Assembly: GCA_964016885.1 (NCBI GenBank) | Contig: OZ024740.1 | Location: forward strand, 396,056,001-396,120,000 | Direction: 5' to 3' | Length of the DNA: 64,000 nucleotides | Origin: Eledone cirrhosa | Taxonomy: Eukaryota | Part shown: one piece after another, positions 1-64,000 of the stretch | Layout: each line of letters opens with the position of its first letter | Numbering within the stretch: the first letter of the stretch is position 1 | Made by a program: the position numbers and the translations under genes | The notes under the pieces: model-generated | The model's database searches: none | What the model saw: the letters and a program-made list of their open reading frames with translations, nothing else | What the model was told of the DNA's origin: nothing

Positions 1-1100
1 GAAACTGATGTTATAATGTAAAAATATAAAGTTGGGTATTGCCACTGATAATGTTTCATCTGATGTATTAAAAATGATTTTTAATAATAATTGGAGCAAT
101 TGTTATAAGATAACAGTTGAAAATGGAATTCATTTTTGCACCAATCTGTTTGGTGACAAAAGCTGTGCATGATGATGTACATTGTCTTAGTGCCAATAAA
201 GAATCAATTGAAATTAAAAGCATGGTGACCAAGTTACTGTAAAGATGTGGAATGATATGTAAGATGTTCGATATATGCAGGAATAAAACCAGAATTACTC
301 CACTGAGTGCACGCATATCATAAAGAAATTAAAGCATATGGATCATACTTATGCAAAGAATCTAAGACTATTCTTAATACTTATTGATGCATACGCTAAG
401 TGACTAGAAGTAATAAGAATTAGGAATTAAGAGCTGTATTTTCTAGAAACATTAGTGTCTAACAATGTCTGTGAATTTCATAATTGTTTCTACTTTTGGC
501 ACCAGGCCAGCAATTATCCCAGTGCATTCCTGGTACTTTATTTTATCGACCCCGTAAGGATGAAAGGCAAAGTTAACCTCGGCGGGATTTGAACTCATAT
601 CATAAAGGGAGGTAACTCTATGCTAAAAAGCATGGCGCCCGACCCTCTACCGATACTGCCAATTCACCACTGTGGATTTCATAATAATGACCATTATTCA
701 TTACTTAATTCCATGGATGTAAACTGATGTAAACACCTCCATACCATCCTGAATATAATGGAGTTGCTGACAGGATGGTCACAAGTGTTAAAATGGGTGT
801 AAAAGCATATTCATCAAGTAATGGTTGAAAATATGCATATTCAAACAACATTTCTCTCCCAGGAAGGCTTCTTAATCAATAGTCTTTAATGAGCAAATAA
901 ATACTGTCTCTAGTTTTATGAAATTGAAACACCAGCTTGGTAGTGATGCAGAAAAAAATGTTTAATCACAAGTTAGATTTATATCAAGCAGGAAATAATA
1001 TAGCTGATTCTTATAGGTGAACAGGGTATATATTAGCTTATAAAGATCAAATAAACTGATATAAATATTGATAGTGATTGAAATGCAAAATCAGTCCCTG
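1..1100 (+). pseudogene. Degenerate Ty3/Gypsy integrase remnant, interrupted by a SINE
   Basis: Manual translation gives ordered integrase motifs: HMDHTY (~336), LFLILIDAYAK*LE (~368-410), TLVSNNVCEF (~450-478), TPPYHPEYNGVADRMVTSVK (~734-793). Multiple stops and frameshifts; boundaries approximate. Confidence 0.75.
485..669 (-). mobile_element. tRNA-derived SINE with Deu/Nin-type core
   Basis: Minus strand has GAGTTCAAATCCC (box B) and CTTTGCCTTTCATCCTTACGGGGTCGATAAAATAAAGTACCAG. TSD-like ctgtg(a/g)atttcataat at 469-484 and 670-685. Confidence 0.85.
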
Positions 1101-3788
1101 AAGCTTTGATTGAATGATATTCCCACCTCTATTAATAAAGATTGTGATTTGACAACTGATAAAGGAACAAACATTGCAAATGATGTTAGAATGCAGTTCT
1201 TGAATAATGAAGAAAATTAATTAAATTTGTTTCTAGATGTGATGTCATTGTTATGTTAATACTGTTGTAACATAGTATGCATTTTACACGTTTAGGGCTA
1301 TCTAAGCTGGCTACCACTTCAATGTCAGAGCTTGGCTATTCAACTAAAATAACCTTCTGAACATAAAGGGTCATTATTGAGTTCTTTTTATGAATCTTCA
1401 TGCTAGAAATTATTTCATTTGTCATTATGGTTGAAGTATATAGACCAAATGAAATATATATATTCTGATTACAGAGCTAAATATGACTAATGCAAACAAT
1501 ATTGGAATAACCCTGGTAAAATGGTATTTTGTCATATCCTCATTCCTTTTTTTCATTTTCATAACTTTTCTTTGTTGGAAAGAAAGAAGAAAAAATAGTT
1601 TCTTCTTTCCTTCTTTGCAAACTATTTTCTTTATACATCCTGTTAAAAAAAAGTAATTCAGCTAAAGCCATTCTTTTAAAAAATTCACTCCTTTTGTATT
1701 TGTTTGAAGGGTTGAGAAGTAATTTTCTTTTATTTCTGATCCTTATAAAAACTGGAGCAAATCATGATTTAAACTGCTTACTTCAGCCTGCTCTTCCTTC
1801 TTGTATAACAGTCAGTGTGAGGGAAAATCGAGATTGTGATTTACTGCCTTACCATATTCTCTTCTTTCTTATTGACAGTCCACCACTCACATTTAGGTTG
1901 CTAGAATATTGCTGCACTTAATTTCATTAATTTCTTGATCCAGCTTTCAAGGTTTGAATAGTGCAGTATGTTGCATAACTTAGTTAATTTTGCTGTAAAA
2001 GGAATACTACTTTTTCATCTTCTCAAAGATAAATTCAATCTTACTTAATTTTGTTTTAGAAGTGTACTTTAATTTTATCTATTTTACACCAGTTGAGAGT
2101 TTTAGTAAATTTTTTGAGAGTAGGGTAACATTAAAAATCCAAGGTGTTGTGAGGATCTGTGACAGCAACAATTTCAAAATGAGAGTTTGTGAAAATTTGT
2201 AAGGTTCAACTGCTACACAGTGTTGGAAGTTTGGGTCTCTTACTCTTCATCAGAGAGTAGAAAACGATAAAACTAAGTGTTGGTTTCTTTTAATAATTGA
2301 TGTATCATCTGATGAGTGAGTGGTTTCTATTATTTAAGCTGAATGTTAAGATGTAGTGTTATTTGTTAAATTAAATATGTGGTATGCAAGACCTCTGGTT
2401 GTTACTTCTTGCAACAGTTTGTTCAATGTACAAAGTTCTGTTTTGAACATTTTGCTACAATTCCTTTTCAATAGATGTTACAATATGTTTGAAAATTTTG
2501 TTGCCAATATTCTTGACATTGACTATCTTCATAAATTTCATATCCCTATACTATCTCTAAGACCTGTGCTAGAGTAGGCTTTGAAACCTTAGGTAGCATG
2601 CAACTGTGTTGAGAAATTATTTATATATATTCCATGAAGTATTTAAATGATATCTACAATGAATGTGTTTTTTGCAAGCACCCAGTCCATTCTGAAAGGT
2701 GGAAGTGCTGGTGTCATGATAAAAATCATCCAGTACACCCTGTAAAGTGATAGTTCCAGAGTCACAATAAAATGCTCCTGGTACATGCTATAATGCTGAT
2801 GGTGTTATGAAGGGCATCCAACTGTAGAAACAAAGTCAAAAATGGAGCGTACAAGCAAGATGTGGTCGCCTGACTTATCTAACCTCAGTACGCAACAGTC
2901 TGTCTAACCCCTGCAAGTGTGGAAAATAGATGTTAAACTGTGAGGATAATCAACTTGTATCTCACATACAACTGCTAACTGAATTCCTGGATCATTTTCT
3001 TTTAAGCCTTAAAACACTTTGCTATAGAAAGTGACTTCAAAGCAGTGTCATCTAAACTATATGCAAAAAATGTTCTAATAGATAAATGTTGAACATTATA
3101 AAGCTCTGACTACTCAAAAATAAGTCAGCTGTATTACAAACCAGATCATTGGCTTTACCTGTAAAGAATATTAGTGTTTAGATTTGGAATATCATTGTAA
3201 ATACTACTACTGTTACAAAAGAGGACACTGAACAGAAAGGTATTTCAGCAGCTACTTCACAAAATTGTTGTTTTTGGAGTGGGGGTGGGGAGAAAATGTC
3301 CAGCAAGAAATGTATGTTACAAGTGTAAAGAAAATAGCTATTTTTCTCAAGTTTGTAAATCACATTATGAACACACAGGGTGCTGTAAAAGAGTATATCA
3401 ATCTTCAACCTATTAACATCTTCAATTAAACATTTTTCAACTTTATCTAAACACCATTTATCTCATACACCCATTAACACTGTAACCAATAATCAGTCAA
3501 TGCATGCTTTAGTTGATGGTGGAAGCACTGGTATCTTTATCAATGGTGATATTGCTATATAGAATGGTTTAGTGGAGAAGGCGAGCATTATGGGTAATAA
3601 GGAAGTCAGGAGTGTTTGAATGAAGATGGCATAAGATCAACCAGCTCCAAAGAACAGAAGACTCTATAGTAGCAGTAGAGAGAAAGAGAGAGGTGACAAC
3701 ACATTTGTGGGCCAGAGATTGGCGAGTTGACAAGTGACTTCATGCTTTTCTGAAATAACAGTTAAATTTCTTTCAAATCACTCCTACA

Positions 3789-4138
3789 TCATCATCATCA
3801 TCATCATCATCATTTCATTTTACGTCCGCTTTTTCCCTGCTTGCAAAGGTGGGACGGGAACTGATTTTGGCTTGATTTCTACAGCTGGATGCCCTTCCTA
3901 ACACCAACCTCATTTACAGTGAGTGCTGGGTGCTTTTTTGCCGTGGCACCTCCACGACCACTTTGCAGTGGAATGATATGGACCCCAGTCCCTATCATCT
4001 CATTTCTACAGCTGAGTAAACTGGAGCAATGTGAAATAAAGTGTCTTGCTCAAGGAAACAACACATCACCCGGTCTGAGAATTGAACTCACAACCTTTTG
4101 ATTGCAAGGCCAATGCGCTAACCACTAAGCCATGTGCC
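3789..4138 (-). mobile_element. Young SINE: tRNA-like head, CORE/Meta-like centre, RTE-derived tail
   Basis: Near-identical to 16017-16356 and 29210-29551. (CAT)n tail; short CCTAC duplication at both ends; inserted into an older repeat. Confidence 0.85.
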
Positions 4139-4254
4139 TACCTTCTTAAAAAAAGGACATATGGAATAATGTTGTCATAAGTATATTGTTTGAAAAAAAA
4201 AAAAGATGCGATGGGCATGGTTTGAATACTGCCCTAGGCTGGATATCTATATGA

Positions 4255-4460
4255 GCCAAGAAGGAAACCTCTGCACTCTCTTTTGATCTACTAGAACCAG
4301 TAGCTAAACTTCCCCAAAATCACACCCTTCTATCCTCTTAAAAAAAGTACACTTTGAACAACATAGTCCAAGATATACAAAAAGAAGAGATGGTCATTAT
4401 TGGTATGCCTTTAGTTATAGGTCTGTTGAATCATGGCTGGCTTAGAGGCTAAACAACAAT
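4255..4460 (+). repeat. Old interspersed repeat, unclassified
   Basis: Similar diverged copies at ~3720-4250, 15575-15770 (-), 19995-20190 (-), 22860-23030 and 27960-28135 (-); ends in CAA-type repeats. Confidence 0.55.
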
Positions 4461-4922
4461 TACATGCTCTTTGATAATGTGACAGGTCGTTATTTTACCC
4501 TAGCAGACCTGTTGCTTTTTGATTAAATGTAAGCTTGCAAAGCAGGAATGATACTCAAATGTCGGTTTTATCTTTTCTGTTTTAACTAATGATTCTAGAT
4601 TTTAAAAATATTCTTCACGATGGTATAGAGTGTCAGTTTATCAGGTTATATATATCTAACTTTCGGTCAAGTGTTGTATATAATTCATTAGGGATTAATA
4701 CAGATAAGTTTTACAACTATTGATTAGGACCTGGGACAGATTTCTACTTTGTAGTTTATAGTTTCATACTTCTGATTTCTATGTTCAAATCCTAGTATAG
4801 TTGATTTGACCTTTCATCCTTGTTGGTGTAGAGAATGATTATTACAATATTTCTCACTGAACACCATGATAGATGATATTGGACTTGTAAATTATAAGAT
4901 TTGTGTGTGTGTGTGTGTGTGT

Positions 4923-5137
4923 TTAACCTTTTATCATTTACATTACTCTATAAATACTATTGCATTTTCATAGTAAAGGCTTTATCTCACATAATTATCT
5001 CACATATCGAATCTGAGATTTTGATATTATTTATTTTGAGAACAAATACCTTAACATTGGTATGAGTGGCCGGTTTGAACAGAAAGAGGTCAGAGAATTC
5101 TGACCGGATACAGCCGGTTTAGATGCTAAAGGGTTAA
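4923..5137. mobile_element. piggyBac-like MITE
   Basis: TTAA at both ends, TIR ending ATGCTAAAGGG; same family as 56312 and 57223. Confidence 0.75.
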
Positions 5138-5709
5138 GCAGAGGCGGATGAGTGGCACTCATAAACTTCTGCAGAGTTTCCAAGATTGATGTGAGGAAAG
5201 GATTGCTGCTGTAGCAAGCACTACAGATCATCAGATTAGATATCTGGTTGAAATGCATGCAACAGAGTTGACTTTACTCAAGGGCAAACTGCTGATGTTA
5301 AACTCAGTGATGAATTAAATTTAGCAGCCAAGAACAAGTACAGTCCATCCAACATGTCTTCATACAATGTCTGTCTACTTAATTTCACTCATATAGCTTG
5401 GGTTGACTAGAAGTTATGGTGGAAGACACTGCTTCATGTATCATAGAAAGTGGGATCAAACCAGGAACCACATGATTACAAAGCAGATGTCTTAACCACA
5501 GAATCATGCAGATTTCAATAAAGATTCATAAAAAACTTATGTATTAAGCTTTCATAAGCAATAAAATCTACACTCTTAACACAAAAAAGCCTATTTTAAT
5601 TTAAAGAACACAATTGCAATTATAAAGCAAATTGCTCACTGAAGTATTGAAAGTGACCTCCAGCACTCTAAATTTACACAACAGAATAGTGGTACATATT
5701 TAAACTTAG

Positions 5710-5930
5710 AATTTAACGATTCCTAATTTAAAGATAAGGCCAGTAGTTTGGGGGAGGGGAAAGATGATTAAATTGACCTCAGTACTTGACTGGTACTTTA
5801 GTTTATCAACCCCTGAAAGGATGAAAAGCAAAATTTCCCTCAGCAGGATTTTAACTCGGAATGTAAAGAACTGGAACAAATGTTGTGAAGCAATTGTCTG
5901 ACACTCTAATGACTCTGTCAATTCACTGCC
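5710..5930 (-). mobile_element. Deu/Nin-type SINE, diverged
   Basis: GGTACTTTAGTTTATCAACCCCTGAAAGGATGAAAAGCAAA core in reverse orientation. Confidence 0.75.
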
Positions 5931-7094
5931 CATGAGAGATACATAATACCACACAGCATACGTCCAACACTCTATCGATTCTGCCAATCCATAACCTCTA
6001 AAGTTAAAGGTGATGTAACTATATAAAATATTACGTTCATGTCAACTAGGCTTAATCATGAAGAAATCAGTGATATTATAAAACTGAAAAGATCAATGAC
6101 AATTACAGGAAATCTTGGTTTATGTTGTTGCCACAAAAGTTCAATGTTGCAACTTGAGTTGAAGTGGCAGAATAACTTCAACTTAAATTGACTTGAGATT
6201 TAAAACTTCTGGAGAGAACTTGACCATAAGGAATGTACTTCAAACAAGTTTGGTGAAGCAGTTTGTATTCCATTTGGAATATTGTCCTATGTCAAAAATA
6301 CAGCTCAATTGAAATCAAATCCCGTTCAATGAAATAATGTTGCCAAGTAGTATTAAAAGATATTTACAAGTTCACTGATTCTCCCTCTTTCTTCCCCTCT
6401 CTCATTGACCTAGCAATTACTAAGGTATTTCCAGTTTCGTAAGATTTCTTTAGTTATTTTTATTGTTTTGATTGAAGGAATTTGCCTGAAATTGCTTTAA
6501 GTGTGAGTTGTGTCACAACTAGTTTTACCTAGATTAAATGTCAGTCTTATTTATATTGGAGGACATTTTAGCACATTAAACAAGTTAATGTCTTTGATCT
6601 TACCACACTTCAGTGATTTCTTTCAAATTGCTAGTTTCTTTTGCTCCTTTCTTGAAGGACATTGCTATGTATTTTCTTTAATTATTTTATTAGTTTCAGT
6701 TATTGGTGTAGGGTACCACCTTCAAAAGTATTAGTTGATTATATCAACACTAGTACTGTTAAATCTCTCTCTCTCTCTCTTTTATATTTATATATATATA
6801 TATATTGAAATGCCCAGGATATGACAGGAACGCGACGGGTGGAGAGATGTGCTGAAAAGAACTCATCCAACCCATGCAAGCATAGCAAAGTGGATGTATA
6901 AATGATGATGATGATATATGTTTTATTAAGACCAAGCTTGAGTCATGTTGCTCTGTATTCACACAGTTGACAGATGACCTGTGACTACACAAGAGAAACT
7001 CTAGAGTAATGAATTCAAGCTTGTCCAGAATAAAGAATATATTGATTTCTATTATGGTATTGAGTACTCAGTCTTGCAACTGTCATTACTAAGC

Positions 7095-7155
<61 letters not shown>

Positions 7156-8382
7156 TTAAGATTTTAAAAGTAAACTTAATGTAGATATAACTATTGTTGT
7201 TTTTTTTAATTAGAAGCCTTCTCTGTGCAAAGAATGAATTATGAAGTGTAAACACTTTCAACTATTCCTCAATGCACAGAAAAACATAAGAGATCATGCC
7301 ATTGTATTTCAGACATTACTGTGTCCTCATCAGAGGATATCTAGTCCTAAGATTCTGTGTACAAAGGAATATTACTATAACAATGCTATATATATAATAC
7401 AGAATATAGAAAATACCTGAAATTGTCAGTCTAAATTGTATGATGTACATACATTTGGCAAATGTAATTAGATAGATAAAAAATATTTATGTTAGAATAC
7501 AGAATATATTTCAAGATTTTGTAAGTAAATTTAATGTACATATAACTACTATAGAGTGCATGATATGCATATGTTTGGCAACATATGCTTTATGTGGTTA
7601 TGATTGATATTTACTATAAACCATGGAACTGTGTACTCCATGTTTTTTTCTAATTTTAGTACAATAATGTTTGGTTCTCTAAACATAACATCTTTACTGT
7701 CCACCTAAACATTGTATGTGACACATACTGCCTCTTGTCCATTCTTCAATTTCTGTTCTATTTCAGTCTTGTAGAGCCTGTAATGGCACTTTTCCCCCCC
7801 AGATTTTTCTTCTTCAGAACTGCAACCTTTAAAATTCTTTCCTTGTCAATTCTTAATCTTTAGAAATTGTGAGAGACAATTTAGACATATTTTTCATTTT
7901 TGTTATATTATTTTTAAATAGTTTCATTTAGTACCTGTATCACATTTTTCTCCTAACAGAAACAGTTCCAAATTTAGTCACCATTATCGTTTTTACCCCC
8001 ATTTTTCCATACTGGTATGAATTGGATGTGATATTTTGAGACGTTTTACAACCGGAAGCCCTTCTTGACACCAATCTTTTTGGTCGCTTCTTATGATCTG
8101 CATGAGTGCAGTGTACCTAATCTAAAAACTTGGATACATATGTCTGACATACTATTAATGATAGATTCCATTTCTGTTTAGCCCTTTACTCATATTCTCT
8201 CACCTTCACTAAATTATCTTTTCTGCTAACAACCCTATTAGTATGACAGGGAATTTAGTATAAAATAGCTTGAGCAAGTTTGGTAAGTAAAAGATTTGAG
8301 AGGAGATAAGTGTAAATTACAAATTCAAACAAAAAAGAAAAAGGTAGACCAAGAGAAGACTTGAGAAAAATTTGCTACATTT

Positions 8383-8487
8383 TAGAGTAGTGTCCCCCCA
8401 AAATGTATACACACTTCAATAGCATTCTAATAAATATTGTTTGTACAAGTAATCAAAGTAGGTATACATTTTTTGGGACACCCTGTA
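8383..8487. mobile_element. Small Tc1/mariner-like MITE
   Basis: Inverted termini GTGTCCCCCCAAAATGTATAC / GTATACATTTTTTGGGACACCCTG-TA. Confidence 0.55.
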
Positions 8488-8863
8488 TATAGTACATGAA
8501 GCTTGGAATAAGGTAGTTAGATAAGATTTAAATTTCACTTAGTTAAAAGAAGTACTGTTTAAGAATGTGTGTCAAACTATTGTAACTCCCAGTAGAAACT
8601 TCTTTTGTTTATTGTATCAGAGAAAGAGTTTGTTTATAATCGTTTTCAGAGGGGTTGTGTCAACAGTAAATGTTTAATTATGTGGAATAATCTGACAGGT
8701 TGACATATTGTAAATTGATTTTAACTAATTAATATCGGTCACTTGAAGCTGGTGTGCTGAAAACATTGTTTAAAGTAGATAAAAAACACCATAACTGTTT
8801 ATGTATGATAGTTTTGAATGGCTGAGGGTTGTGTAATAATGCAGTTTATTAGAATATTTGCTA

Positions 8864-9082
8864 GGGCGGTGGAATGGCAGTATCGGTAGAGCGTGGGGCA
8901 CCCAGCTTCGTAGTATAGTTATGGTCCTTTATGTTCTGAGTTCAAATCCCACCGAGTTTAGCTTTGCCTTTCATCCTTATGAGGTTCATAAAATAAAGTA
9001 CTAGTTACGTACTGGTGTCGATTTAATCAACTTTCCATTCCCCCAAAATTGCTGGCCTTGTGCCTAAATCAGAAACCCTTAT
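8864..9082 (+). mobile_element. Deu/Nin-type SINE
   Basis: GGCGGTGGAATGGCAGTATCGGTAGAGC head, box B GAGTTCAAATCCC, Nin-like core. Confidence 0.85.
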
Positions 9083-9214
9083 TAGAATGTCTGCTGGTAG
9101 CTACTCCAAACTGTAATGATGATAAAATTGTTATGGTTTCCATTATACCATGACAGAGTAATGGTTACTCTAAATGTCAAGAATAAAAATTGATTCTTTC
9201 GTGAAAATGTATGT

Positions 9215-9490
9215 ATAGTCCCATAACTCTTGATAGTCATAGGGGCACCATATTCATATACAGCATTTCTTGGGCATTTTTTAAGTCTGGAGGAGCCCAT
9301 CCCTCTCGGGCTTGAGTACAGAGAAAGAGATAGAGAGAAAGACTCGATCTCGGTACTAGACTGGTACTTTTTTTTTATTGATCTCGAAAGGATGAAAGGC
9401 AAAGTTAACCTCGGCAGGATTTGAACTCAGAGAGCAGAGAGGCAAAATAAATACATTCTATCCAACGTTCTAATGACTCTGCCAAGTCAT
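9215..9490 (-). mobile_element. Deu/Nin-type SINE with alternative GC-rich tail
   Basis: Core at 9350-9430 plus tail matching 17245-17390 and 20890-21000. Confidence 0.7.
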
Positions 9491-10154
9491 GAAAATGTAT
9501 CCTTCAGTAAATAATCTTTAGTTGATTGATCATACATTTAGCATCATCATTGTCCCACCCTTGCAAGCAGGGACAAGCGGACATAAAATGATGATGATGA
9601 TGATTGTGTTAACAACCAAGCCTGTTAGCCAATCAATCGCTGTTTTCAAAATTAGTAAATAAGAAATACTTGAGTAACCTGATAGCTCTAACTAATAAAG
9701 CTATCAGATTGCTCACTAATTAGAGCCTCAGTAACTGCAACAATAGAGCTGTGGGTAGTGCTTAGTTTGGCCAACAACCTATGTATCACATGGCAGGATG
9801 ACCAGAGCAGACCGACCAGGGGTTACATAATAACTTATTTAAACTTACTTTCGAACCATTGTGGACCTACAGAATGTTAAGTATCTCAAGAGATGCTTGT
9901 CTCAGTCAACAACTACTTGACAATTTTTTTACTAAATTTAGAAGCTTTATGTTCATATAAAACTACAACTTTGTATATTATATTCAAATCAAAGAATACT
10001 CTAGGAAAGTTGATTAGTAAATGGCTTTGACACTTTCATTTCATAATTTAGTTATGTATACCTTATTTAGAAGAAATTTTTATTTCTAGAAAATACAAAA
10101 AATATTGATTTTCTATTGTTTTGAGAAATTCTTGATGTGAAATCAGACAATATC

Positions 10155-10415
10155 GTATTTTGGGAGGGCCATACTACCAGCTAAAGTATACACACTGGTT
10201 GAATTTCACTTGAGTTTTATCAATCAGATAATTTATTAATCAACTAATTAATTGTCAAAGTCCTTTTGTCACAGACTGAAACTATTGATGACTATTACAT
10301 TTTGAATCTCTTCTTTGCCCACACTTAATCTTTTCTGTTTGTCTGGTTAATAAAACTGAAGTGAAAGTTAACCAGTGAATGTGTTTTGATTGGTAGTATG
10401 ACCCTTCCAAAATAC
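10155..10415. mobile_element. MITE with 25-bp TIRs
   Basis: GTATTTTGGGAGGGCCATACTACCA / TGGTAGTATGACCCTTCCAAAATAC (2 mismatches); possible ATC TSD. Confidence 0.6.
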
Positions 10416-12189
10416 ATCACCATCATATTCTGTTCTATGTATAAACTCAGTACATGGCAATTTCTTTTCTACAGTAGGTATCATATACTCTCCACATTTC
10501 TCTAAAAAAGAATTCTTTTGATTTTCACATGACTAAAAGGAATTTTCTAAAACATTTCCTAGTTATTAAATGGTGGCAAAATAAAAGCTTTTGAATTGTT
10601 TCAATTTCTTGTCCGTTGAGTTGGAAGAAAAGAGAGGAAATGAAGAAAAGATGAAATGAAGAAAACCTAATGTCGTACATAAACAATGAAAATATTTTAT
10701 TGTTAAAAAGCAACGGTAATCAGTGTCATACAAATGTTTCATGGTCCTGAAAAACAAAATGGTAAATGAATTACCTGGAAGATTTCAAGGGAAATGCACT
10801 GAAAAAGCTAGTCCACCTCACATGGCTTGTTTTTGCAAATGGTCATCTCCATCTCGGTCGAAGTAAAGAGATGATTTGTAGGCCAACTATGCTAAATGTT
10901 CCACTGCTATAGATTCAACAAGAAATCTACCTGGGACTATCTGGTATTTTGTCAATTTGTGATTTTCAACCTTTTGGGTTAGAAAACCTGGGTCTGACAC
11001 TGATTTTGCCAGGCTGCTACAGGTTACATCGCTGATTAGATGCTTTGTGCCTTGAATCAGGAAGATTGTGATGCCATCCCCATGCTCTAACTCCCTGGTT
11101 CTAGCTGTAATAAGAAACCACATGTGTAGAAGCCATGACTTAATATCTTTGAGAGCGAGGTCCACTATGGCATTTGTGTAGTTCACGGGCTTGGAAACCA
11201 AGCCTGAATGAAATACTATGGAGAAATGTGAGATGTGGCATTCACACTTTTCTCAAAAGCTTTAGTGACACAAGCAAAGAGTTAAACAAGGTTAGTCACT
11301 CACTGTTAGGTACTTACTTCCTACTCTAAGGCACCTTTTATAATAATTAATTTACAAATTTTCAGAACTGTCCTACCCATGTTTTATAGAGTAATGGATA
11401 TACAATCTGCAACTTTTTATCACTATTATCATTACCACCTCTAAGTAATTTTACTGTAAGGTATTATCTGTCAAATATAGACTGTTAAATATATTTCAAC
11501 AACAAGAATGTAATAAATATAACCATGATGGCTGTTAATTTTCACACATTTGTTGCTTTATTGATACTTAAAATAAGCATTGGCTGGTAAGATGATATTT
11601 ACATTGAGTGTTGAGCATGAATAATGGATATGTTTCAGTTCTAATAGCAGTTTACATTAATGTTTAATGTCTAAATAACATTCAGAGTAATGATTTTTTT
11701 TTTTTTTGTCTTTTTTTTTTTAAAACTGGGACATAGGATCTTTTTGTAGTGAGAAGTCTATAATCAGTTGAATTTGTTTCATTATATATCAGGCAAAGTT
11801 GACTATGGTTGGGTTTGAACCCTGAAGCATGAGACACTGAACTTAATACAGTACCATTAGTAGCCTAGAGCTTTGATATCTATAATATCTCTACCATCTT
11901 GATAGCATATAAATGCTATATATTTATTTGGGAAGGGGTATAGGAGTTTCTGTCAATTTTGATACATAACTAAATACTGCCAAGCAATTTGTCTGTTACT
12001 CTACTATGTCTGCCACTCCATAAGATGATATCACATAATAATGGTTTCTTTGATAAATATGAAGATTTTTGGAAAAAGGGGAATCAAAAGTTGTGAGTTT
12101 AGTTTTTTCTACAAGCTTTAACAAAGTAAAGTCAGTCCATTTAGGAAGAACAACTCTGTTAATTCATGATAAACTTTGTTTTCCAAAGG

Positions 12190-13625
12190 TGTGTGTGTGA
12201 TCCCTCTTCACTTCTTGAGCTATATCCATAGCTGCCATGTACTCTAGAGTAACCATCCTGATGCTTCACAATATATCCATTGAATACAACTGCTTGCATT
12301 TAGCTAGAAACTTTACTTGTAGTTGTCTCACTAAGAAGAGGGCATCTCTGGTACTCCTTCCTAGCGTGTCATCAAACTGCATCTCATCTAATTAGTTGTA
12401 TTAAGACTTTGTCACTTTCATAACTTGATCTATCTATATTATGCTTCTGTAATTGCTCTCTTCTAGAGCATCACCCTTTTTCATGTAACAATTAATGATT
12501 ATACTGCTTTGCCAGTCACTTAGGTATAACTCAGTTTTGTATGGCCTGATTGATTTTGAAAGTGACTGGTTTAACTCCTGCTTCACTAGATGATTTCAGC
12601 ATCTCAACAACTCTGACAGTCCAGCAGCTTTTCCATCTCACTAATTGCTTCATTGATCTTATAACTGTCAACTTTAATAGCCGGTCTGTTAAATCTACTA
12701 GGAGTAGTCCCTTTTCCTTCTACTTATTCTCTACATTCATCAACTTCTCATAGTTGCATTTCCAAACCTCTTTCTTCTGAGTATCAGTGAAGTACACTGG
12801 TGTAATTTCCAAACATACATCCTGATTCATGCTAACACAATGCTTTGCAATGCAGAACACTTCATGCCTCAGATCTTCATATCACAGGTGATTGGCAAAT
12901 TTCCTGCTTTCAACCTCTTTCTGTGCTAAGTATATCTGCTGTCCAGCTTCTACTTCAACTACCTGATGTTGTTCTTTGCTCCCCCATTATTTCAGTCTTT
13001 TAATGCCTGCTCTTAGCTCTAATGTCTCTATCTATAGTACTATTCTGCCTGGAACCTTGCTTCATTCGCTAATATCATTTGTTATTAATTGTATATCATA
13101 CATATCTATCTCCTCTCTCTTTCTCTCTCTCCCCCTCTCTCTCTCTCTCATGTATTATGAAGAGCTTTTCTGAACCTATTTTTAACAGAGATCTTCTAGC
13201 TTCCATATCCTCCTCCTCCAGATTGTCCTGCATTTCTAATTCTGTCTGATGTCACTATATATCTCACTAATAAACTACTTTCTATTTGGTAATGCATTCT
13301 TCTCCAAGAGAAAACTTAGTATTCATAACCATTTGTCCATCTCATTTTCTAATGAGCATGAAGTCAATCTGGCTTGCATGTATGTCTGATTGGTAGGTGA
13401 TCAAATGGTTGATCAATTTCTTGAAGTTAGTACTGTAAATACATAGGTCATTTGCATCACAGCATTCTAGTGGCCTTGATCCCTCTTCATTTCTTGAACT
13501 ATATCCATAGCTCCTGTGAACTCCAGTGTAGCCATCCTGGTGCTTCCCAATATGTCCATTGAAGTTGCCAACCAGGATGATGAAGTCATTGTCATAACTC
13601 ATATTTTGGTTGTTCAAGTCACATT
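12190..13625 (-). pseudogene. Old RTE LINE remnants (AP endonuclease and linker region)
   Basis: ORF 13342-13653 has ILVGNFNGHIG...YGYSSRNEEGSRPLECCDANDL, homologous to the endonuclease at 46684. Further degenerate matches at 12200-12980. Confidence 0.8.
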
Positions 13626-16016
13626 TAAAATGACTTAGTTTGTCAATTCTCAAGGATTAATTATAAGTACTGAATCATCTAAAGGGAATAACCATCTTCA
13701 GTAAGACCACTAAGTAACAAACAGGTGATAAACATTTCTTGGAGGAATTATTAGCATTGAGATAATTCCTGACAATGTGAAAGAGAAATGTCATAATGGG
13801 TATTTTTACATTAATGTACAGTTAAAACAGATAGTTTCAATTGTTGTCACATGAACCACTTAAATCTAAAGTGATTAGTAATTATTAAATAAACAAAGAA
13901 AATGAGTTTCAATTATACCCATTTGCGTAACAGCTAACTGTCTATAAATACATATATTAATTCATACAAAGATCTAACAATTTGTGTATGTCTATTCATC
14001 TATCTGTTACTATCCTGGTCCTCTATCTTGTTAATTGTTTGTCTCTTTATCTGGCTCTCTGCCTGCCCATTTGTATGTCTAACCATCTCTGTCACCAAAT
14101 TCACAGTTTTTCTTATATTATACACTGACGAAAATTGGTTAATGTCAACCCCATACACACATTTATGGTGTTAAAATAACTGACATTTACAAAAATGAAT
14201 ATTTTAAATGCAAAAACAAATATATTAAACCTGCATATTAATAATTTATAATTGCTAAAATGAAAGCATTGCAGCCATAACACAAAGCTTATAAAGGATA
14301 TTGGTAGCTAAAATACTGAAATATGAAGCAAATATTGCTAATATGAATATCAGAATGAAAAGTTTGCCATAGTCTTTTTGAATTTCAGTGAAATATCTGG
14401 CTAAAAATTGTTACATTGAGTATATCAATGTTACATTGAGTAGATCACTATCTACTCCAGCTATTATATAATGCCAGCTATTCTTGAGTTTAATGTTCAT
14501 ATTCCATTTCAGGTGTTTTATTCTCTCTAGATTGGATGTATAATTATATTATTTTCAGTTCACCTAGTTAGAGAATAGGCAACAGGACATATTGCAGAAA
14601 GGAGGTTACCTCTGATGGGCTGGTAGCCTATTAAAAACAAATATTTTTCTTTTTTGCTTAATACTTCAGAAACGGGATCTTTGCCAGGTTTATATATAGT
14701 TAGAATACATGGAAGTTTTTAATGAAATTTTTGTCTGTCATATTTTTACTCTGTTTTCTGCCTATTCCTTTCATTTTCATTGTGGGAGATAGTTTCCAAA
14801 TCTTATGAGTAATGCTTCCCATCTTCATTGGACTAAAGCAAAAATATTGAATGCCCCTGAAAATTTGTATATTTGAATGAATTTTGGGAAGCTAGAGTCA
14901 CAAAAGTGGGGAAGAAGTTCAAGGAGCTATTAACTCTACTAGAAACAAAGAATCCCTTTCCATTCAAAAGGTAAACTGCATGAAACATGTTAAGAAATAT
15001 GATGCTACATGCTAATGAAGAGACATAGACACTTAATGTGGAAGATCTGTGAAGGCTAAAGAGAAATGAATCAAATATACAGTCAAATTTAGACCTTGGG
15101 GACCCTGGGGCACTTCAGGTTTGGTGGGCCTCTTATACAACAATAACAAGTGTTTTAAGGTTCTGTTCCTAATTCATCAACTCATCAGCTACAATTCTAA
15201 TGTGATTTACAATTCAATGACTCATTGACAATTCAATCTAATTTGATTTACTGTTGTATTTTTACTAGTACTTTTCCTTTTTTTTTTTAATCAAAGTCTT
15301 TTCTTTCTTATTTGTCTATCTTTTAGTTAAGCTTACCTATTCAGATAATGATTATTTTTAGTATTAATTTTCTTTATCCTTGGTGAAACATATCTCCACC
15401 TTTACCCATGAAAATCCCAACTCTCCCAGTGCAGTCACCATGTTTGGTTGACCTTTATTTTGCTTCCCAGATCTGATTCTTTTTTTTTTTTATCTGCAGC
15501 ATCCTTACCATGTCTCAGTCATCTTATTCACATCTTAATTTCTATTAGATGCTCCTAAGGCAATTTTGTTGGTGGTTTTGTTTAATCTCAGATCAGCCAT
15601 AGTCATTATTTGTTTTTTCAGGCATAGGGCATTCTGGGATGAATTATTCAATGTGTCCTACCTTCCCACTTTTTGAAAGTTTGTAGGATGTAATATGATT
15701 GAGATTTGTCTGCTATTTTTAGCATGTGGAATGACCACAAATAGGTTTTCTTCTTATTAGCTCTCCTTACATTTTTTTTATTGTATAGAATCTCATTATT
15801 GGAAATGTTCGTCTTTGATTCTCCTCATTAGATAATCTGATAAAGAAAAGGAAACAATGCAATTATAAGGCAGTTTTAAAATGTGTGCATCAGTAGTCTA
15901 GCACATGAACATCTCAGTCATTCTGTCTCAATTGTTCAAGTTAAATGTTATTTTAGATATTTAATAGCAAACCTCTTGAGAAATGGCAGACATTGTTAAA
16001 GTTATTTCCATATCCA

Positions 16017-16356
16017 GGCACATGGGTTAGTGGTTAGAGCATTGGCCTTGCAATCGAAAGGTTGTGAGTTCAATTCTCAGACCGGGTGATGTGTTATTTC
16101 CTTGAACAAGACACTTTATTTCACATTGCTCCAGTTTACTCAGCTGTAGAAATGAGATGATAGGACTGGAGTCCCTATCATTCCACTGTAAAGTGGACAT
16201 GTAGGCGCCCACGGCAAAAAAAGCACCCAGCACGCACTGTAAATGAGGTTGGTGTTAGGAAGGGCATCCAGCTGTAGAAATGGAGCCAGAATCAGTTCCC
16301 GTCCCACCCTTGCAAGCAGGGAAAAGCGGACGTAAAATGATGATTATGATGATGAT
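16017..16356 (+). mobile_element. Young SINE: tRNA-like head, CORE/Meta-like centre, RTE-derived tail
   Basis: Box A TGGGTTAGTGG, box B GAGTTCAATTC, TTCCTTGAACAAGACACTTT centre; tail shared with LINE 3' UTR at 61070-61210; (GAT)n end. Confidence 0.88.
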
Positions 16357-17049
16357 ACATATGATTTTTCTTTTTACAAATAAAACATATATTGGATATG
16401 TACCAATTATGACTGTATAAAGCCTGTTTTAGTCTTTTCAGAATAAGATGGATACCTGGCAAATTTACAAGATATCTTGTCGTGCATTTCATCATGTACA
16501 CACCCAAATCTGTGCAGAAATATTTCCTTCATTTCTTTTTTCCATACTATAAAATTGGATAATTCCAAATGAGTGTGTTAGTATTATAAAAGATGTTCTC
16601 ATGCCTTATACTAAAGAAAGAAATCAATATTTTTTGTTTTTATATAGTACTAATTGGTCATAAAAATAATTTTTTTAGATTATAGCTCACTTGTAAAAGT
16701 ACCCACTCCACCCTGTAAGGTGGTTGTGCTGATGCCATGACAAAAAGCACCCAGTTCACCCTATAGTGCTGGAATCGTGATAAAATGCTCTCAGTACATA
16801 CTGTAAAGTGGTTGACATTGGGAAGGGCATCAAACCATAGAAACCAAACCAAAAATGGAGCAAATAAGCAAGACATAGTCACCTGACCCATCTGGCCTCG
16901 GTATGTGACAGCAAGTATGGAAAAATAGCTGTTAAACAGTGATGATGATATTCTCTCAGCTCTCTTTTCTCTTTTCCTCTTAAGATTATATAAATACTGT
17001 TGTTTCACTAATAAAGTAATTAAATCCTTTATTTTACTTGAGTTATATA

Positions 17050-17390
17050 GATGTTAGAACGTTGGGTAGAATGCTTTATGGTATTTGTTCCGGCTCTCAG
17101 CCCTCTGAGTTCAAATCTTGCCGAGGTCAACTTTGCCTTTCATTCTTTTGAGTTTGATAAAAAAAAAAGTACCAGTCTAGTACTGAGGTCGATTCTTCCT
17201 CTATATCGCTTTCTCATTTTCTCTTTCACTTTCTATCTCTCTCTGGAAGAAATCTGCCTGGAGAGAGATGGGCTCCGCCAGGCTGAAAATGCCCAAGAAA
17301 CACTGTATGTCAATAAGGTTTAAAATGCCCAAGAAACGCTGTATGTCAATATGGCGCCCCTACAACTCTATCAGGAGTTACGGGACCACA
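17050..17390 (+). mobile_element. Deu/Nin-type SINE with alternative tail and internal duplication
   Basis: Core at 17105-17190; tail with duplicated AAAATGCCCAAGAAAC(A/G)CTGTATGTCAATA. Confidence 0.75.
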
Positions 17391-18069
17391 TATATATATA
17401 GAATAGCCTATGACGTGCCTGTATTTCATACTTGCTCCTTCATAAACAGATGTATCCATCAACGGATGATTAGCTTTGTTGACAACTGGAATTTTAAAAA
17501 TTTCATTAGACTTTCCAGCCATCTCAGAAATATAGAAATATAATTATTAGAATATTCAAAGAGCAAAGGATGGCAGAATTGGTAGAGCATTGGACAAAAT
17601 AAATTTTACATTTTGAGCTTAATCCTCACCAGAGTCAACTTTGCTCTTCATCTCTTTAAGATCAATAGAAAAAGTTCTGGTAATAGTTTAGAATTCAATT
17701 TAGTTGTCTATACATACTCTCTATCCCTCCTTTATGCAATACTTATTAAAACATTGAAATAAATGTTTTACAGTATTTAAAAGTTCTGAGTTCAGATCCT
17801 GGTGATTCAATAAAATAAGTACCAATAATATATTGGTGTTTAGTCAACTATATCCTCTTATTTACAATGCCTAAGAAATTATTACTCGGTAGGCATCATG
17901 CTTAAGAAATTATTAGTGAAATGGTAAACTAAATAAGATATTTAATATTGTACTTTTTGTTTTGGAATTTGAATCTTTTATAGAGTAAAAAAAAATATGA
18001 AACATGTTTTGAGAGTTGATACAGTTGACAATACTCCCTCAATACTAAATCATTATTAATATGATCATT

Positions 18070-18480
18070 ATTATTTGGCAAAGCTTCGATTAACATTTTC
18101 AGGTTTCACTTGAAGAGGAAAATCAGGGTGGAGAGGGAAGTGCTGTTTTCCAAGCAGTTTGTTGAAAGGTGGTTGAGAGTGGCGAGCATGGTGCATGTGA
18201 GTGGGCCTGCCTTGAGCATATGCCTGTAGATTGGAGAACAACTGGGAGAGAGAACTATGCCCTAGTGGACAGGGTGACTGGCTTTTGTGGGCTTTCTACA
18301 GGAGTGACCTTTAGTCTCCTCACCTTTGGGGAATTTGTTTTTTTTTTTATGTTTATTTTCCTAGTCCCTGTTATAAATTTTATTTTACACAAAAAGAAAC
18401 CCACACAGTATCATCCTGTACCGTCTTTAATGGTTCCTTAATGTGAGCCCTGTGTGGTTAATAAAGAAATTATTATTATC
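18070..18480 (+). mobile_element. Probable 3' end of an unrelated non-LTR retrotransposon
   Basis: GC-richer segment, T-rich UTR, AATAAA followed by (TTA)n tail. Confidence 0.35.
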
Positions 18481-18619
18481 GGTTTATAATAGTTTCATGT
18501 GAGCTTCTATTCCATCACTAGATGAACCTCTATGTTCCAAGGAGTATGGGATAGTTTTGTATGTTAGAACTTTTGTTGAGGAGTGTGTTTTGTTGTTGTT
18601 TGTTTTGGATGTTGGGTCA

Positions 18620-18925
18620 GGTCATGTTGGCAAGGTTAAGGTGATCAGCTCATGATGGTTTGGTTGTGAGTTCAATTCCCAATGATGTGTTGTGTCCTTG
18701 AGCAAAACACTTTATTTCACATTGCTCCAGTCCACTCAGCTGGCAAAAAATGAGTTGTACCTGTAATAGAAAGGGCCAGCCTTGTCACACACTGTCATGC
18801 CAAATCTGAGAACTAGGTTAAGTGTGCATATATCTGTGGAATTCTCAGCCACATACACAAGAATTTCATCTGCAGGCAATTTCGTTGTTCGAACAACTGG
18901 AATTGGAACCAACGGAGGTGTTACA
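18620..18925 (+). mobile_element. SINE with the same head and centre as the young family but a different tail
   Basis: GTGAGTTCAATTCCC and GTGTCCTTGAGCAAAACACTTTATTTCACATTGCTCCAG shared; diverges after CAGCTG. Confidence 0.75.
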
Positions 18926-19008
18926 CACACATATATATATATAACTAAGATTGAGCCCCTGACTAGGATTTCCACCGTCTCTAACACCTACCACTAGGCC
19001 ACTGAGAC

Positions 19009-19058
19009 GGCTACTGATGACTTCCTTTGACTGAAACAGTTCTAGTACTGTAGAAGCC
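19009..19058 (+). ncRNA. Degenerate type I hammerhead-like motif in a small repeat
   Basis: GGCTA-CTGATGA-(12 nt)-GAAA-CAGT tctagt ACTG-TA-GAAGCC. Stem III is good, stem I partial, stem II poor. Confidence 0.45.
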
Positions 19059-19639
19059 ATTTCTATATTAAATTTATTGCTTACACTCTACTAATGTATT
19101 GAGTACTTTACTTACTGTCGTTACCCCCGATTGAACCCGGGACACACATATAGAAGATGTCATGTATGAGTTGTTTTTTTATTGATAGTGAATGTTTTAT
19201 GTCAATTGTGTTTTTTGTTATGTCAGCTAGTGAAAAATTATGGTTTTCTTGACATCTGTGGTTTCTTTTAGTTTTGCGTATAGTATATGTATGATATAGT
19301 CATCTGATGTTACAACTTTAGCCTTAATAGTGAAAAGAAGAAAAAACGAAACAAAACAATTAAAAAAAAAAATTATTCACATGACTGTCATTTGAGCAGA
19401 TTTGTTGACTAGTGCACTGAAGGTTGTTCTTTTTACATCCTTTTACTATTTATTACTTTCCAGTTGTATATCTAACACAGTTTTAGATATGCTACTCACT
19501 TATTTTTGTATATTCTAACTATACTATCAATTATTATTTAGCCTTTCGTCTTTCCTGGAAAGTCAAAGTCGATGAAATATTGAACTTGTCAAATACGTCG
19601 ATTAACTATACTCACCACTCCAATTTTTTTTATAGTCGT

Positions 19640-19990
19640 GGTTTTAGTTTCTGAGTTCGAAACTCACCGAGATCAACTTTATATTTCATTCTTCTAGTGT
19701 CAGTGAAATACAGTACCTCTCAAGTACTGGAGTACTGGAGTTGATTTAATCGACTCACCCGCCCTCAAAAATTGCTGTCCTTGTGTCTAAATTAGATACC
19801 AAAAGGTATTTGAGTGGTAGAGTTGCTGGAAAATCAGTCAAGTGTATCGCTATATTTATTTACGGCTCTTTACATTATGAATTCAAACCCTGTCACAGTT
19901 CACATTACTTTTCGTCTCTGCTGTATTGATTACATCGACTATATCCCAGTTATACACATTTTTGGCCTTATGCTAAAGAAAGAAATATAT
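19640..19990 (+). mobile_element. Two tandem Deu/Nin-type SINE remnants
   Basis: Box B GAGTTCGAAAC and GAATTCAAACCC, with tails of the TGTCCTTGTGTCTAAATTAGA type. Confidence 0.6.
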
Positions 19991-20889
19991 TATGTCTAGG
20001 TCAACTCTGGTCTATCAGACTTGTGATAAAAGACGTTCCAACCATCACCATTCCTTTTCTTTTTCAAACATATTTATGTAGAACTACATTATCCTATATG
20101 TCTTTCTCTTTTTAAGACAGTAGGATGTAATTCTATGGAGATTTGGCTGCTATTTCTAACACGGCATATATCCACACAATCCTATTTGTTGGTACGAGAA
20201 AGATATTATTAACGTGATGTTATTGTTCTTACGTAACTGCCTCCGTTCTACTTTAGTCATGTGACTAAACTATTTTGGAAAGGCATGAAATATATGTAAC
20301 ATTCCATTCTTTTTTTTTAATTTCTGTTCTGTTGAGATTATATAATCTGTCATCGTCATTATTTGTTACGGTTGCTTCATTTCATTTATATTTATTTATT
20401 TTAGAAAATGCCGTATTCATTTTTTTTTACCTACCGTATATATTCGAGTAAAGGCTCTATTCTTTTTAAAATTTGACCCCTATTCCCCCCACCCAACCCC
20501 CGAAAAAATTTGGCTTTTTCCACGTATTTCATGAAAAACTAGACCTTAGTTTTCACGTAAAACTGATCACATTTATTCGTGTGTGGGAGACCGACCGAGC
20601 GATCCACCATCCTTTGCAAACCTCCCCAGACCTGTGAAATAGTCAACAATTTCTTAGTTTAATTTTTGTTCTGACCTATATTTACAAAGTTGTTTTTGTG
20701 ACTAATAAAATGTTTTTGTTTTTGTACTTCTAGTACAGCGTTGATCATGATGAGTATATGTGGATTTATGTTGTGATGTTCATCTTGAATCTAGGAATCA
20801 AGGCCAAGTTGCTGACCCACTTCAGCAAAATCTTACTATAGTATTGAAATTAAAACAGGTTTTAAGAGGAGGAAAAAAGGAAAATGTTC

Positions 20890-21172
20890 TGGTGGGGCCG
20901 TAATGGCGTTGTCCTGATACACGATGTGCCTTGGGCATTTTAAATCTGGCGGAGCCCATCTCTCTCCAGGTCAGAAATGCAGCCGAATTCTTCCAGTGAA
21001 GAAGAGAAAAATAGAATAATCGCCCCAGTAATGGACTGGTACTTTATTTATCGACCTTGAAAGAAAGAAGGGCAAAATTGACTATGGTAGTATATGAACT
21101 CAAAGCTCAGTGAGCCAGAATAAATACTGAGGCAGTTAATCAAATGCTCTAACGACAGCCAATTCGCTGCCT
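20890..21172 (-). mobile_element. Deu/Nin-type SINE with alternative GC-rich tail
   Basis: TTGGGCATTTT...GGCGGAGCCCATCTCTCTCCAGG tail plus reversed core. Confidence 0.7.
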
Positions 21173-22364
21173 GTGAGATTTATGGTTTTCATACATTGTT
21201 GCTAATACGGCTAGTAGAATATTGAGATGATACTATAATAATTTTTGTTTTCTGTGGATTGGTTGTATTGGTAGAGGCAGAAGACAAATCACCTTTTGAC
21301 ATTCAATTATGTTACTTGGTTCTGAGTTCAAATCCCACTGGGGCCTATTTTTGTCTTTTATCTTTCAAAGGTCAATAAAACAAGTAAGTACACTCAAGTA
21401 TTGATGAGAGAGGGAGCCATATCCAATAGAATAGAATGTATACATGTATGTGTATAGCAGCACCATGCCAGATGTGTGAGCAGTACACTGTGGGTCTTAC
21501 TTGAGCTTAGAAGTGAAATAGTTACTGATCAAGGCTGGAGTATGTTCTACTCTTGTAAAGAAAATTTAGTTTTTGTGATGCAGTTTTGGGAATGTTATAT
21601 ATGCGTGAGTTTCGCTGTCATCATCATCACCACCATCAGCATCATCTAACATCTGCTTTCCCTGCTAGCAACAGTTGGTTAAGTCTTCACAGACCAAGTC
21701 AGTACTGAAGTGAGTCTACTGACCTCTCAGACAGGCCAGACGCCTCATCTTACATACAGTCCCATGCTCTATCGAGGGCATTTTATCATAGCACCAGCAC
21801 TAGGGTGATTTATTATTTTGTTCTGAATACTTTCATCGTAAAATAAATTAAAATCTAAAGATTGAAAATAATAATTCAATTTCCCATAAAAAAATTTTTA
21901 AATATTTTTCTAAGTAATGTTATTTATATGTGTGTTAATTTTTATTACTTTACATGTTAATAGTAAAGTAATTACGATATGGTATCATGTTCATCATTTT
22001 GATCATAAACTACATGGTATGTTGGGAGAAATAGTTGAAATTATAGTCTAGACAGCATGGAAAAATGGTCGTAAAATGATGATGATTTGAATTCTTTCAG
22101 ACTTGACATGAAATAAATACTTGTAAATCGATTACAATAAGTGGTGAAACAAAAAGGTGGGTAGGAAAATGCATGAAAAAATAGAGATTATATAAGTACA
22201 TAAGTGATCCTAATAGTGTAAGAATTTTAGAAAAGTAACTTTAAAATCATGTCAGGTATCAATCTAATCACTAGATTATCTCACCAATATACAGTAAAGT
22301 AACAGTAGAATGTAACATCAGTAAATTTACATTTGGGGTTTATGAATCGAACAATCTCTCTCTC

Positions 22365-22396
<32 letters not shown>

Positions 22397-22445
22397 GCAG
22401 TTCCCGCAATAATAAAAGTACTCAATACATTAGTAGAGTGTATAC

Positions 22446-22574
22446 AACAAAATTTAATATAGAAATGGCTTTTACAGGACTAGACCTGTTTCATTCGAAT
22501 ACGCTTTCCTGGTGATTTCCTTCAAATGAAACAGTTCTAGTCCTGTAGAAGCCATTTCTATATTAAATTTTGTT
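22446..22574. repeat. 54-bp inverted repeat of the hammerhead-like repeat family
   Basis: Arms 22446-22499 and 22521-22574, with ~4 mismatches; homologous to 19030-19090. Confidence 0.85.
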
Positions 22575-23699
22575 AAAATATATATATATATATAATCTCA
22601 AAAGTTTATATATTACTCCAAACTCTTTCCTATTCATTTCAGAAAGTAAATGCCATCTTCTGTAGACTACAAAAACTAACTGTAGTATCTAATGATTTGA
22701 CTGCAATTATTTATTTAATGCATTAGGTTAAAAAGTTTGTATTACTCTATTGGGTTATAGATAATTGAATTGTTCTGAGACATTCATATTTCTGAATGAG
22801 CCATTGCATACACTCTTTACCTTAAGCCAATGAAAGGGTCTTTATACATTTCTTGAACCCCCGAGAAATATCATCCAAATCTACATATCACACCTTAAAG
22901 AAAGAAGGATTCATTGGGTAAAATGTTATCATTGCAGATATACTAGCTTGGGAAAAATTTTAGATGGCCATGGCTGGAATGCTCTTAATGATAAGTCAGC
23001 TTGATTAGGCCTTACAACTAACAACAACACTCAGCCCTTCCCATCTTTTCACTCTGGGGTGGGGGTACATGTATAACTTTTCTTCTTTCAATCAATTAAA
23101 AATAATTTTGTTGGTGGTGGTGTGCTGTCAACATGATTGTTTAGACATAACAATAGAAAAATATTAAAAAGTGATAATAGCTCTTTAGGCAGTTGTTTTA
23201 ATCTAATGAATTCTGTGGATATTTGATATTTGTTTTATTTTATAAAACCAGCTCATTAAATGTCCCTATTATCTTTTTGATATTCTAAACATTAAAGCTT
23301 AGCTATTTCTCAAGGGAACTAACTATATAGGATCAATATCAATAGAATAATAATAAAAACATGGCTAAAGTTAATTCTATTCATTAAACAAAACAATTTA
23401 CTACAGTTATACCTCTTGTATCTTGTAATAATAAACATCTGTTTATTCATCATCATCATCATTGTTTTTGTAAATTATAATTTAGAAAATGCTGGGCACC
23501 AAGTTCTTGGCAATGGAGAGTCAAAACATACTGTCTGAGAGAGACAACTAAAGTTATGTCCAAAGAAATGAAGACTATAAATATAAACACAATTTATATA
23601 ATAAATGATTTACAAAAGAAGCAGATTAATAAAAGTTAATCAGAGGAAAAGAATAAGAGATGACACATACACAATTACATGCTACAACAGAGAACACTG

Positions 23700-24400
23700 G
23701 TATTTCCTTCTAAAAATGTTGAGGCCATCCAAGACGCTCACAAGATTGTGCAGGTGGTAATGAGGCTAAAGTGGTAGAGGAAGGCGTAGAGGCAAGAGGA
23801 ATGGTAGGAGCTAGTTGCCAGGTCATCTGTGATGCTCCAATGGTCCACCAAACTACGGGACAAATGAGATGAGATGAGGTCAATAACACTCTTAGAAAAA
23901 AACAGCAGTGTTATGTCTTCCCATTTTCTCCCATTTATATAATTGAATTTTTATGGTTATGTTCACTTCACTTTTCCCTTGACACCCCTTCCCCCCAAGG
24001 ACGTGGGAGGGTTGTAGGATGTAACAGTGTACCACCTTCCTCTATCCATCTCTGTTGTAAGCTAGGACTTGGGTTGTTGCAAAGTTTTCATTGGTTCATT
24101 CCTTGATGTTATCAGCCTATTTTTTCCTAACTGCTTTGTCTTCTTTTCCTCCCTGAAGTGTTTCTTGGAGGAAGGTCTTGGTCAATCCATAAGATCTTGT
24201 CATGTAACTATACCATCTCATGTTTCTTTTCTTTACAGTGGTTAGCAGGTCTTCATAGTTGTCCAATTGCTATGTGGATGCTTTTGTTGTTCATGGTTCT
24301 TCTGTAGCACTTAATTTTGTATGTTAGTATTTTCCTCTGTAATTTTACTATGAGCATCCTCATCTCACAGGCCTATAAAAAGATGCATTAGCTTCAATTT
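23700..24400. pseudogene. Old RTE-type LINE 3' remnants in both orientations
   Basis: Degenerate similarity to RTE C-terminal coding sequence and (GATGA)n tail at ~23865. Confidence 0.45.
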
Positions 24401-25487
24401 AGCTTTGAGATTGATGTTAGAATCTATTAATTATATAGAGCTACATACTTATAATTTAAAGCAGTATATTTAGAGCAAATAGATATTGATGATTTGATTA
24501 AATACCTTCTGGTCAGCATTGCCTTTTATTTCTGAGGATGAATAATATAAGTATCAGTCATATACTGGAGATTTAAAAAAAATTAAGCAAACTACTCTAC
24601 AAAATTAGTTTTGTACAGGATCAAAATAAATTATTATAATTATTATTGGAATTGATTCACTTTATTTATGTCACTAATGTCTTTGAAAGGTATAAATGTC
24701 ATGTATTTATTCTCCTGACAAATCTCAAGCTTTATGCCCATAGGAAAAATTATTTGATTTTTGTTGTTTTATTTTTCTGTTGCTGTTCATGGTGTTGTAT
24801 GTGACTCTCTTACTCTACTATTTCATTATTGTATTAGTTGTAATATTTATGTGAGGTGTGAAATAATTATGTATTCAAGTATGGTTGTTTGGGGATTTAT
24901 GTGTTAGGAGGTCATTATCTTTTCATTAGTTTTATGTTATGTCTATATCAAAAAAACACACTTTTTTAACTAAAAGTGCATTTATTCAGCTTTTGTCCTT
25001 AACACATTCCACCTGTTGATTCAGACATGCTGTCTCTTTCTGTCTTGTTTACCACTACTACAGTGGTTTCTGCTCTTCAGACCTGATTAGTCATGTGCCA
25101 CCTCCACTCAGCCCCCCCCTAATACATTCATTACTCCCCCTCATGTCACCTATAGTGTGCCTTCCCCTAGACCTTGCTCTAACTATTACACCCTGTTCTT
25201 TCTCTCCATGTTTTCTACAGCTATCAACTTGCAGCAGTTAAAGAGTAATACATCAATCTCACTGATCTCAGAAGATCCTTCCTCCATCCCCTCTCATATT
25301 GCCATTATCGATATATTAAAGTTCCAGTTCGGTACTGGAATTAATATAATCAGCTATTCTCTTTCCCAAAATTTGAGGCCTTGTGCCTGTATGAGAAATT
25401 AAATTATATTAAAGGTGGTGAGTTGGCTAAATTTTTAGAGTATCAGACAAAATGCCCTGTGCTGTTTAAGTTATTGTTCTTTACATT

Positions 25488-25710
25488 CATCATCATCATC
25501 ATTTCATTTTACGTCCACTTTTCCTTGATTGCAAGGGTGAGACGGGAACTGATTCTGGCTTGATTTCTACAGCTGGATGCCCTTCCTAACACCAACCTCA
25601 TTTACAGTGAGTGCTGGGTGCTTTTTTGCCGTGGCACCTGCACGACCACTTTGCAGTAGAATGATAGGGACCCCAGTCCCTATCATCTCATTTCTACAGC
25701 TGAGTAAACT
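25488..25710 (-). mobile_element. 5'-truncated copy of the young RTE-tailed SINE
   Basis: Matches the tail half of 3789-4138. Confidence 0.85.
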
Positions 25711-28700
25711 GTTAAACGAGTTAAAATCTCGCTGAAGTCAACTTTAGTTTTCATTCTTATTGTGTCGATGAAATAAGTACCAGTCAACTACCGAGATTAG
25801 TTTAATCAAATATATCGCCCCACTAAAAATAAATAGAGAAATAAATAAATAAATTGTGGCCCTACACCATTTAGAAATCAATATTATATTAACATTCACT
25901 TTTCGATGCTAGCAGAGCTTGATTGATCTGCATTGCAGTACCTATCCATATATGCCAGTCTTATTTCTTGTCTGCCAGGCCCAACATTCTCAGGTTAGGT
26001 AAAAATCTAACTACTTTTCAAGTTGGCACAAGTATGGCTGTGTGTTTAAGAAGGTTCTCTCTGCAACTTTGTTTCAGATTTGATCCTGCTCTGTGACACC
26101 TTGGGCAATTTTTTCAACCATAGCCTCGGGTTAACTAATACCTTATAAATGGAATTAAGTCAATGAAAACCGTGGAAGCCTGTCATGTATATAAACTCAG
26201 ATTAGTTAAGAGAGAAACTGATACAAGGGGAATTGTTACATGGGATTTCTCCCCTTCATGCGCGGGACTACTTGACTCTAGCCAGACCTGCCTCCCAGGA
26301 ATAAAATGTAGCATGCAAAAGAGAAGGTAGCACTGGTATGGACATGTGGTGGGTATGTCAGTTGTTTAAGAAAGCTCAGAGTGATTGGAATCTCTGGAAG
26401 AGGAAAAGCTAACAGGACATGGGATGAAGTGGTGAAAACTAACCTCAAGAAGTTGAATCTAATTAGGGAGATGAAAAGGATTGCAATGATTGGTAACACA
26501 ATGTACTCATATTAAGTTCTCTTCTCCATCTACTGCCCTATCCACTACACTCTTACACACCATCACCATCCCATCTATTACATCCTCCATGAAATACCAC
26601 AGCAAAGTGTGGTATTTGACTTGTCTCTCAGTTTGAAAGAATAATGTAGCAATGAAGCTAAGCAGGTTTAAAATTGTTAGATTTATAAGTATACAAATGT
26701 TTTGACATATTTTTTGAGTCAACGTCAGGAATAAAAGAATATACATTTATTGAGTTACACAGTGCATGTAGATTCTTCATACATTTTTATTTGTTTTACC
26801 AATGAAAATTCAAAAGAGAATGTTTAAAAGTAATATTTTTTCTTATTCTTTAGTCTCGTTTTTCAGTAACTTTAAATGCTTCTAAAATTTCAACTTGTTT
26901 CCTAGATTGGTAAGGAACAAGATATTTAATTTCTCCAGACATTTTCATTGCTGCTGACTGTGACTTCTAGTGTGCAATTGATTTTCAGTTTTCTATATTG
27001 ATCATCTGATCAAAATTCACTACTGCAATCATGCTGAAACTGTTAACCATCTTTCTTCTCCCAAACATAGTTATTATTTAATGGAGAATCTCAGTTCTTT
27101 GATGCTACCAGTTTTTTAATGTCTTTAAGAGCATGAATTATTTTTTGCATCAAATAATTTGTACTTACATTATTTTAAATCTTTGCTTCTTAGTGTTTTG
27201 TTTTTGGAGCTTCTGATTTTCATTGTTTAGATTTAAAATATAAAAAAAAGTCAGTATTTGAATTGATGGATATTTTACTAGTATGGATAACACTAATAGA
27301 TTTTTTAGGAGCATTAGAATTGATTACTTCTGAAGGAGAGAACTAACAGGAATGAAACTGTTCAGTTAGGCTATACCTACTTGACATTTTTGCATGATAA
27401 TAGAATAAAAAAGTTCTAGCGTGAAACTCTTGATATTTATTTTAATATTAATGCATACTGTTTCAATTTTCTTAAACATTTTTTACTATTATGTTCTGTT
27501 TATTCGAAGGTATTTTATTTATAACTTATTTTGTTTCAAAGATTTTGTAGAATTAGTGTACTTACTAAACCTACCCCATACTCCAATGAACTGAAGAACA
27601 ATATTTGATGCTTAAATGTTTTGATATTTAAATTTTCTAATGTTTATTCGTCATCAAAACGAAATTTTGGTTTGTGTAAATAAGATAATTTTTCTGGTAA
27701 GTATTCTTTAGATTCGGTTGTGAATTATCTTTATAGTTTCTTCACATTGGATTACTATATTTTAAAAGTCAGCCATTATGGCCCTGCCACATATATAACA
27801 TTGGTAAAACTATATTACAAAGGCTAGGATTCCCCTTTAGTGCCTGGAAATACATCTACTTGCCACAGATTTTGACCTTCTGGAAAGCTCATGTCAGACC
27901 CACATTAGTTTACTACTCACAGTGTTGCTGGTGTTCATACAAGCATTCTAAACTAAATCATTGTTTATCCTCAGGTATCTTTGACTAAGGCTCTCTACCT
28001 CATATTTTTTCAGACATGGTGCATCTAGGACTACATTATCCACTGTGTTCTTTTTAAAAACATGATTTGATGGAGATATAACTGTTATTTCTAGCTGGTC
28101 AAATTACTACATAGGGCCTCCCAAGTTGGCTCATTTGGAAGCCATTTGATAAAACAGATATATTGTCAACATAGCAGTAGTTTGAGTTCTTGATAGTGAA
28201 GTATATTACTAAAATATAACAAGTAAAGAAATTGTTATTGTAGTCATTGAAACCTTGTAGTAGAATTGTGAAACAGAGATATTTGATATGGACAGATAAA
28301 ACTAGTTTTTTAGTCACTGGTTATATGTCCCAAACTGTACAGCTTTACCAAAGAGCATCTCACCTCCTGTGAATCTTTAATATAGGAGTCTCGTTCTGAC
28401 AGTCTTTTTTACTCTCATCTGTTTTTCTATTTCTTCTATATCTATCTTCCAGAAAAAGACTAACATCTGAAACATTAAAGCTATTTTCCTCCTATAACAA
28501 GCATGAAACTAATATCATTCTATGTTGTTTTCCCTTGACTTTTCTCATACATAAATCGATAAACTGTATGGCATGATCACCTGACCTGGCCTATCTTACA
28601 ATAGGACAACTCGTCAAAAAATGGACGTTAAACTGATAATAATAATGATGATGATGATAGCAGTGCAGTCAATGAAAGAAAGTTTAAGTTGGCTGGCCAT

Positions 28701-29209
28701 GGAGAATTGAAACCAGAAAAAATTCTCTTATATAACTTTATTGAATACTTCTAATAAATTGATCAAGTAATAGCATTTCCTTTCTAGACGTTTTAAAGAA
28801 TCTTTATACATGTTAAGTTGGAGCACTGCAAAATAAAACAACTATAAAAACTAATAATGCTTAGACTAATAATGTGTATGATGTTAAATTAACGTTAATG
28901 ACAAATAAATAGCATATTTTCTTTGAGCATTGATTTTAATTTAGCTTATTAGATATTTTGTCTTTCATGATCTTTAAATATATGACAGAACAGTGATGTC
29001 TCCTCAACTATTTACTGATAAAGAATGTCTCACTCAATGGTCACAACTGAATAATGGTATCTCTTTGAATGACTACTAATAAATCAAGATGTCTCCTTGA
29101 TTGTCTGAAATACATAGGGGGTTTTCTTTGCTTGATCTCAATCATTTTTTTCTTCTTAACTATCTTTGTAGCAACCAAGATGTTTTATCTGAGCTATTGG
29201 GGCACATGG

Positions 29210-29551
29210 GGGCACATGGCTTAGTGTTTAGAGCATTGGCCTTGCAATCGAAAGGTTGTGAGTTCAATTCTCAGACCGGGTGATGTGTTGTTTCCTTGAG
29301 CAAGACACTTTATTTCACATTGCTCCAGTTTACTCAGCTGTAGAAATGAGATGATAGGGACTGGGGTCCCTATCATTCCACTGCAAAGTGGTCGTGGAGG
29401 TGCCACGGCAAAAGAGCACCCAGCACTCACTGTAAATGAGGTTGGTGTTAGGAAGGGCATCCAGCTGTAGAAATCAAACCAGAATCAGTTCCCATCCCAC
29501 CCTTGCAAGCAGGGAAAAGTGGACGTAAAATGAAATGATGATGATGATGAT
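29210..29551 (+). mobile_element. Young SINE: tRNA-like head, CORE/Meta-like centre, RTE-derived tail
   Basis: Full-length copy; 5' GGGGCACATG duplicated; (GAT)n tail. Confidence 0.88.
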
Positions 29552-30321
29552 TGTTCTTAATGCTTTAAACTTTGACATTAAAGTTAACTAGTTTTATTCC
29601 AACAATTAACCTTCAGATAATTTTTACAGTTGTTTATCAAATCTTATACACAACCACAATACCTAATAATATGCAAGTAAAATCATTGGCATACAGCATT
29701 AAAAAAACAAGCAGTAGAAATACTGATTTCTTTTAAGAACTATAAAAGCAAAATCAAATGTATGGAATGGGTGGGGAGTAAGTGCTAAGACCATGTGTGA
29801 AATAGATTCCCCCAATAGCCTAGGAGGCTCTCTAGAAGTTGTTGATAGATTTTGTTGCCACTACACTGTAAAGTGGGAAGGGCATCCAGCTGTAGACAAC
29901 TTGCCAAACCAAGGGTAGAGAGGACTCTTCAGTTGTATCAAAGACATGATGATCTTCCTTGAACTAGTGTCACAATAAAATGCACAGTGCACTCTGTAGA
30001 GTGCAGGAATGTATGTAAGCAAGATACAGCTTCAAGCCCATCTAAGAGATCAGTGGTTCTGATTAAGCACTGACTTGGTCTGTGTCATTAATTAATTGAA
30101 ATAAAGTAAATATCATTAGAAATGCAGTAATGAAAGGGTTAATGTACACTGATTACCAGTACTGAAACACTCATTTTCATAGGTTAACATATTACAGTAA
30201 CTACTTGCTCTTTTTATTGGTGATTACATTTTAAAGTCCTGTATTCCACAATAAAGACTGTATAACCACAGTTGGAATAGTTTGAACAATTCTTCAATCC
30301 ACTACTCCTGTACTTATAAAT

Positions 30322-30904
30322 CTAAAAGTCTGTTGAAAAATATTCGACCTTAGGCTGGAGAAAAAAATTACATGCTTGTTGAATTCAATTGCAAATCCCC
30401 TTCAAAGTAGGCTTCTTGTGCCTCTACACACATAGCCTAATAATCCTTCCACGATTCAAAACCCATCTGGAATGCTTCTTTTGGAATGGCTCTCAGCTCC
30501 ACTGTTGCAGTCCACATGATGTCCTCTTGGCACTTAAAGCAGGAGTCTTTCAGTGGTATTTTCATTTTTGGGAACAACCAAAAGTCAGAAGGAGCCATTT
30601 CCAGAGTGAAGAGAGCCTGCTGAATGAAAAAAATGTCTTTCTTGGCTAAGGAACCTTAGATTGGCTGTGATGAATGAGCTGAGGCATTGTCATGATGCAA
30701 TATTGGGGGAAAATGGAAACATGATAAGTAAGTAGTACAGTATTTCACATGTTAGCTGCATGATAGAACAGACATATCCAGTGAGCTTGTGAAAAAAAAG
30801 CATACATGCGTAGGAATGTATGCAGCTTGACTTTTTTTCTCCCTAATGTCATTACTTCGCACAGGGAAAAAATAAAGTTGGATACTTTTTCGACAGACCT
30901 TGTA
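30322..30904 (-). mobile_element. Internally deleted mariner element
   Basis: Imperfect TIRs GTCTGTTGAAAAATATTCGACCT / AGTTGGATACTTTTTCGACAGAC. Minus strand encodes a mariner-like C-terminus (KMKIPLK...LRAIPKEAFQMGFESWK...YFEG). Confidence 0.75.
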
Positions 30905-31871
30905 CTTGAGCAATACTGACTAGGGATATATGTACATCTTTATCTAAGATCTTTGTTTGCTAATAATTTGTGTGTGTGTGTGTGTGTGTGCATATACATG
31001 TGTCCATGTGCTCTGTATTTGACACATATGCAATGAATTGCCAACCACTCCAATTTAGATACTTAAAAGTGTTAATAGGATTTAAATGTATTATAGTATA
31101 TGCATACAAATATTGAATTGTCCTAGCAGTATATTAATCATATTGCCTCCCTTGTGATTACTTATTGCTGTCATAGAAGATTAGCCTTATTGGTTCTGAT
31201 TGGTCATATTGATAATGGAAAATGAAAAATTTATCAATTTTTAACCAAATGAATTTCTTGTAATATTTTTCAGGTTATATGTATCTTTTTTCTGCTTTAC
31301 CTTTTGGTATGTTGTTCACTGCACACAACTTGGGCAAAATTGATATAATGTAAGGTTGAACGCTATCATGCATTTCAACTACCTTAGATGTTGTTGGTTT
31401 AGAAAATGACAATGTAACACTTCAATTTGAAGTGTTAGTCACAGAGCTACTTATTCACAGTAGACAAACTACTTTAAATAGTTTCCTTCCTCGGAAGTTC
31501 TGTCACAAAGGAAGTGAAGTAAATTAAATACTTATGTGTGTGTTTGTATGTCTATTATCATGATTAATGTTTTGATGTTTGTATATCTATATTATGCTGG
31601 TTGGGCATTTCTATGCTGTTAAGGGTTTCCATTCTAGATCATTTAATCTTTGAGGATGTGAACTAGCTTGCATATGTATTTAGATGGCTGCATGTAAAGA
31701 TGTATTGAATGAAATAGAATTCACTGAAAAGTCGAGACACTATAGATTCAGAATATATTCACACCATTTAATAATAAGGAATATTGGTATAAAATTTCAA
31801 TTAAAACATATTGATTGCAAATAGAAGAAATGTAATAATATTTCTGAGCAAAGATTCCTGTATAGTTACAG

Positions 31872-32168
31872 CAGTGGTTCCCAACCTTTTGTGCCTCATG
31901 CCCTACCTCAACATCTCAAACACTTTTATGCCCCACTCTGATACAAAAACAGCAATGATCAACTACAAAGTATAAACAAATTGGTGTATGGGTGATGCCA
32001 GATGCACAATAACGTGTGGAGAAGGTGAGGCAGAAGTTTCCAACTGTAATTTGTTCCAAGGTGTGAAAGTAATTTGGTAAAACCTGAAGTTTGCTCTCAT
32101 TAACATCATTTTCAAATCCACCCACCCCCACCCCCTGTGTGGCGTGCACCCCTCGTTGGGAATCACTT
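31872..32168. mobile_element. hAT-Charlie/Buster MITE
   Basis: TIR CAGTGGTTCCCAAC / GTTGGGAATCACTT; 8-bp TSD AG(T/C)TACAG with central TA. Confidence 0.8.
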
Positions 32169-32499
32169 AGCTACAGTGACTAGTTGATCTGGAGATATGA
32201 TTGTCTGCAAAACATGTGGTCTAGAACACAGCAATACAGATATTACAGCAAACTTTATCTGAATTGTAGTTATACTTGTATTTTTCTGGGTAATAAATTT
32301 TATCTCAAAATAATTACCTAGAAAAATTAGTAATGTAATAGTGTGATATAATTTGAATTAACAAATATTTTTAATTTGAGTCTTTTGAAAATTAATAAGG
32401 TGACAAAAACTGTTTATTTGTCATGGTTTAAAAGACATTAAAACATTTCCAGTCTGCACTGCCTCCAAAAAAGCTTGCTGACCCCTGACCTAGAATTGC

Positions 32500-32685
32500 A
32501 GCATAGTTATGGCCCTTTACGTTCTGAATCAAATCCTGCCGAGGTTAGCTTTGCCTTTCATCCTTATGGGGTGGATAAAATAAAGCACCAGTAATGCACT
32601 GGGGTCAATTTATTTGACTTTCTCCTATCCCCAAATTGCTGGCCTTATGCCTATAGTGGAAACCATTATTATTATTATTATCATC
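32500..32685 (+). mobile_element. Deu/Nin-type SINE, 5'-truncated
   Basis: GCCGAGGTTAGCTTTGCCTTTCATCC core; (TTA)n tail. Confidence 0.8.
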
Positions 32686-32883
32686 ATAAGATGCTTGACA
32701 GTAGAGCTTAAACTGTTTTAATGGCAAAATGCCAGCATTTTTTTCTCATCAAAATGGTTTATCCATGACTGTCAAGCATTATATCCTATAATCTCTACTC
32801 TTTACTTTCCTTGAGTAGGGAATACCAAGTTTAATAATGGTTTCAAACTAGTAAAACCATTATTAAACTTAACTAGTAACATC

Positions 32884-32941
<58 letters not shown>

Positions 32942-32944
32942 ATT

Positions 32945-33265
32945 ATCATCATCATTTTACGTCCGCTTTACCCTGCTTGCAAGGGTTGGACGGGTCCTAT
33001 TCAGCACAGCATCTCTCCACTTGTCACGGTCCTTCGTCATCTCCTGGGTGAGTTTCAGCGATCTGAGGTTTGCTCTCACCACCTCCGCCCATGTTTTTTG
33101 TGGTCTACCTCTACTGCGTCTTCCTTCTACTGGGATTTCTTGGCACTTCTTTACCCAGCGGTCATTCTCCATGCGCATCACATGTCCATACCATCTCAGC
33201 CTTGTCTCCTGCACACCACAACTTATCCCTCTTATACCCAGTTTCTTGTTCAACTTACTCTCTGA
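32945..33265 (-). mobile_element. RTE LINE 3' fragment
   Basis: RLRWYGHVMRM...GRRSRGRPQKTW...DRDKWR; (CAT)n tail next to (TA)n. Confidence 0.88.
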
Positions 33266-33763
33266 TGCTCCCCATCTCCACCCCATCACTATCGACTACT
33301 CATTCATAAGCTAGAAATAACCCAAAATTTCCTTAAAATATTGTGAAGGTAGTCATCCATGTGAGTATACAGAGCAATGAATGTATATAAAGCCTTTGTA
33401 TGTAAGAACACATTTGAATATAAACTATGATTGATATTAGCAAATGTAGTTTAACATCTTCGAAAGTCAAATATTTCTACATAATAGAATGTTTTTAGGA
33501 CACTATTTTTCATTGTCATCTTTTATTTTTTTAAATCTGGTTAAACTATTTAGGCCCTATGGCATGCAGTCACAAAAGAAAGGATTGGTCTTAGCATTCA
33601 TTGATAACGATGTATTATGAATGAAAAAAAAAAAACCCTTTTACTAGCCATGCATACTTGTGGGCAGAGTATATTTTTCTGTAATGTCAATTTTTTTCTC
33701 CTTTTCCACTTTAAAAACTTATCAGAACTTTCTTTCTCTCTCTTTCTTTCTCTCTCTCTCTCT

Positions 33764-33800
<37 letters not shown>

Positions 33801-34474
33801 AAATGCCCAGGAGATGACAGATTGTGTGGTCAATGTCAAACCCTGATTCATTATCAACTGGGCACTCAGCTAGAAAAAAATGAACAGTATCACCTCTTCT
33901 GAGTTTAAATATTCTGATTGTAATTGCTGTTGGAAATCACTGTCCTGAAGTTTCTGCCTATCTACCTCCCTTGAAACAAGTAAAATAATAAAAGAATATG
34001 TAGTTTTGTAATTTCACATTCTAATTATTTTGAAAAGGTTTCTAATATTGAAGAATGTGTGATTGTCACTGTTTTAACCTCGACTTACACTGGATCAGTT
34101 TGATCCACTCAAGCTAGTAAAGATGGAGTGGCTTTCGTTTGAGTGATCATTGTGGTTGTTTAAACTCATGTTAGCTCTGATCAATTATACCAGTAGTCTT
34201 CAAAGCATAGTGTAGTACACTAGTTTTCTATGAGATGTAGTTATGTGTGCCATTAAAATAATAAAATTGACAATTTTGAATATATATATAAAAATAGACC
34301 AAAAAACATTTAGTTCATGTTTTTCCTCGATAACTCCATTTATTGAATAAAGAAATAAGTACTGAACACTTTTCTGTAGTTTAGATTATTTATATTTGAA
34401 CTGAAGTCAGTAGTTTAACTCCTTAGAATCACTGTGCCTCTATCTGTGTACAGTTGAAATAATCTTTTTCTTCA

Positions 34475-35415
34475 CCCATTTATTCCTAAGAGGGTCGTAA
34501 GGGCAGAGTCCTCAAACACTCCTTCCAGCAGGTCCTGTGAGAAGCAACCGTCTCCAACTGATCCAGCTGGATATCTAAGCGTGATCAGTTAAGCTCTTGG
34601 ATGTTATCCAACCATCTTGCTTGGGGTCTACCCTTGGATATCCTGCCAGTTAGTTTTGCTCATAAAATCTGTCCAGCGATTCTTTCCTGAGACATTCTAA
34701 CCACATACCCATAGTATCAGAGCTATGATCTCTCAATTCAGAGAAGTAATGGCTCTACCTGGAGCAACTCTCTGATCTCAGCTATGCACTTTATCGAGTA
34801 GCGTTACTACAAAATCCTTCAGAGGAATCCCATTTCGGCTGCTTGTATTCGCGATCATATTCTTTCGGTCATTACCCGAGATTCATGACCATAGGTAAGG
34901 GTTGGTACAAACACTGAATTGAAGATAGCGAGTTTGGCTTTTTACACCTACGTCCCTTCTTCTGATTACTGAATGCTGAAGCTGGCACGTTACTGCACCA
35001 GCTCCTGCATTTCTTATACTTAATTCAGCCTCCCACCTCCCATCACTTCTGAACACGCCCCCAAGATACTTGAATTTCTCTACCTGCTTCAGTGGAACTC
35101 CACATGTAGCGTGCACTGCATAGGCTTCCTTGAGAAGACGAGTGTCTCAGTTTTTTCAGCACTGATTTCCATTCCAGTATGCAGTACTCAGCATCAAACT
35201 GATCCAGTGTAAGTCGAGGTTAAGTAATACCATGTCGTCTGCAAATTCCAGCCGACTGATTTTACACCTGCCGGTCATAACACCACTTCCAACCTGGCTG
35301 TGCAGGTCAATCCTGTTCATGTAAGTAATGAACAGGAGAGGTGACAGTATGCACCCTTAGCAGAGTCCGACTCCCACATTGAATGGTTTCGATTTGGCAC
35401 CATTTATCTGAACAC
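34475..35415 (-). pseudogene. RTE LINE 3' fragment of a different family (RT C-half)
   Basis: LKQVEKFKYLG, FADDMV-like and LSPLLF-like motifs on the minus strand, with stops. Confidence 0.8.
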
Positions 35416-36139
35416 AAAAATCTTCAGCTTTAAATTTAAAAAAAAAATAATAATATAATAACAATCATGCCAACTCACTGACTTATAACAATATTAATAA
35501 TGATTTCCAACTTGTGAACAAGGCTACCATATTTTGGAGAAAGGTATACTTGATTATATCAAACCCAGTACTCAAAGTAGCAGTTAAGTACTGGAATTGA
35601 TATAATCAGTTATACATACATCCACAAAATGTGTGGCTTTGTGTTTAAGTTAGAAATCAAAAAAATAAATTATGAAGCTAGGTCAATTAGATTAGAAGTT
35701 CTAATCTCACGATGGTCAACTTTTGCTTCTTCTGAGGTCAATGAAATAAGTATCTTTCAAGTATTTACATCTGATTAATTAACTGGGATCTATCCCCAAA
35801 TTTGAAGCCTTGTTTTTATGTTAGAAATCATTATTATTACGAATGGCAGAATCAGTAATATATTAGACAATGTCTTGCAGTAATTAGTGACATTACTGTA
35901 TAGTCTAAGTTCAGACTCTACAAAGATCAACTTTGCCTTTCATCTTTCTGAAATCGATAAAATGGAGTACCAGTCAAGTTTTTAGGCTGTTATAATGGAC
36001 TCTACTTCCTCCCAATACTTGACCTTGTGCCTCTCTGAAAAATCATAATACTTGACTTTTAAAAATAGCAAGCTTTTTCTTTTAGTTAAAAAAAAAAAAA
36101 ATCATTATTTTAAATGTCTTCCTCCTAACAACTACTTAT

Positions 36140-36318
36140 TAATTGTTTCTACTTTAGGCACAAGGCCAGCAATTACCCAGTGCATTACTGGTACTTTATT
36201 TTATCGACCCCGTAAGGATGAAAGGCAAAGTCAACCTCGGCGGGATTTGAACTCAGATCGTAAAGGGACGTAACTATGCTGGAAAGCATGGCGTCTGACC
36301 CTCTACCGATACTGCCAA
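36140..36318 (-). mobile_element. Deu/Nin-type SINE, young
   Basis: Close match to 485-669. Confidence 0.85.
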
Positions 36319-37047
36319 AGTAGTTGACCTTATTTGAGAATAGCATAACCTAATCAAATGGAACTATTATATTGCAAAGAGACGGATAACAAAATAACAA
36401 TCAGTATGACAATCTTCTGCTGTTAATGATTTACACCAAAGGTTCTCAACCCATTTCGGGCCAAACGCCCCCTTTTGCCCCTCGAAATCACGAAACACCC
36501 CTTACCCTTTTTTTCCATTTTTCAATATACTACTGATTTTGATATCAGTAGATTACTAAAAAATTGATTAACGATATTCCAAAGACACTATTGCAGGCAG
36601 TTGAAAGTATAAATACATTCCTTGAAATGAAGTATATAAATTTCAAAAGAAGGAACATAAATGTTCTTTTTTATGAATAAGGACCAGTTGATTTTTTTAT
36701 ATTCCCACCAGACGATACCAGCTATTTTGAACATTTATACAAGAGCAACTCTGTCTATCCAAAGAGTGCTCTTATCTGGAAGAAGGTGGCAATTATATCA
36801 TTTCAAAGCTTTCCAATTTTCCCTTTAATAAAATGGACAGAAGAAATGTTGATATCTAACTTGATGTCCCCTCCACTTTGTGAGCTTAGAGACCACGCAA
36901 GAGGGTTTTCATGACCACCTAAGAGGGTATATTCATTAGTAAACGGTAAAATATATAGAACAAATGAGTAAGTGAATTGTGGTAGATGGTTTCCAGTCCA
37001 GTCAGACTGCAACTACAAATAAAAAAACAACTTACTTTGACCTTGTA

Positions 37048-38696
37048 TCAATGGGACCCTTGAGCTTCATGGAGTTTAGCTAACTCTTTGATGTCGGGCT
37101 GGATTTTCGTGAGCTGTAGCCGGAGATCTCCACATGCAATCACATTGTAGCGGTTGCGAGCCTTACTATGCAGTCTGGAAACAATGCCAAACCCCCTCTT
37201 GACTAAGTATGAGCTAGGAAAAGGCAAAGCAATTAATTCTTCCTGAAATTTAACGTCGAAATCGTCGACGTTAGCTATGAAGGGATCTGCTATCCACATT
37301 GGGATGTCCATCTGCAAAAGGTCGACAAACCGTTCTCTCATGTTGTCTTGTAGTGCACGGAGGTGCGCGGTATAAATTTGGAGTTGGTCATCGCTCACAA
37401 TGTTTTGAACATTGGCGACTCTAGGAAAATTATAGAATTCCCGTCGACAAAGATTCCTTTCGATGACTTTCAATTTGGCCAGGAATATTTTCACAACATT
37501 CCTTGCTTTAAACAAGGTGATCTTCTCCCCCTGCAAAGCCATAATGAGGCTATTGCATTTGTCGAAGATGTCGGCGAGGTAGGCGCAGTTTTGCCTCACA
37601 TCGAGGTTTTTTTTATACAGTTCTGTGTTGCGTCCTCGAAGAAATTCAAAGATAGTCGAACAGTTCAAAGAAGCGAGTAAGGCACTTGCCCTTTTAAAGC
37701 CACCTCACTTCAGGAGCAACTCGATGAATTCTTCGTCATTATCTTCGCACAGTTGCCGGAAAATTCGTTCATTGAGGGCATGCCATTTGATATAATTGAT
37801 GACATCAATGGCTACCTGCAAAGACTTGCTCAGCGGCTCACTGAGTTTCTTCGCAGCCAAGTGTTGTCGATGAATGACACAATGAACAGCAAATACAGAT
37901 GGATTTTCCCTCTTCAGAAGAGACGAAACCCTTATGTTGGCCGACCATTGCTCTTGCGCCGTCCGTAGCACATGATACAATATTGTTAAGAGGTATCTCT
38001 TTTTCTTCGAGGTATCCCTTGACAGATTCAAAGATGGTGGCATCTTTAGTATCTGTGGCTAGATTCAGAGTGAAGAGAAGCTCCTCGTGCATTTTGTTTT
38101 GGTGGAAAAATCGCACGTATCCCAGTAGTAAGGACTGATTCCCGGAAAGTGTGCTTTCATCAAGTTGCAAAGCAAATTGTGTCGATTTCAAGATGTTGCA
38201 TAATTTTTGTTCAACATTTTCCGCCATTTCGTCGATGCGTCTCCTTATTGAGTCATTACTCAACGGAATACATTTCAAGGTCTTTAACGGGTTCTGACGT
38301 AGTAGTGTTGAAAGAACTTCTGAGATGACAGAGGCTACCAACGTTTCACCCAAGGAATGGGGCCTGCCACACTTTGTGATTATGTTAGCAATATTGTAAG
38401 ATGAGACAAGTCCATCAACATTTGAAGTTTCAACTTTTGAAAAGGCAGAAAAAATTAGTGTTGTTTTCTGGAATTGGTCCCTAAGAGACTGAAAGTATGC
38501 TAAATCTTTATATCTCTTATCGGGGTGCCTCACCTCCAGGTGTCTACTCAAACGCGATGGCTTCATCGCCTCATTCGAAAAGGACTCCTTGCAAATTAAA
38601 CACATGGGTGACAGGTGGTTCGACGGCGATGGGATGAATCCGAACCGTAAGTTCAACGCTGTATTGCCTGCATTTTTTCTTCATTGCTGAGGCCAT
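37048..38696 (-). pseudogene. hAT Buster/Charlie transposase (ZBED5/ZBED8-like), frameshifted
   Basis: BED-type CLIC...RHLEVRH, FALQLDEST, CATDGARAMVG, HCVIHRQHL, EVRWL, and FPSSYLVKRGF (catalytic E appears as K). Split over at least 4 frame segments. Confidence 0.93.
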
Positions 38697-39427
38697 TTTC
38701 TGTTTAGCGAATGTGTTTGGTAAAGTTACGCAAAGATTTGCCTATATAAGCCTATAAAATTATGTATAAGGAACTTACTATAATGAGTCCTGTTCCAGTA
38801 TGATAAAGTTTCAAGTAATGTTCTGGAATAACACTTTGTAATAAACAAAACTGCAATGAAAAACACAAATACTGTCATTAATTAACCAAGTCGAGACAAG
38901 TTATATATGAAGATTAACCAGTCTTTCATGTAGGAATAGTAATAACTTAGCTTGAGGGAATTAAGATGGCAGACTCAATAAAGGATCGAGGCAACGAGTT
39001 CAAGAGAACTTAATGCAAGAATGACTAGTAATGTGCTATTTTGAAATGGAATTCATCAATTAAGCACGTAGTGATAAGACGCGATAATACTAAGTTAAGA
39101 CATTACTTATTAGTCAGAGTTACTCAAATTATCGCCCTTAATGCATCACTGTGATATTCTTGTAATGGTGCTGCAATTATAATGGATGACTGTTGAAGAC
39201 TACAAAAGCACTTCCTTAAACCCAAGGCTATAACAAGACTTGATCGTAGTATAAACAGTCAGTTTATATAGGAATAGCAACAACCTAGTTATAGAATAAA
39301 TGATGTTGGAAATGCAATGAAGATAAGATGGGGGTCAAGCAAACCCAATGTTAGTAAGAATGAGCTGAAGTATCGAGGTCAACCGATCACGGTGATGAAT
39401 GGATCAGTGAATAATGTTGCTCTTTTC

Positions 39428-40860
39428 CAGGGGCCTCGTTTGCCTTAAAAATGTGAGGGGGACAAACCAACATTTGTTGGAGCATTTTAGTATTACTTAT
39501 GGTGTCTTTCCTGAACCCTATCGCATAAGTAAAAATTGCTTTACGCTAATTAAATTTTATATATTAAAATGAAGTTCAGATATAAAATAAAAAAAAGCTT
39601 AAAAAGTATTTATTATATCAAATAAACAAAAAATAAAACAGACGTTTGAATAAAAATCATATAAAGTAAATTTATTGTCTTTTAGAACTTTCCAAATGTA
39701 TCATATCTCGCATCATTGCTGTCAATTTAGCAACTTCTTCACAACTAATCTTTTTCAAGACATCTTTATGACGTCTCATATTAGAATATGATTCAACCTT
39801 TGCTGAGTCATGGTCGATCGCAACCAAGTTTTGATGAGTCTCTGTAGAGCGCTAAAAGATCTTTCAGCTTCACAAGAACTGGTTGGAAACATTAAAAGTA
39901 GCCTGAGCAATCGCTCAACATTTAGAAACATGCAACAGACTTCTGGTTGCATTTCACCGAATATTTTACGATGATCCTCGAGAGATGATCCATTATGATG
40001 ATTTCTATAAAAAAGTATTTCGTTCCTTAAAGAACATTCATCAAGCTCTGGATACTGCATGATCACTTCAGCACAAACATTTCCATTGAGTAAAATATTG
40101 CTCAGTTTTTCATAATCTGCTAAATCCTGTGAAAAAAAATAATCTTTCAAATTTGATATTGCAGTATCCGCTACCTGCAAATACTGCACTCTGTAATGAT
40201 CCAAAGCAGTGCAGTGTTGATATTTTAATGCATTTCCTTCCTGGTATCTTTTAGGAACTTTTCGTTGCCTGGGTAGCTCCAAAGGAGAGATATCGAGTTG
40301 ATAAATCATTTTTTTCTGCTATATTGAACAGCTCCTGAAATTTTTCTTCACTGCGTAGATTTTTTTAGCTCCTCCTGCACCAGTTTGACACTCTGCAACA
40401 TGCTACCTAGATTGAAGGTGCTACTTTGAAAAGATATGTTCAAAATTCAAGGAATTGAAGTAATGGAACTACAACGTGCAATCCAAGAACACTGGCCCGG
40501 AGAGTTACACGTAAGAATAACATTAGCTCTGGATGCAATGTTGGTGCCAAACTCATTTGCTGCCTCTTGTAAAGAAATAGGGACATCTGAATAATTGTCA
40601 AGAAGGGCTTTGACTGCAGAAAGTTGTGTTAGCCATCGAGTAGGGCACACAGGTGTTAAGGAGCATGGTGACGATACTTCATTTTCTTCATCATGTGATA
40701 AATATCTTGCTTAAATTTCTCTGATGTACTATATAGTTTCCGCAATTCATTCACATAACCTAGAACATTTTTGATAAGTGAAGCTTGTTGTACAGACTTA
40801 GTTATAGTAAGTTGAGAAATATGAATGCCGCAGTGCATGTAATGGGCCAAATCAAGTTAT
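39428..40860 (-). pseudogene. Second hAT transposase remnant (Tip100/ZMYM1-like), C-terminal half
   Basis: YMHCGIH, CPTRW, and the hATC dimerization motif PTSSCEAERSFSALQRLIKTWLRSTMTQQRLN. CAGGGGC terminus-like sequence at 39428. Confidence 0.88.
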
Positions 40861-41077
40861 GTTAGAATCTTTAAAAAGATCTTTAAAAAATACCCGTACG
40901 AATTAAATACAAAAAAAGTTTCAGTCCAAAACAAAAGCAAACTATTTCAAATTATATATTTTTGAAAAATAGACGTGAATGTTCTCAAAGACTTGAGTTC
41001 AGTCGAAAACGCTTCTTTTTTTAAAAATTATATATTTCACTGTTTGCTGTTGTAATATTTTGATTGGATAAACAATT

Positions 41078-41277
41078 NNNNNNNNNNNNNNNNNNNNNNN
41101 NNNNNNNNNNNNNNNNNNNNNNNNNNNNNNNNNNNNNNNNNNNNNNNNNNNNNNNNNNNNNNNNNNNNNNNNNNNNNNNNNNNNNNNNNNNNNNNNNNNN
41201 NNNNNNNNNNNNNNNNNNNNNNNNNNNNNNNNNNNNNNNNNNNNNNNNNNNNNNNNNNNNNNNNNNNNNNNNNNNNN
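41078..41277. other. Assembly gap (200 N)
   Basis: Run of N flanked on both sides by TGATTGGATAAACAATT. Confidence 0.99.
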
Positions 41278-41677
41278 TGATTGGATAAACAATTCTACAA
41301 TTCAAACAGTAAAGTCAAAATACAAAAGATGTAAAATATGAAGAATTTCTTACCTTTCTCTGAAATCACAATCTCAGGGGAAAAATAGTACCTTGCAAAA
41401 TAAAATACCTTGTAGCAAAATAAAATACTTAGCAACGAATGAAGCTTGGAGACTGAGAAAGTAGTATTTGTATCCCTTATATACAGACAGGCAGGCAGGC
41501 AGGCAGGCACGCGCGCGGATTGGGTACAGAAAGAATTGTCTACAGTTTTTTATTGCCAGGTCAAAGGCCACTGCTCCTTTCAACAAAACACACACACACA
41601 CGCACACGCACGAGGGACAGAGATAGTAAGAAATGTGTGTGTGTGTGTTTGGTACACATCTATCTATCTATGTCCAA

Positions 41678-42077
41678 CAGGGGGTTCACACATGCGGCCC
41701 ACGAACTACTTATTTGTGGCCCGTGGTAGAACCAATATTTCATATCGCATTATAACTGGTGAAAATAAGGCGGCGAGCTGGTGGAATCGTTAGCACATCT
41801 GGCGAAATGCTTAACAGTACTTCTTTCGTTTTTACGTTCTGAGTTCAAATTCCGCCGATCTCTACTTTGCCTTACATCCTTTTGGGGTCGATGAATTAAG
41901 TACCAGTTGTGTACTAGGATTGTGGCAATCGACTGAACCCTAAACCCCAAATTTCATGCCTTGTTCCTATAGTAGAAATGATTATAACTGGTGAAAATTT
42001 TCACCCACCACGTTTGGCCCACTGTGCCTCTCCTCCAGGACGTAATAGCCCTTTTGTGTCCTTGAGTTTGACACCCC
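41678..42077. mobile_element. Small hAT-type MITE interrupted by a SINE
   Basis: CAGGGGGTTCACACATGCGGCCC start and GAGTTTGACACCCCT end, with GGCCC subterminal motifs. Confidence 0.55.
41767..41980 (+). mobile_element. Full-length Deu/Nin-type SINE with 18-bp TSD
   Basis: ATTATAACTGGTGAAAAT at 41749-41766 and 41981-41998; boxes A and B intact; CpGs retained. Confidence 0.92.
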
Positions 42078-42366
42078 TCTTCTACACACATACACACATA
42101 TTTTACTTTTTTTCTGTCTCTGGACTACCCCCATGCTAGAGCATCACCTTGGTATGTTATGGGGACGTCAACAAACCAACAAGCATTGGTGGGAGGGCAA
42201 ACGCAAAGACACACACAGACATATATACATATATACGACGGGCTTCTTTTAGTTTCGATCTATCAAATCCACTCACAGGGCTTTGGTCAGCCCGGGCAGT
42301 GGGACTGAACCCGGAAATATGTGGTTGGGAAACAAGCTTCTTGTCACACTGCATATATATATATGT

Positions 42367-42595
42367 AGGTGTCACAACAAAAAAACACAGTCCACGCTGT
42401 AATGTGGCCGTGTAGGTAACATGGTAAAAACCTCCCAGTTCACACTGTAAACGTGGTTGGTGTTAGGAAGGGCATCCAGCCGTAGAAAACCCGCCAGACA
42501 GTCCTATACGAGCAGGACAACCAATCTTGCCTCAAGTGGGAAAACTCCCGTCCAAACCCATGCAAGCGTGGAAGATGGACATTAAACGATGATGA

Positions 42596-42600
<5 letters not shown>
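42367..42600 (+). mobile_element. RTE 3' UTR fragment
   Basis: Matches 50037-50289; ends in (GAT)n then (TA)n. Confidence 0.85.
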
Positions 42601-42641
<41 letters not shown>

Positions 42642-42989
42642 TTTAAACGTATAATGTTTGATTTGTCCAGGTGTATTTTTTCAACCTGTTCTTTCGTTAC
42701 TTTGGTATTGTGTGTTAGATTTTGCCTACCACAATGTTCAATTTGTCAAGCTATTTAAACGTATGTTATTACTCTGAGGACCTACCTTATCGAGTGCTTT
42801 GCTAACTCATTCATATCGTAGGTCGAATTTGCTTGCACACTGCCAAAGATTCGATTTTACTAAGCCTCCAATTATGTATGTGTGTGTAATATATCACACA
42901 CACGCACATGCACCCCCTTACACACTTAAATATTAATGCATGTATATATACTAATGTAGAAATGCATACATATATTTACGTATGTATAT

Positions 42990-43010
42990 AGCTATGTATG
43001 TATGTAGATT

Positions 43011-43044
<34 letters not shown>

Positions 43045-43457
43045 GATTTATATATATATTTATATATGTATGTAGATTTATATATATATATGTATGTAGA
43101 TTTATATATATATATGTATGTAGATTTATATATATATGTATGTAGATTTATATATATATATATGTATGTAGATTTATATATATATATATATATATATATG
43201 TAGATTTATATATATATATATGTAGATTTATATATATATATATATGTAGATTTATATATATATATATATATAGATTTATATATATATATATATATATATA
43301 TATGTAGATTTATATATATATATATATGTAGATTTATATATATATATATATGTAGATTTATATATATATATATATGTAGATTTATATATATATATATATG
43401 TAGATTTATATATATATATGTAGATTTATATATATATATATATATATATATGTGTAG

Positions 43458-43495
<38 letters not shown>

Positions 43496-43607
43496 AGATT
43501 TATATATATATATATATATGTAGATTTATATATATATGTAGATTTATATATATATGTAGATATATATGTAGATTTATATATATGTAGATTTATATATATA
43601 TATGTAG

Positions 43608-43660
<53 letters not shown>

Positions 43661-43682
43661 GATTTATATATATATATATATA
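42990..43682. repeat. Compound minisatellite GTAGATT(TA)n
   Basis: About 30 units with variable TA length. Confidence 0.95.
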
Positions 43683-44214
43683 AAGTATTAAAAAAATAAT
43701 GAATAAAACAATGAAACAGTTCCTTATATTAAACAAAAAAAGTTCATTATTTAACGATCGTTTCTAGGACATATATGTGTTAGAATTGGCATGCATATTC
43801 AACAGATCTATGTACAAAATTATACAAAATTATACAAACTATCAAATCTAATATACATACCAACACATACATATGCCGTCTTCAGAAATAATGAAATATA
43901 TTTATTGATAATAACAATTCAAAATTACAGGTCTGTTTGGGAACAGAGTTCAAATTGACCAATGAAATACACAAAAATATATCAAGAAAATACAGTTAGG
44001 TGTGTGTATATATGTAAGTAACTTTGTTCACAGATATGCATAAGAATATATGTTCACATGTATACGCATGTCGAAAATATGTATGCAAATACAAAAATTC
44101 AGGGTTAATGTCTCTGTATGTTTATAATCTACAGATAAAATACACATACGTATATAAACATAATACATATTCATATATACACACACATATACACACACGC
44201 ACGCACACACACAC

Positions 44215-44894
<680 letters not shown>

Positions 44895-45165
44895 ACTATT
44901 ATTATTATTATTATTATAACTACATGGATATTAAGGCGCGCACACAAAAACACTGCCACATACATTTTTACATATATATGCAGAAGATGGTGAAGGGAGT
45001 CAGTAATTACTAAGGGTGTCAGAACTGCCTATTTATAAAATGTATCTATAAATTTAGAAATAAAAAGAAATATATTAAAAAAATAAACAAATAAAATATA
45101 TACTCATACATAGAATACACACTCATAAATAAAATACACACCGATATATATATATATATATACAT

Positions 45166-45929
45166 ATCATCATCATCATCAGGTTTAGCGTCCGTGTTCC
45201 ACGCTTGCATGGGTTTGGACGGGGGTTTTCCCACTTGAGGCAAGAGTGGTTGTCTTGCTCGCATAGGACTGTCTGGCGGGTTTTCTACAGTTGGATGCCC
45301 TTCCTAACACCAACCACGTTTACAGTGTGGGGCTGGGAGGTTTTTACCGTGTTGCCTACACGGCCACATTACAGCGTGGACTGTCTGGCGGGTTTTCTAC
45401 AGCTGGATGCCCTTCCTAACACCAACCACGTTTACAGTGTGGGGCTGGGAGGTTTTTACCGTGTTGCCTACACGGCCACATTTACAGCGTGGACTGTGTG
45501 TTTTTTTTTTTTTTTTGTCGTGACACCTACACGATCTCATTTGTTTCGGCCTGGATGTTGTGGGACCAACATAACTTTACATTGAAAGGGGCGGTGTGGA
45601 TGGGGTGGAGGTGGTGGGACCGGGGGTGTTTTGATAGAGATGCCTACTGACTGTAGTAGGTTTTTACTTTGTATTTAGGTAAGGCGGGTCTTCTCTATTA
45701 CTGAGTACCGCCAAAGGTCTCGGTCCAGTGACATTGTCTTGGAGAGGTGTAAGCGTGTGAGGTCGGAATTTATCAGCTCGTCCCATGTTTTTCTGGGTCT
45801 GCCTACTCCGTGGCTACCGTCTATCTTTATTGCCCTGCACTTTGTTATACAGCTGTCATCTTTCATGCGCATCACGTGACCGTACCAACGTAGCCTTCTC
45901 TCGAGTAAACAACATCTGATCCCTCTTAT
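45166..45929 (-). mobile_element. RTE LINE 3' fragment, same family as the 46.6-50.3 kb LINE
   Basis: Reverse complement of 49664-50289, with an extra ~112-bp tandem duplication in the UTR. Confidence 0.92.
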
Positions 45930-46683
45930 TTATATATATATACATATATATATATACACACACATATATACACGCATATATACATACACATATACATAGA
46001 GACACATACACATACATATATAAATACATAGACACACATGCATACACACACATATATATATATATACATATATTCTCAACACACGTATATATATACACAT
46101 ATATGTATACACATATACACACATACATACATATACATACATATACATATATACATACACACACATATATATACACACATATACACACACATATATACAT
46201 ACACATATATACATATATCTCCACGAGGGGCTGCGGTCAGCCACAATCTCTCTCCCCCTTCCCCTCTCTCTTTCTTCCCTTTCCCCCTCTCTCTCTCTTC
46301 CCCTTCCCCTCTCTCTCTCTCTCTTAGCTACACACACACACACGCACACGCGCGCGCGCGCAAAATCCGAAATCTGTATTTTTTGTTATCTATTTAAGGT
46401 TTAAATACGGTGTTTTTGTCGTATTGAACAGAACAAATCTTGCAGTTTTGCTTTTTGTTAAATCGCTTGTTAAACATTCATAACCTTCCAGCTAGCTACA
46501 CACCACCATTCTTAATACGTGGACCAATCATAAGCCAGAGCCCCCCCCCCACGCATCACCATTATTATAAGCCAGAGCCCCCCCCCCCCCCCCCCACGCA
46601 TCACCATTATTATTATTACGCGGACCAATCATAAGCCAGAGGCCTATACTATCGCTTGCCCGGTTGCCTTCGATATATGATGG

Positions 46684-47937
46684 ATGGATGGATGGACGGA
46701 CTGCGGAATCCTGGAGAGTGGAAGGGAGAGAAAAATCTGGACGCTCAGAGCGAAAATGCCAAAGTTAAAGTCAAATTCACCTCGTGGACGAGAATGCGAG
46801 CACTCCTCTTTGTTTCGTCCGCAGATGGCTAACATAACCCTATCTCCCCCCGCCCCCCACCACCCCCACCCTCCAAACGCAACCCAAAACTTCAGAGTTG
46901 GTACCATAAATGTAGGCACCCTAAAGGGTCGCGCTAACGAGGTTGTAGAAATGCTTGAACGTAAGGAGGTCGATGTTTGTTGTATTCAAGAGACCAGGTG
47001 GAGGGGTGGGTCTGCTAGATTCATTGAGGGTAAAAAACGATGTTATAAGCTTTTCTGGGTGGGAAACGACGATGGGCTGGGTGGAGTAGGAATCATGGTA
47101 GCAGAAAAGTGGGCAGATAAGATAATAGACGTAAATAGAGTGAACGACAGAATAATTAAAATACGACTTGTCCTCAATAGAACTACGGTGACAGTAATAT
47201 CTGCGTACGCACCCCAATCCGGACTGCCCGGCACTATAAAAGACAGATTCTATGAGACACTGTTGCTAACTACCTCCCAAATATCTGACAGTGACTATAT
47301 AATTATTGCAGGCGACCTAAATGGTCACGTTGGACAACATTGTGACGGCTACGACGAAATCCATGGAGGCTATGGGTTTGGTACTAGAAATGAGGAAGGC
47401 TCCAGAATCCTGGAATTCTGTGATGCAAATAACCTAACTATCTGTAACACTAACTTCAAAAAACGTGACAATCACCTGATCACCTATAGATCCGGGGAAC
47501 ACACAAGCCAGGTAGATTATATCCTTACCAGAAGACGTGACAGAGTGTCTGTTGTAAACACTAAATCCCTCCCCCATGAAGAATGCACCTCCCAACATAG
47601 ACTGATAATTAGCGACCTCATAGTCAGGACGAGACGTACTCGACAGCAGAAGAGGACTATCCTCAGGAGGAAAATATGGAAACTAAAGGACCCCACAGCC
47701 AGAAATAAATTTCAAAGCATATTACTTGATGCTTTCGACAGTAAGGAAGAGCATCTAGAGTCGGACAATATAGAGGGACAGTGGGAATTTCTGAAAGCAA
47801 ACCTGCTGTTGGCGACAGACGAAGTCTGTGGCTGGAGCAGGCCTGTAGGCAGGAGGAGAGTAACATGGTGGTGGAACAGTAGGGTGGAGGGGTCAATTAA
47901 GGCCAAAAAGCAGGCTTGGAAAGTATGGGGGAAGTAG
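46684..47937 (+). CDS. RTE ORF, N-terminal part: AP endonuclease
   Basis: GTINVGTL, CIQETRW, SAYAPQ, GDLNGHVG, QVDYIL, TSQHRL. Ends at a frameshift. Confidence 0.92.
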   Translation: MDGWTDCGILESGRERKIWTLRAKMPKLKSNSPRGRECEHSSLFRPQMANITLSPPAPHHPHPPNATQNFRVGTINVGTLKGRANEVVEMLERKEVDVCCIQETRWRGGSARFIEGKKRCYKLFWVGNDDGLGGVGIMVAEKWADKIIDVNRVNDRIIKIRLVLNRTTVTVISAYAPQSGLPGTIKDRFYETLLLTTSQISDSDYIIIAGDLNGHVGQHCDGYDEIHGGYGFGTRNEEGSRILEFCDANNLTICNTNFKKRDNHLITYRSGEHTSQVDYILTRRRDRVSVVNTKSLPHEECTSQHRLIISDLIVRTRRTRQQKRTILRRKIWKLKDPTARNKFQSILLDAFDSKEEHLESDNIEGQWEFLKANLLLATDEVCGWSRPVGRRRVTWWWNSRVEGSIKAKKQAWKVWGK

Positions 47938-47950
47938 AGTAGACTATCAA

Positions 47951-49930
47951 GTGGCCAGGAGGGAAGCTAGGAGAGAAGTGTACTTAGCAAGAAGGGAAGC
48001 TGAGGAAAGAAAGTTCAAGCATGTTCTACAACGCGATGACCAAAAACGTGAGGTGTTCAGGATTGCTAGGCAATGCGTCAAGGAAAACCGTGATATTGTC
48101 GGAGAGAAGTGTGTACTTAACGATGATGGCATACTTGCCATCACCGACACTGATAAGAAGGTAGCTTGGAAGTGTCACTATGAAAGGCTACTAAATGAGG
48201 AGAACAAATGGGAGAAAGACAGTCTCCCCCATATCGACCCAATAGAGGGACCAGCAGTGTTAGTCGAGGGGAGTATAATAAGTAAGGCAATCAAGGATAT
48301 GAAGACGGGTAAGGCGGCTGGGCCTTCGGAAATAGTTGCTGAGATGCTGAAGGCATCTGGCACGGTGGGACACACCATGGTCACCCGCATAGTTAACCAA
48401 GTCGTACAGAATGGGGTTGTTCCGAAGGACTGGCATAGCAGCATCATCGTTAACTGTTATAAGGGTAAAGGAGACGCCCTAGATAGGAGTAACTATAGAG
48501 GCATTAAATTAATCGACCAGGTCATGAAGGTCACGGAAAAAGTAATAGCGCAACTAATCAGAGAGAGAATTGACCTAGATGAAATGCAGTTCGGGTTTGT
48601 GTCGGGCAAAAGCACCACAGACGCTCTTTTCATAGTACGACAACTACAGGAGAAGTACCTAGCTAAAGGTAAACCCCTCTACTTAGCTTTTGTCGACCTG
48701 GAGAAAGCCTTCGACAGAGTCCCCCGCTCCATTATCTGGTGGGCTCTTAGAAAACTAGGCGTTGACGAATGGCTTGTGAGGGCTATACAAGCCATGTATA
48801 AAGAAACAGTCAGCAAGGTTAGAATTAACAACGAATATAGTGAAGAGTTTAGCGTAAAAGTTGGCGTCCATCAGGGCTCTGTTCTCAGCCCCCTACTATT
48901 TATTATTGCCCTTCAGGCTATAACAGAGGAGTTCAAGACACGCTGCCCATGGGAACTCCTATACGCAGACGACCTGACACTCATAGCGGAATCAATGGCC
49001 GAGCTAGAGAAGAAATTCCAAACATGGAAGCACGGCCTAGAGTCAAAAGGACTTAAAATTAACCTGGCTAAGACCAAAGTTCTAGTTTGTAGGAAAGAAA
49101 GCAAGGCGGCGGTCCCTTCTGGGAAATGGTCGTGCTCGGTGTGTAGGAAAGGCGTAGGTAGAAACTCCATTTTATGTCCTAAATGCAAAGTATGGGTGCA
49201 TAAAAGATGTAGTGGGATCACAGGTAAGCTAACTAAGAACATAGATTTTACATGTGGCCGGTGTTCTGGTGCAATAAGTAGCAGCAAGTGCCCACAAAAT
49301 ACTAGCTCTTTCAATTGCGCAGAGGGTTCTATAGAAATAGTGGACAGCTTCCGTTACCTGGGCGATAAAATCAGCAGTGAGGGAGGGTGCTCTGAAAGTA
49401 CTGTAGCTAGAGTCAGAACTGGTTGGAAAAAGTTCAGAGAGCTTATACCACTATTAGCTGCTAAAGGGTTCTCCCTAAAAATGAAAGGCAGGTTGTACGA
49501 TGCCTGCATACGAACAGCAATGTTGCATGGTAGTGAGACCTGGGCATTGTGTGCAGAGGATATACGCAGACTAGAGAGGAACGAAGCTTGCATGTTCGGC
49601 TTGATGTGTAACAGTAATAAACGTGAACGGCAAAGCATAAACAAACTAAGGAAAAAATTAGAGATAAGAGGGATCAGATGTTGTTTACTCGAGAGAAGGC
49701 TGCGTTGGTATGGACACGTGATGCGCATGAAAGTCGATAGCTGTATAACAAAGTGCAGGGCAATGAAGATAGACGGTAGCCACGGAATAGGCAGACCTAG
49801 AAAAACCTGGGATGAGCTGATAAACTCTGACCTCACACACTTACACCTCTCCAAGACAATGTCACTGGACCGAGACCTTTGGCGGTACTCAGTAACAGAG
49901 AAGACCTGCCTTGCCAGTAGGCATCTCTAA
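47951..49930 (+). CDS. RTE ORF, C-terminal part: reverse transcriptase with PHD-like finger
   Basis: NYRGIKL, QFGF, FVDLEKAFDRV, GVHQGSVLSPLLF, YADD, C4HC3 motif, RLRWYGHV. Confidence 0.95.
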   Translation: MARREARREVYLARREAEERKFKHVLQRDDQKREVFRIARQCVKENRDIVGEKCVLNDDGILAITDTDKKVAWKCHYERLLNEENKWEKDSLPHIDPIEGPAVLVEGSIISKAIKDMKTGKAAGPSEIVAEMLKASGTVGHTMVTRIVNQVVQNGVVPKDWHSSIIVNCYKGKGDALDRSNYRGIKLIDQVMKVTEKVIAQLIRERIDLDEMQFGFVSGKSTTDALFIVRQLQEKYLAKGKPLYLAFVDLEKAFDRVPRSIIWWALRKLGVDEWLVRAIQAMYKETVSKVRINNEYSEEFSVKVGVHQGSVLSPLLFIIALQAITEEFKTRCPWELLYADDLTLIAESMAELEKKFQTWKHGLESKGLKINLAKTKVLVCRKESKAAVPSGKWSCSVCRKGVGRNSILCPKCKVWVHKRCSGITGKLTKNIDFTCGRCSGAISSSKCPQNTSSFNCAEGSIEIVDSFRYLGDKISSEGGCSESTVARVRTGWKKFRELIPLLAAKGFSLKMKGRLYDACIRTAMLHGSETWALCAEDIRRLERNEACMFGLMCNSNKRERQSINKLRKKLEIRGIRCCLLERRLRWYGHVMRMKVDSCITKCRAMKIDGSHGIGRPRKTWDELINSDLTHLHLSKTMSLDRDLWRYSVTEKTCLASRHL

Positions 49931-50610
49931 CAAAATACACCCCGTCCCGCCACCACCCCCACCCCATCCACACCACCCCGTTCTATGTAAAGTTATGTTG
50001 GTGCCGCGCCATCCAGGCCGAAACAAATGAGATCGTGTAGGTGTCACGACAAAAAAACACACAGTCCACGCTGTAATGTGGCCGTGTAGGCAACACGGTA
50101 AAAACCTCCCAGACCCACACTGTAAATGTGGTTGGTGTTAGGAAGGGCATCCAACTGTAGAAAACCTGCCAGACAGTCCTATGCGAGCAAGACAATCACT
50201 CTTGCCTCAAGTGGGACTACCCCCGTCCAAACCCATGCAAGCATGGAACACGGACGTTAAACGTTGATGATGATGATGATGATGATGATACACATACACG
50301 CACATATATATATACACACACACTCACACATATATATACGTATATATACACACACACACATATCCATATATGTATATACACATACAACCACACACTCACA
50401 CAACTCAGACATACATAAATAAAGAGATATACATACACACATATACATATACATATATATATATATATATAGATATATACATACACATAAATATATATAC
50501 ACATACACACACACACATACATACACATATATATATATATATACACATATATATATACATATATATAAAGAAAAAAAAAAATAAATAAATACACACAGTC
50601 ATACAATTAT

Positions 50611-50651
<41 letters not shown>

Positions 50652-50776
50652 CACACATCTCTACAAATATATATACACACACGCACACATACATATATAC
50701 ATACACACATATATATACACATAGACAGATACATACACACACATACATACACATATATATACATACATATATATAC

Positions 50777-50827
<51 letters not shown>

Positions 50828-50829
50828 GA

Positions 50830-51440
50830 CATGGTGGCTGCCAACTCGTTTTCGAGTACGGCCACTACTTTATATCCATGTAGGAGAACCCCTACCGATG
50901 CGCTGAACGAGTGTGACTTTTTAGTCCAGCCAGCGACTTGAAAACTCTGGTACAAACACTACACTTGTGACAATTACTGACACATAGTGCTGGGCCCATG
51001 GTACCATGTGACGACAAGTGCAGAGAGATCTCCAGATATAAAGCAATGCCTGTGCCGTGAAGCTTTTATAGTGAGCAAAGGCACTGCACAAAGCCAGTCC
51101 CACTCTCTTAACCAAGATGATATTTACCAAAAAGAAGAACAAGTCAACATCATTGGATACCATCAGGGTTGCAGGTGTTATATCAGAGTTTTCCTTCTCC
51201 TAGAATTCTGCCTTGACAAAGGCTAAGGGGTCATCTCTCCCGGTGATTTTGGATGGCCATTGACTCTTAAGAGCTCCTTTGCCCTTTGACAGGTTTTGTT
51301 TTTAGTCCTGCAGGATGTCCAAAGTCACCCTCCTCACCAAGAAACCTTGGTGGGGTTGCCAGTTTAGTCGCCAACGACCCGACCATGGGACAGGTTGTAC
51401 TGGGATACATGTTACCAGTAGCACCAACTGGTGACCTGAC
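50830..51440 (-). mobile_element. Probable isolated RTE-type 5' UTR fragment
   Basis: GC-balanced island between microsatellites; minus strand has CTAGGAGAAGGAAAACTCTG and GGCGACTAAACTGGCAACCCC, which resemble RTE leaders as I recall them. Confidence 0.45.
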
Positions 51441-51699
51441 ATATATAGACATACACACTTATTTACATGCGCACATATGTATTTTTATACTCACATACAA
51501 ACACTCAAACATACATACCTACTTACATACACATACATACATCCACGCTTACAAATACAAATAATCATGGGGGGGGGGGATTAAAATTATTAGTGGGAAA
51601 TAGTAAATAAGAATATTAATCTACATTTAGATCATAATGTGTGTTTACATAGTAGTTTTAGTATTAGGAAATGTAAGAAAGAAGGCAAAATTATGCATT

Positions 51700-52066
51700 T
51701 TAATATAAGTATACTATTAATTATAGGTTAACTAAATTAAAAATAGTTAATATATTGATTTCTAAGGTGTATACTACTTAGGTTTATAATATTTAAAGCA
51801 GAATTTTGAAGTTAAACAGTAGTAGAGTATTAATTATAGCATAACTAAATTAAAAATATTAACATTATGGTATCAATATTAGGAAATGAATTTAGTAATA
51901 GGGAAAACCAAATCAAGTATTTCATCGGTAGTAGAATATAAATTATAGGTTAACTAAATTAAAAATTATATATTAAATTCTATAGTATATGTTAATTAGG
52001 TTTATAATAATTAAAGCAGATTTTGTATTTTATCTATAGTGGAATATAATTATAGGTTAACAAAAA

Positions 52067-52112
<46 letters not shown>

Positions 52113-52625
52113 ATTGTAAAGAATATATTAATTAGGTATATATTTTAAAATTTATCTCAGTTTATGATTACATGATATTCTGCAATCTATCTGTATTAGA
52201 ATTTTAATTTTAAGCTAATTAAATTAAAATTATAGGTTAACTAAATTAAAATTAATTTATAAATAAATTTCTAAATTGTACATTAATTAGGTTTATAATA
52301 TTAAAAAATATCTCTCTGTTATTGATTACACGATATTTTGTTATATTTCATCTGTAAAGGAATTTTAATAAAAGGTTAAATAAACTAAAATTAATCTATA
52401 AATTAATTTACAAAGTATATATTAATTATGTTAATAATATTTAAAAGTTTTTCACAATTTATGATTACACAATATTTTTTAATCTCATCTGTAGTAGAAT
52501 TTAATTAAATTAAATTTATAGGTTAACTACATTTAAATTAAATTATATATTAATTTCTAAAATATATATTATTAATTAGGTTTATAATATTTAAATGTTT
52601 TTCTCAGTTTATGATTACACGATAT
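51700..52625. repeat. Diverging tandem array (~110-145 bp unit) derived from the Penelope ORF end
   Basis: TTATAGGTTAACTAAATTAAA-like anchor at about 51721, 51835, 51943, 52050, 52230, 52372 and 52516. Confidence 0.8.
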
Positions 52626-53354
52626 AATTAATTCCTGTCGCTTATTTAATAGGATATCCTTAGATTTCATTATTTCAAATAGTTCTTGGGAACATAATCT
52701 ACATTCATTTCTATTATTTTGATAAGGGGTGGCTCTTTTGAGCACACTCCAGGTCATATCATATTCTATATTCTTATTTCTATAACTATTAATTTTTTCT
52801 GCTAGAGATGTTGTATTAGCCAGTGCGGCATTTTTAAAACTATGTTTGTGGGTATTAAACCTTACCTTAAAATTGTTAGAAGTAGCTCCTATATATGAGC
52901 AAATAGAATCTTTAGTTTTAACTTTACATTTATAAACTATGTTGTTAACAAGACAATTTCCTTTTAATGGGCAGTTTGCTTTGTTTCTACAGTTACAACC
53001 TTTCGTTAATTCTGTATTTGAGGAGATATTATGGTTAGTTTGATGTATTGGTGGTATACTTATGGTATTTTTACATTTATATGCATTATAGGCACTTATA
53101 TTTTGTTTTATGTTTTTGGTTGTTGAATATGAGAATTTAACTGTTGACCTATTTAAGATTTGATGGTATTTGTGGTTTGGCGGGAAGTTTTTCTCTAAGA
53201 TATAAAAAAAATTTTTACCAATATTATCCTTAATTTGTAAATTAAATGGAGCATTATACCAAGTAACTCGTCTATTACGGTTTCTATGTTGTTTATTATT
53301 TTTATAGGTTGTATCGTGATGGAGGATTAATGTTAATGACCTCACCACGCACAT
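52572..53354 (-). CDS. Penelope-like element: GIY-YIG endonuclease region
   Basis: WYNAPF, CNCRNKANCPLKGNC, NIVYKC...YIGAT...FKVRFNTH, CRLCSQE, LNKRQE. Confidence 0.92.
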   Translation of the reverse strand: MCVVRSLTLILHHDTTYKNNKQHRNRNRRVTWYNAPFNLQIKDNIGKNFFYILEKNFPPNHKYHQILNRSTVKFSYSTTKNIKQNISAYNAYKCKNTISIPPIHQTNHNISSNTELTKGCNCRNKANCPLKGNCLVNNIVYKCKVKTKDSICSYIGATSNNFKVRFNTHKHSFKNAALANTTSLAEKINSYRNKNIEYDMTWSVLKRATPYQNNRNECRLCSQELFEIMKSKDILLNKRQELIISCNHKLRKTFKYYKPN

Positions 53355-54795
53355 TTTTAGTTAGATTTATTGATTTAGGTGTTTTATCTTGTTTATTAGG
53401 AGTTTTATTATTAACATTTATTAGAGTTGTATGATGAGTAGTTTTTTGAGAGTTACTATACTTTATATTAGAGGAGTTGTTGGTATTTTGGGGTATAGTG
53501 TGGGTGGCATTTAGGTGTGTACTTTTCATTTGGTGTTTGTTGGTAATATTAGGTTGTATGTTTATAGTATTTTTAGTAGAAGGTATATATTCTAATCTAT
53601 TTTTGTGGCCACTTCTATCTAGAGCTTCGTTATAGAAGGTCGCATTTTTATCAAATACATCTTGGTTAGACGAAAGGTTAGAAATTCTAAGTGATATATT
53701 ATATGCAAGGTTTTTAAGGATAGATTTAGGGTGATTAGATTGTGAGTGTATGTAGTGTAAGTTTTGGTTGGGTTTATGGTAAGGTTGGTAGATACCCGTA
53801 GCTAAGTCTAAAGTTATATCTAGGAAATTAACTACTTTACTTGTGTTTTCAAAAGTAATATGAAGACTATAATAGTCTTTAAGGAAAGTTCTAATAAGCT
53901 TTTTGTTTTTTTCTATTTCTGAGAGGCTAAGGTTGTTGGAAAGAAGAAGACAGTCATCACGATATAAACCACCTTTAAGGTGGGGAAAGGAAGCATTTAT
54001 GTTGAAAAGAAGAAAGAGGCCCACAAGATCAGTAATTTGGGCAGAATTGCTTGAACCCATAGTAATATCAAATAGATTACTATATGTGTTTCTGGTCCAG
54101 TATTCATTCTGAAATTCAATAAGTGTTAGTCTAGCATGTGTAATAATATTAATGTCATCCAAAGTTAAGTTAGATCTATTTTTAGCAAATATCAAAGCTT
54201 TGTTCAGGAGTATAGGTGATATAGAAGAATAGTAATTATCTATATCAAATTGTAGAAATGAAGCAGAAGATTTACATTTAATATTTTTAAACCAGTTAAT
54301 TACCTGGGAAGTGTTTTCCCAGAGTGGTAAATTAACATGTTTTCTTATTTGTGGGATGACTCTATCCAAAATTTTTTTGCTAATTATTCCAATATCAGAT
54401 TTGGAGGGACATATAAGTCTTATAGAAGGATTTGAGTTAAAGTTTGATTTATGATCCTTCAGGTTGAAGTGTGGTCTTTTCAATGCCAAAGGTTCAGTTC
54501 TATCTTCAATGTTTAGTTTTTTTACTATGTTGTGTGTTTTGTTGTTAATGTTGGTGAGTGACGCATTATTAGATTTTTTATAATTTTTCCTGAGTTCTTT
54601 ATATATGAACTCATTATAATCCTCAATATCCATGTGATACAAGTTTCCAGTTTTGTCTGAGTGGACATGGATTTTTTAAGACTTTTTTAGGTCCAATAGG
54701 GTAGAATCAAGGTCCTTTTGAAAGACAGATTTATACTTCTTAAATTTGAGGTGTTTAATTAAATTAAAAAGGTCTTTCTCAAAGTCTTCAAGTAG

Positions 54796-54797
<2 letters not shown>
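53302..54797 (-). pseudogene. Penelope-like element: reverse transcriptase, 5'-truncated (Naiad-like)
   Basis: SDKTGN, LKDHK, IRLI, FDIDNYYSSI, ITMGS, YRDD, NFLDITL. Frame continues upstream of 54642 through one TAA to the (TA)n tract; frameshift to the endonuclease part. Confidence 0.92.
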
Positions 54798-54829
<32 letters not shown>

Positions 54830-54898
54830 TATGAGGAGAGAAGAAACATTTAGATATAATTAGTAATAAAATGTATCATACCTAAACTGTTCCTAAAT

Positions 54899-54986
54899 TC
54901 CTCGACTACGTAGTTTCGTGGCATAAACAAAAACAATATATCAAAGATATAGAGTCCTTGCGAGGTCTGCCGACTTATCAAGAGGA
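54899..54986 (-). ncRNA. Type I hammerhead ribozyme, U3-A8 core variant (copy 1)
   Basis: Minus strand: UCCUC-UUGAUAA-GUCGGCA...UGCCAC-GAAA-CUACGUAG-UC-GAGGA. Predicted cleavage between 54904 and 54903. Confidence 0.82.
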
Positions 54987-55489
54987 TACCTCATTTTACT
55001 AGTCTCAAGAACGCGTCTACACGACGTGAGAAAGAATCCCAAAAGGCGGAGGGGGAGATAGTCACGCGATATAACGGTCGAGAAACAGAGCTAAGCCTCT
55101 TATAACCACGAAGAAAATACCACAGAGGCGGAGGGGGTATTCATATCGAGGCCGTAGAAGAGGTAGTGAAGAAGGCGAGAAGTATGAGTAATGGAAGCTT
55201 TCCAGTTGTCCCCACACTTCAAAGATTGCTCGACCAGAGGGAGTTATTAATATATTTAGAAACACACAGATACATGCGGACACACACATATATACATGAA
55301 TGCATCCGCACCCAACTGTGAGTTAAGGGTGCCAACTTCACCGATGTTGCTCAATGAATGACTGGGACAGACCAATTCAGTTTGAACCAGACTGAACCAG
55401 TATCAGAGTTAAAAATACATTATGAAGAGAGAAGAAACATTTAGATATAATTAGTAATAAAATGTATCATACCTAAACTGTTCCTAAAT

Positions 55490-55577
55490 TCCTCGACTAC
55501 GTAGTTTCGTGGCATAAGCAAAAACAATATATCAAAGATATAGAGTCCTTGCGAGGTCTGCCGACTTATCAAGAGGA
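55490..55577 (-). ncRNA. Type I hammerhead ribozyme, U3-A8 core variant (copy 2)
   Basis: Same motif, one substitution in the stem II loop region. Predicted cleavage between 55495 and 55494. Confidence 0.82.
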
Positions 55578-56311
55578 TACCTCATTTTACTAGTCTCAAG
55601 AACGCGTCTACACGACGTGAGAAAGAATCCCAAAAGGCGGAGGGGGAGATAGTCACGCGATATAACGGTCGAGAAACAGAGCTAAGCCTCTTATAACCAT
55701 GAAGAAAATACCACGGAGGCGGAGGGGGTATTCATATCGAGGCCGTATTTTCTACGCCCCCCTACCCCCGAGCTACGAACCCCCCCCCCCATTGAGAACC
55801 TTTAATTTACACGATAACATCCCTAGTATCCACTGTAGTGTGGTTGATGTTAGGAATGACATTCAGCCATAGAAAAATTGCCAAACAAAGGATTGAGAGG
55901 ACACTTTAGCTATGTCAAAGACATGACAATTTCCTTAGGGTTGGTAATTTATATGGTAAATGCACCCAGTACACTCTGTAAAGTGCTTGGTGGTAGGAAG
56001 GGCATCCAGATATAAAAGAACTTGCCAAACAAAGGGTCCTGAAGACTCACCAGCTGTGTCAAAGACATGACAATTTTCCTATTGCTGGTGCCATGATAAA
56101 ATGCACTCAGAATGTCGGAACGTAGTTTCACATGTGTACTGACTCAGTCTGTGACAATATGTTCAACCCTTGCTAGAAAGGAAAACAGACTACAAATGAT
56201 GATAACAATTACTGCTTGGTTTTTGTTTTTTCCCCTTCATCTAACAGGGAAATATCAATTCATTGAGGGTTTTTTTTGTGTTTTGGCTTATATCATTCAG
56301 TACATCACCCC

Positions 56312-56538
56312 TTAACCCTTTAGCATTCACATTACTCTATATTTACTATTGTATTTTCAGAGAAAAGGCTTTACTTCACATAAATATCTCACATAATATT
56401 GAGTCTAAGATTTTGATATTATTTATTATGAGAACAATACCTTAAAGTCGGTATGAGGGGCCAGTTACAGCTGCTTTGAACAGAAAGCTGTGAGAAAATT
56501 CTGGACGGATATTGCCGGTTTAAATGCTAAAGGGTTAA
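56312..56538. mobile_element. piggyBac-like MITE
   Basis: TTAA-CCCTTTAGCATT ... AATGCTAAAGGG-TTAA. Confidence 0.82.
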
Positions 56539-57222
56539 TTTATTTATCTAAATTCATAAACAATGGCCTTATTGAGCTATTTCCCTTAGCTCATTTTATT
56601 TTTGTAATTAAGACAATAGCAGTGTTGTAATTAATTGTGAGTATAAGGTTTTCTATTAGCTAATTGATATTTTTAACTTTGTTCTTCTCGCAGTTTTTAA
56701 TTTAAGTTTCTTTGTTGATATCTTATGTTTTTTTTATATTTTTTCATCAAGTAACTCAGATAGAAAATGTCAGCTGACTTGTCTTGACTTGTAGTAATAC
56801 ACTTGAAATTAAATTGCTTGTAGCTGAAATGATTTAATAGGTTAGTGCTATTGGACAAAACACAAAGTTAGTATTTGAAATTATATACAAAGCAAGAAAG
56901 CGTGAAAAAAATATCCCCCTCTCACCAAAGAGCAATAATTAATTTTAAAATGTTCATGATAGCTGTGGGATTAAGTAGTTCGCTTTACAATCATATGGTC
57001 CATGTTTGATCCCACTTTGTGGTATTTTGGACACGTGTTTTATATTGTAGTCTAGGGTTGACCAATGCTTTATCACTCATTCAATAAAGGTCAATAAAGT
57101 TTTACTAGGCTGAACTGGTAAAGGGAGTTGGGGTCATATGATCAACTAAAATCCTTGAGATCAGTGCTAGATTACAGTCCAGGGATTGAAACCAATAAAA
57201 TAATAAAAGACTATAATCTTAA

Positions 57223-57449
57223 TTAACCCTTTAGTATTTACATTACTTTATATTTACTATTATATTTTCATGGTAAAGGCTTTATCTAACAATTATCTCA
57301 CATAATATCGAATCTATGAGATTTTGATATTATTTATTTTGAGAACAATACCTTAACATCAGTATGAGTGCCCAGTTACAGCTGGCTTGAACAGAAAGAG
57401 GTGAGAGAAGTCTGACCAGATATGGTCGGTTTAAATGCTAAAGAGTTAA
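57223..57449. mobile_element. piggyBac-like MITE
   Basis: TTAA-CCCTTTAGTATTTA ... TAAATGCTAAAGAG-TTAA; same family. Confidence 0.8.
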
Positions 57450-59387
57450 ATAACTAAGGTTTTGTAGCTAATTAGGGTATTGTTACATTTTAGTTGCATT
57501 GAAATATATGCATTTTTTCATATACATCCCTTTGCCTACCCCCCACCCCTACCCCTCTATGCAAGCATGGACAGGTGGACGTAAAAGCAATGATGATATA
57601 TATAATTGTTTCTACTTTTCTACAAATCTAGTGACTCAAGATCATTAAGCAAGTGACTTTTTTCCAAGCTGATCTTAGGTTAATACCAAAACAACATCAA
57701 AACATATAATATTGTATTAATAATTTTATGCTCTAGTGTTTATCTATCAAGTTTGAGATTGAGTAGATATTAAAATAGAGAAAATAATCTTCAGTCAGTC
57801 CTGAATTAAATACTGTTTATTTCTGGTGAGATTAGGAGAAAAACTGCTCAAAGTTGAATAAATAATTAAACAATAGCCAAGAAAACCCTTTGACTGGATT
57901 TCTAAATATAGTCTTAATCACTGATGCAATTAACTTTGATTGTTATGTCAACATAATAGTATTGTTGGCAAATCATGTGAGTTCAGAGACTGAAGGTGAC
58001 AATTCAAATGCCAGTGGAGATCTTAATGTGCTCATTTTAGTTTGTCAAGTGCAACTGATAAATCATGAAAACATGTTGCTAAATCAGTTAATCCAAGTAT
58101 TAAATGTTACAAACCCGAAAATGACCCCCTCCTCCACTTTTCCTGCTAGCAAGGATTTGGACTCTATCATTTCTAAAAGGTATTGGGTCGCTTATTTTTA
58201 TTGGAAAGAAAATTTTTAAAAAAAATTGTTTCAAATAATAAACCATACCCACTGTAGTATTTAGAAACCGGACAGGATGTAAAATACTTGTTCTTCTAAC
58301 CAACTAAATTAATAAAATGTTTGGCAAAGAATTTGAGAAATTTACAATTTCAAATCTAGTTAAAACCATTTTCTTGAATAGAAAATTACTTTATCGTGTG
58401 TGGTATATGACTCTGATTTGATTAATCTTCTTGAATCTGGAATAGTTTCTTTTCTATTAAACAGACATAAGAATAAAGAGAAATATTGAAGCATTTTGGT
58501 TTTATTTATGTCAGAAAAAATAATTAAGTCAGGTAGTCTGATTTGGTGTTTGTAACAAAAATTATTCTGAAGAAAAATGACATGAATTGTTACAGCTTTG
58601 CTGTTTAATAAGTAGTCATTTGTCATTGAAACTTAGACATTTGGTTCATCATCATCATTGTTTAATGTCTGTTTTCCCTGTTAACAAGAGTTGGATATGT
58701 TGTCACAGACCAGTCAGTACTGAAGCGGAGACACTAACCTCCAGCTGGGACAAGGGCCCAACATACAATCCTGTGCTTTACCGAGTACATTCTATCAAGG
58801 CAACAACACTAGGAGAGTTGTCATGTTTTTGACACAGCTGAACAATCCTCCTGACCCTTTGTTTGACAAGTTTTCTACAGCTGGATGCCTATCATTAACC
58901 ATTTTACAGAATGTACTGATTATAATTATTGTGTAGAGGTTGTCATGTCTATGGCACAATTGAAGTGTATTGAGTACAATATCTAAAATGTAAGGAATTA
59001 TTTAATATTTTTCCAGTAACATTCCGAATCTCATTTTTTTGTTTGTTTGTTTGTTTGCAATAGAGTCAACAGTAAGTTCACAGCAAATGAAATCTACAGC
59101 CTTCTTTTAGTTTTTTTGGAATGTCTTCATTTACAACTCTAGTGATTTTCGGCTATAATGAATGCTATCTTTTACAAATTTTCTCCAACTTAAAATTAAA
59201 AAAAAAACTCTAATAACACATAGTGTTATCATTAAAAACCACTGTTATATTCCCTGTTCCTTAAGCTTAAGAGATTTATCAGATTATTCATTTAGCTGAA
59301 TTGCTATAATAATAAAATGTTTAACTGATTTTGATTTGTTACCAAGAAATTTTTATCTGTATCATTATTTATTATCATTATATTTAA

Positions 59388-59492
59388 ATGCCAAGGTTGA
59401 CTTTGCCTTTCATCCTTACGGGGTCGATAAAATAAAGTACCAGTAATGCACTGGGTAATTGCTGGCCTTGTGCCTAAAGTAGAAACAATTAT
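59388..59492 (+). mobile_element. Deu/Nin-type SINE, 3' half
   Basis: Near-identical to the reverse complement of 36140-36240. Confidence 0.85.
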
Positions 59493-59668
59493 ATTTAAAT
59501 CAACATTCTCATTTGTTTTACTGGATTATATATAAAATCCCCAGTATGTCTTATTGTTTGATATTCTTGCTGTTTTTCTGTTTCATTGTTTCCTGTCTTT
59601 GTAGAGAAATATTTTTTTACACTAAGGGTGCTACATGAAAGTGTGTATATATATATATATATCATCAT

Positions 59669-61326
59669 ATGAATATAGACGAGATGCAATTTGGGTTTGT
59701 TCCAGGGAAAGGCACCACTGATGCGCTCTTCCTTGTGAGGCAATTACAGGAAAAGTACCTAGCTAAAAGTAAGCCACTCTACTTGGCATTTGTCGACCTT
59801 GAGAAAGCCTTTGACAGAGTTCCACGTGCAGTAATCTGGTGGGCTCTTAGAAAACTAGGAGTAGATGAATGGCTTGTGAAAGCGGTACAAGCCATGTATA
59901 GGGGAGCAGTCAGCAAAGTTAGGATTGGCAATGAGTATAGCGAGGAATTTAGCGTACAGGTTGGGGTCCACCAGGGCTCTGTTCTTAGCCCTCTCCTGTT
60001 CATCATAGTCCTGCAGGCAATAACGGAGGAGTTTAAGACCGGATGCCCATGGGAACTCCTGTATGCTGATGACCTCGCACTCATAGCTGAATCTATGGTA
60101 GAACTAGAGAATAAATTCCAAACCTGGAAGCAGGGACTAGAGAGAAAGGGCCTCAAAGTCAACATGACAAAGACTAAGGTCCTTATAAGTAGACGAGAAA
60201 ACAGAACCCAGATCCCCTCAGGGAAATGGCCTTGCTCAGTATGTAGGAAAGGTGTAGGTAGGAACTCCATTCTTTGCCCCAAATGCAAACAATGGGTACA
60301 CAAGAGATGTAGCGGGATCTCAGGAAGCTTAATTAAGAATGTAGGATTCACATGCAGCAGCTGTGCTGAAACAGCAAGCAAACAGCCACAGGAAACAAGT
60401 ACCACCAATCTCTGGGAGGGCCCTGTAGAAACAGTAGACAGCTTCTGCTACCTAGGTGACCGAATTAGCAACGGAGGTGGGTGCTCAGAAAGTACAATAA
60501 CTAGGGTAAGAACGGGATGGAAGAAGTTTAGGGAACTACTACCACTGCTAGCTGCAAAAGGCTTCTCCCTCAGAATGAAAGGCAGACTGTATGATGCGTG
60601 TATCCGAACAGCGATGTTGCATGGTAGTGAGACCTGGGCGCTGAAGGTGGAAGACTTACGTAGATTAGAGAGAAACGAAGCCTGCATGCTCCGATGGATG
60701 TGTAACAGTAATATACGTGAACGACAAAGCATAAATGAATTGAGAGAGAGACTGAGCATAAGAGGAATCAAATGCTGCGTGCAGGAGAGGCGGTTACGCT
60801 GGTATGGACATGTGATGCGTATGAAGGATGACAGCTGCATAAAAAGGTGCAGAGCACTAGAAGTTGATGGAAACCGCGGAGTGGGGAGACCCAAGATGAC
60901 TTGGGATGAGGTGATAAAAGCCGACCTTACCCAACTACACCTCTCAAAGTCAATGACACACGACCGTGACTTCTGGCGTCACGCAGTAATACAGGGTACC
61001 CGACCTCCCATGGGTACATGCTGAAGCATATAAACAATATGCCCCCCCCCCCACCGCAAGGTGGTCGTGGAGGTGCCACGGCAAAAAAGCACCCAGCCCA
61101 CACTGTAAAGTGGACGTGTAGGCGCCACGAAAAAGCACCCAGCACTCACTGTAAATGAGGTTGGTGTTAGGAAGGGCATCCAGCTGTAGAAATCAAGCCA
61201 GATCAGTTCCTGTATGAGCAAGGCATGGTCAGCCGACCAGACACTGCCCACAACAGGACAACCCGTCTAACCCATGCTAGCGTGGAAGAACGGACGTAAA
61301 ACGGTGATGATGATGATGATGATGAT
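59669..61326 (+). mobile_element. 5'-truncated RTE LINE with open RT frame (59669-61024)
   Basis: 451-aa uninterrupted RT plus PHD-like finger, sister family of the 47951 ORF; 3' UTR and (GAT)n tail. Confidence 0.95.
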
Positions 61327-61373
61327 CATCATCATCATTTTACGTCCACTTTTCCCTGCTTGCAAAGGTGGAA

Positions 61374-62032
61374 CGGGAACTGATTTTGGCTTGAGTTCTA
61401 CAGCTGGATGCCCTTCCTAACACCAACCTCATTTATAGTGAGTGCTGGGTGCATTTTTGCCGTGGCACCTCCACAACCATTTTGCAGCAGGAGGGGGTGG
61501 TGGCATATTGTCTATATGCTTCAGCTTCGGCTTGTACCCGTGGGGGAGGGGGTCTTCTATATTAATAATAATAAAAAGGACGAAGTGTTAGATCTTCATT
61601 ATGTTTATTGAGGTGTGATGCGCATTTCACAATTGATCAGCTCTAGGCTTGATCTGTATTGATCTGGCCCAATTCTGGAATTTATGCATCGAGTGCTCAC
61701 TCTGGTGAACCTACAGTAACTTAGCATAAATTCCAGAGTCGGGCCAGATCAATACAGATCAAGCCTAGAGCTGATCAATTGTGAAACGCGCATCACACCT
61801 CAATAAACATAATGATCTAACACTTCGTCCTTTTTATTATTATTAATATAGAAGACCCCTCCCCACGGGTACAAGCCAAAGCTGAAGCATATAGACAATA
61901 TGCCCCCACCCCCTCCTGCTGCAAAATGGTTATGGAGGTGCCACAGCAAAAAAGCACCCAGCACTCACTGTAAATGAGGTTGGTGTTAGGAAGGGCATCC
62001 AGCTGTAGAAATCAAGCCAGAATCAGTTCCCG
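61374..62032. repeat. Long inverted repeat (arms ~310 bp, spacer 36 bp)
   Basis: 61374-61687 is the reverse complement of 61724-62032 with few mismatches. Confidence 0.93.
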
Positions 62033-63213
62033 ATTGGCTGCTGCCCACAACGAGACAACCTGTCGAACCCATGCTAGCGTGGAAGAACGGACGTAAAATG
62101 GTCATGATGATGATGATGTTTAATAACTCAATCAACTATGATTATACAGGAATGTTGTATAACATAACTGTAGCTAAGGTTCAGATTAACAGAGAAAATA
62201 GATTTTGTATGCAGCGGATGCTCAGGAGAAGTAAGTACTGAGAGCACTAAAATGCACCCAGTACATCCTGTAAGGTGGTTGGTGATAGGAGTGGCATCTA
62301 GCTGTAGAAACCATGCTAAACAGGGTTGAGAGGACTCCTCAGCTTTCTCAAAAACATAGCAACCTTCCTAGTGCTGGTGCCATCATAAATTGCACTTGGT
62401 AGAGTGCAGGAATGTATGTAAGCATGATATGAGGCTCCAGCCCTTCAGAACACTCAGTGGTGTACGGTGATGTATATAAACAAGATGGAGGGCCCCAGTC
62501 CATCTGAGAGGTCAGTAGCTCCACTGGTGTACAGTATGTGTGTGTGTGTGTGTGCATGTAATAATATATAAATATAATATCAACAGAAAAATGCACACAG
62601 AAAAACAGTTACATAAGATGAACTGACAACTGCATCTATACCTCTACAGATACATTCTGGCATATAATTTTGTGTATATACCTGTAAGGGGTGAATACAC
62701 CATATCCCTACATGTTGTAAGGGGCAAGAAGGGTATCTGGCTGTAAAAAGTTGTTTAAAAACATCCTGTCCAAAGCCATGCCAACATGGAAAGATGGATG
62801 CAAAAACAATGGTTATGAAATATATGTACCTCCTAAAGAATGCCTTTATTTGTGTATGTATCCATATGTGTACACAGGTATGAATATAAGGTTGACTGAG
62901 CCCATGTGCATATATGCATATACAAACTTGTATGCCTACACACGCATACACTCTTGCGTAAAGGCAGTCATGGTTTGATGTGTATCACAATATTCATAAT
63001 TTCAGTTTTTTACAAACACATACACACATTTATTCTTACCCCCTTCAATGCTTATCACCCCTTCACTAATTCTCCAATATACGAGCCAGGTTTTAAAATT
63101 CAACCTTTCAAAATGGCTGACTAACCACGTTTTTTTTTATTTCCTAGATCTTATGTATTTTTCATACGCTATATTTGTATATCTCATATGTATGTATATT
63201 ATATTTTATTCAG

Positions 63214-63373
63214 GAATTGGAATTAATAGAAGATAATTGGCAAGAAGAAGTAAAAAGTTTATTAAAAAATATAGATCATCTCCAACGTGAAAATAAACAA
63301 TATCGCAATTTAAGAGAAACATTGAAAGAACAACAGAAGTTAGCTGTAGCTGAGGCTCTGGCAGCCTCCAAAC
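63214..63373 (+). CDS. RILPL1: Internal exon of a RILP-like protein gene (RH1 domain, coiled coil)
   Basis: Pyrimidine tract and CAG acceptor, GTAAGT donor. ELELIEDNWQEEVKSLLKNIDHLQRENKQ resembles RILPL1 ELELVEDVWRGEAQDLLSQIAQLQEENKQ as recalled. Symbol denotes family-level homology only. Confidence 0.8.
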
Positions 63374-64000
63374 GTAAGTTTAGTGTTTCTTTACTTTTAG
63401 ATTTTTTTTTTTTTTGGTTTTGTTTTATTTAATTTTTGCTCTTCTTTTTGTCTAGATGTATTTGTTAGCTTTTTATGTAAATGTAAGTTTTGCTGTATAT
63501 GTATATTGATCCCTAAATTAAGACATTATTCCTGTCATTTTTAATATTATCACTTTACCAGTAGTTCCCTCACCCCCTTGAAAACTTCAGCAAAAGTTTT
63601 GTTGTTGTACTTGACATTAGTAGTGACTGTGCCCAATATGTTTGCATGAGAACTTCCAAGATAAGTGCCTTTCTTGTGATCTTCATATATCGATATCCTG
63701 TTGAGAATCATTCTGTTGATGACCTTGTTGGACAGTGCTATTCCTCTGTAGTTGGTTTCATTGCTGATTAGTTGCTGACCATCTACAAATCTTATATAAG
63801 ATTCACAATGCAGTATTGGTCATGTATATGGGATGATATTTTCCACACATACAAAAACTTTGTAGACCATATTTAAAAGAGGACCATTTGACTAATTGGC
63901 AAGGATTCACTCCCCAAAATGCTTCAACTGCTAGCTCACACACATGCTAGTTCCTTCCTCTGCCACTTCTATTACTCCTCAGAATTAACTAACTGCATAC

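Follow-up and report, generated by a model that had tools for sequence, protein, structure and literature searches.

The window, a 64,000-nucleotide stretch of Eledone cirrhosa DNA, contains a 19.4-kb unit whose two sides carry a perfect 8-bp target site duplication (TSD), ATTTACAC, at 36429–36436 and 55805–55812, in agreement with the identical flanking 8-bp sequences of the original prediction. The left TSD fits nnnTAnnn, and this proposed target preference is borne out by TA at positions 4–5 in 35 of 36 family targets, a tally that leaves out three siblings with damaged left ends. The left terminal inverted repeat (TIR), CAAAGGTTCTCAA (36437–36449, plus strand), is the 3′ end relative to the transposase, and an identical TIR opens the siblings. 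At the opposite side, a right-arm remnant of ~56 bp (55749–55804, plus strand) terminates in the TIR TTGAGAACCTTTA (55792–55804), and about 580 bp of this arm are gone. The paired 13-bp TIRs that had been described are real, but they match at 12 of 13 positions (CAAAGGTTCTCAA and TTGAGAACCTTTA) rather than at all; the terminal A of the right TIR is usual for the family, occurring in 15 of 20 closed siblings. Both the short imperfect TIRs and the 8-bp TSD are those of a Buster-type hAT element, the TSD showing 0–1 mismatch in the 20 of 38 siblings that close. Among sequencing runs, three runs of one sample contain the left flank (0.6–0.7 of words; one small share).

A Buster-type hAT transposase, recognised from open reading frames (ORFs) and protein similarity, is located near the left end at 37048–38690 on the minus strand, as predicted, though it is broken by frameshifts and by a copy-specific 117-bp deletion at about 37232. 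The predicted protein is 47–57% identical to proteins named ZBED8, SCAND3-like or ZBED5/7/8/9; the named matches are mostly these together with DUF4371, with best E values of 1e-120 to 1e-70, and a Pfam search of the two transposase fragments gives no match. By similarity, the putative transposase is assigned to the Buster clade of hAT, which includes TcBuster, AnBT and Mar, with ZBED5, ZBED8 and SCAND3 as domesticated kin. An intact transposase together with both subterminal arms, as autonomy would demand, is lacking in the 19.4-kb copy. In the flanks, Pfam on 80 of 171 candidate ORFs finds no host gene, only a weak reverse transcriptase (RT) fragment at 35159–35356; the intron setting of the locus is therefore unproven.

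The segments that follow belong to the family master, a Buster element of ~7 kb in which the Buster transposase is accompanied by SINE pieces, one half of a second hAT, a (TATC)n tract and, between inverted arms, a (TA)n array. The C-terminal half of the second, unrelated hAT transposase (aa 402–792 of a 792-aa relative) lies at 39685–40850 on the minus strand. An assembly gap of 200 N occupies 41078–41277; its sides overlap by 17 bp, and the corresponding sequence is contiguous in siblings. Next, the segment 41278–42355 (plus strand) holds microsatellites, SINE-like pieces that also occur in the flanks of the unit and, at about 41660, a (TATC)n LINE target that is empty here. The main insertion hot spot is found at 42916–43680 (plus strand), where a master arm is joined by an expanded GTAGATT(TA)n array. 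The master thus already held foreign DNA, namely the second-hAT half, SINE pieces and microsatellites, before the inserts.

The Penelope-like element and the other inserts

The extra ~12.5 kb of this copy consists of a Penelope-like element, a short RTE end, a small repeat and a retrozyme-like tandem. A single, 5′-truncated Penelope-like element spans 43680–54796 on the minus strand, inflated by nested inserts and by (CACT)n/(CT)n expansion, with a long, microsatellite-rich 3′ part. Its RT ORF of PLE type (53302–54675, minus strand) is followed by a predicted C-terminal region of GIY-YIG type (52572–53360, minus strand, from the ORF), the expected order for such elements. Pfam gives no match on these ORFs; among 323 protein relatives, those listed are mostly about 700 aa and one is named GIY-YIG endonuclease. 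Also present, as is typical of such elements, are partial pLTR tandems, inverted copies and a hammerhead motif inside the pLTR, and the Cys-rich linker hints at the Neptune clade.

Three LINE pieces are held within Penelope. A 5′-truncated RTE LINE (45144–45920, minus strand) is nested in a Penelope microsatellite; a near-full-length RTE LINE (46218–50290, plus strand) encodes an endonuclease, an RT and a PHD-like finger in an ORF split by a frameshift; and a second RTE-like LINE family contributes a 3′ piece with a C-terminal C2H2 finger (50830–51441, minus strand). Outside Penelope, the first (TA)n tract contains the short 3′ end of an RTE LINE (42368–42598, plus strand), and a ~230-bp repeat at 42640–42870, also present in L034 and L040, carries a degenerate hammerhead-like core that fails the motif scan. 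Other transposon classes do lie inside the unit, as predicted: RTE LINEs, a Penelope-like element and part of a second hAT.

A young retrozyme-like tandem (54824–55748, minus strand) of about 1.6 copies of a 591-bp unit, without a long ORF, abuts the right-arm remnant. It resembles a retrozyme as a non-coding tandem repeat with one putative type I hammerhead-like motif per unit, these two U3-A8 motifs lying near 54900–54985 and 55491–55576. Under a strict pattern, the motif occurs twice in 7 of 9 loci related to the tandem; in its minimum-free-energy fold, the three stems are visible only in part. In the Penelope pLTR, a scan for long stem II detects a type I hammerhead motif at 43745–43895 (minus strand) with a 114-nt stem II, 10 bp in stem I and at least 9 bp in stem II, which recurs in 19 of 20 related loci and gives one match in 30 shuffles. 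The ribozymes claimed for the unit accordingly have three candidate hammerhead-like motifs as counterparts, all predicted from sequence and all belonging to the retroelements. They surfaced only with a long stem II allowed or with the U3-A8 core, the latter first noticed by eye; two short-stem hammerhead scans return no motif. Over the whole window, Rfam yields no match at gathering thresholds, and at E up to 5 gives microsatellite-driven miRNA look-alikes alone, with no hammerhead family.

The Buster family, its divergence and its junctions

From candidate counts, the Buster family occupies very roughly a thousand sites. Thirty-eight siblings were compared, with loci L039 and L079 excluded from every count. 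Twenty of them close with TIR and TSD at 4468–16089 bp (median 7.5 kb; six over 10 kb), and 18 do not close within 10–20 kb. Some siblings keep open transposase frames of 584–588 aa. No close sister of the 19.4-kb copy is found (best identity 96%), and its end branch is 0.023 against a median of 0.019; across 39 left ends, pairwise identity averages 95.1% and is nowhere above 98.2%. The 15 best transposase loci include no "clean" 3-kb autonomous Buster: 14 continue into captured DNA, and the other is a derivative with an internal deletion.

Large inserts differ from sibling to sibling and sit mostly within the microsatellite tracts of the master. In 21 closed copies, 26 expansions of at least 300 bp are counted, 22 of them in microsatellite zones and three in the first 4.76 kb. 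A LINE occupies the (TATC)n site in 8 of the 29 siblings having both anchors, and the differing lengths (0.4–11.3 kb) mark these as independent insertions. Penelope is also inserted at (TA)n outside Buster; in 20 of 20 Penelope loci (10 kb fetched, about 1 kb past the Penelope 3′ end) the Buster core is absent. Each large cargo piece belongs to a genome-wide family, and neither a host gene nor unique host DNA is present as cargo. Only 712 bases of the unit lack a match in the fetched loci, and the three runs of at least 40 bases among them correspond to the N gap and to two stretches of microsatellite.

Non-CpG divergence from the majority sequence of each family provides an age ladder, for which the relatives are the top matches and few (7–38 per part). 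Divergence declines from the shell to the inner layers: 52/4129 and 15/862 in the Buster core (1.3–1.7%), 14/3079 and 6/440 in Penelope (0.57% pooled), 7/1942 in RTE, 2/827 in the retrozyme-like tandem and 0/581 in the second LINE. CpG-site transitions, small in number, are about equally frequent in Penelope (4/58) and the core (27/336). This similar decay, as would be expected had the two resided equally long in this CpG-poor region, is a counterpoint to growth in place. The CpG observed/expected ratio is 0.69 within the unit vs 0.26 in the left flank and 0.35 in the right flank, and the low flank values suggest a methylated region.

Four junctions tested against the assembly are private to this copy. 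The 5′ truncation junction of Penelope has one match in 3.0 Gb with up to one mismatch allowed, and among 40 scored candidates the 19.4-kb locus alone spans the core/RTE junction, the retrozyme/right-tip junction and the 117-bp deletion junction. Closed copies share no large insert by its junctions, and no large load with identical junctions turns up at a second site under another TSD; only a 0.45–0.8-kb passenger recurs, at one site in siblings L043, L048 and L124. Since these three share it, the family can duplicate nested inserts. A related Penelope within the Buster copy L056 was rejected as shared cargo, since it is 86–91% identical, belongs to another deletion subfamily and is inverted in structure.

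Probable growth in place and its alternatives

Very probably, a copy of this composite, high-copy Buster family started out at about 7 kb and reached 19 kb where it stood, through successive landings of younger retroelements that seek microsatellites; the 19.4-kb copy is thus more likely to have served as a landing pad than as a vehicle. The size continuum, the hot spots, the independent LINE insertions, the genome-wide cargo families, the Penelope loci lacking Buster core, the unique junctions, the age ladder and the lack of a close sister copy all support this reading, which the original prediction had listed as a normal element with accumulated nested insertions. In the order proposed, Buster would have inserted and generated the TSD ATTTACAC; a Penelope-like element would then have entered the GTAGATT(TA)n array; RTE-type LINE pieces may have followed into the (TA)n tract and Penelope's own microsatellites; the retrozyme-like tandem would have landed beside the truncated 5′ end of Penelope; and about 580 bp of the right arm would have been lost. 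Judged from the sequence, the copy has likely been unable to move since this loss. The related Buster AnBT shows very little activity with a right end of 58 bp, and a cargo of 8.5 kb lowers its activity by about 90% in the experiments described (PMC12637253).

It is quite unlikely that Buster gained Penelope, and perhaps RTEs, elsewhere and moved here as a 12–18-kb load with transposase supplied by an intact sibling, in which case the retrozyme-like tandem and the right-arm loss would postdate arrival. The similar CpG decay of core and Penelope, the siblings with open frames, the small shared passenger and a master already exceeding typical hAT size are compatible with such a move. Against it stand the unique Penelope truncation junction, the absence of any large insert shared by junction among closed copies, the penalty on cargo size in AnBT, and a Buster burst that looks older than the cargo, because left ends reach at most 98.2% (mean 95.1%) vs 97–99% for Penelope relatives. 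Because a cut-and-paste element may move without leaving a sibling behind, a single part-loaded move would still be compatible with the unique junctions. The broader notion, that a 12–18-kb Buster and Penelope arrival reflects a family naturally moving loads far above the usual hAT size, seeding pads and relocating trapped retroelements and ribozymes, is likewise improbable. A smaller form of the cargo idea does hold, in a master with foreign DNA and one small passenger in three siblings.

A joining of ends from different family copies, whether through mis-scaffolding at the gap or through recombination among copies, is very unlikely. The 200-N gap, the mostly lost right arm and the abundance of the family would allow it, but the gap sides overlap and are contiguous in siblings, and the TSD is perfect, whereas a random family target would equal ATTTACAC with p about 0.005, and among 630 pairings of family TSDs 4 are identical.

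Movement of the whole block, retrozyme-like tandem included, as one cargo-loaded unit, the favoured reading of the original prediction, is extremely improbable: a perfect TSD and intact TIRs do enclose the entire block, but its youngest parts are 98–100% identical to relatives, the right arm is reduced to ~56 bp, the four tested junctions are each unique, and the three arguments offered for it fail, as the internal DNA consists of known repeat, the RTE occurs widely in the genome and the degree of CpG retention is shared by the whole family. Specifically, the supposedly non-TE DNA includes segment 43685–44150, with 2527 first-look candidates and 39 other scored matches at 97–99% identity; the RTE subfamily is confined to the unit within the window but has 1910 candidates genome-wide, with near-full matches at 88–97%; and better CpG retention inside is observed, but the first 2.5 kb show 0.78 here vs 0.80 ± 0.07 in 38 siblings.

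As a single locus, the 19.4-kb copy is ordinary nesting, and the family-level picture is of more use: an autonomous ~7-kb composite hAT spread microsatellite tracts, and retroelements filled them until 6 of 20 closed copies exceeded 10 kb. The family thereby shows concretely how a single transposon burst contributes to the later expansion of an animal genome rich in microsatellites. Its copies also form a dated set of equivalent targets on which the site preferences of Penelope-like elements, RTEs, two-ORF LINEs and retrozymes could be measured. Meanwhile, "giant" elements bounded by TIR and TSD in microsatellite-rich genomes call for caution, being often shells filled after landing.

Relation to known systems

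Neither this family nor a natural hAT of this size is described in the literature searched, with most subscription journals and Repbase outside its scope. Buster targets follow an 8-bp nnnTAnnn consensus (PMC3517528), the tested Buster elements measure 2.5–3.0 kb (PMC12637253) and hAT elements 2.5–5 kb (PMC3942097), as far as these accounts extend. The present family is alike in its TSD, short TIRs and transposase similarity; its master of about 7 kb with captured DNA, and its copies of 16–19 kb through later inserts, are different.

Animal non-LTR retrozymes are described as non-coding tandems with a type I hammerhead each, derived from or dependent on PLEs (PMC7229834; bioRxiv 10.64898/2026.07.22.740005), with monomers of 150–450 bp (PMC7229834). 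Compared with these, the tandem here, known from sequence alone, has a 591-bp monomer outside that range and a U3-A8 core variant.

Starships, Pack-MULEs and the 14-kb ToxhAT/ToxTA, for which the cited accounts report the same load at different sites, or host genes, and a reclassification of ToxhAT away from hAT (PMC6431247, PMC12506042), share with this unit long DNA between mobile ends, but the present case shows no recurring large load and contains no host gene.

Insertion is reported to favour (TA)n and other tracts, and certain transposons bring microsatellites with them (PMC4486113, PMC4494074, PMC8557442). Tract targeting is alike in the microsatellite-targeting or hitchhiking MuTAnT, Micron, TAFT, MINE, Kibi/Koshi and Penelope-like elements, as far as described; unlike in MuTAnT, Micron, TAFT, MINE and Kibi/Koshi, one autonomous family here spreads the tracts and others fill them, with three nesting levels. 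DNA transposons serve as LINE targets in Xenopus Tx1D/Tx1 and in the crocodilian Mariner-N4_AMi with Tx1-Mar and SINEU-3 and, within that account, an abundant DNA transposon similarly receives repeated independent retroelement insertions at fixed internal sites (PMC4494074). Unlike in those systems, the attractant here appears to be generic microsatellites on the transposon, and several unrelated classes (Penelope-like, RTE, two-ORF LINE and retrozyme-like) make use of it. A composite Buster family seeding microsatellite landing pads is a variant of these known transposon-as-target systems.

Ends and family of the Buster element

The unit, a 19.4-kb Buster-type hAT element at 36429–55812, opens with the TSD ATTTACAC (36429–36436), directly followed by the left TIR CAAAGGTTCTCAA, and closes with the right TIR TTGAGAACCTTTA (55792–55804), directly followed by the second TSD ATTTACAC. 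From TIR to TIR it measures 19,368 bases, the 200-N gap counted. The identical 8-bp TSDs of the original prediction were recovered, and its 13-bp TIRs agree at 12 of 13 positions rather than throughout. A random family target would equal the TSD of the unit with p ~0.005, as calculated from 36 family targets; hence, a single insertion very likely produced both ends. TA occupies positions 4–5 in 35 of these 36 targets, and the Buster consensus given in PMC3517528 is nnnTAnnn. Proteins named ZBED8, SCAND3-like and ZBED5/7/8/9 resemble the transposase fragments at 47–57%, and a 594-aa protein that carries no name does so at 76%, in keeping with the predicted Buster-type assignment.

The left end yielded 1647 first-look candidates in the 3.0-Gb assembly, a figure that is not a copy number, and shares 92–95% identity with 39 other scored matches. 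Ten kilobases were fetched from the 39 matches; one was dropped for its wrong direction, and 19 were extended to 20 kb. The left ends of 39 copies have a mean pairwise identity of 95.1%, with no pair above 98.2%, and the best match of the unit's left end reaches 96%. What the siblings (other copies of the family; L-numbers denote fetched loci) have in common extends beyond the transposase: a fragment of a second hAT, the stretch spanning the unit's gap (contiguous, with a 17-bp overlap), a segment of microsatellites and SINE-like DNA that runs to 42367, an inverted arm pair around a (TA)n array, and a right arm of ~640 bp. The second hAT represents the C-terminal half of another transposase, which shares ~80% identity with a 792-aa protein and ~25% with the Buster transposase, the latter over a short stretch only. 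Fourteen of the best 15 transposase loci continue into captured DNA, the remaining one being an internal deletion derivative, and open transposase frames of 584–588 aa are kept in some of them, which argues that the autonomous master is most likely the ~7-kb composite itself. L120, L123 and L127 carry such frames without a stop within the match and are possibly the last autonomous Buster copies. On the tree, one change suffices for each deletion subfamily, as expected of amplifying derivatives. In L041, L057 and L039, family copies are nested in or adjacent to one another, with extra right TIRs bearing other TSDs.

Insertion hot spots and nested retroelements

For 20 of the 38 siblings the element is closed by a right TIR plus a TSD of 0–1 mismatch, at 4468–16089 bp; of the 18 unclosed siblings, followed for 20 kb (13) or 10 kb (5), some may be longer than the unit or have lost the end. 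Expansions no shorter than 300 bp number 26 in the 21 closed copies, unit included: the (TA)n array has 15 (13 assigned to it by script, two at its edge), a (TATC)n tract three, microsatellites neighbouring the tracts four, the first 4.76 kb three and the right arm one. Part of the added length is microsatellite growth, not insertion. The array between the inverted arms is the strongest insertion hot spot, and the unit is without the right arm. Arms of ~80 bp flank the family array (42916–43000; mirror arm in siblings such as L058 and L036), a potential hairpin or cruciform. At the (TATC)n tract (~41660), 8 of 29 siblings with both anchors found (L022, L023, L028, L030, L045, L046, L052 and L059) hold a LINE, always oriented alike. 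It is a two-ORF LINE with RT, which we take to be Tx1-like; the differing lengths (0.4 to 11.3 kb) point to independent events. These LINEs represent more than one family, 72–92% identical to each other, and a (TATC)n-targeting lineage is likely.

The stretch originally regarded as unique, non-TE DNA forms the 3′ portion of a Penelope-like element (PLE) and has 2527 candidates. Its layout in 20 related loci comprises 43680–44300, 44860–45167, a microsatellite and 51441–54796; the copies are often partial tandems or inverted pairs, as reported for PLEs (PMC8557442), and their 3′ end usually adjoins (TA)n. The Buster core is absent from the fetched DNA of these 20 loci. The unit's PLE is cut short at 54796, GTAG there being fused to the target motif GTAGATT(TA)n. 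Among named relatives, those closest to its RT come from Argonauta hians, which fits an octopod-like repeat landscape. L098 and L099 (C4, ~0.6 Mb apart) are near-identical in Penelope and flanks, through either segmental duplication or duplication in the assembly.

Three LINE pieces sit in the PLE microsatellites: a reverse 5′-truncated RTE, an RTE of nearly full length and a 3′ fragment from a second LINE family carrying a C2H2 finger. The RTE, originally noted as seen only inside, is distinct from the RTE outside at 59.6–61.3 kb (77%), but has 1910 candidates genome-wide. The 77%-related RTE just beyond the unit (59640–62100) has duplicated 3′ ends, and in both RTEs (46681–49930 and 59639–61024) a PHD-like finger (Pfam PF00628, E 1e-5 and 2e-6) directly follows the RT domain. 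A 591-bp tandem adjoins the PLE and abuts the final ~56 bp of Buster, the remaining right arm being absent; it is ~99% identical to its best relatives, most of them likewise at (TA)n. This family (54824–55748; L012–L020) is very young and inserts as circularly permuted partial tandems. Unit bases without a match in the fetched loci number 712, mainly gap and microsatellite.

Rfam returned no hammerhead in the unit. A custom scan detected one type I hammerhead in the Penelope pLTR (43745–43895, minus strand, core at 43885), recurring in 19 of 20 related loci versus 1 match in 30 shuffles; its stem II (114 nt) is unusually long, and Rfam misses the motif. A hammerhead-like motif with U3, A8 and a palindromic stem III lies in every 591-bp unit, and 7 of 9 related loci contain it twice; a U3–A8 core may be active. 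The ribozymes are a property of the retroelements, not of the hAT.

Probable order of insertions, and mobility

Non-CpG divergence from the family majority is 1.3–1.7% for the core, 0.57% (pooled) for Penelope, 0.36% for the RTE and 0.24% for the tandem, with 0/581 sites for the second LINE. This drop from shell inward is indicative, because the relatives compared are a small set of top hits, and the last three steps are not separable from each other. Together with the common master, repeated insertion at its tracts, unique junctions and the missing right arm, it makes stepwise filling in place by retroelements the most likely history of the unit. Core CpG loss (8.0% versus 4.3% in siblings, rank 6 of 39) is consistent with a long stay in CpG-poor surroundings; Penelope CpG loss (4/58 sites) is similar and speaks against the stepwise reading, in that Buster and Penelope may have reached the site together. 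The flanks (1–36428 and 55813–59600) are strongly CpG-depleted (o/e 0.23–0.26), suggestive of methylation as in a gene body; among 80 flanking ORFs tested, none was identified as an exon.

The cargo-mobilising giant transposon favoured originally failed its test, since comparison of inserts among closed copies gave no large insert with common junctions, and the PLE truncation junction occurs once in the assembly. The better CpG retention invoked for it is real (o/e 0.69 within versus 0.26 and 0.35 outside), but reflects young transposon DNA rather than joint recent arrival, because closed siblings average 0.74. The sole sign of co-duplicated nested cargo is a 0.45–0.8-kb passenger, with presumably Helitron-like ends, at one site in L043 (2620–3423), L048 (2580–3030; element coordinates) and L124, all of one deletion subfamily; the tree does not group L043 with L048 as sisters, though its support here is weak.

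The unit would now be immobile, by analogy with AnBT, another element in another host: in HeLa cells, AnBT with a 58-bp right end has very limited activity, and 8.5 kb of cargo lowers activity by ~90% (PMC12637253). Natural cut-and-paste cargo is usually limited, efficiency dropping above 6 kb (review, PMC6431247).

Comparison with known systems

The 14-kb ToxhAT, cited as a large 'hAT', has been reassigned to Tc1/mariner (PMC12506042). An octopus repeat survey reports recently active hAT, RTE, L1-Tx1 and Penelope families, and the part covered describes no composites of this kind (PMC13282606). No description of this family was found in the literature listings searched, nor in the main-text passages covered of the papers cited here and of PMC3942097. 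The 591-bp tandem resembles animal non-LTR retrozymes, but its unit exceeds their 150–450 bp (PMC7229834; bioRxiv 10.64898/2026.07.22.740005). The Buster family works like Xenopus Tx1D/Tx1 and crocodilian Mariner-N4_AMi/Tx1-Mar, as presented in PMC4494074, in which a DNA transposon is the target of a retroelement, and adds microsatellite targeting and hitchhiking as in the MuTAnT and MINE elements (PMC4486113). What sets this family apart is the joining of the two.
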